In this document: piece by piece, positions 1 through 64,000 of the stretch | How the letters are laid out: each line of letters starts with the position of its first letter | Numbering within the stretch: position 1 is the first letter of the stretch | From: Dipteris shenzhenensis | Taxonomy: Eukaryota | Reading direction: 5' to 3' (one strand) | Length of the DNA stretch: 64,000 bases | Assembly (NCBI GenBank): GCA_047967505.1 | Contig: CM106538.1 | The notes under the pieces: model-generated | The model's input: only the letters and a program-made list of their open reading frames with translations | What the model was told of the DNA's origin: nothing | Database searches by the model: none | Translations under genes and position numbers: made by a program

Positions 1-507
1 GTAATTTCATCACTTTTTGGTACTTCTATTCGGCACATCAAGAGTCATGACGTGATCTCCCTTGGTAGCTGCTCCTATGGCCTTCATCGCCACATCATTC
101 GAGGGCATCCTTGCCTGGTTCTTTACCGACATACCTCTTCGCATCAGGATGTGCACACTCTTGTGCGGTAACTACTTTTAGCTCATGGGTTCTCTGCCCT
201 TGCTATGCATAACATGAATGAAATCTTTTATATTTTTTATATGTTTGAGTTGAAGGTTCTCTCCCTTGAGTAGTCCCTCTAAAATGAATGTTTGAAGAGT
301 CAATAAAGGTCCTCTGCCTTGGATAGTCCTCCTAAAATGATGTATTTTCTTTTATATTTTTGGTGTGTAACTCCATGTTCCTAGTTAGTCCGTGGAGTCA
401 AGAGGGGGATGTACTGTGGGAGCCATGTATTGGCAGGTCTAGTTAGCAGGCCTGGCATATGAGTTCGAGGATGTTGGCGCATTGGTCTTCTAGACCTCTT
501 GAGTTGT
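1..507 (+). mobile_element. 3' internal region, PPT and start of an LTR of an LTR retrotransposon (fragment)
   Basis: Purine tract AAGAGGGGGA (400-409) immediately followed by TGTACTG at 410. Confidence 0.45.
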
Positions 508-2469
508 TCATGCATCCATGCTATAACATGAGCCTCTGAGCATGTTGATTCTCAAGCCATGAAAGCGCTTGGATCGATCTCTGAATCTCTGCCATCTGTG
601 AGCTCGTACCTGGGGTTGCTCGTACTGCTGGCTCTCCCTCTGTCTCCGTCTCCTCCGAGCTCTCCGTGAAAGCTGTTCCACTGGAGGCACCTCCAAGTCC
701 TGAGTCCACTGGAGGCTCCCTCGGAGGAGTCTCCTCTCGCTCTGCTGAATGAGTCGCAGAGACCCCTGGAGGCTGAGCTGTAGGCTCTGGGTCACTCGTA
801 GGATGCGATGGATCCGGAGTCTCTGATCGAGGCCGACGACTGGGGCAATCCCTAATAAAGTGACCTCTCTTCCGACAGAAAAGACACTGATCAGGAAGAC
901 CCTCGTACAAAACCCTCTGCTGAATTTGGATCCCATTTCCCATGGAGTACGAAATCAAAGTAGGCAAAGGTCGAGGAGGGGGGAACTCTGAAGTGATTTG
1001 ACCCTTGTATCACTTGTACCAGCAAGTGACTGAGCATAGGAAAGTCTAGCACCTGATGGGATGACTGTACCTGCCACACTAGCCATATGCTCCACAGCTC
1101 TGCGACAAGAGCTGACCTCATCAGGAAGTCGAGGGAAAAGCATCCAAAAAGAGACTTGTCGCGGTCTTGGGGAAGTAGTACTGAAGTGCTTCCGCCAAGG
1201 CCACAAATGGATGACTCTGCTTTGAAACTGAATCGGTGAGCTTGTAAGTACTCTTTGAGCTTGCTCTGCAGACTGAAGGCCAAAAGAAAAGTACCCTCTG
1301 CCAAGCAATCGGAAAACCGTAACTGAGACATCTAATGAGGCCATGCTGGTGTACACCCAATCACGTGACTGTTGGCTTCTACCGGGTAGAAAGCCAATGA
1401 TGTGCGTCAAACGAAAACCCTCCTCTGCTACCTCAATCATCTGCACAATGTCGGGAGGAAAAGAAACTGTGACTTCAATCTCCTCAAGTTCGGCGACGGG
1501 AGTGGCATTAGTGTCCTCCATTGTCTCAGCTTGCGCTGTCCTGAGGGGAGGAGCTACCTCTGCTGAAAATACCCACCAAGAACTCGCAACCAACCACTAG
1601 TCAATCCCCAAAAACTTGGTTAATGAATGCCCCAAACTTCAGCCTGCGTGGGATGAAAACAAGCCGCTCAATGCTGAAGTAGAAAGCTCCACCAATGCCC
1701 TGGAAACAGCCCAGGAACTCAGCTCCCTGGAACACGAGCAGAGCAGCCCCGGAGAGGGCCTTGAAGCAGCCCAGCTTGAAGCGCAAGGGAGGGGCGGACA
1801 ACAGCGACTGGCAGCCTGAAAGGCGGCCTGAAGGGGCGACCTGAAGGGCAAGGGGGGCGCGACCAGCAGGGTGCGGCCAGACGTACTCAAGGGGGGCACG
1901 ATCAGCAGGGCGCGGCCAGACGGGCTGAAGGGGGGCGACCTAAAGGGCGCGGCCAAGGGAGCAGGGCGCCGCCAAGGGAGCCTGCGCGGCCAAGGGAGCA
2001 GGGCGCGGCCAAGGGAGCAGGGCGTTGCCAAGGGGGCTGGGTGATGGCGACGGGTGGTGGCGGGCAGCTGCAGACGGGAGCTCCTCCAAGATCGTTGGCT
2101 AGCCCTTCCCTCAACACATTCACTAGGATGTTGAATTCTGATCGGCTTTGGGATTTCCCTCCATTTCTACTTCGCATTTTGAGACCACCATCTGAGCCGT
2201 CCGACGTTCCTTGTCATGCGGACAATCTTTCCACTGATGAGGTTGAGGCATCTAAAACATAAGCCTTCTTCCTCGCTTTCTCTTTTTGTTCTAGGGTCAA
2301 AGAAGATTTCGACAAAGCTTGGGCTGCCATTCTCTTCATTCCTGGCCACTAGGCTGTGAGGCACTACTCTTACTAATCCCGTTCTTCTCAAACCTACTCT
2401 TTTTTGGGTACTCATACCGAGTCCCAGCCTGCACAAATCCACTTGGCTTGTTACCTTTGGCATCTTCAT
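508..2469 (-). mobile_element. L1-clade LINE ORF1 remnant (RRM/DUF4283-like region plus CCHC knuckle)
   Basis: ORFs 955-1593 (FRLLGRGYFSF...HLWPW...SFWMLFPRLP) and 521-967 (YEGLPDQCLFCRKRGHFIRDC) joined by a frameshift; upstream boundary approximate. Confidence 0.75.
1810..2040. repeat. GC-rich ~19-bp tandem repeats (gggcgcggccaagggagca) within the L1 ORF1 region
   Basis: Several near-identical units visible at 1945-2030 and looser units from 1810. Confidence 0.7.
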
Positions 2470-4610
2470 AGTTCTAGGCTATGGCAATTGCTTCATCTAG
2501 AGTGTTTGCATATTTAGCCTGAACTTCCATCTTGATTTGATCATTTAGTCTGAAAATAAAATCCTTTACTTGCAGCGATTGAGAAAGAGGTTCATATACT
2601 TTCATTACACATTCCCTAAATTTATTAATATATTCAGCCGCTGACAAATCTCTTTGACGAAGGCCCCCATACTGATCCCAAGCTCGGGATGCTTCCTCAG
2701 GAGGCAAGTTTCCTAAATTCTTTCTTGAACCCCTCCTAGGTAGTGGATGCCACACCATCCTTTTGTTGTTTGATCCACTACCTCATCAAACATATGAGTA
2801 GCCTCACGGATTTTCTTCATGTCATTCTTGATTTCACAAATGGCAAAAGTTTCATCCCATTTGTGTAACTAGGCTTCTATGACATCAGAGCTACGGTTAG
2901 TCATCCGACTAGAATACTTTTCTAGCCTATATTTGGTAACATTAGGTATCTTAGCCCTCCTAGGCTCAACCGTATGTATACTGGTTTCAGGATCCATTGG
3001 AGCTTTTTGTTTTTCCTCCCTGGATGGTCTTGCAAACATACTATGAACCATCTGTCTGAATTCTGATTGCCTACATTTTCATGTAGTTGTCGAGACAAAA
3101 TTTGTTGTAAGGCATCCTCTAAAAAAGCAATCCTACCTGACAATGTATATGCAATTGGGCGCGACACTTGTTGTGTTGGCCGGACTCCCAATTCTACAGG
3201 ATCCACCCATGTGGCTTCTTCTTCAACCTCCATTGTTGCTATAGCTTTGCCTTTGTCCATAAACTCTTACATAATCCCAAATATTCACAACTGATCAAAG
3301 TCCTTAACAATAAAGCTGTAAATTCACACCTTTTCCCTATGCTAGGGAAATACCTGCAATCTCAAATTAACTCTAAGAGGAAACTTTAAACAAAACTGAT
3401 TTTGGAAGGAAAGGAATGTTAAGCCCCTTGGTTAGGTTCTTGCAAGATGGTGGTCACATGAGGCTTGACAAAGTTGTTAAAGGAAGAGCCTCCACGCTCA
3501 AACTCAACCAACTTCCCACCTGGCAATTGGAAGCCAAAGCACTGTACCGAATGTGAAGCCTTTGATAGTTGCATTCATTATCATCTACCAACCAATAAAA
3601 TTGTGACGTCCCGAAACATGGGTTTCCTCACACAAGCCAACGATTGTGTCATAGTCAAACACCCTTTGCACACCAATTCCATCAAGATTCACGTCAGTCA
3701 TGAACGAAGCTTACGTCCATTTCAACCCTTCAAGAAACTAGAGAAAAAGAGTCACGTTTCTGTTAGCTTGGACATGTATAAGGAATTTTGTAAATAATTT
3801 CCTTTGTTAGAATTTGTCCGTTAGTCCTTGGCAGAACAATTCGGAGACAATCCTGTTTCTTGATGGTCTCTCTCCGTTAGAGTTTCTTCGTCCTTTGCCT
3901 ACATAGAGATATAGTGGTCTCCTTCCATCACAACCTGCACCACCACTAGTCAAACTAGACCCAGTCATGTCCGCACGTTGGCCAATGAGTGCAAACGTTT
4001 CCCAATTCCCTTGTCACCAACCTGCCGCTCTGATACCAAATGATAAGCGCAAGACACAACACTAATTTTCTTGTAGATCACGGGTGTAGGCACATGGTTA
4101 TTCTACCACCCAACCAATCTCTGGTAAAGCAAGCTCAAACATATCACACACGTTTTTCCTTCTGCATGCTTTCTTCAGAGCCCACAATTCCCTAGATGAA
4201 TCTGGATGCCACATGTCAATAATTTGAAGCCCCTAGCATACGTCCTTTTAACCCCTCACTTGGGATAATGTTAATTCCATTTGCCCCTTGGCAAATCACA
4301 CATTTAGGCGCACCTAGGCCCTCAGCCTTAGATTCATCTAGTCTGTGCCATTATGCCCTCACCAAGGACCTTGACATTGATTCCCTAAATGTTTACATGA
4401 AGCTCAATAAACTTTAATACAAAGGTTGGTCCACACAAAAGGAAAATGTCTAGCGATCCCTCCGAGGTCATGTTATCTCAACTAGAGCATAACAACTTGA
4501 TCCACGCACCTCTTGTAGCTTGACTTCGAGTCCGGCCAACGCGGCATACCCTCTTCTCAATCGGGCCTGTAGCGTTGGTTAGATCGTGAAGATCTGGTCG
4601 GAGAAAAGGA
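2470..4610 (-). mobile_element. Ty3/gypsy 5' fragment: LTR, tRNA-iMet PBS and degenerate gag
   Basis: Minus strand reads ...TTATCA tt TGGTATCAGAGC (PBS at ~4027-4038, LTR edge 4041); gag remnants (LRQRDLSAAEYINKFRE...FIFRLNDQIKMEV) at 2474-3260. Far LTR boundary uncertain. Confidence 0.75.
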
Positions 4611-4775
4611 CCTCCAAGTATGTGTAGGATGCAACCACCTCCACAGGCAGCCCTCCTAGGGTGAAATGCTCTCTGTGCATGGCTTCCGGGATGTGTTGAA
4701 GATCATGACCTTGGTTTTGCCAAGGTTGACCTTCAAATCATGTGTTGAAGATCATCACCTCGGTTTTGCCAACAA
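4610..4775 (-). mobile_element. RTE-X-like LINE RT fragment with short internal duplication
   Basis: Encodes DLKVNLGKTKVMIFNT...SYTYLE; tgtgttgaagatca(t)gacct(t/c)ggttttgccaa occurs twice. Confidence 0.7.
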
Positions 4776-4844
4776 GCATCCCTCACAAACATGTTTAACC
4801 GGTGCATGCATGGGAACCATCATGTTTTGTGAATGCATTTTAAC

Positions 4845-6180
4845 CACAGTTAGGGGAAACGGAAACGGGGAAACGGGGAACGGAAACGGAAACGGAAATG
4901 TTTCGGGATTTTTGGGAGGGCTGAAACGGGGAAACGCCACGTCAGCAAGGGAGCTTTAGAAAAGGGAGTTTTGAGATGAGAACACACACATTTAGAATGC
5001 TACAGCCTACAGCCTACCTGTAACTTAAAATATAGTGCATAATACTTACCACATGGCACAATGTCACTTAGAAGTTAGAAGTTAGAACTTAGAACAAGTT
5101 ACAAATTATAACTTAGAACTTGGAGCTTAGAAGTTAACTTTAGCAGTGAGCAATACATATTACAAATATAAATGACAAATCTGAAATCAATGAGAAAAGC
5201 TGAAGATTGACAAGTTACAAAATGCCAAAGGTAATATAATATATGATTCATATATGAATTATGTCTCATTGTCAAGAGTCAAGACTCAAGACTCAAGAGT
5301 CACAAGTACAAAATTCAGATTCCCAAAAGCCTAGGCTCTAAGCCTTAAGGCCAACCGCTACATCATTGATGATATGATCAAAATCCATAATGTAGATTCT
5401 AGAATCTAGATAGCTCAGCTGCTCAAGAGTCCTCCTCCTCCTCCTCCTCCTCCTCCTCCACTGCCATCTCCTCATCGTCCTCCCCCTCCTCATCATCATC
5501 AGTGAGGGTGTCATCAGGCTTATGAAAACCAATGAACTTGTCATGAGTGTACTCCTGTCTCATCCTGTTAAGCAAACGCAAGTTTGCATTAACAAAGACA
5601 AGATCGTTCGCCTTGTGTGCTTTGAGACGGTTCCTCTTCTTTGTATGGATGTGGGCAAAGTTGCTCCACATGCGCTCACAAGAGGAGGAGCTACAACCCT
5701 GGCTGAGAATCCGAATGGCAAGCGATTGCAGCTGTGGGGAATCAGCTCCATAATCCTCCCACCATGTAACAGACCCAACTCGAAATCTGAAATTTGAAAG
5801 ATCATAAAATTCAGATATATGGCAAAGCTCATGAAATCTGAAAATTATGAATCATTAAATAGTAAAATTTAAGAATTTAAATGAGTTAGGATTACCTGTC
5901 ATGTTGGGCATCTGGCCATCCAAATATGCCCTCCTTATTGCGGTAATTGGCGAGCTGGTCCTTCATTGTCCGGTGAGCCTCTGGCATTTGCACCATCTTC
6001 TGAAGAGCGAGGTTCCAACCATGGACCACCTCTGCATCACTTTGTTGGGCAGTTGCCTTGTGTTGAAACTTTGGGTCCAACACAAATGCAGCCGCATGAA
6101 TGGGAGAGTAGTACTGATTTCACCTAGTCACAGCCAAGTCCTCCAGCTCTTTCAACCTGTGGGGATCTTCCAGCTGCCCA
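4845..6180 (-). mobile_element. hAT DNA transposon 3' half (transposase C-terminus with intron, and terminus)
   Basis: Terminus CACAGTTAGGGGAAAC at 4845 with GGAAAC subterminal repeats; spliced (intron 5787-5895) peptide ...GIFGWPDAQHDR/FRVGSVTWWEDYG...LAIRILSQGCSSSSCERMWSNF..HTKKRNRL is the hAT dimerisation domain. Confidence 0.9.
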
Positions 6181-6189
6181 TTTATTTAT

Positions 6190-8910
6190 TATACACATCT
6201 TTAGACACCACGGCATGCCCAAGTCTATAGTATCAGATAGAGACTCAAAGTTCACTAGTAACTTCTGGTAGGCTTTGTTTGAGAACCTTGGAACTCTTCT
6301 AAGTTTCTCCTCAGCTTTTCATCCTCAAACGGATGGCCAAACTGAAGTTACGAATAGTACACTCTTGGATTTGCTGAAATTTTATGTGCATGACCAGCAA
6401 ACCTTTTGGGAGAAATTCCTTCCTCTTGTGGAGTTTGCTTATAACAACACAATTCATTCCTCCACTGGAAAAGCTCCTTTCGAAATTGTATATGGTAGAT
6501 CTTTACCAACTCTATCATGCAAACAAAAGAGAAAATCTTTGCCGCTGATCAATTCGTGGAGGATTATGACTCTGCTTATGCCACGGTTTGAGCAGCCATT
6601 CAAAAGGCACAGGAGAAACAAAGAGCAGCTGCAAATAAAAGACGGAGGGCGTTTGCAGTGAAAGAAGGCCAATGGGTCTTATTGAAATTTGAGAAAGCCC
6701 GGTTAAAAACCAAAGTGGGCAAAAAGCGCATCTACTTTAAGCTATCCTTTCGATATTATGGTCCTTTTTAGGTGTTGCAGGTAATAAATGATGTCTCAGT
6801 CCGATTGAGACTTCCAGAGCATTGGAAGATCCACAATGTCTTTCACATAAGCTTGGTGAAACCCTTCATTGGGGAACCACCTCAAGAGCCCACACTGGAC
6901 GATGCACCTGAAGTAGAGGACACTGAGATCTTGTTGATCCCATAGCAAATTATTTTGCATAACTTCACTACGGGACGTCGAGGCACGACTCGCAAAATGT
7001 ATCTTTTGAAGTTCAGAGGGCTCCCATCCACCGATGCCCAATGGGTGGACAGAGCTATATTTCAGGAGTGTCCTGAAATCCTGGATGCTTATGAGGAAGC
7101 ATTTCAGTTGCGGACAACCGAATGAAAGACGGAGGGAATGTCATCCTGCTTCAACATGTATCCACTTGCTTGGTACTATTTCTTTTTGTTTTTCAATAAG
7201 TATGCTTATTAAGAAATGAAATGTTTTCCTACTGTTCAGTTACGGACAATGGGGACTAGGTCTAGCATTTGAGGGTGGACCCCCTTGCTTGGGGTTATGG
7301 GCATTAGTGACCCACAAGAGTGATGGCCTCTCTTTGAGAGGGACATTTGGAAACCACACCCCACCTGAGTACCCAAACATGGGACCAATCAAATGCACAG
7401 ATTGCATACCGACCTAGGAACCATTCAAGAGAATGTTCCCTGAGCTTTGGGTGTGGGCCTGGCAGCATGCCAAGAGTAATGGAGATACAAGATAAGACGA
7501 CAAACAAATGAGCTCAGTATGGCTCAATTATGACCTTAGAGTACGTCAATAGATAGTCTAAGCTGTTAGGAACCCGTGGGTGCGATTTGAATTGAATTCT
7601 GACAACTTTGAAATTTTAGGGTTTTTGAAAGTGACATGTGGCAGACTGCCACATGGAATCTGAGCTGGCAGGTCAGTCCACCTGTCCCACACATGTGGCA
7701 GCATGCATGGCAAGTGGTAGGGCATGCAGGCCAAGTGTTTGGCCCCAAATCTGGTAGATTTGGGGCAGGTTGTGGGCTGTCCTCTTTGGGACTGCAGCCC
7801 ACCAAAAATCTGGGACAAGTGTCCACCTTCCACTCTAGGCCTAAGGGGGGGGGCTGAGCCTATAAAAGAAGGCCTCTCCTCTTCATTCCTCACATGAAAA
7901 ATTCGTCACTTTTCTTCTCCCTCCTTTTGGATGATGCAGCAGAACCTCTTCAGCTCCTTGAGTGCAGCCAGCTTCTCCCCAGGCCATTCTCTCACCTCAG
8001 CAGCACTTTCTCTCTCTACAACAGCACATTCTCTCTCTACAGTTCCAGCCCCTCCTCTCCAGAAATCTGCCCCCTCTCAGCTCTTCTGGAACAGCAGCAG
8101 CATCCTCTCTCCTTCTCCTAGCCTGGAGCAGCCATAGCCCCTTTCTCTCTCCTACTGCAGTCTTTCTCTCTCTACTGCAGAATTTCTCTCTCTACTGTTC
8201 CAGCCCATTTCCCTTGCAGAATTCTGCCTTTCTGTGCAGCTCTGGAACAGCAGCAGCTCCTCTCTTACATCCCCTCCCTTGGGATCAGCATTGGCACTCT
8301 CTCTCTACAGCTATCACTCCATAAAAGCTTTCTCTCTCTAGCCTACAGGCTGTTTTTTCTAAGCTGTTCTCATTCCAGCCCCTTTTCCACACTCTCCTCA
8401 CCCAAGGTAGCTTCAGAGGCATCAAGGACTTCATCTACAAAAGGGTCAAGTCACGAAGGGAGCCTGTATTGTCAAGTTTATCTCATTTACAGCACTATTT
8501 CATGTTGTTTCTACTCTCTTTCTAGAAACTAGTGCTTGTCTCTAATGTTGGATGTAAGTGGTGATTGTTGCAGGCTTCTTCCTTGTGGATTGGGCAAGCC
8601 AAGAGTTGAAACCGGAGCTTGAAGTCCTCCTTTGTGTTGTCTACCTTACACATATGCTCTTGAGTCTTGTATCTAGGTCCTAGGTTTTCACCGAGTTCAT
8701 TGGTTTGGAAGGTGCATTGCACCTTGGTCTTGTATCTCCATTTTCAAGAATAAAGTGAGCCTGGATAAGGGGGGGGGCCTCGTCTTGGCCCCTCAATCAT
8801 ATTGCATTTTCCAATGATGTCACTTTGTGTTTAAGCTGTGTAAGTCTTAATTCCAGCTTAATTGCAAACTCTTAAGTTCAAGTATATGTGTTTGGCAACT
8901 CGCAATCATC
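6190..8910 (+). mobile_element. Ty3/gypsy (chromovirus-like) 3' fragment: integrase, chromodomain, PPT and LTR
   Basis: [12 protein letters not shown]...HPQTDGQTE...YYGPF...IHNVFHISL and chromodomain-like YLLKFRGLPSTDAQW; PPT GAAAGACGGAGGGAA then TGTCATCC at 7139; TATAAAA at ~7861 followed by CT-rich tract. Right end approximate. Confidence 0.85.
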
Positions 8911-10050
8911 TCATTCAAACGCCTCTGCAAAATCCGTTGTCTGAATTAATAGAAAGCACCGAGTAGTACTAGTGTGTACCGTATCTGTCCAAGTACTGGC
9001 CAAGATCTGAGAAGGGTGAACCTGAGAACCCTCCAAAGCCTCAGTGCATCTGGCTCTCCAAATGTGCCATGCTGCAATGCTAGCTAAGACGTCCCATGGA
9101 GAGTCAACCGAGGAATGAGCAGCCCTGAAGAGAGTGGCCGGAACATCCTCTAGAGAGCTCGACTCCACAAGGTGTCGTCGAATGTGAAGAGCCCAAGAGG
9201 AGTCAAGTCTCTCAAAGAAGACCTCGGGCCCTGAAAGAGTGAGCCATGCCACTGATCCCTAGGTCATGTAGAAAGGTAGGTGAACAAAAGTGCTGAGAAG
9301 TCTTGCCATCCCCTTTCATATGATTCTCGCCTGTCTGCAATCCCAAAGGCAGTGCTGTATTGTCTCCAAAGCAGAAAGGCAATGAGGGCAAGAAGGGTCA
9401 GATCCGAACCTGGATCTCCATTGGTTCACTGCTATCCCACCATGAATAGAAAGCCAAAAGAAGAGTGATTTTTCTATTCCGATGGGATTTCCAGAGCCTC
9501 TGCCAAAAATTTTTTTGCAAGTCAGCAGAAATCTGAAAGTTCTCCCAATAAGGAGCTCTGGTAGGCCTCCAACCCTTACAGCTGAGCTAGAATTTCCTGG
9601 CATTACTGACCGTGTAACGAAAGAAGGGGATGCCCTTCTGTCGGTGCCCTTCTTCCATCCATTCCCATTCCCCAGGGTCCCACTGCAAAAACTTAATTGG
9701 GACACCTCCATAGAGCCACAGCCTCCATGAGCCGAGGGCAAAGCCCACTATCCTGACTGGTTGAAACGGTATCTCCAACAAGATATCGTATGTGGATCTG
9801 GACAGCCTGTCCCCCGAAGAAACATCAAAGACTAAGGCATCCTCATGTATGTCATGAAAAGCAATCACCTGTAAAGGAACTCCCAATCTGGAAAATGCCA
9901 TTCCAAGGGCAAGGCTGCATCAATCTGATGGACTCTCCCTGCACTTCCTGAGATTAAGAACCATCTGGGCCTGTCGGTCTGCAGGAAGCTTCCTGAATGC
10001 TTTCCATGCTCCCACGGTAGATGCAGGGCCCCTCTCCCATCTTGCGGACA
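8911..10050 (-). mobile_element. L1 LINE ORF2 3' fragment (zf-RVT region)
   Basis: FFWLSIHGGIAVNQWR...CPHCLSALETIQHCLWDC; WHIWRARC; same family as 18367-19198. Confidence 0.85.
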
Positions 10051-10575
10051 ACCTTGTTTGACCCCATGGTGATCATCTCTTCTATCCACCCTGCAACTTT
10101 TCGAACCCGACCTGAGACTCTCTCATAAAGTGCCATGACTGCCCAAGTGCTCCCCTTGTCGCATCCCAACTGCCATAGGCGTCTAATGAGTCGGGCCCTT
10201 GGTACCATGCCAAACGCCTTGTGAAAATCCACAAAGTAGTAGTAGACCCTCTGTCTCCATGGCCTGGCCTAGCCTGGCCTCCTCAATAACCTCTTGATAG
10301 TTAGTATATGAACTATGGTCCCATGATCTACCCGGAAACCTAGTTGTCCCATGGCTCTGAAACCCCAATGTTCTGCTACCAGGCTAACCTCTCCGTCGCG
10401 TTGATGCATAGATCTTGGACATGACATGTCCAATCATAATGGTCCTTGTAGTTTTGCGGGCTCATGGGATCTCCTGCCTTGTGTATGGGGGTGATGGTGT
10501 TAAGGGTCCAAGTTTGTGGGAAGCATGTGCAGACTACTTCATTGAAAAGCTTCGCTAAGATCGGGGCCATGTATT
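10050..10575 (-). mobile_element. RTE-X-like LINE RT fragment
   Basis: PIHKAGDPMSPQNY, VDFHKAF..VPR, GVKQGC motifs across frameshifts. Confidence 0.8.
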
Positions 10576-10719
10576 GATTCCATATGCAAATGCCAACAAA
10601 TGCTTTCATTGCAAGGAAGAGGGACATGTAGCACGTGAATGCCCAAAGCACAAAATGAAGGGGAAAGCTGATGATAGGATGAGCAGAAAGGCAAGAAGCA
10701 ATTTCACACCCCACACACA

Positions 10720-13290
10720 CTGTATGAGCTCCTGGGCTATTCTATTAGTCTTATGCTGTGCTTACCCTCTGTTGGTCGATTTCTAACATGGTATCAGGGC
10801 CCACGGAGGAGGCTCACAGGTGTGGGAGCTTGAAGGCAGGGGCCTTGCTGAAGGACGACCCTGATTCAGAGGCTCTTGGGAATCGACTTCCACGATTGGA
10901 GGACAATGCCCATGCCCTTGCGAGAAGGAGGGTGACTCAGGTTTAGTTAGGTACATACAGAGTTCTGGTCTACAGAAGGTTGAGTTTGATTGACTTTGCT
11001 GTGTGGTTTAGCAGTAGAGATGTCGGTTTCAGAAGCCTCTTTAGCTCCTTCTCTTCCTTCCTCGTCTCCCAAACTTCTTCTTTCACCATCCCTTACTTTG
11101 GAGAGTCTGGGAAACTGAATAGGTCAAACTACCCAATCTAGAAAGTGAAGATTTGGAGTCATTTAGTGGCTCGGAAGCTGTGGAAATTGACAACGGGAGT
11201 GGAGGTGAAGCCGAAGGATATGGTGGACAACAAGGGGAAGATACTCATACCAAAGGATGGAGAGGAGCTCGAAGGTTGGGAAGATAGAGATGCCCACGTC
11301 ATGGCATTGATCATAGGGACTACGGTGGACTCTGTACTTCCTCACATCCAGATGGCCGACATGTCAGTAGAGGTGTGGACCATTCTGAAGGATCTGTACA
11401 AGACAAATAACACATTTTGGATCTTGCTTCTTCAGCATCAGCTCTACAACCTGGATTTGGATGAGGGAGATTCGGTACATGACCACTTGACGAAGGTCAA
11501 GGTGGTGAGGGATTGACTAGCATTGGTTGGTCATAAGGTGGACTCGTGCCATTTGGCCTTGATGGTACTGAGGAGGCTACCTCAGAGTTTCAAAAGATTC
11601 AATTGTGACAGCAGGATAGAGGACCAATCCTCTGACTTTTGAGGAGTTGGGTCCATTACTGCTCTAGGAAGAAGCTAGGGAGAAGCTCTACAACAACAAC
11701 AAAGATGACAAGGCGTTGTTGGCAAAAGATTACGGAGGCAAGGGAAAGGGCAAGCCTAATGGTGGCAAGTCCAAGAAGGATGACTCTGATGATGAGGACA
11801 CTTCCCAGAAGAGGAAGTAGAAGAAGTGGTTCTATTGTGATACGCCAAGCCATTTTGCAAAAGATTGCAGAAAGAAGAAGGTGGATGAGAAAAACAAGAG
11901 GGAATCCGACTCAGATTCAGAGGGCAATACAAGAGCCAAAGCTAATGTGGTGATTGAAGAACTATTCTTGGTGACATCTCCATGTGTTACTGAGGTCACA
12001 TATGCCGACCTAGAAACCAGTGATGATGTCTGACATTGAGATGTGGGTCGACGAGGAGTTAGAAACCTTTGTGAAGGTGAAGGCAGCATGGAATACTTGG
12101 TATGTTCCAGGTGCGGTGCCCTAGGGTTTCATATTCAGATGGTTGCTGTACTTGAGAAGGGGGCAGTACAGGATTACACATGCTATTGGTATGTGTCTCG
12201 ATGAGATGCATGGCTTGCTTTCAGAGCAAGCGCACAGGAAATACGGCGATTTGGTATATACTTGATGTTCTTAATTTGAGCCTTTATAGCATGCTGTGGA
12301 GAGAATCTGCTCTTCAAATGTCTCAAGTAATGCGAGATTGGAAGGAATTGGCCTTCTTCGAAGGCAGAAGGGGAAGTGTGGGTGCTTCTTCAAATCTCGG
12401 ACACAGATTGCTAGAAGGTGATGAACAAGGTGTACTGAAGCTAGAAGAGTACCTGCTTGAGAGCTCAGTGAGAGTTCGTGGTCTAGGTTATGTGGAGATA
12501 ATAATTTGTTGCGGGTCTTGCCAAAGGAAAGGACGGGTTGAAACAGACCGTCAGAGCACGGTGCGTGGAGTGGGACAATTGGAAGATCGTGGCGTCTGGA
12601 TTGCTCAAGCTCAAAGGCGGGAACATGACTGAAGGTGGTGGTGCTAGGAGGTGCTACTAGAGATGGACCTGTGTACCAGGATGGTGTGCGCAAGCGGAAC
12701 TAGACCCGGTGGAGCAGGAGCCACTGGATCAAAAGCCAGGAAAAGATTTCGACATCAAAATGTTCTAGAGGAGTACGACCAAGGAGTTACCGGAGCATCG
12801 TCATCAAGGTGTTGGCTTTGGGCCGAGATGTGTCAGTGAGAGGGGGTGTTGGAAAGGTCACCTCTCCATCTATAAGCCCCCATTATGAGGAGAGCATGGG
12901 GGAGGTAGACCAGGGGATGTTGGGGCTGCCACATGGGCAGCACATGCATGTGGGTAGCAGACAGAAAAGGCGGAGGTTGCCACATGGGCAGCACACAGGC
13001 TGCCATGTGGGCAGCTGTCAAAGCAGGATCAGTGGGCTGACAGAGGAGCAGCATGGCAAGCCAAAAGGCGCTAGCAAATGGCAGGCCATGGGCTTGCAAA
13101 AGAGGCGCACAAGTGGCGGCATGAGCAACCCAGTGGTCTGATTGCCAAACTGACCTGGTCTGATCCACTCCCCTCCTGGCACATGAGCAAGGCCTTGGCT
13201 CAGCCTCCAAACAGCCAGACCTGCACCAGAGGTGGCTGGATCCACCACAAGGGACTGGCAGACACACATGCCCAGGTATGCATCCAACCA
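10720..13290 (+). mobile_element. Ty1/copia internally deleted element
   Basis: LTR end ...TCTAACA then PBS TGGTATCAGGGC at 10788; copia gag (KIWSHLVARKLW...WTILKDLY; FYCDTPSHFAKDC); PPT GAGAGGGGG then TGTTGGAAAGG at 12847. Confidence 0.8.
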
Positions 13291-13415
13291 TATCCTACTC
13301 TATCCTCACAAGGGGCGGGCACACCCACAAGAAAGGCCCTCATCCTCTTGTACGCATGATACATCAGGAAATGCTAAACTCCAATAGTAGATAGGTTGAG
13401 GGAGATGGGCCGAAC

Positions 13416-13416
<1 letters not shown>

Positions 13417-13482
<66 letters not shown>
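13417..13482. repeat. (GA)n microsatellite, the (TC)n tail of the adjacent minus-strand LINE
   Basis: About 33 GA units directly abutting the LINE 3' end. Confidence 0.95.
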
Positions 13483-13483
<1 letters not shown>

Positions 13484-14720
13484 TATTAACGTCCACAAGA
13501 GGCCTCGCAGGCCTATGGGACAAAGTACGGAATCAAGTAACTCATACAGACCACTGTGGGTTGGGGCAAAGGGCTCACTAAGGCCCTTGTTGAGTACTAA
13601 AATGCTATACTAGTACAAAATAGCAAAAAAGTAGCAAAATAGCATGAGGGTGGCATGAAAATATCAAATGCTTAGGGCTATAGTCCCAAGTGCATGAACC
13701 GGCTCCACGTATCCAGGCTCCATGGTGGCTCTTTGATGAGATGGTCTCATCGATCTTTGGATCTGATGGGCTATGTCAAGAGTGATGCCTCGCCTCGGTT
13801 GATCTCCCCTAAGGAGAACTGAAATAGGTTGAACCTCAATCGTGTGTGCTCTGGTCGCCTGTCGCACCGTGTACGGTCTCTGTGTCCCTCGCCTGGTAGT
13901 CTCTCTCCATTGATCCATATATCTCTCATGTTGGCTAGCTCCTCCTCCTCTATCCCAAAGTGCCCGCGGGTTGAGTCAAATGCATAGAAATCCGTGACTT
14001 GTCTCTGCACTTGGTCTAGCTTGGTATCCTGTGGTGCGGTGGTCCCATCCTCTTGCTCTTTGATATGTCATAGTAGTGTCTCCCTGTGTCATTGCATCTC
14101 CATTAGGAAGAGCTCAATACGGACCTGCCTGCTCCTGGAAGTGGATCAGTCGTGAGAGTGGGCCAAAGCCGTACCCCTCTTGAAAAAGGCAGTGGTAGCG
14201 CCCTTGGATCTCATAGTAGGCTGGGCAGACACATATAAAGTGCCCCTCTGTCTCGACCGCCCCCATCGTGCATAACCTGCAAGTCCGTTGCTCTCTGGGT
14301 ATGCGTGCAGCTCTCCTTGTCTCGATCCTCAATTGATGGGACGACCCGAAGAGAGTCGGTGAGAGAGGGCATCCCTGCTTTACTCCGATCGTGCTCTCAA
14401 TCCAGTCTGATAGGCCTCCTGGGACACGAACTCTCCCTCTGACGGACTCGTATAGGCTCACCATTCCCCAGAACATAACCTCTGGAATGTGGATATCCTG
14501 TAGTCTCTTGATCATGGGGGATCATGGGACAATGTGGAAGGCCTTCCGAAAGTCTACAAAACATGCGTAGACTTTGTGGCGTCTCGATTTCGCCTCCTCA
14601 ATGACAGTCCTCAGGGTGAAGATGTGGTCTAGAGTGGAGTGCTGTCTCTGGAAACCTGCTTGCCCTAGAGCACGCTGCTCATGTGTCTCTGTATGGCTGC
14701 TGATCTCCCTCTCCAGTATC
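13483..14720 (-). mobile_element. RTE-X-like LINE family 2, internally deleted copy with intact 3' end
   Basis: GQAGF...VDFRKAF...GVKQGCPLSPTLFG fused to SSHQLRIET...CRLC...EGHFICVCPAY (C-terminal CCHC), C-terminal extension, 3' stem-loop, (TC)n tail. Confidence 0.85.
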
Positions 14721-14799
14721 AAAAGTGGTTGTAGTAGAGCTGGGTCTTGGTGGGGAACTCTTGGTCCCCCCCCCCTCTCCCCCCCCAAGTGCAAGATGT

Positions 14800-15830
14800 G
14801 TGGAGCTAGAGGAGATCTAACCGTATGATGCGGTTAATCTCATCTCGTGGGAGTCGCTCTAGTCGGGCCAAGGCGCCATGCCCTTGTGTGAGTCATGCTC
14901 TGGTTGCGTGGGTCATCGTGAAAATTGGCCCTGTGAAAACTGCACCCAAGTATGTGTAGGACTGCACAATCTCCACTGGCTGACTCTTGTATGTAAAGCT
15001 ACATCGGTGAAGCACTGTGTAGAAGGTGTTGAAGATCATGACCTTGGTCTTCCCAAGGTTAACCATCAGGTCTCTCTCTTTGCAGAACACCTCTAGGGCA
15101 TCTAGATGTCTCTGTAGTCCCTCTGTTGAAGATGACAGGAGGACTATGTCATCTGCATATAGTAGAATCTGTATCATCAAGTTTGCTAGTGGTGCTCCCT
15201 CGCCTCCTAGGCGGTCTATGAAAGATGTAATCTCATCAATGTAGAGCCCAAAGAGAGTCGGTGAGAGAGGGCACCCCTGCTTTATTCCGATCGTGCTCTC
15301 AATCCAGTCTGATAGGCCTTCTGGGGCACGAACTCTCCCTCTAACGGACTCGTATAGGCTCACCACTCCAGATCAAAACCTGTGGAATCTGCATATCGTG
15401 TAGTCTTTTGATCATGCGGGATCGCGGGACAGTTTTGAAGGCCTTCGGAAAGTCTACAAAACAAGCGTACACTTTATGGCGTCTCGACCTTGCCTCCTCA
15501 ATGATAACCCTCACGGTGAAGATGTGGTCTAGAGTGGAGTGCTATCTCCGGAAGCTTGCCTACCCCAGAGCACGCTGCCCATGTGCCTCTGTATGGGTGT
15601 TGATCTTCCTCTCCAGTATCAATCCATAGATCTTTTGGCCAGTGTGTGGCCAATCATGAGAGTGCGATAGTTCTCAGTATCCATGGGGTCGCCTGCCTTG
15701 TGTATCGGTACTATGGTGGTGGTACTTGATGAGGGTGGGAAGCCGTGACATATGGCGTGATTGAACATCTGTGCTAGTACCAGAGCCAAAACCTCCTGTC
15801 CATGATCGAAATGCTCAATCTGTAGCCCCT
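14800..15830 (-). mobile_element. RTE-X-like LINE RT fragment (second copy)
   Basis: PIHKAGDPMDTENYRT; GIKQGCPLSPTLFGLYID; LLYADD; VNLGKTKVMIFN; YTYLG. Confidence 0.9.
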
Positions 15831-15833
15831 CAT

Positions 15834-15865
15834 CACACACACACACACACGCACACACACACACA

Positions 15866-15902
<37 letters not shown>
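15834..15902. repeat. Compound (CA)n(TC)n microsatellite
   Basis: Directly visible. Confidence 0.95.
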
Positions 15903-15905
<3 letters not shown>

Positions 15906-15989
15906 GAGCCTATCTTGTAAAAGATGTTGCAAAACAATGAAGTAGTTTAATGAATTTAATTGACTTAATATTTCTTATCATCAATGCAG

Positions 15990-16076
15990 GTGAAACATCC
16001 ACATTTGGGGCCGCTTTGCACATCGTTGGTCCCGTGTGTCTTAATGGCTTTGGATCACTATTTACCTCATGTTAAG
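15990..16076 (+). CDS. TTI2: Internal coding exon of TTI2-like (At2g39910-like) ARM-repeat gene
   Basis: tgcag| acceptor; encodes VKHPHLGPLCTSLVPCVLMALDHYLPHVK, which matches my recollection of the plant Tti2-family motif HPHLG..PC.L.ALDH..P.VK; ends AAG|GCAAGA (GC donor) and joins in phase 0 to the exon at 41910. Upstream exons were not found in the window. Confidence 0.85.
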
Positions 16077-16389
16077 GCAAGAACTGTTGCTCTATTGATT
16101 TTACATGGAAGTCTGGATTTTCCTACTAAGCATGAAACAAGGTCTTTTGAAAGAAAGCAAGAATCTCTGTTTTTTTGTAGATTTTGCTTACAATACAATA
16201 GCATTCTACTAAAAATTCACACAATGTAGTGAAATGAAAATTTGGGGTTGGTTGCTACTTGGTCGTGTATCAAATTCGATAGAGCATGGTTAATTTCAAA
16301 TGGTTTTTTTTACGTCTTACACTTGTGAATAATATAGCCTATGCTGGCTCCTTATTGTTCCCCTATGCCTAAAATACGTCCCGACTTAG

Positions 16390-17560
16390 TGTAGGCTCAA
16401 GGAAGCGGAAGGAGGTACAAATGTGGAGCAGAATGTTGAAAGCCGTCACATCAACTACTAGAGAAAGAGAGTACAAAGTACAAAATAAAAGGGAACCCTA
16501 GGACAATGTCCTAGTGGTACCACTAGTACTAGGTGTCATAAGACACTAAAAGTACTAGGTGACCTAAGTGCCAATAACTAAAGCTACATGGCACATACCA
16601 GGGCCCAAAGGGCATCAATACGATCGGGAGATGATGGCCTACAAACCCCTAGGTAGGACAACTCTCTGTCTCCTGTTGACAACCGCTCTCAAAGATAATG
16701 ATAGTGAACCTCAATGTGCTTGGTACGCGCATGAAACACTGGATTACATGCAATAGCCAAAGCACTCTGGCTGTTAGTGTAGACCATAGTGGAGGATGTC
16801 TGGCAGATACCAAGATCTGCAAGTAATTGTCGAAGCTAGACACACTCTACTGTAGCGGTGAAGGCTGCCCTGTACTTAGCCTCACAGCTGGATGTGGCAA
16901 CTGTTGGTTCCTTCTTGCTGAGCTAAGAGATACATGAACTGCCAAGCAAAAAACAGTCGCCGGTATGTGACACTCAGGTGTCGGAACAAACTGCCTAGTC
17001 ACTATCCGTGTAAGCATGCATGGTAAGTGAACCTTGATCACCGTAGAAGAGGGCTAAATCTTGAGTGCCTCTGAGATATCTGAAGACTCTCTTCCCTGCC
17101 TACCAATGCTGTGAACTGGGCATGTGCATGAACCTGCTGAGCTGGGATAGTGTATACTGTAAGTCAGGTCTGGTGTGGCATAAGTAAATGAGACATCCAA
17201 CAGCCTGGTGGTAAAGAGTGATATCACATGGTGGGCTCCCATCATGAGCTGAAAATTTGAAGCCAGGGTCCACAGGAGTAGAGATTGGCTTGCAATCCTC
17301 AAACGGAAAACGATCAAGGAGCTGTCCAATATACTTGGACTGTGTCATCATAATACCCCCCTCAACATGAGCAAACTGATTGCCCAAATAATAGTGCAGC
17401 TGTCCCATGTCTGACATTTCAAAAGCTTGCTGCAAATCAGCCTTGAAAGCTGCAATATGCTGAGTATCAGGGCCCGCGATCAGCATGTCATCCACATATA
17501 AAATCAGCACTAAAAAATCAGATCCACTCCCACGGACATAAAGAGTGGGCTCTGTTGGGC
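16390..17560 (-). mobile_element. Ty1/copia RT fragment with downstream LTR-like sequence
   Basis: LILYVDDMLIAG...FEMSDMGQLHYYLG...YHQAVGCLIYLCHTRPDL at 17100-17510; the LTR-like part is weakly supported. Confidence 0.75.
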
Positions 17561-18366
17561 TATTCTAAAAACCAAGGGACAGTAAGTGTGCAAGGCTGAT
17601 GAGGAGGATGTGGATTTATTCAAGGCACAAGTGCAGAGGTTCATGAGTGCTTTCACGCAGTTCACATAGGATCCTCGCTTCCAGAAAACGCTGAATTTTG
17701 ATGTGCAGCCGAAGAAAAGGAAGCTCGATGATGGGGTTAAGGATGTTGAAGCTAACAAGAGACCGCATGTTAGCTTTCAAGATCAGCCCTCTCAAAATCT
17801 CTATGGTCTGCAGTAGCCTAATGTTATTCCTGGGACAACTCAAGGTAATAATTTTCAGTCCATGGTTTCTGGACAGCAAGTTTTCTAAAGGGGAATGCAC
17901 TTCAGTGGTTGACCACTATGCTCATGCAAAACACCGCACGAAACACGTGGATAGGTTTCAAACAGCTGCGTGGCTTACCACAACTTTTGAAGTGGATATT
18001 ATGACTGCTTGGCATGAGCTGAATTCCAATAATTGCCACAATTTAGAGGAGTATAAAAGCAAGTTTGGGTGGCTTTGCTGCCTATTAGCTCCTACCGGAT
18101 TGGTCCTTTCGCTAAACAGGTTGAGAAATATTGCTGCGGGCTGCCGAACGAGTTGAGAGGCTACTACACGAAGACTAAAGTCTCCAACATGTCTCCAATA
18201 TGCTAGCATGGCATATGCTTTGGTGTAGGGGAAGACTTTTGGGTTCAAAGGATGGTAGAGACGAGATTTGGGTTCGATTTTCCAAAATAGAGAAGAATAC
18301 TAATTATCAGAATGCTGCGTTTGTTGCAGGGAGGCGACAAAACAATAAAAAGGCAGCTGCGTATTT

Positions 18367-19198
18367 TTTTTTTCCCCCCAAGAAAAAGACTTCTATTAAG
18401 TAAGAGAAAAAACCCGCGAGAGCAAGCTCAAAGCGGAATACATCATGAAATCACGAGGATAAATAAAAAACCCCCTCAGAGTGAGGTGGAAAACAACCAA
18501 GGCTGAGGCTGAAAGTGCCACCTCAACCCTGTAGTAGTTTCAGAGAAGAAAGGAGAATCCTTCCATTCCCTGAAGAAAGAAGCCCTCCTAGCTGAGGCTG
18601 CACGGGAGTCCCCCTGCATACCCGTCCATATGGCCATCACAAAGTATGTACGATGTTTGTCCAGATACTAGCCAATGTGTGCGAGGGATGAACCTGAGTA
18701 CCTTCCAAAGCCTCTGTGCATCTGGCTCTCCAGATATGCCAGGATGCTATGCTCGCTAGAATCTCCCAAGAAGTATCCACAGAGGCATGTACAGCTGTAA
18801 AAGGAAGGTGTGGTACCACATCCAACGAACAGGACTCAATCCGATGACGTCGAACCGAAATGGCCCGAGAGGAGTCAACTCCCTCATAGAAAACCTGAGG
18901 TCTTGTAAGAGAAAGCCAAGCCACCGAGCCCCATGTCATAAAAAATGGGGAATGGGCAAAGTGACTGAAAATCCTGGCTACCCCCATCCAAATCATCCTC
19001 GCCTGTCTGCAATCCCATAAGCAATGCTGAATAGACTCCGAAGCAGAAAGGCATCGAGGGCATGTAGGGTCGGCTCGGAACCTGGACCTCCAAAGGTTCA
19101 CTGCAATCCCTCCATGGATAGAAAGCCAAAAGAAGATAGTGATCTTTCTATTCTTGTGGGATTCCCAGAGTCTCCTCCAGAAGCACCTCTGCTGATCC
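18367..19198 (-). mobile_element. 5'-truncated L1 insertion with 14-bp TSD
   Basis: TSD GCAGCTGCGTATTT at 18353-18366 and 19199-19212; poly(T) on + strand at the left end; zf-RVT CPRC..ESIQHCLWDC. Confidence 0.92.
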
Positions 19199-19966
19199 GC
19201 AGCTGCGTATTTGAGTCTAGAAGAGCTGAAAACTCTCTATGAAGAAAAGAGATGTTTTAAATGCAAAGAACCAGGTCATGTGTCTCGGGATTGCCCAAAG
19301 TGGAATGAGGAGAAGGCTGATGTAGGCAAAGGTGATCAGAAGGGGAAGAAATAGAAGACCATGGCTGGTTTGATGCCTGATGTGATCAGTGAACAGACCT
19401 AGGGTGAGGAAATTGAGTTATGCAGAGCTTGGGATAAGGTTTGGGATCAAACAGCCCTTATTTTCTTTGATCTAGGTGAAAAGGCCAACTTTATTTATTC
19501 AGAGATGGCAGTGAGATTGGACATTTGAGCCGAGGAGATGTGACTGAGCTGTGAAGCCGGTATGGCTAGCTTGGAGTTCACTACTTCTGTCACACCTATC
19601 ATAGGGAAGTTGCGCTTGCATATTCAGTCTTTTGTGTATAGAAGCCAAGAAGAGAAAAATTACAGTTTCACATAAGGGGAAGACCCATGTAATTGATGCA
19701 AAATTAAAAGGGGAGTCTATCCCAGTTGTAACGGATTCTGCCATTAATTCTGTAATGAAAAGCCATATTTCTGCGTACATAGTTTTTGCTAGAGAGATAC
19801 CCCCTGTAAATGAAGAGCATACTGTTTCCCGTTTGGAAAAGCAAAGGACTGTTTTCTAACTGAATTTTCAAATTGCTTTTCTAATGAGTTGCCTAGTGAG
19901 CTTCCACCAGAAAGGCCAGAAGACCATGGGATTGACATCATACCTGGCAGTAGTCCACCCAATAAA

Positions 19967-20493
19967 TGACACAATCCCAGCACTCCTGAAACCTCTGATC
20001 TGCAAGCAAACACAAGAACACACCAACGTGAGGAAACTGAGCAGGCTGCTCACCACCCAACCATGACATCTACGATATGTGATCCCGAATCGAAAGATGT
20101 CCTTTTCGAGCCATGAGCTGAGCTACTGGCACGAACTCCCAACCAGATCCTAACCAGCCTGGTAGATACCACCAGGTGGCGCTGTGAAGGTTGGGATCTG
20201 CTGCTGGGCCTTGGGCTACGGTATGATGCAGGCGCACGTTCACGACTCAATCCAGGATCAGACCTAGCATCTGGGAACGAGACTTGCTCCCATCGGCTCC
20301 TTGAGAATTGAACCTTTGGGCCCCTTATATAGACTTGGGCCCCAAGTGCCAAAAATAGCGAAGACCTCTAACTGGTTCGTACCCTTGCCACTCAACCCGA
20401 GAATCAAGCCTGCCTAGCTTTAAGCCTTACCAGGCTACTTGAGCTAGTCTCGTGTACCCAGTACACGTCAGATACCAATCCGTGCACATGACA
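19967..20493 (-). repeat. 3' LTR of gypsy A
   Basis: Direct repeat of 26039-26568; adjacent to the PPT. Confidence 0.95.
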
Positions 20494-21716
20494 TACTTCT
20501 CCTCCTCTAAGAACTTACTCCTGAGTTCGCTAAAAAACCCGAGAATGTCCTCTGGAGGTTCTGTAATGTCTCCCATGTCGCATCCTCCTCAACACGATCC
20601 TTCCACTTGATCTTGTATTCCGTGATAGTTCTATTACGAATTTGTCTTTCACGAAATTCAAGAATACACTAAGGTTCGTGTGGAATAAAAGTCAAATCTG
20701 TAACTTCTATTATTTCTTGAGGAGAAACAAGTTGATCATCCACACCCAATAACTTTTTCAGTCTTCTGACATAAAATACTGGATGTACTTTAACATCAGG
20801 AGGCAATTCTGGTCGATATGCAACTGGTCCAATTCTTTTAATGACCTTGAACGGACCACAATATTTGGGGGATAACTTCGGAACCAAACTAGTACTTAGG
20901 CTCTTGGATTCCTTGGGAATTCGCAAATATACCATCGTTCCTTCAGAGAACTCTCTAGGTGAACGATGTCTATTAGCATAAAATCTGACCCGATCTTGGG
21001 CACTTCTAATAGACTCCTTGGCAAACTCCAACATTTCCTGCATGTCTAGCAAGAAGGTCTTTGTAGCATCATTTTGGATTCCCTTTAACCCAACCATAAC
21101 TGGTGACTTAGGTTGAAACCCGTACATAAGCATAAAAGGACTGTAACTAGTACTCGAATGCTTTGCATTGTTATAAGCAAATTCTATCATAGGTAGATAA
21201 TCTTCCCATGAAGACTGTCTCTTAGAAACATATGCCCGAAGCATATCTTCAACCAATTGGTTGACCGTCTCTGTACTGCCATCGGATTGTGCATGATCTG
21301 AGGAACTCATACTTAGAGTAGTTTCTAACTTCTCAAAAACAAGTGTCCAAAAGTTACTTGGAAATTTGAGTCCTTGTCACTGACTATGTCAGAGGGCAAA
21401 CCATACAGCTTAAACAAGTGGTCCACAAACTCGTGAGCCAGCTGAATAGCTGAAATAGTTGTTCTAGTAGGTAAGAATCGAGCCATTTTTGTCAGACGGT
21501 CGACTATGACCCAAATGGAGTCATGACCCTTGCGCGTTCGAGGCAAACCAGTAATAAAATCCATGGAAATAATTTCCTAGTTATTACCTGGAATTTGCAA
21601 TGGCTGTAATAAACCCGCACTCCTAAGGCGTTCTGCCTTAGTAACCTGACAAACCCGGCAACGTACCACATAGTTTTCAATAAATGCACACATTTTAGGC
21701 CAATAAAAGGTATGCT

Positions 21717-22901
21717 TCACAAGAGACAGAGTCCGATGTATACCCGGATGTCCAGCACTAGGAGCATCATGACACTGGATTGAAGTTCTAGAACATCTGG
21801 CACACAAATCTTTCCATTCCGGAATAGCAAGCTGTTCCTAATCATCCAGTGACCTCCCGCCGCCTGTACCGTAGGGGGCACAATCCCTGAGTCTTGGTCA
21901 ACCATGGAGCTCCCATCCTGGACCTTTTGCCTATAAGAACTGAAATGACTATCAGTTGCGCAAAGCCCTCTCAAGGATTGAAATAGGTCTGAGGATATTT
22001 CCGTAAATGACATAGCATTTACAAACTTGACTCGACTTAAGGCATCCGCCATACTATTCAATGAACCTTTGCGATAACGTATTTCAAAATCAAAATCTTG
22101 CATTAATTCTGCCCATCTAGCTTTCCGTCCCCTCAATTCAGACCCATCACACACATACTTGATTGACTGATGATCGGTCAATACAAGAAACTTCGAACCA
22201 TACAAGTAGTGTCTCCAAACCTTTAGTGCATACACGACTGCATAGAGTTCTTTTTCTAGTGTGGGCCAACGATATTGGGTGTCATCTAGCTTCTTACTCT
22301 CAAAAGCTACGGGTCTGCCCTCTTGGAATAAAGCTGCCCTAATCGCAAAATCACTCGCATCGGCCTCTAAAACATAAGGCCGGGTAGGATCGGGTAATGC
22401 AAGAACGGGTACTTCCTTGATAGTTAACTTCAAGGTTTCAAAAGCCTTGTTTAATGCGTCATTCCAAGAGATCGGTTGGGTAGACCTGCGTCCACGACCT
22501 TTCAATATGTTTGTCAGGGGTGCCGTGATGTGTGAATAATCACGCTCAGACTTCCGTAGAAATACCGTAAATCCTAGGAAAGAACGAAGTTGTTTCATAG
22601 TCTGAGGGATAGGCCATTCTAAAACCTTCTGGATACGATCTAGATCAATGCTAATACCTTCAGAAGAAATCTTGTGTCCTAAGTAAATGATCTCCTTCAT
22701 AAAGAAGTCACATTTACTCATCTTGGCATAGAGCTTATGCTGTCTTAGAATAACTAAGATAATTCGGAGGTGTCCTATGTGACCCTCTAGCGTTCGGCTA
22801 TATACCAAGATGTCATCTAAGAACACTATAATGTATTTGCCCAGAAAATCTCGGAACAAATCGTCCATCATTTGCTGGAAGGTGGCAGGAGCATCGGTCA
22901 A
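21717..22901 (-). pseudogene. Gypsy A RT/RNase H open segment
   Basis: 394-aa ORF: APATFQ, VFLDDILVYS, EADASD, LTDHQS, ADALSR. Confidence 0.9.
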
Positions 22902-23796
22902 ACCAAAAGGTAATACAAGAAACTCGTAGTGGCCATGCCTAGTTCGGAATGCGGTTCTATCTTTGTGTTTAGCATAGATACGGATTTAGTGATAACCCAT
23001 ACGTAAATCAATCTCAGTGAAATACTTCGTTTTGGCCAAACGGTCTATTAGATCATCGGAACGAGGTAGAGGGTATCGATTCTTAATTGTCACTTTATTC
23101 AATCGTTTATAGTCTATACACATTCTCCATGTAGCATCTTTCTTCTTTCTTAAGAGGACAGGTGCTCCCCAAGGTGATTTACTTGGGCGAACATAGCCCA
23201 TATTCAAATAATCTTGTAGCTGTGAAGCTAACTCATCCTCCTCAAGCTGGCTCATCCTATAAGGTGGAACACTAATAGATTGAGCCCCAGGTACTAAGTC
23301 TATGTGATGATCTACTGCCCGTTCTGGAGGTAAACCTTCCGGCAGTTGAGCAGGGAATACATCCATGAAATCATCTAACAACGTTCTCAATTCACGGTGT
23401 TCAAACACACTTAAATCATTCTTGTTATTAACAGATATAACAAATGAAGAAAGCGGAATCAAAACACACTGATAGACATCATAATGAGAAGTGTTTAATA
23501 TATTCCGAAGCTGCATCGCAGATACAATAGGTCCCTGAGAAGAGGGAATGCTATTACACTGAATACAAAATTGGGTGTCCGTATCCAAAAAAGAAAGAGT
23601 ATGGTCCTTTCATCCAATCCGAATATCGTGGGTTTTAAACCACTCTATTCCGATTAACAAGTCCACATGCTCTAAGTGCATGACATAGCATGTAAGAGCC
23701 GTTGTGTAATCTTGAATCCAGATAGAAAGCGCTTCAATCTTGCGATCCCAAAACTGCTTCCCAGCTGGAAGCTTCACCTCATAGGAGTGATCGCTA

Positions 23797-23917
23797 GGTA
23801 TCTGACGTGTACTGGGTACACAAGACTAGCTCAGGTAGCCTGGGGAGGCTTAGAGCTAGGCAGGCTTGATTCTCGGGTTGAGTGGCAACGGTACGAACCA
23901 GTTAGAGGTCTTCGCTA
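23797..23917 (+). repeat. Inverted 121-bp copy of gypsy A LTR inside its own protease region
   Basis: Reverse complement of LTR ~20356-20476; flanked by TCGCTAGGTAT at 23791-23801 and 23912-23922. Confidence 0.92.
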
Positions 23918-26038
23918 GGTATTGTGGACAGCCCCATCTTCTGCACAAGTTTGTAACTAACAAAGTTGTGAGAGCTGCTCGAGTCAAAAAGAATGTGAAC
24001 TCTTTGGTCCCTAACTTCTCCATAAACTTGGAAAAGATCATGGGAACCAAATAACGAAGTATTGAAGTGCAATTATAAGAAAGTGAGCAGGTAATGACAT
24101 TTACAAAAATACCTGTCATCGAAACTTGATTAGCTCCCTTAGCTTTGGTACCCGGACCCGCCTAGAGCTTCGGTCCCGGCGCTTGCTTCTGGTTCTTGCG
24201 CTTAGGACAATCATTCTTAGTGTGGCCCCGCTCCTCGCAGAAGAAGCAATGTCCTTCCTTCTTTAGCTTCAAGGTACGAAGGAAACGGGCACGACCATTC
24301 TTTGCTTGAGTCAAATGTTTCTTGGAGGCGTTGTCTATAGACTTCGACTCCCCGGTACTAGTGGTAGACTGAAAGAAGAACTTCCTCTTGTTCTTGCCAC
24401 TCGTGTCGGCAACTGTGGTTCCCTTTGCACTGGTCATGGTATCATCATAAATGCGCGCGTAATTCATGGCCTCTTGCAACGTGGTACATTTGTTGTTCTT
24501 GATCTGTAACTTGTATGACTCAGGCAAACCATCCACAAAGAAACCTAACAGGGTCACTGGATCCATCTTTGTAGCTCTGGTCGTCAAATCCCGAAACCTC
24601 TGAAGATAAACCTCAAAAGTCAAATTCAGCTTGGACATATCGAGGGCCTTGAGCTTGTCTACGATATCATAATCTTCCTCCTTCAGAAACTTTTTCCTGA
24701 AGACCCCTTCGAATTCTATCCATGTTGCAGGCTTGGGTTGGAGTTCCTTTTACCACAATAAAGCCTTTCCTGACATAAACCCGGCTGCAAGCTGTATTTT
24801 CTTGTCATCTGGATGAGGGTGAAACTGGAAGTGTACTTGCCACTTGTGCAACCAAGTGTCAACAACCTCCTTGGTACGAGACTTCTGGTCTCCAGGGAAA
24901 GGATCTGGAGTGATGTTCTGACCTAACACTAAAGCCATGGCATCCACATGCGTGAGCGCTTGAACAGTGCTAGTCAAAAGTGTGAGTGTAGTCTGAATCC
25001 CTTGGAGTTGCTGCGTCAACCCCGTTTGATTTGTGTTAACCTGCTCAAACTTTCCATCAAGAGCAGTGGTGAATTCACTGAAGGCTTGTTTCGTAATCAG
25101 ATCATCGTAGAGACCTTGGTCATCCTCCGCATGGTACTTCATATCTTGGTCTGCCATTGCAAGCTCAGGGTCTACAGAATCAGCCATGACTGAAATCTGA
25201 TCTGAAAAGAAGATAGGCTAGAGAAGAGAAACAAGCAGGTGGCCTCGGAGCTAGGAGGTAGAAACAAAGTGAAAGCTGGCCAAGAAGGAGGCGATGGAAG
25301 AAGGGAAAGCTGGTCGATGAAGAAGGTAAGCTGGCTGAGCTGAGCTGACGATTCAGCTCAGATTCTTGAACCTGGGACTCCGCTCTTGGCTGTCCGTACG
25401 AAGTACTGTAGCAGGCCGTACAAGTGTTCTGGCTCCCAAGCATGAAGATGTAGAGGGGCTGGAATTCTGCGCAATCTACAGGCTATGAGAGAAGGCAATT
25501 TGACCGTACTAATAGCGGGAGAGCAGGCTTTTAGTAAAGCCCTGCTTTACCAAAAGCTCACCCTCCAAAAACAGAGGGGTAGGGCTTTTTTAAGCCCCCA
25601 GGCCCCCCTGAAAAGCAACTGGCCTAGATTGCGATCCAGCCCTATCCTGTTGCGCACCTTCCTACGCTCCCCTTCTACCTGCCATCACAACCCCTGAGCA
25701 GCCAGTCGACATGCGGGATCCCCTTTGGTTCGCCCCAACTCTATTGTCTCTTCTGACTCCCTTCTGATGCCTCTACCCGGACCTCACTACTTCCTCCTAA
25801 CTACACCTCTCTCCCTCTCTCTCAACTTGTCACTTCTTGCAACGAAATCACCCTGCACTCTCTCTCTCTCTCTCCTTCCTTCTATCCCAATCTAATACCA
25901 CTTCCCTTAAGCGATGAACCAGCAGACACTTGCAGGGTTTTGAACATGAATTTCGAAATTAGGGCATACCTGGAGAAAAAATCGTCCAAAATTCTCGCAA
26001 TAGAAGTTCCTACCTCAGGAGTTGGCTCTGATACCAAC

Positions 26039-26568
26039 TGACACAATCCCAGCACTCCTGAAACCTCTGATCTGCAAGCAAACACAAGAACACACCAACG
26101 TGAGGAAACTGAGCAGGTTGCTTACCACCCAACCATGACATCTACGAGATGTGATCCAGAATCAGAAGATGTCCCCTCCGAGCCACGAGCTGAGCTACTG
26201 GCACGAACTCCCAACCAGATCCTAACCAGCCTGGTGTCCCATACCACCAGGTGACACTGTGAAGGCTGGGATCTGCTGCTGAGCCTTAGGCTACGCTATG
26301 ATGCAGGCGCGCGTCCGTGACTTAATCCAGGATCAGACCTAGCACCTGGGAACGAGACTTGCTCCCATCGGCTCCCTGAGAACTGAACCTTTGAGTCCCT
26401 TATATAGACTCGGGCCCCAAGCGCCAAAAAGAGCAAAGACCTCTAATTGGTTCGTACCCTTGCCACTCAACTCGAGAATCAAGCTTGTCTAGCTCTAAGC
26501 CTCCCCAGGCTACCTAAGCTAGTCTTGTGTACCCAGTCCACATCGGATACCAATCCGTGCACATGACA
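26039..26568 (-). repeat. 5' LTR of gypsy A
   Basis: Direct repeat of 19967-20493; adjacent to the tRNA-iMet PBS. Confidence 0.95.
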
Positions 26569-26824
26569 ATAAACCACCTTATAGAGATAGTGAAGCGCAA
26601 CATGAGGAGATCATGAGGCAGGTTAATGAACTTTTGGAGAAGGGGCTGATTCAACCAAGCTCATCGCCTTATTGCTCTCCAATTCTGTTGGTTCATAAGA
26701 AGGATGGTTCTTGGTGTATGTGTATTGATTACCGCGCCTTGAATAAGATCACCATTAAGAATCGCATCTCTATACCCAGGATAGATGACATTCTGGATAG
26801 GTTGAAGGGGGGAGCTATTTTCAG

Positions 26825-27496
26825 CATAGTTATCAGAGAACGTGAATGGTAACGGAATGTCGACCCCATGGGGAACGGGAACACCCAAATCCTAGGGAAC
26901 ATGAACGGGAAGGGAACGCCACGCCATCATACCCATAAACAAACATACTATTCTATACATTAGAAAGCTTAAACTTAGAATCGAAGACTCAAAACATTGC
27001 AATTGCTTTTGGAGTAAGGACTCAAGACTCAGGACATAAAGTCAATACTGAATCTTATAGATGAATCATAATCATTGATAATAGAATCTAGATTAATCAT
27101 TATAGCTTGCCAATGGCATACAAAAGCAAATTCCATCAGAGACAAGGCACAAGCATATGAGATTATCTTGAATCTTGGAATCTTGAATCTGGATACAAGA
27201 AAATCAGAGTGAGACCTCCTACTACTGAGGCTCCTAGAGCTTAAAAACCTAGTTGCTACATGCATGATCCACTCAACACTCATTGGTTGCTGCCCTCTTC
27301 CTCCTCTTCATCATCTAGATGATTTGCATACAGGGAATGGCTTAGGGAACATTCCCTAGACGTTCCACAAGGGATGTGGAACGTTCCATAGCCGTTTCAT
27401 GGACCAGACGTTCCACAGACGTTCTCTTCAAGCTCAGTGAAGAGAACGCGGTTCCAACGTTCCATAGCTATGGAACTACATTCCCTGGCAACTATG
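26825..27496. mobile_element. Non-autonomous hAT element (672 bp)
   Basis: TIRs CATAGTTATCAGAGAA / revcomp CATAGTTGCCAGGGAA; 8-bp TSD ATTTTCAG/GTTTTCAG; removing it restores RT GAIFSLIDLKSGYHQ. Confidence 0.92.
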
Positions 27497-30400
27497 GTTT
27501 TCAGTCTCATTGATTTGAAGAGTGGGTATCATCAGGTTCGCATATGTCCAAAAGATGTGCATAAGAAGGCGTTCATAACTTCTTTTGGGTTGTATGAGTT
27601 TTTGGTCATGTCTTTCGGACTCACTAATGCTCCTGCCACCTTTAACCGCATGATGGACAGGATCTTTCGAGACCACAGAGCCTTCGTGGGTACATTCTTT
27701 AATGACATGATTCTGTTTTCGAAAGATGAGAAGGAGCATCAAGAGCATCTCGCGATTGTGTTCGTTGAGCTTAGGAAGTAGAGACTGTTTATAACCCTAA
27801 AAAAGAGTGAGTTTTTCATGGGTGAGATTCATTTTTTGGGGCATATTGTTTTCAAGGATGGGGTTCGTATGGATCCAGCTAAAGTGGAAGTAATGCGGAG
27901 TTGGCCACAACCAAAGAATTTGCACGAGGTTCGTAGTTTCTTGGGTTTGTGTTGTACTACCGTCGTTTTATCCGTCACTTTGCAAAAGCTGCAGCCCCTA
28001 TGCATGCACTTTCCAAGAAGGAAAGACCTTTCCAGTGGACACAAGTGGAGAATGACTCTTTTGAGGAGCTGAAGCGCAAGCTTACAACAGATCCGGTGCT
28101 GATTTTGCTTGACTTGAGGAAGTCTTTTCATGTGCATGCAGATGCTTGTGGTAAAAATGGTATTGGAGCTATCCTCACACAGGATGGCCATATTGTAGCT
28201 TATGAGAGTCACATTTTACAGCCAGCTGAGTTACATTTACAGATTTATGAGAAGGAGATGCTGGTTGTACTTCATGCTTTATCCACTTGGAAACATTATC
28301 TATTGGGAGCTGATTCTACAGTACAGATGGATTATCAGTCGTTGCGCTACTTTCTAATGCAATCTAAGCTGTCCGAGAAGCACATGAGGTGGGCAAACTT
28401 CTTGTCAATGTTTCATTTTCAGATTGTACATGTTGAAGGCAAGAAGAATATGGTTGCACATGCTTTGTTCAGGAAGGCACAAGTTTCAGATTGTGACAAT
28501 TGCTTATCACAATGAGTTGGATGTAATGAAGGATTACTATGCGGAAGATGAGCAATTTGCTGAAATATTTGACCAGCTTAATAATGGACAGAGGCACGAG
28601 TATTATGTGCTTAAGGATGGGTTTATGATGATGCATGGCAGGTTGTGTGTAACTAAGCAACGAAGGCAGAAGGTTATGAGTGAATGTCATGATCCACCAT
28701 ATGCAGGACATCGTGGTATTGATGCCACAGTCAAGGCAGTAAATCATTTCTTTTATTGGCCTACGTTGTGTCGCGATGTTGAGGAGTATGTTCGCACATG
28801 CATAACCTGTCAGAAGATGAAGTATGATCGTAGGAAGACTCCTGGACAGTTACGTCCTTTGCCCATACCCGATGGACCATGGGAGAGCATAGCCATGGAT
28901 TTTATTTTTGGTTTGCCGAGGACACCTACATGTAATGATGGATTATGGATGATCAGTGATCGCTTCAGGAAGCAGGCACACTTCATTCCTTTACGGAAGA
29001 AGATTGGGGCTGATCATACGACGAAGTTATCTATGCAGAATAATGCCAAAGTCCATTGTGAGTGATAGAGTCCCGCGCATGATCAGCTTGTTTTGGCGTG
29101 GACTTTTTGAGAATATGGGCACTGCTCTCCTATTTTCTTCTTCTTTTCATCCACAGACCTCATCCACAGACCGATGAGCAACTGGAGGAGGCTAATTCCA
29201 CAGTTCTAGATTTGCTGAAATGCTATGTTTCGGAGCACTAGTCACAGTGGGAGAAGTTTTTACGAAATATATGACCAGCTTAATAATGGACAGAGGCACG
29301 AGCATTATGTGCTTAAGGATGGGTTTATGATGATGCATGGCAGGCTGTGTGTAACTCAGCAGTGAAGGCAGAAGGTTATGAGTGAATGTCATGATCCACC
29401 ATATGCAGGACATCGTGGTATTGATGCCACAATCAAGGCAGTAAATTATTTCTTTTATTGGCCTACGCTGCGTCGTGATGTTGAGAAGTATGTTCGCACA
29501 TGCATAACCTGTAAGAAGGTGAAGTATGATTTTGTGCAGAATAATGCCAAAGTCCATTGTGAGTGATAGAATCCCGTGCATAATCAGCTTGTTTTGGCGT
29601 GGACTTTTTGAGAATATGGGCACTACTCTATCATTTTCTTTTTTTCATCCACAGACCGATGATCAATCGGAGGAGGCTAATTCCACAGCTCTAGATTTGC
29701 TGAAATGCTATGTTTCGGAGCACTAGTCTTAGTGGGAGAAGTTTTTACCATTGGTGGAGTATGCATACAATAACACGGTACATTCTTCCATAGATAAAGC
29801 TCCATTTCAGATAGTGGAAGGCCGACATAAGATTCCACCCATCTTGTAGACGAAAGATAAAATTTTTAAGGCTGATAACTATGTGGAGAGCTTGGACATA
29901 GCTTATCAAAGGGTGAAACAAGCATTGCAGAAGTCACAAGAGAAGTAGAAAAAGGCAGTACACAAGCACATGCATGACATTGTCATCAAGGAAGGTGATT
30001 ATGTCTTGCTGCGTTTTCAAAAAGCAAGGCTGATTAGTTCACGGGGTCGTACTCGGCTATTCCCTAAGCTGAGTATGAGGTACTATGGGCCTTTCAAGGT
30101 AATTGAGCCGATTAATGATGTAGCATTTCGCTTATAGTTGCCTGACCATTGGAGGATTCACAATGCTTTTCATGTGAGTCTTCTTAAGCCTTTTCAAGGT
30201 GATGTGTCTACGGATCTGCCTTGGGAGATGCAGCCAGAGGTGGAAGACATGGATGAGATCCTTGTATCTGAGTAGATTCTAGCACCTAGGGAAAGGAAGG
30301 TAAGAGGTAAAGTTGCACGGCGCTACTTGGTGCATTAGCTTTACCTTGAGGCTTTCCAGTTGGAGCCCACTTTGCGTGGCACTCATTCAAGTTTAGCAGA

Positions 30401-31715
30401 GCGCTAGGTGTCTGTAGCATTACCTAATGCACAAGGAGGGAGTTAGTACTTCCATTCCTTTTGTACAGACCCGCTCATGTACCTAGAGGACAATTGGTGT
30501 TGCATTTTGTTTCACCCGAGATACTGGTTGCTGACAGTATCTTCGTCGTGTGGGCCTCTATGATTGGTGTAGTAGTCACTTGGTTATGATGCATCTTATG
30601 TGCAATGTATTTTGTATTTGTTACCATGGCTCTACAAATACATATTCATTGTTGGTCGACCTGTTGGCGGCATTGGTACAACATCCTTTCATGTTTGGTT
30701 GGTCTGTTGGGTCGCTCCCATTTCAGACTTGGTTGATCTGATGGTGGCATTGTTGACTGCCTTTTGGATTTGTTTAATTGGTTATGTGCCAGAGCAGATT
30801 TCCAAGGATTGCCAGGAGAAATCGCCAACTACCAGGAGGTCCCAGGAGCTTCCTGGAGAATTCGCAATATGCCAGGAGGCTGCCAAAGAGCTGCAGAAGA
30901 AATCACAATTTGCCTAGGGGCCTATCTGGGAAATTCGCAGTTGATCAGGGGCTGTTCCAGGAGTTGCAATTTGTTTTTGGGCTGTCCAGGGCCTGTTGCA
31001 GGCGTTGCGCGATGTTGTCTGGCTGAAAAGGAGCTGTCTACAGGGATTTCGACCTATATTCTGCTTGCTTTTTGGGCTGTTGTTGCTGGTTTTGCTGTTC
31101 TCTAGGCTTGGAAGACTTCTCCTAAGCTGTTTCTAGGCCAGGCCAGAGCTGGATCTACTGTTTCTCGCTGGATTTAGGGTTTCCCAAGCCTAGTGACTGT
31201 TTCAGAGGATTCTTGGTGAAGGAAGGCTTCTCTTTCTTGCTTTTGCCGTTCCTGGACTTGTTGCTGGGTGGTTATTGCCTCACGGGGAAGGTGGATTTAT
31301 GCATTGGTTTGTTGCCAGGAAGGCTCCAAGTTGATTTCAACCTGTTTTGGCATAGCGATTTGGTTTGATTGCATCCGAATCTGGCTGTGTGGGAGCTGTC
31401 TTGCAGTTCTGCAGCCACGTCTGGTTGGTTGGGCACTTGGTTGTGCAATTGCAAGGGTGGCACAGTGAGTGGATGCTTTTGGTGTCTCTGTTGCATGCCT
31501 TGGTTGGTTGAGGACATAGGGTTGTCTAGTAATTGGATGCCATTTCACCATTTGGAGTTGTGCAGGGAATAACACGGTGGGCTGGACGGGGAGGGTTGGT
31601 TTGCTTGTGGTTCAGCTTCCCAGGACCCAGAGATCTTTGTAATCAGCCGGTTGGCTTCAAATGAATGTTTGTTAAGTGGATCCTACCACTGTTTACGTTG
31701 TTAAGGCTGGTTTCA

Positions 31716-32939
31716 AGGGGGCACGCCAGCGGCTATAGAGGCTCATATAGCCACTATGCAGTCGGCCAACAAGGAGACATCTTGCTAGTAGGCCTCAGTA
31801 AGGGCTTTCATTTCCACCCAAAAGCCCCTTGGTTGCTGCTCAGGATAGGTCGAATTTGATCCTCTAGTCTCTGTTTGCTCGATTTGGGGGTTTCTCTCAA
31901 ATCTCCTTCATGGCTGAAGCATTGCAAGTGGTTAGATGCTCAAAAGTTTCCTTGTTTATCATTTTTCACTTTTGCTTTTGGTCATCTGCCCATATAATGT
32001 CTTCTAGCATTGATTCAAGATTGATCTTTGGGTTGCTGTCCAGTTTGACTATGTATATGTTTGGATGATGAGCTTCATTGACAACAATGATGTAGCCTAT
32101 TTGATGCTTGAAGGTGACTCAGTGATGAATGAAGTTTCTATCATGATAGTTGAAGTGTATTTACATTTGGATGATTGCATTATGCCATACGTTCATGAGC
32201 TTCTATGTACAAGAGTAGACACTGTCCTTGTTTTACTAACAAGTGGTAAGACCCTCTTCATATTTGATTTATGTGAAGGCATATGGGATGCAAGAAAGAT
32301 CAAAGGGCAAAGGAGTTACAAGAAGGGCTACACCAAGAACCTCTCCAATGACAATGTACCTCACACTATGGTAGCTTGGAAGAGGAGGAAAAGGACAAGA
32401 TGTGCCATCAAAGGGGGAAATTTCCCCACATCTTTAATTTAGAATTTTTGTGTGTGTGGTAAATAAGGGTTCTCTGTTTTGGGATGTCCCCCTTAAATGA
32501 TTGTTAGTCTTATGTTTTACCTTGCTGGATCTAAGGGTATTCCCATGCATAGTCATTGTCTATCTTCCAGTTGTAAACCAAGAGTCCTAGGAGTGAGTCA
32601 TAGGTTGGGGCCATGTGTGTTGCCACATGATGGTGGGCAAGCCATGGAGCATCCCATGTACTACTGCTGAGGGATGAGGTCATCAATTTGTGGGGGGGAA
32701 TGAATGACAAATTGATGTAATGGGATCATACCAAGGGTCCTGACTCCTAAGGTCTATGGTTGTGAGTGTGTGAACACATGGTGTGTGTAGGTGTGCCTGA
32801 GTTAGGTATGACTGATGATGTGTCCGTGAGTAGGTGTGAATGAGTGAATCTAGGAGTGTGGTGTGTGATTCAGAGATTCTAGGAGACATTGGTGGTCAAC
32901 CTGATTGAGATGATTGTGGATCTAGATTCCGCCTACTCA
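31716..32939 (+). mobile_element. 3' internal region with PPT and short LTR of another LTR element
   Basis: GGGGGGGAA then TGAATGAC at 32701 ... CTACTCA at 32939; the upstream part loosely resembles 1-409. Confidence 0.4.
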
Positions 32940-35519
32940 TGGCCAGTTGCCTATACGTACTCCATTCTATGAATGAATCAATTGCTCATTGCCTTCATAC
33001 TTATGCCATTGTCTCTACCTCTTGTTTACCTCCATCATGCTTCCATGCTTGCACCAACAGACCAATCACATCATATGGTCACGGATTTCTGGATATGGAT
33101 AGGATGCACGATCTTGTCATATATAATGGTCTTAAGCTATGGCCATCCTCAGGTGGCTTCACTTGTTTTCCACATGGGGGAGGGTCTAGCGTAGTATGGG
33201 ATCCCCTATCTTCACTCGCACATCATTGACTTCTCCGTTTCACCACCCCCCCCGGGGGTAGATCACATCTACCTTTTTTTCAGCATCTCCACACCTCGTC
33301 TCACGGCACCATCCACGACATCAATCACACACACCACTTATCATGATATACACTTCGATCACGAGCTAGCACCCGCATATTCTGCACGGCTGTATACATT
33401 ACTCACGTATATTGTTCACATACCCTTGCTAGAGAGACGTTGTTGCCTTGATTAGCCGTTCACTCCATGAGGCTGCTCTTCGCGCATTTGCATACACCAC
33501 GTGCTCCACTAAACCCGTACCTCTTGGCTCTATGCCTTGCAATAGTTGGTACGATGAGGAATGTAAGGCTCTTTGCCGATAGCTCTGACTTGAGGCCAAA
33601 CATAGCCTTCCGAGTGAACTAGACACGATACGTGAGTATTGTAGTCTAGTACGCCGGAAGAAGCAAGCATTTGTTTGCCGAAATGAGGAGTTACTGAACA
33701 TTTTGTTCAGCAACAACTCCAAAGAGTTTTGGCACAAGTTCTTTGAGCGGAAATCACCTTCACCTCTCGCCTACACTCAAGTTTGGCACATGTATGTGCA
33801 CAACCTCTATGATGTTTCTCACCAGCCCGCCCTTAACCTCTCACACTCACCCTACCCCACCACTTGCACTTTGTTTACCAGAGGTCGTGTCAAGGATGCG
33901 GCATTTACCCCATGAGGCTGAAAAACTATTGGACCATTATGATTGGGAATGTCATGTCCAAGATCTATGTATTTGTACTTGACTCAGAGGTCAGCTGGTT
34001 TGCAGAGATGCAGGGACTCAGGGCAGAGGGGCAGGTAGGATTTTGGCGGCCCCATGATACCATGGATCACCTATCCCACTTAGGAGTGTCATAGAGGAGG
34101 CTAGATCACAGAAGCAGAGGGTGGACTGTTGCTTTGTGGATTTTCGTAAAGTTTTTTGACACAGTTCCACGAGCCTGTCTCATTAGGTGCTTGTAGGAGT
34201 TGGGGTATGACCAAGAGATCATTTGGGTGGCTATGGCGCTTTATGAGAGAGTCTTAGGCCGAGTTCAAATAGGTGTCGGGTGGTGGACAGAGGAGATTAT
34301 GAGTACTATTGGGGTCAAACAAGGTTGTCTGTTATCACCAACCTTGTTTGGCCTCTACATAGATGAGCACAAGATCTTCATGGGAGCACTTGGGGGGGCT
34401 GGGTGCTCCTTCGCCTGTACTCTGATTCAGGTCCTCTTGTACATCGATGATGTGGTACTGATGTCCTCTTCCCAAAGGGCCTCCAGAGACTTTTGGATGC
34501 ATTGCAGGCCTTTTGTGAGTCACATGATTTGAAGGTCAACCTTGGCAAGACCAAGATTATGGTCTTCAACACATCTTGAGCAGCCATGCATATGGAGCAA
34601 TTCACATTTGACAGATCCCCAGTTGAGATCGTCTCCTCATATACGTGGGTGTTGTCTTCTTTATCCCAATTTTCACGATGAGACCGACGATGTAGACCTG
34701 GCTGAGCAGGGGATATGCCTCACCTGCCCGACTGGAGAGACAATGCTGCTACTCACACTTTTAGGACGCTCGGACCAAGGCTCTTCTCTTTGACTCCTTG
34801 GTTCGACCATGCATCATGTATGGTAGCCCTTGTTGGGAACCTGACCTCTCAGACATAGAGTGGGCTCAAGTAGAGTGACTATAGATTCTCTTGCTCTCAC
34901 GGATGATCCGGGGGAACCATCGGTGCCACATCATATCATTCAAGCTGAGTTCGGCGCTTCTCCACTGTAGCTAGATGCGGCATTCCAGACCATTACTTAT
35001 CTACACTGTGTCAAACAGTATGGAGATTGCACATTGGGGAGACGTAGGCTGCCATGGTTGGCGTTTATGAGTCTTGCAGATGAAGGGAACGAGAGAGGCT
35101 GGTATGCACAGACACGTAGGTGGTTCGAGAGATTGGGGCTTCACATGGATAGATTACCCCCCTTCCAGTACAGCCTAGACGCCCCTTCTATCCCACTTGG
35201 GTATCACGAAGTCAACTAGGTCATTCGCGAGATCTCTTACAGCTACACACATTCAGGACTTGGTTGGAGCCCAGAGAGCTTCCAGTGAAGCTCAGCTTCT
35301 ATAGAGATCATCTTTGAGGAGGGCTTCATTGTCCTGCCAGAGTACACTCATATTTACTTACCGCACCCATCAAGATCTCCAGACTCCATTGGGCAGTTTC
35401 GAGTATCATCACACTGACTCCATATCGAGAGCGGACAAGCTTAGGGGATACCCAGGGAGTACCGCTGTCACGAGGACGTGAAATTATGGGACTTTTGATT
35501 TGCGACTCTCGTTGTAGGA

Positions 35520-36370
35520 CAGAGAAGAGATGGAGATAGGTGGAATTTGTAGGCAGAGCTTCAGGCAAAATTTGGGCAGTTTACGTGGCTGTTTGTAGGT
35601 GGACTTTTCTTGTGTGAAGAGGCGACTCTTTGGAGCAGAATGGTGGGCATAGGAGCATCTCAAAATGGTGGGCTATTCCAGCAGAAATGGTGCGGGCAGT
35701 ACAGGCAGATGCAACGTCTGGTACGGGCATGTACGGCGGATCAGCAGGCTGGTATGTGGCGCACCAATCTGTATGGATGTACGGCTGATTTGCAGCTGCT
35801 AAAGGCATAGGTCCGGGCTGAAGGGGCTGAGAAAGAGAGCAACGATAAAGAGGATGGAAGAAGATAAGGGTGAAGAGGATAGGCAGATTTGCGGGCAAAG
35901 AAAGAGGGCAACGATGAAGAGGATGGACAACTCCACGTTGAGGCTCAAGCAAGGAGAGGAGTGGGCAGCCTTCCAAGGAGGAGGAGGGAGAGTAGCTTCA
36001 TTGGCCTCCCTCACCTCAACCTCTTGGAAAGGCAAGGAGAGACAAGGCTAGGAGCTAGGCTCTGATACCACATGAAGGGACATGTGGAAGGAGTGGAATG
36101 CCAAGCTAGCTAACTAGGAACGCGGAATGGAAAGAATAATGAAAGACAAAATGAAATAAAAAGAAAGTACAAGTGCAAGAGATAACCAAAGTACTCACAA
36201 TGTATTGATAACTTGATGTTGACAACTATGAAAAGACTCAAGACTAGTACAAGACTATAAAGTGTGAGCCTCTAGACTCTAGAAAGTCACAATGCATATG
36301 GGATAATCTCCCATATGACACGTGGCACTGTCTAGGACTCATTAGACTATAAAATAAGTCCTAGGGACCC
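35520..36370 (-). mobile_element. LTR retrotransposon 5' fragment (LTR end, PBS, leader)
   Basis: Minus strand ...CTTCA tg TGGTATCAGAGCC at ~36058-36075. Confidence 0.65.
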
Positions 36371-37060
36371 TGAAGAACTCCGCCTGAATCAACAAGCTGT
36401 GAGACGCTCTCCCTACTATGTTTGGGGCCAAGCGTAGAGAAGAATGGCTTGTTGACCCTCCTCCTGTTTGAGTCCAAAATGACTCACTAGCATGAAAGGC
36501 ATACTTTGCTGTCTGATCTAAAAGTGACTGTTGCAACAAGGCGCTCTTGAATCCAAGCATCTGTAGGTCTCTTCTGCTCTTCCCTTTGGAGGGCAGCCAA
36601 CTGCTGGCAGATACCTATCTCACGCCTGAGGACTCACAACTCCTGATACGAGCAACTGAAAGATAAAAGTCACTAATATCAAAGAGGGCTGCGGCTAAGT
36701 TTGAAGGAGAAAGCTTCCCATCCTGCAAATGAGATACCTAGGTCTTCAACATTGTCTCTGTAAGGCCCTCCTCTGCATAAAAGAAATTTGGAATCCTAAC
36801 ACTGGCAGAGTGGCCCCTCACATGAGGATTTGAGACCATCAGAACCACTGGAAAATGATCCGAAGTGGACACCCCAGCTGCAATGCAAACAGTACCACCT
36901 TTGTCAAGAGCCCAATCATCCACATAAAATCTGTCAATCCGCGCATGTATAGGCATTTGTAGTCTCCTGTTCGTCCAAGAAAATAGGAGAGAATGTGGTT
37001 GAGTGTGAAAACCATCATTGTGCCGAGCATCTCTGCCACTGTATTGAAAAAGGAAGGCAT
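36370..37060 (-). mobile_element. L1 ORF2 fragment (AP endonuclease C-terminus)
   Basis: HARIDRFYV...STSDHFPVVL. Confidence 0.8.
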
Positions 37061-40000
37061 CCCATGCTGCTCTCTCTAGGGAGTAAATGCCACCTTCCCC
37101 TTTTGTCTAAGGGAGTGAATGATTTTTTGGAAGGAAGTGCTCTCTTGGTCACATATTGCAGATTCTTGGATTTGACTTCATATTCCAACAGTTACTAGGC
37201 AATTAATTCTTAGGGCCAAAGTGTGCAACAGGGGGGCCAAAGGAGTGTTGTAATTAAAAATTGATAATTTTAGCACAAGACTCCAAAAAGAGCCCAGAGC
37301 CCTTCTTTTGGATTCAGAAGGCCAAAATCAGTTCTAGGAGGAGCCAGGGCCAGTTCCAGTAGTGCATTCAGGGCCTGCTAAAGGAAATCGCATCTGCTCC
37401 AGGAGCCTGTTGCATATTGCAATTTCAGCCAGGGTATCCTTTGCAGATTGCGATTTCACTTCCAAGACCTCCGGGCTGTGCCAGGTGACTACGTCTTGTT
37501 CTGGAGCTATTTCCAGGTGTTTTCAGGCTGCTACAGGGAATTGCGATTTGTTTCCAGGTGTTCCCAGGTTGTCCAGGCTGCCATAGGAGATTGCGATTTG
37601 CTTCAGGCTGTCCAGGCTTTGCAGGGAAACTTACGATTTTTTTTCTAGAGTCTTCCGGGTGTTGTAGCTGATTTTGGTAACTTTCCAGGCGTGGGTGTTC
37701 ACTTCTAAGTTGCTGTTGGGGTTGTGCCATGGTAGAAATAGCTTTTCTCTGTAGGATCTAGGGTTTTCCAGCCTCGGGTGACCTTTCTTCTATGGATATT
37801 GGGTAGAAGAAGGCTTGTCTCGCCTGATTGGTTGCTGGCTAGTTATTGTGTTTGGGTTTCTTTCCTCGCGATCCTTTTGGGTTTCTTTCCTCGCGATCCC
37901 ATTGAAGCGGCTAATCCTTCGGATACAGCTACACTTCCCGAATCTAGGGAGGGAACCTATCTTCATCCCTCAGACTTCCCGGACCTAGAGAACTTGATCT
38001 TCGTTTATGAACCTGTCCATCGTGACGTACCTTCGGGACTCTTCATCGTATATGTGCTATGCTTAGTGTTGGAACCGAAAAGAATGAAGAGTGTTCCGAG
38101 ATTTGTTACCCCATCCCCCAATCCAATTCCGACTAGATCCGATTTCGTGTGACTTCATGGTGAACATGATCTGCCACCCCTCAAGTATGTAAGATATGTT
38201 TCTTTTCACCGTTCGAATCCCATTCAGTGCAATGCACGTAATTGCCAGTGCCGTTGAAAACTAGTGTTTTCCCTGTAAGGAGAAGCGCTATGCGCCCTGT
38301 TGAAAGGTTGATTTAGGCTGTTGGGCAGTGGCGACGGAGGCTATAGATTGAGGCAACCCGTTTGGAAGTGCTTTGTCGATTGATTGCACCAGAGTTTGGC
38401 TGTTGAGGTCTTTGTCTTGCAGTTGCTCAGCTGTGTTTGGTTGGTTGGGCACTTGGTCGTGCAATTGCAGGCGTGGCTCAGACAGTGGATGCTATTGGGG
38501 TCTCTGTTGCATGCTTTGGTTGGGTGAGGATACATGATTGTCTAGTGATTGGATGCCGTTCATCGTTTGAAGTTGAGCAGGGAATTACAGGGTGGGCTGG
38601 ACGGGAAGTCTGCGGGCGTTGGTTTTCCTGTGGTGCAGCTTCCCAGAGACCTTTGTAATCAGCCGCTTGGCTTCAAATGAATGTTAAATAAATACCGCGA
38701 GGGGTGCCAACGTTTGGGGCCAATTGGTGTCCTTGTTTCTAAGTAGGAGCACTCTAGCTCCCCTGTGATTTATTCTGTGGTGCATATTGTTTGCCAATTT
38801 GTTGTGTATGCTGAATTAAGTGGATCCTACCACCCTTTACGTTGTTGAGGCTGGTTTCAACCACCTAGGTATGCTATGCGACCGGCAAGAGGTTGAGTCA
38901 AAGGAGCACTTTGCACTTCGATGCCGAGTGTACTACGAGATCCGTGGTCACTATCATTGTCTCTTTTGGGCCCCTCTCCAGACTCCGTTCGTATCCAAAC
39001 GTGGGGTGCCTTGTTGCTTTGATTCATGAGGCGGTTCGACATAGAGAGCACTTACTTAGGATACAGAGGCAGGCCTTAGACACATTGCCTGACTCTTCTC
39101 AGAGCAGGATCACGGAGTTCTTCCACACAGTCATCGATTGCAGGCGTAGTAGGGACCGGAGCCCATACTCGACAACGGACAGACACATAGATCACATTGG
39201 GTGACCTCCCATCCTTGTTTAGCACACCCCACAGGTGTTACAGTAGCCTTGGTTAGGAGCAGAGCCACGGCCAGGAGATCAAGACGCACAACGTCCACAG
39301 ACAGTCGCCAACGCGTCATCACTAGCTACGCATCAGCAGGACCTCGTCCCCTCAGGCCGCATTGTGCTGGCCAAAGCCAGCATGGCCTGGTGATGTGGAT
39401 TGATTGACATGATAATGAGAATTGTGATGATGATGATGATGATGATGATGATGTCATTTTATTGATGACATGACTATGCACTACTTAGCACTTAGCATTC
39501 GGCATGGGTGACCCTTTCTACTTGTTGATTAGGTTTTCTACCAGTCTCATAGACCCATCGGTCTTGCGTAGACTATGATAAACTTTGTCTCTCTCTCTCT
39601 CTCTCTCTCTCCCTTCCTGTCTCTCCCTTCCACTCTTCTATCGCCTCTCTAATCTGCCCGTAACCCATTTTCTACACAAAGGAATTGTTGCAAGGTATGC
39701 AAGTGAATGGTACCAGGTATCTGTTTCATAAGTGCAATGTGCTTTTGCAAGTTGCTCGTGTTGTGAGGTAGGAACTGTCGCATGATTCAGCGTGTAGGAT
39801 GTAGGTATTCAATTCGCAGCACTCAGTGCATGCAACCCCCAAAGGGTGAAGGAGCTGCAAAAGGGAGCGGGGGGGGCTGCTCTGGGTTGCCTGTGAATGA
39901 ATTGGAGTGAATTGGAATCCCTGGTTTGTTTGAGAACATAGTGGTATACTGCTATAATAAATTCACTAGAACATGAGGCCTGTAGAGGGCAACAGGGTGG

Positions 40001-41909
40001 GTGGAGCTATTGCAAAGCCCCTGTAGGGAGTTTTCTTTCATGACCACGTTGTTATGTGATTGATTATTGGAATCCAAACCCACCTGCATTAACTGCAATG
40101 CAGGACTGGGTGTTAGGGCAATCCTCTAGAAACGCACGTAGATCAGGTTCAGATCAAGGTTGAGTGATTGGGCAGTCACCGTGCATGAATTGCTGTGGCA
40201 GAACTGCCTGGTATCGTTGCGAGATGTTAGTTGCAGTAGATGAAAGCCTGCTTCAGGTTATTTGCCGGTAGAAAGCTGGTGTCATTTGCTGCTCTGACAT
40301 TGCAGCTGCAGTAAAACTTAAATTCTGATTAAAGGCCTGGGTAGCAGTGCTCATAGGGTGTGGGATTGCAAGCGCTTCTGATGGGGAGCTGCAAACAATC
40401 ACAATTTTCCGTGAGGATCATGATGTTTCGCAGGACCTATCTTAGGTGGAAGGCTCTAGGAAGCACAAAAGCAAAAGGCTTTTGTGAGCTTTTGGCAAAA
40501 GCACACCAAATCAGGGTTGATTTTGAAAGCTTTAGAACCTGCTTTCTAAAAGCAAAGGGCCCAGGTTGCGAAAGACCCTTATATTGCCCTCATAGTAGCA
40601 GCCACAAGACACTTAAGTTCTAATGTGAACCAGCTTATTAAACCTCCACAGTAGACTGCGAACCAGCAAATAGCCCCACAGAAGGGAGCGAATGAGGAGG
40701 TGATTGCATCAAAGTTTGCAGCAGACTCTCTTTTACCTTTTTAGGCAGCGAATCGCATCTGCAGATTCCTCCTCTCTGAGCGCACTGTTTCTCTGCAGAT
40801 TCTGACCCAATGTCTTCTATTGTTCCTCCCCTATTTGCAGTTCTCTTTCGTCTCTTTCCACCTTCACATCCTCTTCTATTCCCCCACGTGAGTCTGAAGG
40901 AGCCGCATGCACATGAAAGTTGCAGCCAGCATGTCTCTTTGTGTCTCCACTGAAAAGAATTACGGAGAAGAGGGTGATTAGATTGATTTTGGTGAGGATA
41001 ATCTCATGAATGGAAAAGGAGCAACACCTGGAGATGAAGGCGTTTTATGAAACACAATTAAGGAACTGAAGGACCTGTTCACAATCTGAAAAGCACAGCT
41101 CATCATAAAACTCAAACGATTGCGGTGCTACAAGTCACAGTTTGATTGGACAATGCTAAACACCATGGATTTTCCTATATTACCCAAGATGTGTCCATAA
41201 CCCCTTTGGAGGTGAAGAAATCAAAACCATTTTATCAGCATATACTAGAATTGACATGAGGATGTTTACCAGTGAGTTCGGAATGTTTCTACTATCTAGA
41301 CTCATTTGGCACAAGCTGTTTACTCCCTATCTGATGATCCTAGCCATGCTTGCTCCCACACCTCTTCAGATCCATGTAGCTTTTGAGGCAATGACGTTCT
41401 TATGGAGGTGATGGGAGTATCAATTGTGAGCTTCCGTGGTTAGGCTTAACGGGCTGGTATACTCAGGTAGGTATGTTTGAGGGGAGGACTCTTGGATTCA
41501 TGATTTACCAGAAGTGACCCTTAATTGTAGACTAGATAGCCCAGGAGCACTACAATTATATGGGCGATTTTTTAACCACATTGTTTCCTTGATGGGACTC
41601 ACTGTGTAACTGAGGATAGGTATGATCCATGGTTGAGGCATGATGAATCCAGGACCAAAAATAGAGTTGGAAACCGTCCTCTTCTAGGCATAATGGGTTC
41701 TCATAGAAGCTTACATATTTTCGCTTCAGATAGACTTGAGACATATTGCTCCTTTTAGTCTGTTAATGAAGATGCAAAATGGTGTTGCTATCGAGGGGAT
41801 CGTTTCTTCAATTTGGTTTTAGACTGGTTGCTTTGAACTGGCTTCATAGAATTTCTCAAATTATGCTTTAAGAGTCTAAAGTGTTCTCAACCAGACTTTT
41901 GATATGCAG

Positions 41910-42103
41910 AGACAAGCAATGAAGGCATTCATCCATTTGGCCGACAATCTGAATCCCTCAGAGCTTCGCTGGTACAAGGATGTCATACTTGACTGTGTTA
42001 CCAGAAGCATAATTGGCTGTGGCGGTGAACTCTGGCCACTTGTGGTGGAAATGGCAGTGCAACTTGTGACTTGCATTGAGGGAACAAATCCACGTGCAAG
42101 ATG
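41910..42103 (+). CDS. TTI2: TTI2-like coding exon
   Basis: atgcag| acceptor; RQAMKAFIHLADNLNPSELRWYKDVILDCVTRSIIGCGGELWPLVVEMAVQLVTCIEGTNPRAR(W); TG|gtagtg donor, phase 2. Confidence 0.9.
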
Positions 42104-42341
42104 GTAGTGTTCAAATTGGCTTATTAGCACATTGTTTCTGTCTATATTCTGTGATGTTCAGGGTCCCATTTTTGCAGTCAATCCACCTTCTGTTTTTGCG
42201 TTGCTTTTCTTTTTGGACTGGTCTTCCGGTAGTAAGAGGAACTTCCAGCTGTTGTGTGTTTTGATGGTCAAGATGTAGAGAGGGGACACGAAGAAGATAC
42301 ACGTCTGTCAGATGATTAAGATTGAATTATTGTTCTAACAG

Positions 42342-42537
42342 GTATAGAAGTATCCTTCATGAGATGCTTGGAGAATTAGAGAGACATCAGAATGATGTAA
42401 ATTGGTGCAAAGTATGGCTGCAGCATAGCTCAAAACTATTTGAAGCAATGGGGCTTGTGCTTGTGGCACATTTCAAACGGTTGCTTCCAATCCTCTTCCT
42501 CTGGTTGCACACCCAGGATGACACAACTCAATTACTG
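42342..42537 (+). CDS. TTI2: TTI2-like coding exon
   Basis: ctaacag|G completes Trp; YRSILHEMLGELERH...MGLVLVAHFKRLLPILFLWLHTQDDTTQLL; CTG|gttcag donor. Confidence 0.9.
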
Positions 42538-42666
42538 GTTCAGAATCTCAAACTTTCCTCCTGTTATTTCATCGATTCATCTGTTTCAAAGCCTGTATTT
42601 AGATTTCTTGAGGATGCAGTACACGTCAAGAATTTATAGGTGTTCTTGGTGTTATGACCTTTACAG

Positions 42667-42731
42667 GTACTGAGGACGTTTTGTACAATCATTACGAACA
42701 CATGGCCCCGAATGCCTTACCATGCTGAAAG
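42667..42731 (+). CDS. TTI2: TTI2-like coding exon
   Basis: ttacag| acceptor; VLRTFCTIITNTWPRMPYHAE(R), with the Tti2-type TWPR motif; AG|gtgcat donor, phase 2. Confidence 0.88.
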
Positions 42732-43120
42732 GTGCATGTTTAGATATTCAATTGTTTTGACTTGTCACTTTACCTCAGTGCTATGTATCTTGATGGTACT
42801 GTATATGGTTTTTTATTCCTGTCACAACCACTTAGACCTATGCATAGTTTCTCTCGAGTGCGTTTAGTGGTGGTTTTACTGTTTACAACTGTAGAGCATA
42901 TAAATATCTTACTGAAAATAATCTTACAGCAACTTCCGTGGGCAGCACTTTAGTTTCCTTTTGATAGATAAACAATCTTTGTTCACCTTATATAATTGTG
43001 CATTTTATCAATAGAGGAGAGATCATTGCAAAACATTTCTCATGAGTGACTTGAGTAGTTTTCCTCTGTATGTATGGTGCAGCATAACATCTTACACATG
43101 AAGGTCTGTTTCTATCTCAG

Positions 43121-43222
43121 GTTGTGGCACGAGCTTACACTTACATATAGAGAGTCTTGGGAGAGAACCTCTGGTTCAGATATTCGTTCTGCTGTAATTG
43201 AAGTTTGTGGACTTTTGAAACT
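43121..43222 (+). CDS. TTI2: TTI2-like coding exon
   Basis: tctcag|G; LWHELTLTYRESWERTSGSDIRSAVIEVCGLLK(L); CT|gtaagt donor; phases consistent with neighbours. Confidence 0.85.
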
Positions 43223-43599
43223 GTAAGTATATCCAATAACTGCTTAAGTATTGACATCAAAAGTTGATGGGCAAACCAGCTTTGTGTTTGCCAAAAAACA
43301 TGTGCCTTAGGATCATTACCTACAGTATAAGACAACATCTTTAAGCTTGATAGGTAAGATGATAAAGTACCCACTACTTTCATGTTCTTCACTGCATGGC
43401 ATATGTGTCAGCCCAAAGTATTTATAAGCATCATCTCAGGATCTTTCCATGGTGGGATATGCATATACGGAAGCTGTTCTGTCTAAATATTTAGCTGATC
43501 CTGCTCCTAATTGCTAGTGTTGCTGTATATAAATAACAATGCCCAGTATTTTTTCAAAGGACAAATATAAAAAACAACAGATATTTTCAAAATGTGTAG

Positions 43600-43708
43600 G
43601 TGTGCTGGGCCTGAGCTTGAAGCAGCAAGGCAGAAAGATGGAGCTGATCCCACCGAAGATTCTTTGAGTTTGGCTTTGGATCATTTAGCTGGAGCTAGAG
43701 AAAGTTGA
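43600..43708 (+). CDS. TTI2: TTI2-like terminal coding exon
   Basis: tgtag|G completes Leu; CAGPELEAARQKDGADPTEDSLSLALDHLAGARES, then TGA at 43706-43708. Confidence 0.8.
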
Positions 43709-44756
43709 CACTCTTCATTGTGTATTCACGAAAAATGGTAAGTTGGCACCTACATTGACATACACGATACACACAGAAGCCTACTCATTGTGCTCTTTCT
43801 TTCCCAATCACAGGCCAAAGATGCAGTGTTTTTTTGAAATGGTCTCATTAAAATAGCAATTGTTGATCATTTATATACGCTTGTGTTTTCCACATAATCC
43901 TATGATACAACATTCAAGTCAAAGCCTTACCGTTTGGGTTCTTGCTTTTTGTGTGTCTGCTTTAACAGGGGCATTTATCTTCTATCATAAGTTAATCCAT
44001 AAAGTAGTGACCTTTTATCTTTATAAGTTAATCCATCAACTGGCATGCATTGCCATATTCAAATTATTTTGATTCTCTGCAGGTGCAAAGGATTGTGTGT
44101 TCCATAAGAGGTCACTTACAAGCTTGCCAATTGCATAGTGGCACCATTTGTAAGAGGCGTACAATAAGAGCCATGTATGGTATTAGACTCTAAAGACTCC
44201 TAATTTTTTAGAGGTGTAAGAGGCATAAATTTTGATTTAATTTATTATCTTTTTTAGGAGGGAGCAAACCTAAAACAATATCAGAAGAAAAATGATGAGT
44301 ACCTGCTCCTCCTCCCTGTCATCTGCTGCTTCCTAGCCTTGATACCCTCCCCGTCCGCTCCCCTCCCATACTCCACCTGCTTGGCCTCTGTGGGCTCCCA
44401 TCCCATGCTGCTATACGGCCTCCCCCAGCCGCAGCTTTGCCTTTGGCCCCTGTCCGCTCCTTTCCCATACTGCTGTAGGGCTTCCACCCACATCTGCCCT
44501 GGCCTTTTGCCCTCAACTGCGGCCGCACGCCCTTGCTTCTCCCTTTTTTCCGTGCAATAGTGCTTGAAAATCAACCATACAAATCAGCAATCCAAAAAGC
44601 GCTGATCATGGGAAAAAGAAGAGGCACACAGCTAGCTGTCAGAAAAGCCACCTTGTTTCAGAGAACTCAGCTCATGGCCTAGGGAATCTATATATATACC
44701 GCAAGAGGTATTCGCTGGTTGTATAGACCTCCTCCATGGCTGTTAGCCCTTGTTCC

Positions 44757-44761
<5 letters not shown>

Positions 44762-44828
<67 letters not shown>
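44762..44828. repeat. (TA)n(GA)n compound microsatellite
   Basis: Directly visible; abuts a LINE 3' end. Confidence 0.95.
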
Positions 44829-44832
<4 letters not shown>

Positions 44833-45275
44833 TTAAAGTCTTCAGAAGACCGATGGGTCTATGAGACTGTGAAAATCCTGATACAAGCGAGCTGTGAGGG
44901 TGGAGCTACTAAATGAGCATCCACACCAATGCAGAATGCAAAAAAATGCAAAATGGTAGTACTAAGTACTGAGTACAACATAGTCATGTCGGTGGTCGAC
45001 TACGTATCAGTCACATCATCATCATCATCATCATCATCAAGACATCAGGGGTGGATGAGGCTCTGGAAGCATGAAGTCAACGATAGAGTGCTGTCGACCA
45101 CTCGAGGGTGCAGTCCTGTGACGTCTCCTGGTCATAGCTCTATGAATAACAAGGGCTACAGTAACTCCTGTCGGCTGTGCTTTGACGCGAAACATGGAGG
45201 AAATATCCCCAAGTGTAATATGCGCGCCCGTCCTTTGTCTATGCTATCAAGTCACTGGCTCTGGGTCCCGATCAG
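44829..45275 (-). mobile_element. 5'-truncated RTE-X-like family 1 copy a
   Basis: HITLGDI, PTGVTVALV, (GAT)n and conserved 3' end AGTCTCATAGACCCATCGGTCT. Confidence 0.85.
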
Positions 45276-45307
45276 GAGGGGGGGAGAGAAAGAAAGAAAG
45301 AAAGAAA

Positions 45308-45784
45308 TTTTATTAGAGTCTTCGGAAGACCGATGGGTCTATGAGACTGAAAGAAAACCTGATACAAATCATAGTAAGGGTGGAGCTACGAAAACGAGCA
45401 TCATCACCCGTGCTGAATCCTAAGTCTGATCATACATAATCAAATACATCTGAGTGTGACAATGAAAAGAAAAAAGACTGGAGCAGAGCGGAATCCTCTG
45501 TATGTTATGTCGCCCTGGTTGGTGCATAGCTGGTGATGGGACGCTGGCCTCAAGGGGTGCCGTGCATCTCGGTCTCCTGGACGAGGCTCGACGCAAGACT
45601 AGAGCCACCGTGACTCCCGTGGGACGTATCCCGAATCTAAACAATGACAGGAGGTCCCCCAGAGTGATCTGTGTGTCCCCTCGATGTCTCGTCGGGTCGG
45701 GGTCTGTGTCACGTCTGCGGCTAGAGACTGGACGATCAATGTCACTCAATGGGAAGAACCCTGTGATCTTGCTTTGAGAGGTGT

Positions 45785-45788
<4 letters not shown>
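45308..45788 (-). mobile_element. 5'-truncated RTE-X-like family 1 copy b
   Basis: QSKITGFF, QITLGDLL, PTGVTVALV, conserved 3' end, (TTTC)n tail. Confidence 0.85.
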
Positions 45789-45849
<61 letters not shown>

Positions 45850-45852
<3 letters not shown>

Positions 45853-46430
45853 ACTAAAGTCTTCGGAAGACCGATGGGTCTATGAGACTGTGAGAATTCT
45901 GATACAAACAAAGCGTGAGGGTGGAGCTACTAAATGAGCATTCACACTAATGTAGAATGCAAAAAGCTAGTGCTAAGTACTACATAGTCATGTTAGAGTG
46001 GTACGACTACACATCAGTATCATCATCATCATCATCGTCATCATCATCATTGTCATCATCCTTCCTCCTGCTCATCATCAGTTCATCTAGGTGGATGAGA
46101 CAACGGAAGCATGAAGTCGGCGATAGAGTGCTGTCGGCTGCTCATGGGCGTGGTCTTGTGTCGTCTCTTGGTCATAGCTCTGCGCCTAACAAGGGCTATA
46201 GTGACCCCTGTCGGTTGAGTTTCGGAGAGGGGATATCCCCAAGTGTAATTTGTGCGTCAACCCTCTGTTTGAGCTATTGTCTCACTGGCTCTGGATCTCG
46301 ATCGTGTCGGGGCCTCGTAGTATGGGGGTCCACATGCTCTGGCTGGAAGAACTCCATGATCAAGCTCTGAGAAGGGTCTACCAAGGAGGAGGTCTGCTCC
46401 TGTCTCCGAGACTGAGTAGACGCTCGCGGT
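45850..46430 (-). mobile_element. 5'-truncated RTE-X-like family 1 copy c
   Basis: QSLIMEFF, QITLGDI, PTGVTIALV, (GAT)n, conserved 3' end, (TC)n tail at 45789-45849. Confidence 0.85.
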
Positions 46431-46450
46431 GAGAGAAAGAAAGAAAGAAA

Positions 46451-47708
46451 GTCATATTAACGTCCGCAGGAGACCTCACGGCTCTATGGAACAAAGTACA
46501 AAATGTCAAAAAGACTTACAACATCTGGTAAGCCAGAGGGTCGAGGAGTGCACATGGCATCTCAGCTCGATTATCATATCACACCAATACATACTAGGAC
46601 TATAAAACTAATAGAAGTGGCCTTCATAACATCAGTTTAAGAGTGAGAGCCTTTAGGTTTAGATTTGAAATCTCTAATTAGTGTTGTTCCATCTCGATAC
46701 ACAGTCCATTTTCCAGCTTTATGTGCATCTTTCATTTATGTGAGCTTGACACTCCTCTGCTTGAGCTGAGTTAAGGTGAATTCCTCAGAGATCCAAATCC
46801 TTGTGCCCTTCAACTTGTTTGTTTGTCAAAGAATCTTAATTCTTCTCGCTCTCTCCTTGAAAAGCACTTGTACTTGCATTCTTGTTTGGGAGACACAGCT
46901 GATATCGTTATGATCCCACTCTACTTGTGGTATTTCCTTCTTGAGCCATGCAATCCTCTCATTTGCTGTGTAAACTTCTTCTTCATTAAAAAGGCCAAGG
47001 CGATCCTTGGGCAGTCCTCCAATACGTAGTATCTTCTTATTAGGTGCTATAGCCTGCTGCTCTTTTACTTCTGTGTACAAATCCACTTTATTGAGTTTGC
47101 TTTCCGCAACAATAGCCATCTCTTCCTCGGCTGAACTCACCTGGGCGTTGATCATTTCCTTGACCTTGGAGACAAGAGTTGGAGCTGGTGGAAATGTGCT
47201 GAATTTCTCCATAGCTTCTGCAATAATTTCTTGCTTGCCTTTGTTCTCCATCTCGTTCACCTTCTGCTAAGAGCTGCAACTAGTAGCCTGAGCTCTCTGA
47301 CTTCATGCTCCAAGTGGTAAATGTGCTCCTGATGGTCTAATCTGATCCTTTTCCTGTAGGTCAAAGCATAGGGACTGGGTGTTGCTGCAATGTCTGAGTA
47401 AGAGGGCTTACTGACGGGGGTCGTGGTGAAAGTCTTCACCTTCAGGAAATCCATGGTGGCCTTGCAGATTCTCCAAGCCCTTCACTGAAGCTAACCCCCC
47501 AGGCTGAGCCAAGGGCTCAGCTCAGCCGGGGGTAACAAGCTGTATGGAGGCCGACGACCTGTATACGGGCTAGGTGGTACGGACAAGCTGTGTATGGCGA
47601 CCTGCTGTACGGTGCTGTTGAATGGCCTGTTGTACGGGCGGCGCTGATGTACGGGCTGATGTATGGGCTGCTGTACGGGCTGAGCAGAGAGCTGAGCGGG
47701 TGAGGGAG

Positions 47709-47711
<3 letters not shown>
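46451..47711 (-). mobile_element. ORF1-only (HAL1-like) non-autonomous non-LTR element with RTE-X family 2 3' end
   Basis: Broken ORF 47454-46637 with coiled coil, ILRIGGLP and KLKGTRIWISEEFT...GKW.VYRDG (LINE ORF1p RRM/CTD-like), then ~190 bp to a 3' terminus matching 13483-13530; bounded by microsatellites. Confidence 0.65.

Positions 47712-47769
<58 letters not shown>
47712..47769. repeat. (GA)n microsatellite
   Basis: Directly visible. Confidence 0.95.
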
Positions 47770-47775
<6 letters not shown>

Positions 47776-47779
47776 GATT

Positions 47780-47851
47780 GAAACGCAGTACCGTTTCGAG
47801 AGCCCCGAAACTGAGTTTCTGGAGCCCCAAAACTGAGTTTCTGGAAACTAT
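47780..47851. mobile_element. hAT-type terminus fragment
   Basis: Ends GGAAACTATG (revcomp CATAGTTTCC, same as the CA(C/T)AGTT TIR family) with a duplicated 22-bp subterminal unit. Confidence 0.5.
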
Positions 47852-47869
47852 GCTAGGAGCTTTGAGACC

Positions 47870-48460
47870 GCCCTTGTATTAAAGCCCTCTTGAGACCCTT
47901 CAGGATCTATGGGACTGGTGGTCTCTATAAAAAATAGTGATCCTTTACATTTGGTGAATTAGAAGACTCTTTGGGCTAATCCAAGTCGTTTCGGTGTTCC
48001 AAAACTTCTTTAGGTAGCTCCCTAGCTTTGTAGCTGGCTGTTCCAATAGATGTTTCAGGCTGCCTCTGCTGTTTTCATACCTTTCTCTGATGTCTGCATA
48101 GGCCTGGCATCTTAGGAGTACATGCTGCTCATTTTCTACCTCTCCCATGTGGCAGATTTTGCATATTCTTTCTTCTCTTCGGACCCTCAGTCTTGTCCAC
48201 CTTCCCTTCTCCACTTCTAGGCTGGTTTTCATTTTGCATATTAGATACTTTTTGAACATGGATATGTCTTCTCCAAGGTAGTTTTTGCATCCCATAGCTA
48301 CCCATTGGATTAATTTCTTTTTTATAGAACTGCATTTTCGCACCCAAGTCTTGCCATAGTTTTTTTAGCATATTCTGTATCACTAACTCTTCATCTCACA
48401 TGTATCCTCTAGAATATCAGCAGCTGTTATACCCATAATTCCATCCATTTCATCCATTCT
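47870..48460 (-). mobile_element. RTE-X-like LINE family 3, 3' fragment
   Basis: LEVEKGRW...REERICKICHMGEVENEQHVLLRCQAYADIR; 3' stem-loop at 47883-47916. Confidence 0.8.
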
Positions 48461-49091
48461 CGGAGAGGAACGAGGGCTAACAGCCATGGAGGAGGTTTAT
48501 ACAACTAGCAAATACCGCTCACAGTAATGACATAGACAGATATCGGTAGGCCAAGCCTTGCAGAAACGCTCCTGTCTTTTGGCGGTTGCTCTAGGACTTG
48601 AGTCCTGCAGTCACAGTGGTGCGTAGGGTGTAGATGATGTCCCGCGAGATGGCAACCAAAGGGGCTGCCAGGGAACTTGATGGGCTCCCATCACAAAACT
48701 TGCAAGCAGGCAACTCAAATGTTCCAAGCAATGATGGTGGACATCGTCTCCCATACACTATCCTCTAGTGAAGGAGAAGGGCACGGGCAGATGGAGGCGC
48801 TGCATCATATGCCTCTATCTTTAGAACACGCTAGCCTTGAATCCTGTAGGTTGGAGAGACTGGGTCAATGGAGAAGGCATGCCCTCTCCCCGTCAGCCAC
48901 ACAGCCATCCCCTAGGTAAAGTATTACTTTGTGTGCTGGCCACAATCTTGAGGGCTCCCATTCAAATTCTCTGCGCTGCCGGGCAGCCCCAAAGGTAGTG
49001 CAAAATTGTCTCCAGATCTCTGTGACGAAGGCATTTACCATCTCACAATTGCTCCAACCACGCGCCGATGGGCAAGCCTCCATGTGGCACC

Positions 49092-49630
49092 CACAGTTAC
49101 CAGGGAACGGTGTTCCGTCTTCCTCGAACGTGGGAACACCGTTCCCAGGTGGAGGGCCTATCGGGAACGCCTAGGAACGTTACCAGTACTGGGAATGCCA
49201 GGGAACACCTGGGGAACGTTCCGGGAACGTTGTCAGAATGTGTTCGAGCCCTAGGAACAGGCGTTCCCGTTTTTGGTCTGCGCGGGGAACGGCTTTTGCC
49301 TACAGGGCTTGTTAGTGGGTTTTTCCACTTTCCACCCCCTTCCACTCAGCCCCCTCCCCTCCCACTCCCTGCTACTCAAGTCTCAGCCCCCTCTCCTTCC
49401 ACTCAGCCCCTCTTCCTCCTACTCCCTCTCCTTCCACTCAGCCCCCTCTCCTTCTACTCCTTCTACTCAGCCCCCTCTCCTTCTACTCCCTTCTCCACTC
49501 AGCCCCCTCCCCTTCCACTCCCTTCTCCACCCCCTTCCGGTCAGCCACTTAGCCCCCTCTCCTTCCACTCCCTTCAGCCCCCTTTTCTCACTCGTGTTCC
49601 GGAAACGTTCCTGCTCCTTGGTAACTAATG
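49092..49630. mobile_element. Non-autonomous hAT-like element
   Basis: CACAGTTACCAGGGAAC at the left and imperfect inverted CCTTGGTAACTAATG at the right; GGAAC subterminal motifs; CT-rich repeats; no TSD seen. Confidence 0.6.
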
Positions 49631-50432
49631 CGCTTTTTTTCAACTTGCAATTGCTAAAAAGAGGTGCAGAGTATCTACTTGAAGCCTCATAGTAATATAT
49701 TCACTTGGGCATAATGCATAATGCAAAAGCCTGTAAGTCTAGACTCTAAAGTAGAGTGGCCATATGTCTTTGACTACTCAATGGGCTCTACATATTCTCT
49801 CTTTCATGAGGTAGCTCAAGAAAAAGATGTCCCACAACTATTTGTGTAATTGGAAGATTGTCTCTGTATGCACATCTAGTCCTTTAACAAAGGAAATACT
49901 ACTCATTAAATGACTAGAATGTACAGAGGGAGAGGAGGAAATGAATGAGAGCGATCCAGTGTTGCCAGAACATTGACAATACATAGAGTTAAAGCCATGG
50001 ATTGTTGAAGGGAAATCTCGATTGATGTATATATACTACAACAGAAGAGCTCAAAACAAGTTCTTTCATTCTACCATCCCATTCTGTTGCGGTGTCCTTG
50101 CTGCTATCAGTTGTCTCTTTTCAATTCGCTTGTAGTAATTGTCAAATTCAATCGACGTGAAGTCACTCCCTCTGTAAGGCGAAGAATCTTCGGCTTGTTC
50201 CTAGTCTCACGTTCTACCTTCATCCTCCATTCTCCAAATTTGTCAAAGGCCTTTAGTCTTCTTGGATAAAGTATAGCTCCACTTGCTTGGTAATTCATTT
50301 ATTGCATATTTTTATTGTTTGAAATTTCCAGCTCTTTAAATTAGGATGTTTTCCAAAAGAATGCATACGTTTTCCTAAAGTTCAGTTAGGTACTAGTTGG
50401 CTAGGGTCTAGCATTTGCGGGTGGACCCGCAT

Positions 50433-53400
50433 TGAACAGCACAAGACCGATAGAATAGCGCAGGAGCTCACATAGTGTGGTGTAGGGTGTGGAATCACAA
50501 ACATCTTAAACTTGCATAGGATAGATGTGCAAACTCATCAATAGACAATGAACCAGCCAGATATAGAAACCACCAAAATAATATATTTCCGTCCAAAGCT
50601 ATGGACACAATACAAAAGAGAGAGATTCAAAGTCCCACCAATGGTGTGGTCCTCTGATCTTACCACAAGGTACTTCTCCTATCTGCCGACTATCTCTAGA
50701 CTCGAGCCCGCGTGCTCCACCTCGAGCGTCCGTAGACTCAATGAAACCGGCCTCTAATCACTTAGAGGGCAGTGGAACTAAACCTTTAATCACTTCAGTA
50801 CTTATTTACAGCTCACAAAGCATAGATCACAACCATTAACCTTTGCATGATCACCATTTGGCATTCACCCATTTGTTCACAAACAAAACCACTGAAAAAG
50901 GGATGGAGGCTAGAATGCCTCTGCTCAACAAACATAGACAAGTGCACCCTATTGGCCCCAAACACCATGGCGCCCCTTTTGGTATTTCTTTATATTTCAC
51001 AGTGAAATGATTACAAGTTGCATCTAGGAGACCTTCGCTGCAACTGAGTACGCAGCCCCAATTCACTGAGCCTTCGCAAGGCTTTCAAGCTAGAACACCA
51101 TCACATAAGTGCAGTTAACCCATAGGCTCAATCCAAAGGCATTCTCTTTTCCGAGTGCAATTCCCATTGGCTGTCCAGATGCAATCACACTGCACCCTAG
51201 CTGCACTCTCTTTGAGTGGTTTCCAGATGGCATTCACAAAGCTTTTCAAAGCTCTAAAATAAAATCAGCAAAGTACCCAACCAAAGAATGACTCATGTAG
51301 CACTGCCTGGGCACCTGTGAACCAAGAAAGAGGCGGCACACGAGGCCAACCAATAGCTTATGGAAAAAAGAAGCAGCAAAATCACAACTCACCAAGCCTT
51401 GAAAACTCGAACCAAGTCCTCAATCGCCAAGAGGACATAGTAGCCAATGCCCAATTGCATTCTCAGCCAAAGAGGAGTGCAAAGGCATGAAGAAAGAGCA
51501 TTTACAAGAGCAGACCAGCAAGAATTCCATTGAAAAATGTGAAAAGAAGCACTTTTGTCGCGAAGAAATGGGAGTTCTTGGGCTCAAAAGAAGCGTGCTT
51601 CAGAGAGGAATGGATTGAGAAGGTTTTGGAGAAGTTTCATTGCCGGAAAGTCCTCCAAAACTGAGAAAACCAGTCAACCAGCGCGTGGGACCTCTCGAAA
51701 TTCAACAAAAAGCTGTAGCTTTGCAAGAGGAGAAGCCCAGGAGGCGGTAGAAGCAAAAAGGTCCAGAAAATGCCACTTTTGCAAATTCGACCAGCAAAAG
51801 AAGTGCTCAGCTCTGCCCGTTCAGGGAAAAGCATATCACTACGAAGGGGAGGAAGAGGGGAAGCCATCGGGCCAAACGGAAGTTGAGGAATCCAAACAGG
51901 TGAGGAGTTATGAAGAAAAACGGAATTCAGGTGAAGGAGGCTGAAAAACCAGTCCAAAATCTCAACAAAGGGAGAAGATGAGAGAGAAAACCACACATGT
52001 GAAGTTTAGAAGGCCCATGAAGGTCCAGGAATGGCAAAGGAGCATGTAGAAGGCACTAGAGCCACCTGGAACTATAGGGGGGGCCACTGAAGGTACATGG
52101 CCCTCTAGGGGGCCCATTAAAAATGCCACATCATCATTTCCCAACAACCACTCTTTTAATTCCTTGGAATGCCTTTGGGCCTAGGGATTAATTACGCTTA
52201 TGTGCTAGGCACCATGCTGCGTTTAATTACACATTATTAAGCCCATGCTTGGACTTTTGAAACCAAAGTTGTCACGGTCTTGTAGTACATTAAAGTACTT
52301 AGAATTTCACGCCCCCGTGACATACCCCTCTCTTGAAACAGCTGCCCCAAAACACAGGAGTGAGCATGAAATATAGCATGAAAGAGTATACAACAAAGCC
52401 GCAGCTATAGTATATAGAGAGAGTGAAAATATGGCTAGGAGAGGCATGCATCCATCGCTCAAAATCTATGTGATCCTCGGCGATCAACAGTCAAGATGGA
52501 TCAATATCATGAAGTCTCACAGCAGAAATACTGTCAGCTTAGCATCTCGGATGAAACATACAGTGTCATCAAGCGACCTCATGAAATAACGGTGAGCCCG
52601 TCTGTAGTGAGGGAGTGGAGGTGGTACCCCCCTCTCGAACACCAGGTAATGCTCCAGATGCTCGCTTTGCTGAACTACCTGTAGGAGCCCGGACCGCAGT
52701 CGGCTCTAATTGAAAAGCATTAAGGTAAAGCTGCAATATCCTAGGTGAATCTGCCAGTTCACCTTCCTCCATGCATTTCGCATCAAGTGATGGGTAGTTT
52801 TGAAATTTTACCAAGTAGCGATGGATAACTTTACCCTTGAGCTTTCTATCTCTGTGTGCCAGAATCTGCTATGGGACCAGAAGTTCATCCTGTTCTTCCA
52901 CTTCAGGCTGCAATATTACTTTAATAAGCTCATCAGGTAAATTCTCGGGAATATCTCCATGATATTACTTTAATAAGCTCACATGAAAGGCATTAGGTAT
53001 CTTCCAATGCGGAGGCAACTTCAGCCTGTAAGCTATCTCGTTTATCTTTTCAGAAACCTGGAAAGGACCATAGTAACGCATATTCAGCTTTGTGTACAAC
53101 CTTTCCTTGCCTTTCTTATATTTCAGCCTTGCCTTCTGAAAACGCAGCAAAACCCAATCACCTTCTGTGCATACCAATTCTGTGCGGTGCTTATCTGCTG
53201 CTCTTTTCTGCTTGTCCTGACTTCTTTGCAAGGCATATTTGATCTTCTTGTAAGCCTCTTCAAGGCTTTCCACAAAACGATCAGCCTCGAAGATTTTCTC
53301 TTTTGTATGCAAAATGGGAGGTATCTTCCTGGCACCTTCCACTATTTCAAAAGGTGCTTTACCTGTGGATGTGTGTACCGTATTATTGTAAGCATATTCC

Positions 53401-56400
53401 AGCAAAGTCAAATAATGCTCCCATTTGCTTTTGTGGTCTGAGACATAGCATTTAAACATATCCAAGATGGTAGAGTTTTCCTGCTCCGATTGTCCATCAG
53501 ACTGAGGGTAAAAAGATGACGAATCCTCGGATCTCTATCACTGAATATGGATTCAGGCATCCCATGATACTTGAAGACATGCTGCAGAAACAATTTGGCC
53601 ATTTGATCTGCTGTAATTTTCTTTCTTACTGGCACAAAGTGGGCTTGTTTGCTAAATCTGCAAATTATTGTCCACAATCCATCATGTCCAGTAGGAGTAC
53701 GTGGAAGATCAAACACAAAATCCATAGCTATGCTTTGCCATGGTCTATCCGGAATTGGCAAAGGGTGTAACAACCCAGGTGCCTTCTGCCTGTCAAACTT
53801 TACTTTATGACAAACCATGCATGTTCTCACATATTCTTTCACATCTTTCCTCAAAGATGGCCAATAAAAGTATTGCTCCATTGCTGTAATTGTTGCTGTA
53901 ATTCCCCTATGTCCTGCATATGGAAGAGCATGACTTTCCATTATGACTTTCTATCGCATCTGATCAGTGACACAGAGTCGTCCATGCATCAAAATGAAAC
54001 CCTCTTTCAACATATAGTGATCATGCCTTTGACCATCAGAAAGCTGATCATAAATAGTTGAAAAATCAGCATAATTAACATATTGATCTTTCATCACATC
54101 TAACACATTGTTGTAAGCAATGCTCACTGCTGAAACACTGGGTTTCTTGGAGACTGCTTCAAGTTGTGGTTTCCTGGAAAGTGCATCAGCCACGACATTT
54201 TTGTTACCCGGCACATGTACAATTTGAAAATGAAACATTGAGAGGAAGTTAGCCCATCTCATGTGCTTTTCAGATAATTTTCTCTGCGTGAGAAAATATC
54301 TAAGTGACTGATGATCTGTCTGCACATAAAGATCAGCTCCAAGAAGGTAATGTTTCCATGTGGTTAAAGCATGTATCACTGCTAACATTTCCTTCTCGTA
54401 TGTCTGCAAGTACAATTCAGCATGTTTGAGAACTCTACTCTCATATGCAACCACTCTGACATCTTGCATCAAAGTGCCTCCTATGCTGTTCCCACATGCA
54501 TCACAAGTTACAGCAAAGGGTTTTGCAAGATCTGGCAAGATAATAACGGGTTCAGAACACAACTTTTGCTTGAGGTCTTCAAAAGCTGCATTTTCCTTTG
54601 GTCCCCACCGAAACGGTATAGCTTTCTTTTGTAAAGCATGCAAGGGAGAAGCAATTTCTGCAAAGTACTTTATAAACCTCCGATAGTATGAACACAACCC
54701 AAGAAAGCTTCTGACTTCATGCATATTTTTCAAAATTGTCCAACTCCTTATGGCCTCAACTTTTGCAGGATCCATCTTGACTCCATCCTTTGACACTATA
54801 TGACCGAGAAAATGAATCTCATGCATAAAGAACTCACTTTTCTTGGTGTTTATCAATAGCTTGTGTCTTTTCAACTCTTGAAATACAATAGTGAGATGTT
54901 TCCTGTGCTCCTGCTCATTTTTAGAGAACACAATGATGTCATCGAAGAAAGTGCCCACAAACTTTCTGTGTGCTCTAAAAATTCTGTCCATCATTCTATT
55001 GAAAGTAGCAGGTGCATTAGTCAAACCAAAAGGCATCACAAGGAACTCATATAAGCCAAATGAAGTGCGGAAGGCAGTCTTGTAGACATCTTCAGGCCAA
55101 CGGTTCTTAATTGTGACTTTATTCAAAGCCCTATAATCAATACACATTCTCCAACTGCCATCCTTCTTTTGTACAAGCAACACAGGGGAACAGTAAGTTG
55201 GCTGTATTAATTACTTCACTTGTGACATTATCTCTTCCTGTTGTGCCTTACTGACACGATAGGGAGGTATATTAGGCGGTGAGCTTCCTGGAATTATATC
55301 AATTTGATGATCCTCGGGCCTCTTGGGAGGTAATTCTTGAGGAAGTGCATCTGAGAAACAATCCTGAAAATCTGAAATAAAAGCAGCCCTTTCTCTATCT
55401 AAAGCAGAAAGAGTAGAGCCTTCCTGAATTGGTTGGTTGTCCTCTTTGACAAAAATCAAGTACGCTGAAATATGACGCTTTATTACATTGGAAATACAAG
55501 AAGCTGAAACTACAGGGATGGAGTCGCCTTTCAACTTTACATCAAGTACATGATTTTTGCCTCTATGAGTTAAAGAAATCTTCTTGTTTCTCATCTGCAC
55601 ATCAGCCCCCACCCTGTACATCCAAGGCATCCCAAGCAAAGCATCACACTTTGGCAAAGGCATAATGTAGAAGTCCTCTGCATCCTGATATCCCTGGATA
55701 TGCATCCTCAACTTGCCAATGATAGGAGTGACAGGTGTGTTGAGTTCAGGGTTGGCCATATCACACATGCCAGATGGCCCCATTTCCTCAGGCTTGATGC
55801 CAAGCCTTCTTGCCATATCAGGAGTTACGAAATTCTCCTTTGCCCCAGAATCAAAGAAAAACAAACAATTCTGATTTCTGATTTTTCCCCATGCTCTGCA
55901 CATCTCAGTCTTTTTCGTTTCTTCTTCATCATGTGCATGTGGCAAACTCCCAATCACATCTGGAAGAAGTCCTGCGGAAGGTTTAGGCCTTTTGCCCTTC
56001 CGATCAGCCTGTTTATCATGATTCTTATCATCATCTGACGTGTCTCTTTCTTGAATGGGCAATCATGAGAAGTGTCCCTCTCCTTTGCATATAAAACATT
56101 TGTTTTGCTCCATGAGTGACTTTTTATCTTCATCAGATAACTTGGTACGGGGCTGTTTATTAGGCTGTCCACGCCTTTGACCAGCTTTGAATTGGGCTTT
56201 TCCTTCCTTTTGAAACGGTCGTTTGCCATTATTTTTATTTTCAGATTTGATGTCCTTATCCTGGTGTTTGGCAGCCCATTTGTTGTCTTCTTTCTTGCTG
56301 TCCATAAAGCCCAAATTCTTCTCCTGCATCCATGCATATGCTGTCCTTGCATTCTCAATTAATTGAGTCATAGAACCCACCTTGGTTTTGATGCAATAAT

Positions 56401-57616
56401 CACGTAGCTCACTGGGCAATCCACAACAGTACCTCTCTATTTGCTCTTTCAAAGAAACATGCCTATAAGAGCTCAATGGCAGCAAAACGTCCCAAAACCT
56501 CTGGATGTAATCATCAAGATTCTTGCAAAGTTTGTATGACAAGTCATGCCAGTGTGAAAGTACTTCAACTTAAAAAGTTGGAGTAAGCTAAGTAGAAGAG
56601 AACACTTGCTTAAATTCCAGCCAAGTAGCAGGTGCATCTCCATGAAGCATAAGGTTGGTGTACCACTTAAGTGCATTGCGTTTCAAAAATGTGGCGACCT
56701 TCCTCATCTTGGATGCTTCTGTAAACAAACTCCCAAGAAATGCAGCATCAAACTGTTGCAGGAATGTGAGGGCTTTGTACCTGTCCTGTACTCCATTATA
56801 TGTATCAAACTTGACATGAGAACCACCATCCTTAAATTCTTTATATACATTTGATATTGGCTGTCCCAAAGATGGCTGTATATTTGCAGCATTCCCTTCA
56901 CTAGGGAGAGCCATGCTTGGCTGAACATTAGGCATGGGAGCATATGCTGTGGCTTGCATGCTTGGCTGCATTCCCACATTGTCATACATGGCTTGCTTTC
57001 TATGCCCAATTGGCGGTGAAATCAACATAGCATCAAAGATAGAATTTGTACCAAAATATTCAGGTTGCTGCCTCAAATATGGCTGAGGTGGTTGAGCCAC
57101 ATTTATGGACTGCACATTATTATTTTGAGGAGTAGAAGTACCCAAACCAAGGCCTTGTGCTGGCTGCTGTTGCACTGGCTGTACTTTTTGTACCTCTTTC
57201 TCAAGTGCTCTTTTGGGTGATCCCTCTCTCTTGGAAGTCACTTTCTGAGTCAATTTTGATGGCTGTCCCTCATGGGAAAGTGATGCATGAGTGTGCGGTC
57301 TGCCATGACAAGCTGATGCATGTGTGTACTCACTCTTTCCGTGCTTGTGCTTTGTTGATTTCTTCTTCTTCTTGGCATTTGTTTACACAATATGAGCCAA
57401 ATTTTGAGCCAGCTGAGTCAAAGTAGTCACTGCACTTGCAAGCTGTGCATTCAACATAGTAGCATCATCTGACTCACTGCTAGAACTAGTATCACTGTTG
57501 AGCTCAGTTGTAGCTTCATGTGTGGCCTACTCAAAAGGCATTTGTTGTGCTCCCTGTAGCTGTACACTAGCTGGATCATTAAGGCTTTCTTGCCTTCTTC
57601 TTTGAGGAGTTGTGGA
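50433..57616 (-). mobile_element. Ty3/gypsy element C (chromovirus-like), 5' end lost at the hAT junction
   Basis: gag 56063-57253, protease (FDSGA) 55211-56062, RT/RH 53951-55183 (FFDD), integrase 52965-53941, chromodomain (YLVKFQNYPSLDAK); PPT AAGAGAGGGGTA; 3' LTR 52322 to ~50433. Confidence 0.92.
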
Positions 57617-60085
57617 CACAGTTACGTTGAAATGCATTTCAGAGCCTAGCCAGGCTTGAAACGTCGTTTCAGAGAAGCCCCGTTTTCTGAAATGCGTTTC
57701 AGGGTCCTGAAACGGATGGCTGAAACGTTTCAGCTAAACTGAAACGCGTTTCAGAGCCTTGAAATGTGCTGTTTCAGACAACACATGCTGCTAGGTCTCC
57801 AAAATTACGCGAAATCCGCCGCCAGTCCCATTTTTTTTCTTTTTGCTTTCGATTTTGGCCTCCTTCCACTCCTTCAGTCTCATACTCTCTCCATCCTCAA
57901 GGTTTTCCAGCCCTGCTTCAGCCCCATTCACTCCTTTCCTCTCCTTTCTCTCCTGTAGCCTACTTCAGCCTTCCATCATCATCTACTCCCCTCCAGCCCC
58001 TCTTTCAGCCCTCTCTTTCAGCCTTCTGTTTCCTCCTCTTTCAGGCCCCACTTTCAAGTTTCAGCCCTCTCTTTCAACCCTTGGCTCTCTTTGCAGTTTC
58101 AGCCCCTCTTTCAAGCAACAAGCTTCCATGGCTTCAAGACACCCTACCCCTGAGTCTCATTCCGAGGTAGAATTCACCCAATCAGATTTTTGGTGGAGTC
58201 AAGTCGATCTCCTATGTGCCTACGACTCCAAGAAAGGAGGCCCTCGCAAGTTCATGTGCAGGCTTTGTGGATTGAAAAGAGGTGGGATTCCTGATAGGGT
58301 GAAGGCCCATCTTCTTGGCATCAAGGGAGAGGGGATTACAATATGCAATGAAATATCCGAGGAAGAGAAAGCAAGGTTGGCACGAGAGGTGGAGGCATTT
58401 CCTTCCGCAAAGAAAGGTAGGACTATTGCATCCCATGGAGGAGCTACTTCAGGTGCTCATATGGCTAGTGCAAAAAGGAGTCCTCTTCCCTCTGCTGCTG
58501 CTACTACAATTTCATCTTCTGGGAGTGCACATGTTCTTGGAGCTACAAGTTCTACTCCTACTGCGTCTCCTTCACCTCTCTCACCTACACGAAGGCAAAG
58601 CACCCTTTATACTGCATGGCATCCACAAAGGAAGGCACAGGTAGATGCAGCCGTGGCCTGTTTCTTTTACTCGAATGGGATTAGTTTCAATGTGGCACGG
58701 TCTGCTTATTTCAAGGAGATGGTGACTGAAATTACAGCCTTTGGGCCCACATACACCCCTCCCACTTTTGATGCATTGAGGGGAAAGCTTCTAGAGGATG
58801 AGGTGAAGGCAGTTAATGAGGCCATTCAGCCTGTTAAGAAGAAACGGCATACGTATGGGGTCACTTTGGTAGCAGATGGCTGGAGTGATGTACGTAGTCG
58901 ATCACTAGAGGATATTTTGGCATATTGTAGAGGATCTTCTTTTTACATACACTCCATAGAGTGCGGAGTACAAGAAAAAACAGCAAATGTTTTGATGCAG
59001 ATGTGGGCAGATGCAGTGGAGTATGTGGGCCCGTCTAATGTTGTGCAGTTTGTTTCAGATGGTGAAAATACCAATAGGGCTGCAGGTGCATTATTGGAAC
59101 AAAGATACCCCCATATTCAATGGAGTTCTTGTGTTGCCCATTGTTTGAATAATTTGTTGAAAGACATTGGCAAATTACCTCGGGTAAAAATTGTAATTGA
59201 TAATGGAAGAGAGAGAGTTGGGTTCATTACACGCCATCATTTTTCTCTCTCTTTGTATCGCACCTATGCAAGGAAGGAGCTTTTGAAGTATGCAGAGACA
59301 AGGTTTGCATACAATTATATGATGCTTCGCAGACTCATTGAAATGAGACCTGCTCTTAAACAGGTTGTGGCAAGCCCACAGTGGGATGCATGGCCCACTT
59401 CAAAGCAGGCTCTTGGGATATTGGTGTACGATTTGTGCATAGGCAGCGACGACTTTTGGGCTGATGCATCACACTTGTACGACTTGTGTAAGCCGATTGT
59501 CTTGTTGCTAAAAAAGGTTGATGGAGACATGTCTTTTATTGGCAAGGTATATGAGGGGATGGATCGTATGATAGAAAATATCAAAGTGTTAGAGAAAGAT
59601 CCCCACAGGTTGAAAGAGCTCGAGGACTTGGCTGTGACTAGGTGGAATCAGTAGTACTCTCCCATTCATGCGGCTGCATTTGTGTTGGACCCAGAGTTTC
59701 AACACAAGGCAACTGCACAACAAAGTGATGCAGAGGTGGTCCGTGGTTGGAACCTCACTCTTCAGAAGATGGTGCAAATGCCAGAGGCTTGCCGGACAGT
59801 GAAGGACCAGCTCGCCAATTACCGCAATAAGGAGGGCATATTTGGATGGCCAGATTCCCAGCATGCTCCTCCTCTTGTGAGCGCATGTGGAGCAGCTTTG
59901 CCCACATCCATACAAAGAAGAGGAACCGTCTCAAAGCACACAAGGCGAACGATCTTGTCTTTGTTAATGCAAACTTGCGTTTGCTTAACAGGATGAGACA
60001 GGAGTACACTCATGACAAGTTCATTGGTTTCCATAAACCTGATGACACCCTCACTGATGATGATGAGGGGACTTCAACACCTTGA
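57617..60085 (+). mobile_element. hAT DNA transposon, 5' terminus and transposase, 3' terminus missing
   Basis: Starts CACAGTTAC with GAAAC/GTTTC subterminal repeats; the 3' part is highly similar to 5490-6180 in inverted orientation. Confidence 0.92.
58128..60085 (+). pseudogene. hAT transposase (BED finger, DUF659/RNase-H-like core, dimerisation domain), disrupted
   Basis: CRLC...KAHL; DGWSD; VVQFVSD; CVAHCLN; ETRFA; in-frame TAG at 59652; deletion at ~59864; SCERMWS..HTKKRNRL. Confidence 0.92.
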
Positions 60086-61208
60086 TCTTGTATCTCATTA
60101 TAATAAAGAGCTGGATAAGGGAGCTGGGGGCCGGGGAACAAGGGGTTGGGGGGGTGGGGGGGGGGGGAGTGTGGGCGGTTTCGTCTTGGCCTTTTAATCA
60201 TGCGTTCATCTTTTCTCAAGCAAGATTGTACTTTTCAGTTTTTGTTCATTTAAATCTCTGAAGTAAAGCAATATTCCACAATTTAAGCAATGCAATCTTT
60301 CTCCTTCCCCTTTAAGAGAGCACTGAAGGTTTCAGCTTCTCCTTGAACAAGATTCTCATGCTACATTGATCCTTTCTCCATCCTTCTAATTTACAGGCTA
60401 TTTTTTCTTCAGGTCTCTTATGAATTCTTTGATCTTGAGCTTTATTTCAGCCGTCCTCTTTCAACATGCCAAGAAAAACCCAAACCTTATTGGGCATTCC
60501 ACACAATCTTGGCAAATCCAAGTACAAGGGGATCGGGTAACGAGGAATAGAAGTGCAAATATTGCCTTGAAGGCTTCAATTGCACCTCTTCATGTTTGAT
60601 TCAACATACATTTAAGATTATTGGAAAGGGATTAAACCTGGGCTCCATGTTCCACAAGGTATTGTAGATCAAGTACAAGAAGGGCAAATCTGTATTGCTT
60701 TTCAATGAAGGCTTACAATCCTGTAGTGGAGCAGCCGGCCGGATGAGCTACTTTAGCCTTTCGAGGTTGTGATTGAGGATACGGCCATGGATGGAGCTGG
60801 GCTTGTCACCAAGAGGGTGAGAGTTGATACTTATGCCCTGAGTGCCTCTTCTCCAAATCCAGGTCAAGCTTGTAGCTGGTGCTACATAAAGCATGTTGCG
60901 TTAGAGATAGAGTGCTCTCTAGCAAACAAAAGAGCACATGAGGTTGCTTTGACTGAGATTGAAAGGACTATTATTGAATGCAATTTGGAATCAAATCTAT
61001 ATGATCCTGACAGTGGCACAAAATGATCAAAGCTATGGTTGAGTCAGTCCATGTGGGTCTTGGTTTGAACTAGATTACAAGAGCCTGTGCATCAAATTCT
61101 TGGCTGAGGATATTATCAGGTTTAATAATGCCCTTACATCCATCAAGGAAGGTTCCAATGGCGAGTTATTTTTACAAGTCAAGATACGACACACAAATTT
61201 AAGAAGTT

Positions 61209-61362
61209 AAAACGCCAGGCATAAAATGACATTAGCCCAAATAAAATAGTCACCTTACAGGAAATTTAAGAAATGACTTGTAATGTCAAATTTGTCATTT
61301 CTTAAATTTCCTGTAAGGTGACTATTTTATTTGGGCTAATGTCATTTTATGCCTGGCGTTTT
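61209..61362. repeat. Perfect inverted repeat, 69-bp arms with 16-bp spacer
   Basis: 61209-61277 is the exact reverse complement of 61294-61362. Confidence 0.95.
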
Positions 61363-64000
61363 TATGTGGCAAGCAGTTAGGGAGAGTCTTGAATGCAAGG
61401 GAGCTATGCTACCTAGTGCCCTCATTTTTGTAACATTTTGTATGGTTTCTATTATTTGAGCAGGCATACCAACATTACCTTCTGCATTTCTTGCAATGCT
61501 GTATTGCTCTGTGCGTAAGGGTGCTAAAAGACAATTGTGAATCTATCGCAGCCATTGCTGGCACAGCCTTTCTCAGCCTTGATGCTTCATCGAGTTCATT
61601 TCAGGCAAAAAGTAGGACTACTGGTTCGACAGTCAGGAGAGGCTTTCAAACTGATCAGCTCTTGTAAAGTCAATTATATTTGTAGCGTGTTGGTTCATGC
61701 AAAATAAGCTCCTTGACATCAAGGACGACAATCTACTTTCAGCATCCCATTAGAAACAATAAATAGCAAATTGCAAAGTTCTAGGCTTCTGGTTAGCTGC
61801 CATGAGTGAAGTTTCTGTAAATTGTTTTTTCTTGGATTGAAACTCCCTAGTTTTCCAATTGAAAGATTGTGAGTACTATCGCAGCATGTCTAAAACTTTC
61901 AAGGATTTGGAGACATTGGATTTCCAGATTCTATTTGTAAAGGATAAATGTTATTTATGACTTTTTGGTCTTGGGCCATTCTTTGCAGAGAAGCCATTAG
62001 ACTTTAATAGATTAAAGAGCTCAACTCATCATATTGTGGATCTGTCTACAACATTTTTCTCATGCCCAGCATGATGTATTTCTGCAACGAGCTTGCTCAA
62101 GCAGGTTTTTTTCAGAAGTCTTTTTCATGAAAAATAAATAAATATAACTGAGGCCTTATGCAGCCTTTTCTATGGATCTTACCAATTAAATGCGCTCACA
62201 GAGGGGAGTGAAAAATACAATATTATTTTCCTTACGGCATTCCTCCATATTATCCAGGAAAGACCATACAGTGCTGTGCAATTTCGAGGGGACTAGCTCG
62301 TTCTCAGAAATAACTTCCACAATACCTGCAAGGTGAAAAACAACAGTCTGTATGGCATTTTCTTTATTGAAGAAACTAATGTCTTTGACACTGCTGTTTT
62401 TTGAAATCTCAGGCTGACATTATCGGGCAGAATGAGAAGATCATGGATAGTTAGCGTACTGATGACACTGCTGTATTTTTGGATGCTGACATCTTTAAGG
62501 AGAGTCTTGGATTTTTTTTGGTTATGCAGTGGGGCACTTATCAATTGGAATAAATCCAATGGCTTCTGGGTTAGTAATGAGGACACCCTAGATTGGGGAT
62601 GACTTTGGTTTGACTTGGATTCAGAGTAGTAGCTCTGTCAGATATCTGGGTTGATGGTTTTTCTTTGCACTTGAATATACCGTGTGGAATGCCAAAGCGC
62701 ATTCTGCAGTATTGGCGAGAGTTTGCACCTGGTAATAGCCATGATAGACCTCAAAGCCAACTATAATTTTTAAGGCTACCTGAAGTATGACCCTATCAGT
62801 CTAGAGATTCTTTTTCACAGTGTTGGCCTTGTCCATCCCCTTGTTGGTCTCTGACGGTAGTCTTGGGCATTCGATATTGATGTTCTCTTTGTGTCTTGAG
62901 CTGCGGTGAATCACAGAGTTTCTTGCAACCAATAAAATTACTCTCTATTTCATATTCCCAGCATTTTAAATTTTTTTCTTTTATGCATTTGTTCACCTTA
63001 TATTTTTGCTACATAATTAGATGGGGGGCTACGTACAGTATCATTATGATGCTAGGGATCTCTCTTGCATGCCAATAAAATAGATTGGTTGTATTGCAAC
63101 CAGAATCAAATGACTAGGGTGGGATTTCCCTTGAGTTGCAAGGTTATACTTCCAAGTGCATAACAAATGTATTCATGCTAGCTTAATAGGTGCATGTCTT
63201 ATTTTCTTAGGGGATTAATCTAGATTTGTCTAGGATATTGATAATATGAGTATGGCATTTAGAGGGGTAACACAAATTTTCAATGTAATATTTATTCCAT
63301 TTTTGACATCTATGGTTTTAAAACAATGTGGCTATCTTGATGTCATTTCAAGGGCTAATTCAGACTTTTGCACCCCTACTTGAGTGGAGACTTGGATGCT
63401 AGATTGCTGCTAATGTTCGCCCAACTTCAAAAGATTCATAAGGTTTCATATAGCGTCCCAAAGGGGATATAGATCTAATACCTCATGGATCTTGTTAGTG
63501 TTAAGTCATTAATCATGTCCTCATGTGCATGTACATCACACTTAATCTTAAAGTGCTACTATGTTGGCACAAGTTCTAAAAGTACATGGAAAAATGTGGA
63601 TTGGGGAGTTTTGTTTTTTGCTTTTTTCATTAGCATGATGTTAACAACACCTTGCAGAGCTAAGTCATACTATGTTACGTTAAGGATTTGGCAGATTTTA
63701 GTAATTTAGTTATGCTTAGAGAGGACATTCGCCTCTGAGGCATGTAAACAATCTTTGGAGTCAGCAGACACATTTCGCAATTGGCAGAGTGGGAGGTTGA
63801 CCTTGTCTACGGTTGGGTTTGGTGGGTGAGCACTGAGTAGTACAAGGAGGTAGTTTGGGCATAGAAGCTTTAATAGAACATTCTTTTGGTGGTATGCAAT
63901 CAGCAACTCCGCATCCAGAAATGGCTAAGTCGTCACTTGTGAGCAGAAGGGAAAAGGCAAGAGGGAGGCTTAGAGGGCATGAGGGGGGCATTGGGATGAG

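Follow-up and report, generated by a model that had tools for sequence, protein, structure and literature searches.

A clade of APE-type LINE retrotransposons from ferns and at least one lycophyte probably carries a functional, canonical PIP box, with the consensus Q-[RTSK]-x-I-T-[DEQT]-F-F. The box lies within a flexible linker, in a C-terminal extension of ORF2p that is specific to this lineage, and it suggests an attachment of the elements to the replication or repair machinery of the host. We infer PCNA binding from the motif and its context only. The fuller account, which we favour by a narrow balance, is that a high-affinity, non-degron PIP box evolved within the clade on a flexible tail, independently of those in mammalian L1 and pogo-type transposons, and that family 1 of the window (the whole 64-kb stretch of DNA analysed) gained a further PIP-like box some 10 residues ahead of its stop codon. 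A sequence-only reading had pointed to the motif in this DNA, and its interpretation as a whole is partly supported.

Scanned in six frames with a regular expression, the window yields QSRITEFF, QSKITGFF, QSLIMEFF and QRQVTDFY at exactly the coordinates given by that reading, and all four follow the PIP-box pattern Q-x-x-[ILM(V)]-x-x-[FY]-[FY]. The regular expression Q..[ILMV]..[FY][FY] matches seven times in the six frames, which by estimate is about the number expected by chance, so the raw match count is uninformative and was dropped as evidence. By DNA alignment, four of the seven matches occupy homologous positions in the 3' ends of LINEs. Significance beyond chance was judged from relatives outside the window and not from the window itself. 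The three motif copies of family 1 are of recent common ancestry and were therefore treated as one observation. Decay affects all four motif copies, in the form of frameshifts or stops in the stretch that runs from the knuckle to the motif. The LINE features of the window are these:

33068-35471, plus strand: decayed ORF2 body of family-1 copy 1, comprising the end of the APE endonuclease, the RT and the sequence up to the pre-knuckle region (tblastn of the full-length relative P0069, residues 179-1056; many frameshifts)
38874-38966, plus strand: CCHC knuckle remnant of copy 1, LCDRQEVESKEHFALRC (38874-38924), followed by YYEIRGHYHCLF
39028-39060, plus strand: post-knuckle helix of copy 1, EAVRHREHLLR, in a frame that differs from that of the knuckle
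39100-39123, plus strand: PIP-box-like motif of copy 1, QSRITEFF (six-frame scan)
39191-39332, plus strand: decayed basic/helical tail block of copy 1, with ITLGD... and TGVTVALV (39231-39254), ending in QRVITSYA
39309-39332, plus strand: second PIP-like box of copy 1, QRVITSYA
39333-39611, plus strand: ORF end and 3' UTR of copy 1, containing (GAT)n and the 3' terminal sequence common to the copies, and with (CT)n as its tail at about 39587-39611 (DNA alignment of three tails)
45850-46460, minus strand: family-1 copy 3, 5'-truncated inside the helix, with QSLIMEFF at 46346-46369 and QHSIADFM at 46110-46133; (CT)n at about 45788-45849 follows its 3' end
45296-45787 (approximate), minus strand: family-1 copy 2, with QSKITGFF at 45753-45776, a second box QRPITSYA at 45523-45546 in a shifted frame, and a (CTTT)n end
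44788-45295 (approximate), minus strand: family-1 copy 4, with TGVTVALV at 45148-45171, a second box QHSIVDFM at 45070-45093, and (CT)n at about 44788-44830
13774-15831, minus strand: family-2 LINE copy, with knuckle CRLCTMGAVETEGHFICVC at 14225-14281, a helix containing a stop at 14071-14100, and QRQVTDFY at 13984-14007
48011-48286, minus strand: copy of a third LINE family, with knuckle CKICHMGEVENEQHVLLRC (48107-48163), no extension and no motif

Copy 1 has about 3.4 kb of foreign sequence between its ORF2 body and its own 3' end, and its tail block was compared by eye with P0227 and with the G-[VT]-L-x-x-A...RRPR block of other relatives. Copy 2 is 5'-truncated about three codons before the motif Q and starts inside the (CT)n tail of copy 3; copy 4, which is absent from the sequence-only reading, is 5'-truncated downstream of the first motif. 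In the family-2 copy the RT (14345-15831) is partly duplicated, an internal deletion joins the RT to the knuckle region, and the motif frame stays open to 13774. The frame of the third family ends about 72 residues after the knuckle start. A knuckle and helix had been claimed upstream of every motif; they are found in copy 1 and the family-2 copy, but not in the copies at 45776 and 46369, both of which are 5'-truncated.

The second PIP-like boxes of family 1 read QRVITSYA, QHSIADFM, QRPITSYA and QHSIVDFM in copies 1, 3, 2 and 4, respectively. As a general feature, this second box was rejected, since other subfamilies have at that place the helix R-R-R-L-Q-Q-R-I-R-x-I-L-A-R-H, in which, with tails compared by eye, I/L replace the aromatics.

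The full arrangement is seen in relatives with long ORFs. The order is APE, RT, CCHC knuckle, helix, a variable linker, the motif, a variable linker that is acidic or rich in Ser, Thr and Pro, a conserved basic block (G-[TV]-L-x-D-R-A-x-E-L-G-R-S-R-R-P-R) and further helices. Pfam assigns an APE-type endonuclease (residues ~1-240) to all five full-length members, as Exo_endo_phos in four and as Exo_endo_phos_2 only in P0058, and RVT_1 at ~448-780 to 5/5. Like an APE-type LINE, the elements have APE and RT in one ORF, and the window copies are 5'-truncated with (CT)n or (CTTT)n ends. At E<=0.01, Pfam returned nothing beyond endonuclease and RT in the five members; no family falls on the tail, and for that reason automated annotation leaves the module of motif, basic block and helices unnamed. 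Among the long ORF2 proteins (759-1222 aa), the motif lies in frame in 12/12, with exactly one strict match (Q-x-x-[ILM]-x-x-F-[FY]), always in the tail; the extension is part of ORF2 in intact elements. The motif sits about 75 residues after the CCHC knuckle. It had been described as C-terminal, which is incorrect: it lies 70-93 codons before the stop, with the basic/helical block after it.

To place the motif structurally, an AF2 model was made of the last 212 residues of the relative P0055 (44 aligned sequences). Knuckle and helix are predicted at pLDDT 90-95, residues 111-150 at 54-64, with a 5-residue helix at 122-126 falling exactly on ITDFF, and later helices at 150-160 and 171-188 (pLDDT 87). 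As modelled, the motif would lie in an accessible, low-confidence or disordered linker, with a short helix at its aromatic end. Comparison of the tail model with the PDB by Foldseek gave no match at E<=0.001, and an ESM Atlas search with the tail gave no usable match.

The strict motif occurs in 15/15 database relatives whose tail reaches the site (two of the 17 matches end earlier), and in 34 of the 48 representatives at <=50% identity that cover all eight motif columns, among the 150 representatives listed. Cluster members that reach the site, which are near-copies, have it in 32/32 cases. Non-strict sequences (14/48 representatives and 25/56 DNA loci) are in many cases one-letter or stop-codon variants of decayed copies. 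The commonest residue reaches a frequency of.78 for Q,.78 for I,.71 for T,.85 for the first F and.81 for the second, against.15-.40 in the flank columns (six before and nine after the motif). These database rows are copies of a few subfamilies and hence non-independent. Thr occupies position 5 in 31/34 strict representatives and Asp position 6 in 15/34, while a basic residue (Lys or Arg) is found at +4 in 3/33 rows, the commonest residue there being Thr (14). Net charge over the 10 residues upstream of the motif averages +1.06. Both the sequence and the length of the flanks are variable, and linker lengths differ by subfamily. By these column frequencies, the motif is conserved far above its flanks.

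DNA loci were compared as well. A search with a 14-row alignment returned 80 metagenome-derived DNA loci, 56 of which span the site. Where the frame around the site is open, the strict motif is found in 17 of 18 loci, as against 14 of 38 where the frame is broken (Fisher p=3.7e-5); the sole open-frame exception, L075, proved on inspection to have a stop codon at the place of Q. Synonymous codons vary at the conserved motif residues. To illustrate, among 34 strict DNA rows (30 loci and the 4 window copies), Q is encoded by CAA in 25 and CAG in 9, T5 by ACA in 25 and ACG in 5, F7 by TTC in 30 and TTT in 4, and F8 by TTT in 23 and TTC in 10. One identical 24-mer is common to 14/34 of these rows. 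Codon usage and frame integrity, taken as indicators, show that selection on the protein maintains the motif.

When the tail columns are left out of the tree, the 19 motif rows fall on one side of one branch (SH-aLRT 99), so that one change is needed. An earlier stop and no motif are found in the sister group and in 20 relatives further away, and complete tails of the fern/lycophyte clade extend 148-187 residues past the knuckle start. The branch lengths across which the motif persists come to 0.3-0.8 changes per column. Motif-bearing elements are from the ferns Adiantum, Ceratopteris and Pteridium and the lycophyte Diphasiastrum, the lycophyte occurrence being a single protein, P0138; a search from P0138 returned 6 proteins, none a further named lycophyte member. 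As reconstructed on this tree, the motif is shown to have been gained a single time, at the root of the clade of ferns and lycophyte. Independent acquisition, as first proposed, applies to the comparison with human L1 but not to the two window families, which share an ancestral gain. As for the affiliation of the clade, the RT matches R2 at E 6e-24 and L1 ORF2p at 4e-19, which is about equal, and the literature searched for RTEX and LINEs of ferns offered no usable name for it. The RTE-X-like label of the sequence-only reading is provisional; knuckles at the C-terminal end are found more typically in I/Jockey/CR1-type groups than in RTE.

Several other explanations of the motif deserve consideration. 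That it is functionless, kept by chance or phylogenetic inertia, would fit the chance number of window matches (7) and the many database rows that are near-copies of one another. It has nevertheless survived 0.3-0.8 changes per column while its flanks were randomised, its synonymous codons vary, and its loss is found mainly in broken-frame copies; this explanation was already disfavoured, and we regard it as extremely unlikely. It is quite improbable that the motif is instead an internal structural element of ORF2p, packed on the RT, the knuckle domain or the element RNA. Such a role has a precedent in the human L1 motif, described as a helix that anchors the tower to the RT (PMC10830420), and PCNA has been proposed to bind L1 elsewhere (PMC7617806). 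The fern motif, however, is modelled at pLDDT 54-64 between two fast-evolving linkers of variable length, in a model of the last 212 residues that leaves the RT outside it. Low pLDDT together with variable linkers is the signature of a docking peptide and not of a packed core.

A docking peptide may have more than one reader. Rev1 and Mlh1 are further possible partners of PIP-like boxes, the PIP, RIR and MIP motifs overlap, and RIR and MIP require the FF part only. A selected peptide that docks not on PCNA but on the C-terminal domain of Rev1 (RIR), on MLH1 (MIP) or on a plant-specific factor is thus conceivable, the more so since the evidence for selection is silent on partner identity and Thr at position 5, in 31/34 strict rows, is more than the minimal PIP consensus demands and could mean another reader. 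We consider it unlikely, given that all four PIP-defining positions (Q1, the aliphatic residue at 4 and the aromatics at 7 and 8) are kept together and that T5 with D6 is, according to PMC8871960, the signature of high-affinity PIP boxes. The same two residues would also suit a PIP degron, by which ORF2p would become a CRL4-Cdt2 substrate on chromatin-bound PCNA and element activity would be curbed: TD is frequent. The basic +4 residue by which PMC8871960 defines such degrons is rare at this site, and this possibility appears very doubtful.

If the motif is a PIP box that binds PCNA, as we favour, it would fit the hydrophobic pocket of DNA-loaded host PCNA and thereby tether the ORF2p-RNA complex at replication forks or repair patches, where there are free 3' ends and nicks. 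PCNA clients might then be brought in, among them RNase H2 for removal of the RNA template, a recruitment proposed because no RNase H domain is seen in the elements; the insertion could be completed by Pol delta, FEN1 and ligase. The RSRRPR block downstream would probably help to bring the protein into the nucleus or to bind DNA, as such blocks do in many tails with a PIP box. Since the basic +4 residue is missing, PCNA binding would be expected to proceed without CRL4-Cdt2 destruction of ORF2p.

The interest of such a tail lies in the fact that, of the host cofactors of human L1, PCNA is the best known and its binding mode is now disputed. Here, a separate LINE lineage has a textbook, predicted exposed PIP box, maintained by selection in subfamilies that differ by up to ~0.8 changes per column, which would be independent evolutionary evidence that LINE integration gains from the sliding clamp. 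If true, clamp coupling would be a recurrent, perhaps general requirement of target-primed reverse transcription, and the role of PCNA in LINEs could be studied more cleanly in these elements than in human L1, with its disputed PIP site. Retrotransposons would also join the plant mobile elements with clamp-binding motifs. The motif makes simple, falsifiable tests possible. The sequence-only reading knew of no earlier account of a plant LINE PIP box, and our literature searches likewise found no description of one in these LINE tails.

Human L1, which had been cited as precedent, is the nearest comparison. ORF2p of human L1 interacts with PCNA, an interaction reported to be needed for retrotransposition and to be a route to RNase H2 recruitment (PMC10830420). 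The reported interaction thus holds as precedent, but the role of the L1 PIP box is contested: the box (residues 407-415), between EN and RT, forms a helix packed on palm and fingers (PMC10830420), and in its place a study from 2025 puts forward a non-canonical site for PCNA, the PUB motif of the wrist domain (PMC7617806). Like human L1, the fern elements pair an APE-type LINE enzyme with a link to the host sliding clamp, here deduced from a motif. Unlike that of L1, which lies between EN and RT, the fern motif follows the knuckle in a low-confidence linker, and no second strict match, including at the L1-like EN-RT place, occurs in the 12 long ORFs. The post-knuckle place, the lack of an EN-RT match, the RT equally far from L1 and R2, and the outside relatives without extension argue for a gain separate from that of L1.

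PIP boxes in transposable element proteins have been noted in pogo, Tigger and Arabidopsis Lemi1, and Drosophila pogo transposase is a PCNA interactor by two-hybrid screen, although the review that lists them calls the functional relevance of transposase PIP motifs unclear (PMC5371812). The fern elements resemble these three in joining a canonical PIP box to a mobile-element enzyme; they differ in being retrotransposons, whereas pogo, Tigger and Lemi1 are class II cut-and-paste elements. At positions 4-6, the pogo motif is also I-T-D.

The closest relatives without the motif, namely conifer-like and algal-like elements and family 3 of the window, have APE, RT, the C-x2-C...H-x4-C knuckle and the post-knuckle helix in common with the fern elements. 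Unlike them, these short-tail relatives stop 64-95 residues after the knuckle start (one at 172) and have no motif. Among host proteins, p21, Cdt1 and Set8 carry Q-x-x-[ILMV]-T-D-[FY]-[FY] in a disordered region with basic residues adjacent (PMC8871960, PMC12366268), and the LINE motif is likewise a PIP-type box in a predicted disordered region near basic residues. In contrast to PIP degrons, it is without the basic +4 residue (3/33), and so is not a degron by definition, and it resides on a retrotransposon enzyme and not on a cell-cycle regulator.

The four PIP-box-like motifs reported by the sequence-only reading were recovered from the window sequence at their exact positions. They and their host LINE copies are arranged as follows.

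LINE copies and motifs of the window
13774-15831, minus strand: rearranged family-2 copy with a stop in the helix
13984-14007, minus strand: motif QRQVTDFY, family 2
33068-35471, plus strand: ORF2 body of family-1 copy 1, delimited by a full-length relative mapped onto the window
38874-38924, plus strand: knuckle remnant of family-1 copy 1, located as a landmark
39028-39060, plus strand: helix of family-1 copy 1, located as a landmark
39100-39123, plus strand: motif QSRITEFF, family-1 copy 1
about 44788-46460, minus strand: family-1 copies 2-4, three 3' ends head to tail
45753-45776, minus strand: motif QSKITGFF, family 1
46346-46369, minus strand: motif QSLIMEFF, family 1
48011-48286, minus strand: family 3, of the same knuckle type, with no motif

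The pattern Q..[ILMV]..[FY][FY] has seven matches in all six frames of the window, which we estimate to be about the number due to chance, so the raw count is uninformative; four of the seven fall at the homologous place in LINE 3' ends. The CCHC knuckle and helix said to precede every motif are found in two of the four motif-bearing copies and are missing from the other two. All LINE copies of the window are dead. The ORF2 body of copy 1 is followed by approximately 3.4 kb of foreign DNA (35472-38870), after which its own 3' end resumes and runs, downstream of the motif, through a decayed basic block, (GAT)n and a shared terminal sequence before ending in (CT)n at about 39611. The foreign DNA includes an ORF (36738-37106, minus strand) ending ...STSDHFPVVLMV, which we take to resemble the end of the APE-type endonuclease of another LINE. 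Copies 2-4 are all 5'-truncated, each starting within the (CT)n or (CTTT)n microsatellite tail of the previous one, which suggests either that the element's own tail was hit by insertions again and again or that the template was switched in the course of reverse transcription. One family-1 copy (about 44788-45295, minus strand), truncated downstream of the motif, had been missed. In the family-2 copy, the RT (14345-15831, minus strand) is partly duplicated internally, with residues 541-665 of the database relative P0069 matching twice, and a deletion at about 14344/14345 fuses RT motif sequence to the pre-knuckle region. The family-3 frame meets a stop approximately 72 residues from the start of the knuckle; this family resembles the conifer-like proteins P0008 and P0012 and ends near a (CT)n run.

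The surroundings of the motifs are plant-like. They include an open 619-aa frame (57795-59654, plus strand; DUF659, E=7e-40) of hAT type, the longest in the window; DUF659 is a domain characteristic of hAT-type transposases and of domesticated proteins related to them. Two Ty3/gypsy-type polyprotein stretches with long open frames (20669-23609 and 53951-56062, both minus strand) carry protease, RT, RNase H and integrase SH3 regions.

Intact relatives place the motif firmly within ORF2. Used as a protein query, the family-2 knuckle region retrieved 32 proteins, two of which (P0001 and P0002) extend beyond the helix by about 85 residues, reading through QRQITDFF or QRRITDFF. With the tail as query, 17 proteins were found; two end before the site, and the 15 that reach it all carry Q-x-x-[ILM]-x-x-F-[FY]. 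The 90%-identity clusters of these tail relatives include full-length members of 1102-1222 aa. In all five members tested, Pfam recognizes an APE-type endonuclease family (Exo_endo_phos in four, residues about 1-240) and RT (about 448-780), with neither RNase H nor any other Pfam family at E<=0.01. ORF2 does not stop before the motif in any of the 12 long ORFs (759-1222 aa); each has a single strict match, located in the tail every time. The motif is nevertheless not C-terminal, as had been proposed, lying 70-93 codons upstream of the stop.

Searching 1.84 billion cluster representatives with a profile built from 14 tails gave 9109 matches at E<=1e-3, the best 150 of which were aligned to the profile. 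The eight motif columns are fully covered in 48 of these best 150, and 34 of those 48 are strict matches. About seven of the 14 non-strict rows differ by a single letter, for example QREIIDFC, KREIIDFF, THKITDFF and TQLITAFF, and another, P0146, is a misplaced row with the motif elsewhere, as are P0158 and P0219. The motif is conserved above background, with commonest-residue frequencies of.71-.85 (Q.78, I.78, T.71, F.85, F.81) versus.15-.40 in its flanks (six columns upstream, nine downstream); conservation in the knuckle and helix columns is about equal to that of the motif. The linkers vary in both sequence and length, the distance from FF to a G-V-T-L block being approximately 10 residues in P0147 and 27 in P0037. 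Judged from the alignment, a conserved motif between variable flanks has the look expected of a short linear motif. An AlphaFold2 model of P0055 (212 aa, 44 aligned sequences, mean pLDDT 77.6) predicts the knuckle and a long helix to residue 114 with pLDDT 90-95, followed by a segment (residues 111-150) at pLDDT 54-64 in which a five-residue helix, 122-126, is exactly I-T-D-F-F. Later helices are at 150-160, 171-188 (pLDDT about 87) and 197-204. A Foldseek search with the P0055 tail model returned no similar solved fold.

The tail holds further conserved elements. In family 1 the ORF2 stop is closely preceded by a second PIP-like box, at a distance of approximately 9-12 residues in copies 3 and 4.

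Second boxes of family 1
39309-39332, plus strand: QRVITSYA
45070-45093, minus strand: QHSIVDFM
45523-45546, minus strand: QRPITSYA
46110-46133, minus strand: QHSIADFM

The sole database relative, P0227, has a canonical QSSIARFF at residues 160-167, and the lycophyte protein P0138 likewise ends with ARITSFY. By eye, the place of this box in other subfamilies is taken by a helix, RRRLQQRIRxILARH, with I/L replacing the aromatics. A third element, (R/P)-P-M-(L/M/Y)-x-(I/L)-(L/F), for example RHRPMMDLL, RPMLEIF or PPMYHIL, occupies the last 20 or so residues of many ORF2 tails (P0001, P0002, P0033, P0036, P0043 and metagenome loci L005, L007, L010 and L011); shorter subfamilies end ...ILARHPECR without it.

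Selection on the protein was examined in 80 DNA loci of relatives from metagenome contigs, with the alignment spanning the site in 56. Loci were counted as open when the frame covered at least 75 codons before the motif and at least 55 after, or ran to the contig end. Strict matches occur in 17 of 18 open loci versus 14 of 38 broken ones (Fisher p=3.7e-5); the single open exception, L075, has a stop at the place of Q on inspection, and the Q codon has become a stop in several broken loci. Synonymous codons are in use at the conserved residues of 34 strict DNA rows, drawn from 30 loci and the four window copies: CAA 25/CAG 9 for Q, ACA 25/ACG 5 for T5, TTC 30/TTT 4 for F7 and TTT 23/TTC 10 for F8. 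The rows are all copies belonging to a few subfamilies, and 14 of them have one identical 24-mer. The observation is confirmed, and is much stronger than could be known from the window. What stands of its interpretation is a selected, exposed and canonical PIP-type peptide on ORF2p, which is well supported; the terminal placement falls away.

The named motif-bearing proteins come from the ferns Adiantum nelumboides, Ceratopteris richardii and Pteridium aquilinum, with A. nelumboides supplying the closest named proteins to the window LINE RT, and from one lycophyte protein, P0138 of Diphasiastrum complanatum (QSQITSFF). A tree was built from the knuckle, the helix and the 200 residues that precede the knuckle, excluding the tail; P0024 and P0031 were left out by choice, and P0268 and P0270 were missed by the knuckle pattern. 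The 19 motif-bearing rows, which were chosen for having the motif, fall together on one side of a branch with SH-aLRT 99. Sister to them is a small group that lacks the extension, made up of P0008, P0010 and the Cryptomeria protein P0012; 20 more distant relatives lack it too. Since the motif state needs one change on this tree, the extension and motif are ancestral to a clade, rather than gained separately in the two window families.

The strict rows have the consensus Q-[RTSK]-x-I-T-[DEQT]-F-F, with T at position 5 in 31 of 34 and D at position 6 in 15 of 34, and a mildly basic upstream flank (mean net charge +1.06 over 10 residues). According to passages of PMC8871960, a TD pair accompanies high-affinity PCNA binding and a PIP degron, which marks its protein for CRL4-Cdt2, additionally requires a basic residue at +4. 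The LINE motif, in contrast, has one in only 3 of 33 rows, and is therefore not a PIP degron by the definition in those passages. PCNA binding is the most likely reading of the motif, and one we hold to be somewhat probable. PIP boxes are also present in the pogo, Tigger and Lemi1 transposases, where the relevant section of a review calls their relevance unclear (PMC5371812). Full-text searches of the literature outside Repbase, Dfam and subscription journals gave no report of a PIP box for any LINE other than L1 or for a plant retrotransposon; the LINE papers found on the PIP box all concern human L1. Among solved enzymes, the fern RT is about as close a match to R2 as to L1, over the RT only. 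Human L1 ORF2p is reported, in sections of PMC10830420, to bind PCNA via a PIP box that lies between EN and RT (residues 407-415), a segment that crystal and EM structures in the same sections depict as a helix packed on the palm and fingers, and part of a 2025 study proposes another, non-canonical PCNA site in the L1 wrist domain (PMC7617806).

Follow-up and report, generated by a model that had tools for sequence, protein, structure and literature searches.

An abundant ORF1-only retrotransposon family in Dipteris shenzhenensis, likely copied in trans by two-ORF LINEs with the same 3' stem-loop

Results

A 1.26-kb unit between microsatellite tracts

We analysed a window of 64,000 nt from contig CM106538.1 of Dipteris shenzhenensis (GCA_047967505.1). 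One copy of a non-autonomous LINE with ORF1 as its sole reading frame lies on the minus strand, directly downstream of another LINE. The relevant features are as follows.

46451..47711 (-): whole ORF1-only non-autonomous LINE copy, 5.2% from its own subfamily's majority sequence
47533..47711 (-): variable C-rich 5' leader with CCGTACAG-like repeated units (repeated part 47602-47695)
47476..47532 (-): conserved 5' RNA motif, a hairpin plus a G-rich arm that can pair with its loop
46637..47454 (-): broken ORF1 (ATG 47454, stop 46639-46637)
46451..46636 (-): 186-nt 3'UTR, of which only the last ~47 nt match two-ORF LINEs
46462..46492 (-): 3' terminal two-helix stem-loop, common to two-ORF LINEs
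46431..46450 (-): (TTTC)n/(TC)n tail
47712..47769 (-): (TC)n tract, likely the insertion target, coming after another LINE's 3' end
47851..48364 (-): directly upstream, the closing part of a LINE from a different family (zinc-knuckle region of the ORF2 C-terminus, plus a related terminus)
13484..15760 (-): rearranged fragment of a two-ORF helper-type LINE (RT pieces, 3'UTR and the same terminus)

An earlier note on this DNA had described a unit of ~1.26 kb, and its description holds throughout. The unit occupies 46451..47711, with (TC)n upstream, a repeated leader and (TTTC)n after the terminus. Its single ORF (47454-46637, minus strand) is broken by one frameshift, where the copy reads AA at 47263-47262 and other copies read AAA, and by two in-frame stops (46828-46826 and 46738-46736). 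The motifs KILRIGGLP, KLKGTRIWISEEFT and AGKWTVYRDG are found in the ORF, and the coiled coil that had been proposed corresponds to a helix at residues 41-86 of the predicted model. Neither EN nor RT sequence was found inside 46451..47711, and the terminus said to follow ~190 bp past the ORF, resembling what the note called family 2, closes a 3'UTR of 186 nt (79% over 68 nt to 13528-13463). Contigs from a sequencing run whose RNA origin is only a guess cover 26 of 30 bins, a coverage that demonstrates neither expression nor the full unit; a 537-nt contig from the same run has different letters at both in-frame stop positions.

The rest of the window is rich in other repeats. Two hAT-like transposase pieces (57795-59654 and 5423-6230) are 96-99% identical and inverted, as judged from ORF text and repeats. 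ORF translations alone point to broken Gypsy-type LTR retrotransposon pieces (20669-29644 and 52965-57382), Copia-like pieces (near 11142-11516 and 17100-17564) and L1-like pieces (near 521-1596, 8971-9508 and 18637-19236). There is also a perfect 69-nt inverted repeat with a 16-nt spacer at 61209-61362.

The unit is one copy of a large family

Searched at the DNA level, the plant's own genome (1.9 Gb) gave 2,041 candidates, of which 40 were scored, with 50 matches. Among the 30 best loci, 28 cross the ORF-to-3'UTR junction in one alignment (27 of 29 besides the window copy). The join, whose copy number the earlier note had proposed as a check, is thus multicopy, and a one-off deletion is ruled out.

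A protein search with an intact 270-aa ORF1 frame (locus L013, protein P0001) returned 11,575 candidates, a figure that takes in distant ORF1s and is not a copy number. Full-length matches among the 142 scored were ~49 to 100% identical, and the ORF1 of intact relatives measures about 270-277 aa. Seventy loci were examined, comprising the top 30 of the protein search (13 of which repeat DNA-search loci) and 40 more divergent ones picked by hand. Under a strict pattern the terminus lies 155-235 nt past the ORF in 40 of the 70; under a looser one it was found in 54 of the 67 loci that reach the ORF end. Ten have neither terminus nor tail, several of which are interrupted by other insertions (not all 10 were inspected). 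EN sequence occurs within 400 nt of the ORF at a single locus, the chimera L143.

Another 58 deep loci were collected with a deep subfamily and the Adiantum homologue as queries, after two self hits had been dropped. EN follows the ORF in none of them, and the terminus lies within 330 nt in 45 by eye; a script had counted 51, from which six spurious early matches were removed, and four of the loci are near-identical duplicates on one contig. Over the whole range of subfamilies, shallow and deep, EN therefore stands directly behind a family ORF1 at 1 of 128 loci. This exception, L143 (G000:C4:5956992-5962991, oriented 1501-3035), is an ORF1-only element joined to a helper ORF1 end and EN start at a short shared word (microhomology), followed by a jump to the ORF2 end, and it may reflect a template switch.

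Copies are dispersed over all large contigs and have a common 3' end and tail with ragged 5' ends. Layout, UTR length and 5' motif are constant across subfamilies of about 40% to 100% identity. We reject a host gene and also an LTR or DNA transposon; there are neither LTRs nor terminal inverted repeats, and the copies agree at the 3' end but are ragged at the 5' end. The unit at 46451..47711 is a decayed member of a large family that has spread by retrotransposition as an ORF1-only unit. As a side observation on loci L123-L162, for which the first 150 nt past the ORF were compared, the DNA at the very ORF end is strongly conserved, and several subfamilies repeat this ORF-end DNA once inside the 3'UTR.

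ORF1 has a predicted L1 ORF1p-like fold

The AlphaFold model of the intact 270-aa ORF1 (28-row alignment, pLDDT 82, pTM 0.53) has the predicted architecture coiled coil-RRM-CTD, as in L1-type ORF1p. With this model as query, the top nine Foldseek matches were all human L1 ORF1p (E 1.3e-6 to 4.5e-5), and a VIA fold search likewise placed human L1 ORF1p first (Z 11.4, rmsd 5.8, 164 aligned; next match 7.1). The Foldseek comparison that the earlier note had suggested thus came out in its favour, at E 1.3e-6, and the encoded protein has a predicted L1 ORF1p-like fold.

At the sequence level, the profile match to L1 ORF1p is weak (E 0.05). Neither the element nor its relatives nor the helper ORF1s matched any ORF1 family in Pfam, Transposase_22 included; a word-indexed protein search with ORF1 gave no matches, and a single-sequence search of the PDB returned GCN4 coiled coils only. 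Clusters retrieved from the ESM Atlas were eukaryotic and without names (0.90), besides a weak lead to Baculo_FP_2nd (0.87, 12% of members). A HMMER scan of 1.8 billion representatives yielded 49 matches, and two of the ten looked up carry names (Adiantum capillus-veneris and Psilotum nudum). A tree was built from 47 RRM-CTD regions, with a midpoint root only and the Psilotum row as a long branch. In it, a 97/93 branch divides 16 element ORF1s from nine helper ORF1s; of 22 outside proteins, 17 fall on the element side, among them the one from Adiantum.

ORF1 is constrained between subfamilies and neutral within copies

The 65 aligned copies fall into many subfamilies, eight of which have at least three copies and were used (45 copies); 20 singletons or pairs were left out. 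The majority sequences of all eight are open. Pairwise dN/dS between them has a median of 0.17 (range 0.10-0.27, 28 pairs); dS is saturated (>1.5) in many pairs, and the least diverged pairs give 0.19 and 0.10. Uncorrected codon counts between subfamilies give ratios of 0.17-0.40. Individual copies differ from their own majority by a median of 3.7%, with 57 stop codons in 45 copies and an uncorrected copy-to-majority dN/dS of 0.47. For private changes the ratio is 0.90, measured against a neutral expectation that has the same base-change spectrum.

On these codon comparisons, ORF1 is under purifying selection between subfamilies and in neutral decay within copies. The between-subfamily dN/dS of about 0.17, the open majorities and the neutral private changes together mean that the protein mattered on the lineages that spread. 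Several lineages were thus spreading in parallel, each in need of its own ORF.

Two-ORF LINEs share the structured 3' terminus

Twenty helper loci were chosen by RT similarity. The helper LINEs measure roughly 5 kb, encode an ORF1 of about 330-360 aa followed by EN, RT and a C-terminal zinc knuckle, have a long UTR, and end in the same terminus and (TC)n/(TTTC)n tail as the ORF1-only element. Where an ORF1 end is present, EN starts 58-159 nt past it in 10 of 11 loci. One helper, L117, combines an ORF1 with Exo_endo_phos (E 5.5e-4, below cut-off), RVT_1 (96.6 bits) and a CxxC...HxxxxC motif. Named relatives of the helper RT come from Adiantum and Taxus, and one relative (P0052, 60% identical) scores 67 bits to human L1 ORF2p and 89 bits to R2. 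The helpers L103-L122 combine at least two different ORF1 N-termini with C-terminal parts that resemble each other, and a third type of ORF1 occurs in a second helper family (L062, L152).

RTEX elements have two ORFs, an AP endonuclease, an RT and a C-terminal zinc knuckle. The helper has this two-ORF/EN/RT/zinc-knuckle layout, which is common to other clades and not diagnostic of RTEX; nor is its microsatellite (non-A) 3' tail. The helper LINE may belong to the RTE-X clade. Microsatellite-type tails are given for six of six green-algal RTEX families in Table 3 of PMC3747384, and RTE-X-labelled repeats are listed for Ceratopteris in Table 2 of PMC6890710, in the parts of both papers available to us.

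The ORF1s of helper and element are distant homologues (hhalign 99.1%, 24% identity over 131 columns). The element UTR aligns to helper UTRs over its last ~47 nt only (up to 74 nt in 2 of 11), and its first 130 nt score no better against them than shuffles do. The earlier note had held that the element borrowed its 3' end from family 2. The terminus is indeed shared, but with ORF1s 24% identical and ~47 nt in common the element is not a recent deletion product of that family.

This terminus folds as two helices, with 97.8% of cells paired across 47 sequences of both element kinds. Three of nine pairs changed on both sides, and 0 of 500 shuffles reach the covariation score, a control inflated by sequence relatedness. 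In the window copy itself, the stem-loop is no more stable than shuffled sequence (z 0.08). According to the accessible part of PMC3747384, a structured 3' end held in common is a sign of LINEs that recognise their template stringently, and the 3' stem-loop is likely the recognition signal for the helper RT. Because related termini occur in several LINE families, these data do not single out one helper. Genome searches with the C-terminus of the upstream LINE family gave only itself, so the ORF1 of that family was not seen; searches with P0013 and P0009 at tight cut-offs also returned self only.

A private 5' RNA motif

The 5' leader gave no match above noise to helper 5' regions. About 20 nt before the start codon lies a conserved motif with a long hairpin (47532-47497; folding z -4.2) and a G-rich arm (47482-47476). 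Across 38 aligned copies the hairpin is 88.5% paired, and six of nine pairs changed on both sides. Pairing between the hairpin loop and the downstream arm is possible, which makes a candidate pseudoknot. A loop's own arm beats shuffled partners (0 of 2,000 as good), or 78 of 5,000 with 16 representatives. From these alignments the 5' pseudoknot is likely, and the loop-arm signal is modest.

The motif model also finds deep subfamilies (L203, L208, L212-L214 and L221), in which the motif presumably resembles plant telomere-type words. Before helper ORF1s it was not found: each of the four hits within the 20 helper loci stands in front of an ORF1-only copy. Rfam offered nothing meaningful for either this motif or the 3' stem-loop (five hits, far below gathering scores), and by eye the 5' motif misfits HDV-like, twister, pistol and hammerhead layouts. 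A role in translation or packaging would be a guess.

Copies appear to insert into (TC)n tracts

Of 86 copies, 55 have a (TC)n or (TTTC)n tract in the 650 nt upstream (backgrounds 3.9% and 10 of 117), and 23 of the 55 come after another LINE terminus. Among 5'-truncated copies, 7 of 21 have a tract within 45 nt (background 1.1%), and 14 do not adjoin one. That truncated copies stand next to the tract at all suggests that it is the target rather than the element's own head. In the window, 44787-47921 (-) holds a head-to-tail series of five LINE-type termini from at least three families; all have a (TC)n/(TTTC)n tail behind them, which is interrupted in the first. Copies appear to insert into (TC)n tracts that are often the tails of other LINEs. 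In the 28 copies examined we found no target-site duplication in unique sequence; both flanks are microsatellite, and duplications may be hidden there.

Discussion

We consider it highly probable that the unit belongs to an old, abundant ORF1-only retrotransposon family whose protein has a predicted L1 ORF1p fold, and which is copied in trans by the EN-RT of two-ORF LINEs that share its stem-loop. The multicopy junction and the ORF1p-like predicted fold support the earlier note's proposal of a parasite analogous to known ORF1-only elements.

Target-primed reverse transcription is an established mechanism, and the steps may be pictured accordingly in a single cycle. The element RNA would be translated, perhaps aided by the 5' hairpin or pseudoknot, and ORF1p made in cis would coat or package its own RNA. 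Helper ORF2p would then bind the 3' stem-loop, nick a (TC)n tract and use the (UC)n/(UUUC)n tail to prime reverse transcription. Selection could keep ORF1 because it aids its own RNA in cis, through packaging and competition for helper ORF2p.

Whom ORF1p serves could be seen differently. It might be kept for the helper or the host, as a cooperative partner or a restriction factor, and not for its own RNA. According to Kojima 2018 (PMC5786205, in the sections available), proteins of this sort probably form multimers with their counterparts from autonomous elements and increase transposition, and the chimera L143 is a hint that helper and element RNA can come together during a single round of reverse transcription. 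However, helper elements carry their own ORF1, and no single domesticated locus stands out. A benefit in trans would also exert no selection on single mobile lineages, whereas the ORF is retained in every subfamily. We therefore regard this explanation as unlikely. Less probable still is that the short elements arose by recurrent, recent internal deletion from an unsampled autonomous LINE family with the same ORF1. Only 142-150 candidates were scored per search, a few hundred of more than 11,000 overall, and internal deletions and chimeras do occur, as L143 illustrates. Against this, L143 is a one-off microhomology join and the sole case of EN behind ORF1 in 128 loci; subfamilies at about 40% to 100% identity keep layout, UTR length and 5' motif; and two helper ORF1 types lie across the 97/93 branch from the element. 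That the 3' stem-loop alone drives the spread and the ORF is carried passively, like a SINE's passenger, would fit the many broken (57 stop codons in 45 copies, nearly all affected) and 5'-truncated copies, but is very hard to reconcile with eight of eight open majority sequences, dN/dS of about 0.17 between them and neutral private changes.

Returning to an ORF1-only family copied in trans, a wider reading attracts us, to which we give a little less than an even chance. The family could be an ancient, fern-wide ORF1-only lineage that outlived its progenitor, with a distinct ORF1p and a private 5' pseudoknot, tracking the stem-loop of helper LINEs that look unrelated to it and homing to their (TC)n tails. 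If so, the HAL1/HeT-A way of life would have arisen a fourth time, here in a plant, and nature would provide a system in which to study what ORF1p in cis does for an RNA that receives ORF2p in trans. With ORF1 and ORF2 on separate elements, the role of ORF1p becomes directly testable apart from ORF2p. The element is no short-lived deletion product: it has radiated into many subfamilies that are under selection, and it has relatives in other organisms. Such ORFs are annotated as hypothetical host genes, KAI5066643.1 of Adiantum being a case if it comes from such an element.

Comparison with known systems

In the open-access papers searched, we found no ORF1-only element from plants or from the RTE-X clade; fern repeat libraries in supplements could already hold the family. 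Kojima 2018 (PMC5786205) names three non-autonomous LINEs in which ORF1 is present, HeT-A (Jockey), HAL1 (L1) and Ag-Sponge (CR1), and in the sections of that review available to us all three are from animals. A plant example tied to a LINE with a structured 3' end would add a further independent origin.

Like the element, HAL1 encodes ORF1p only and is non-autonomous (PMC5753468, accessible part), and the element ORF1p also has a predicted L1 ORF1p fold. HAL1 derives from L1, an element dependent on a poly(A) tail (PMC3747384, accessible part), whereas the element described here has a (TC)n/(TTTC)n tail and a shared structured 3' end. Moreover, the RT of the element's helper is, by way of P0052, no closer to L1 ORF2p (67 bits) than to R2 (89 bits). 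HeT-A is similarly ORF1-only, depends on a partner LINE and forms head-to-tail arrays (PMC5786205, PMC13534243). However, the Jockey ORF1 is gag-like with CCHC knuckles, as described in the available text of PMC13534243, and that of the element is without a knuckle; HeT-A is telomeric, while element copies are dispersed at (TC)n tracts. Ag-Sponge of Anopheles is likewise a bipartite non-autonomous LINE with ORF1 present (PMC5786205), and is set apart, by its description there and not by sequence, as an insect CR1 derivative.

RTEX-N1_Ec32 of Ectocarpus is comparable in being abundant and non-autonomous and in having its 3' end in common with LINEs, in that case of the RTE-X clade (PMC12477816). 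That element measures ~600 bp and has a 5' part of unknown origin, and the available part of PMC12477816 mentions no ORF, whereas the family described here encodes an ORF1p under selection. The element works like HAL1, HeT-A or Ag-Sponge and is a member of none of them.
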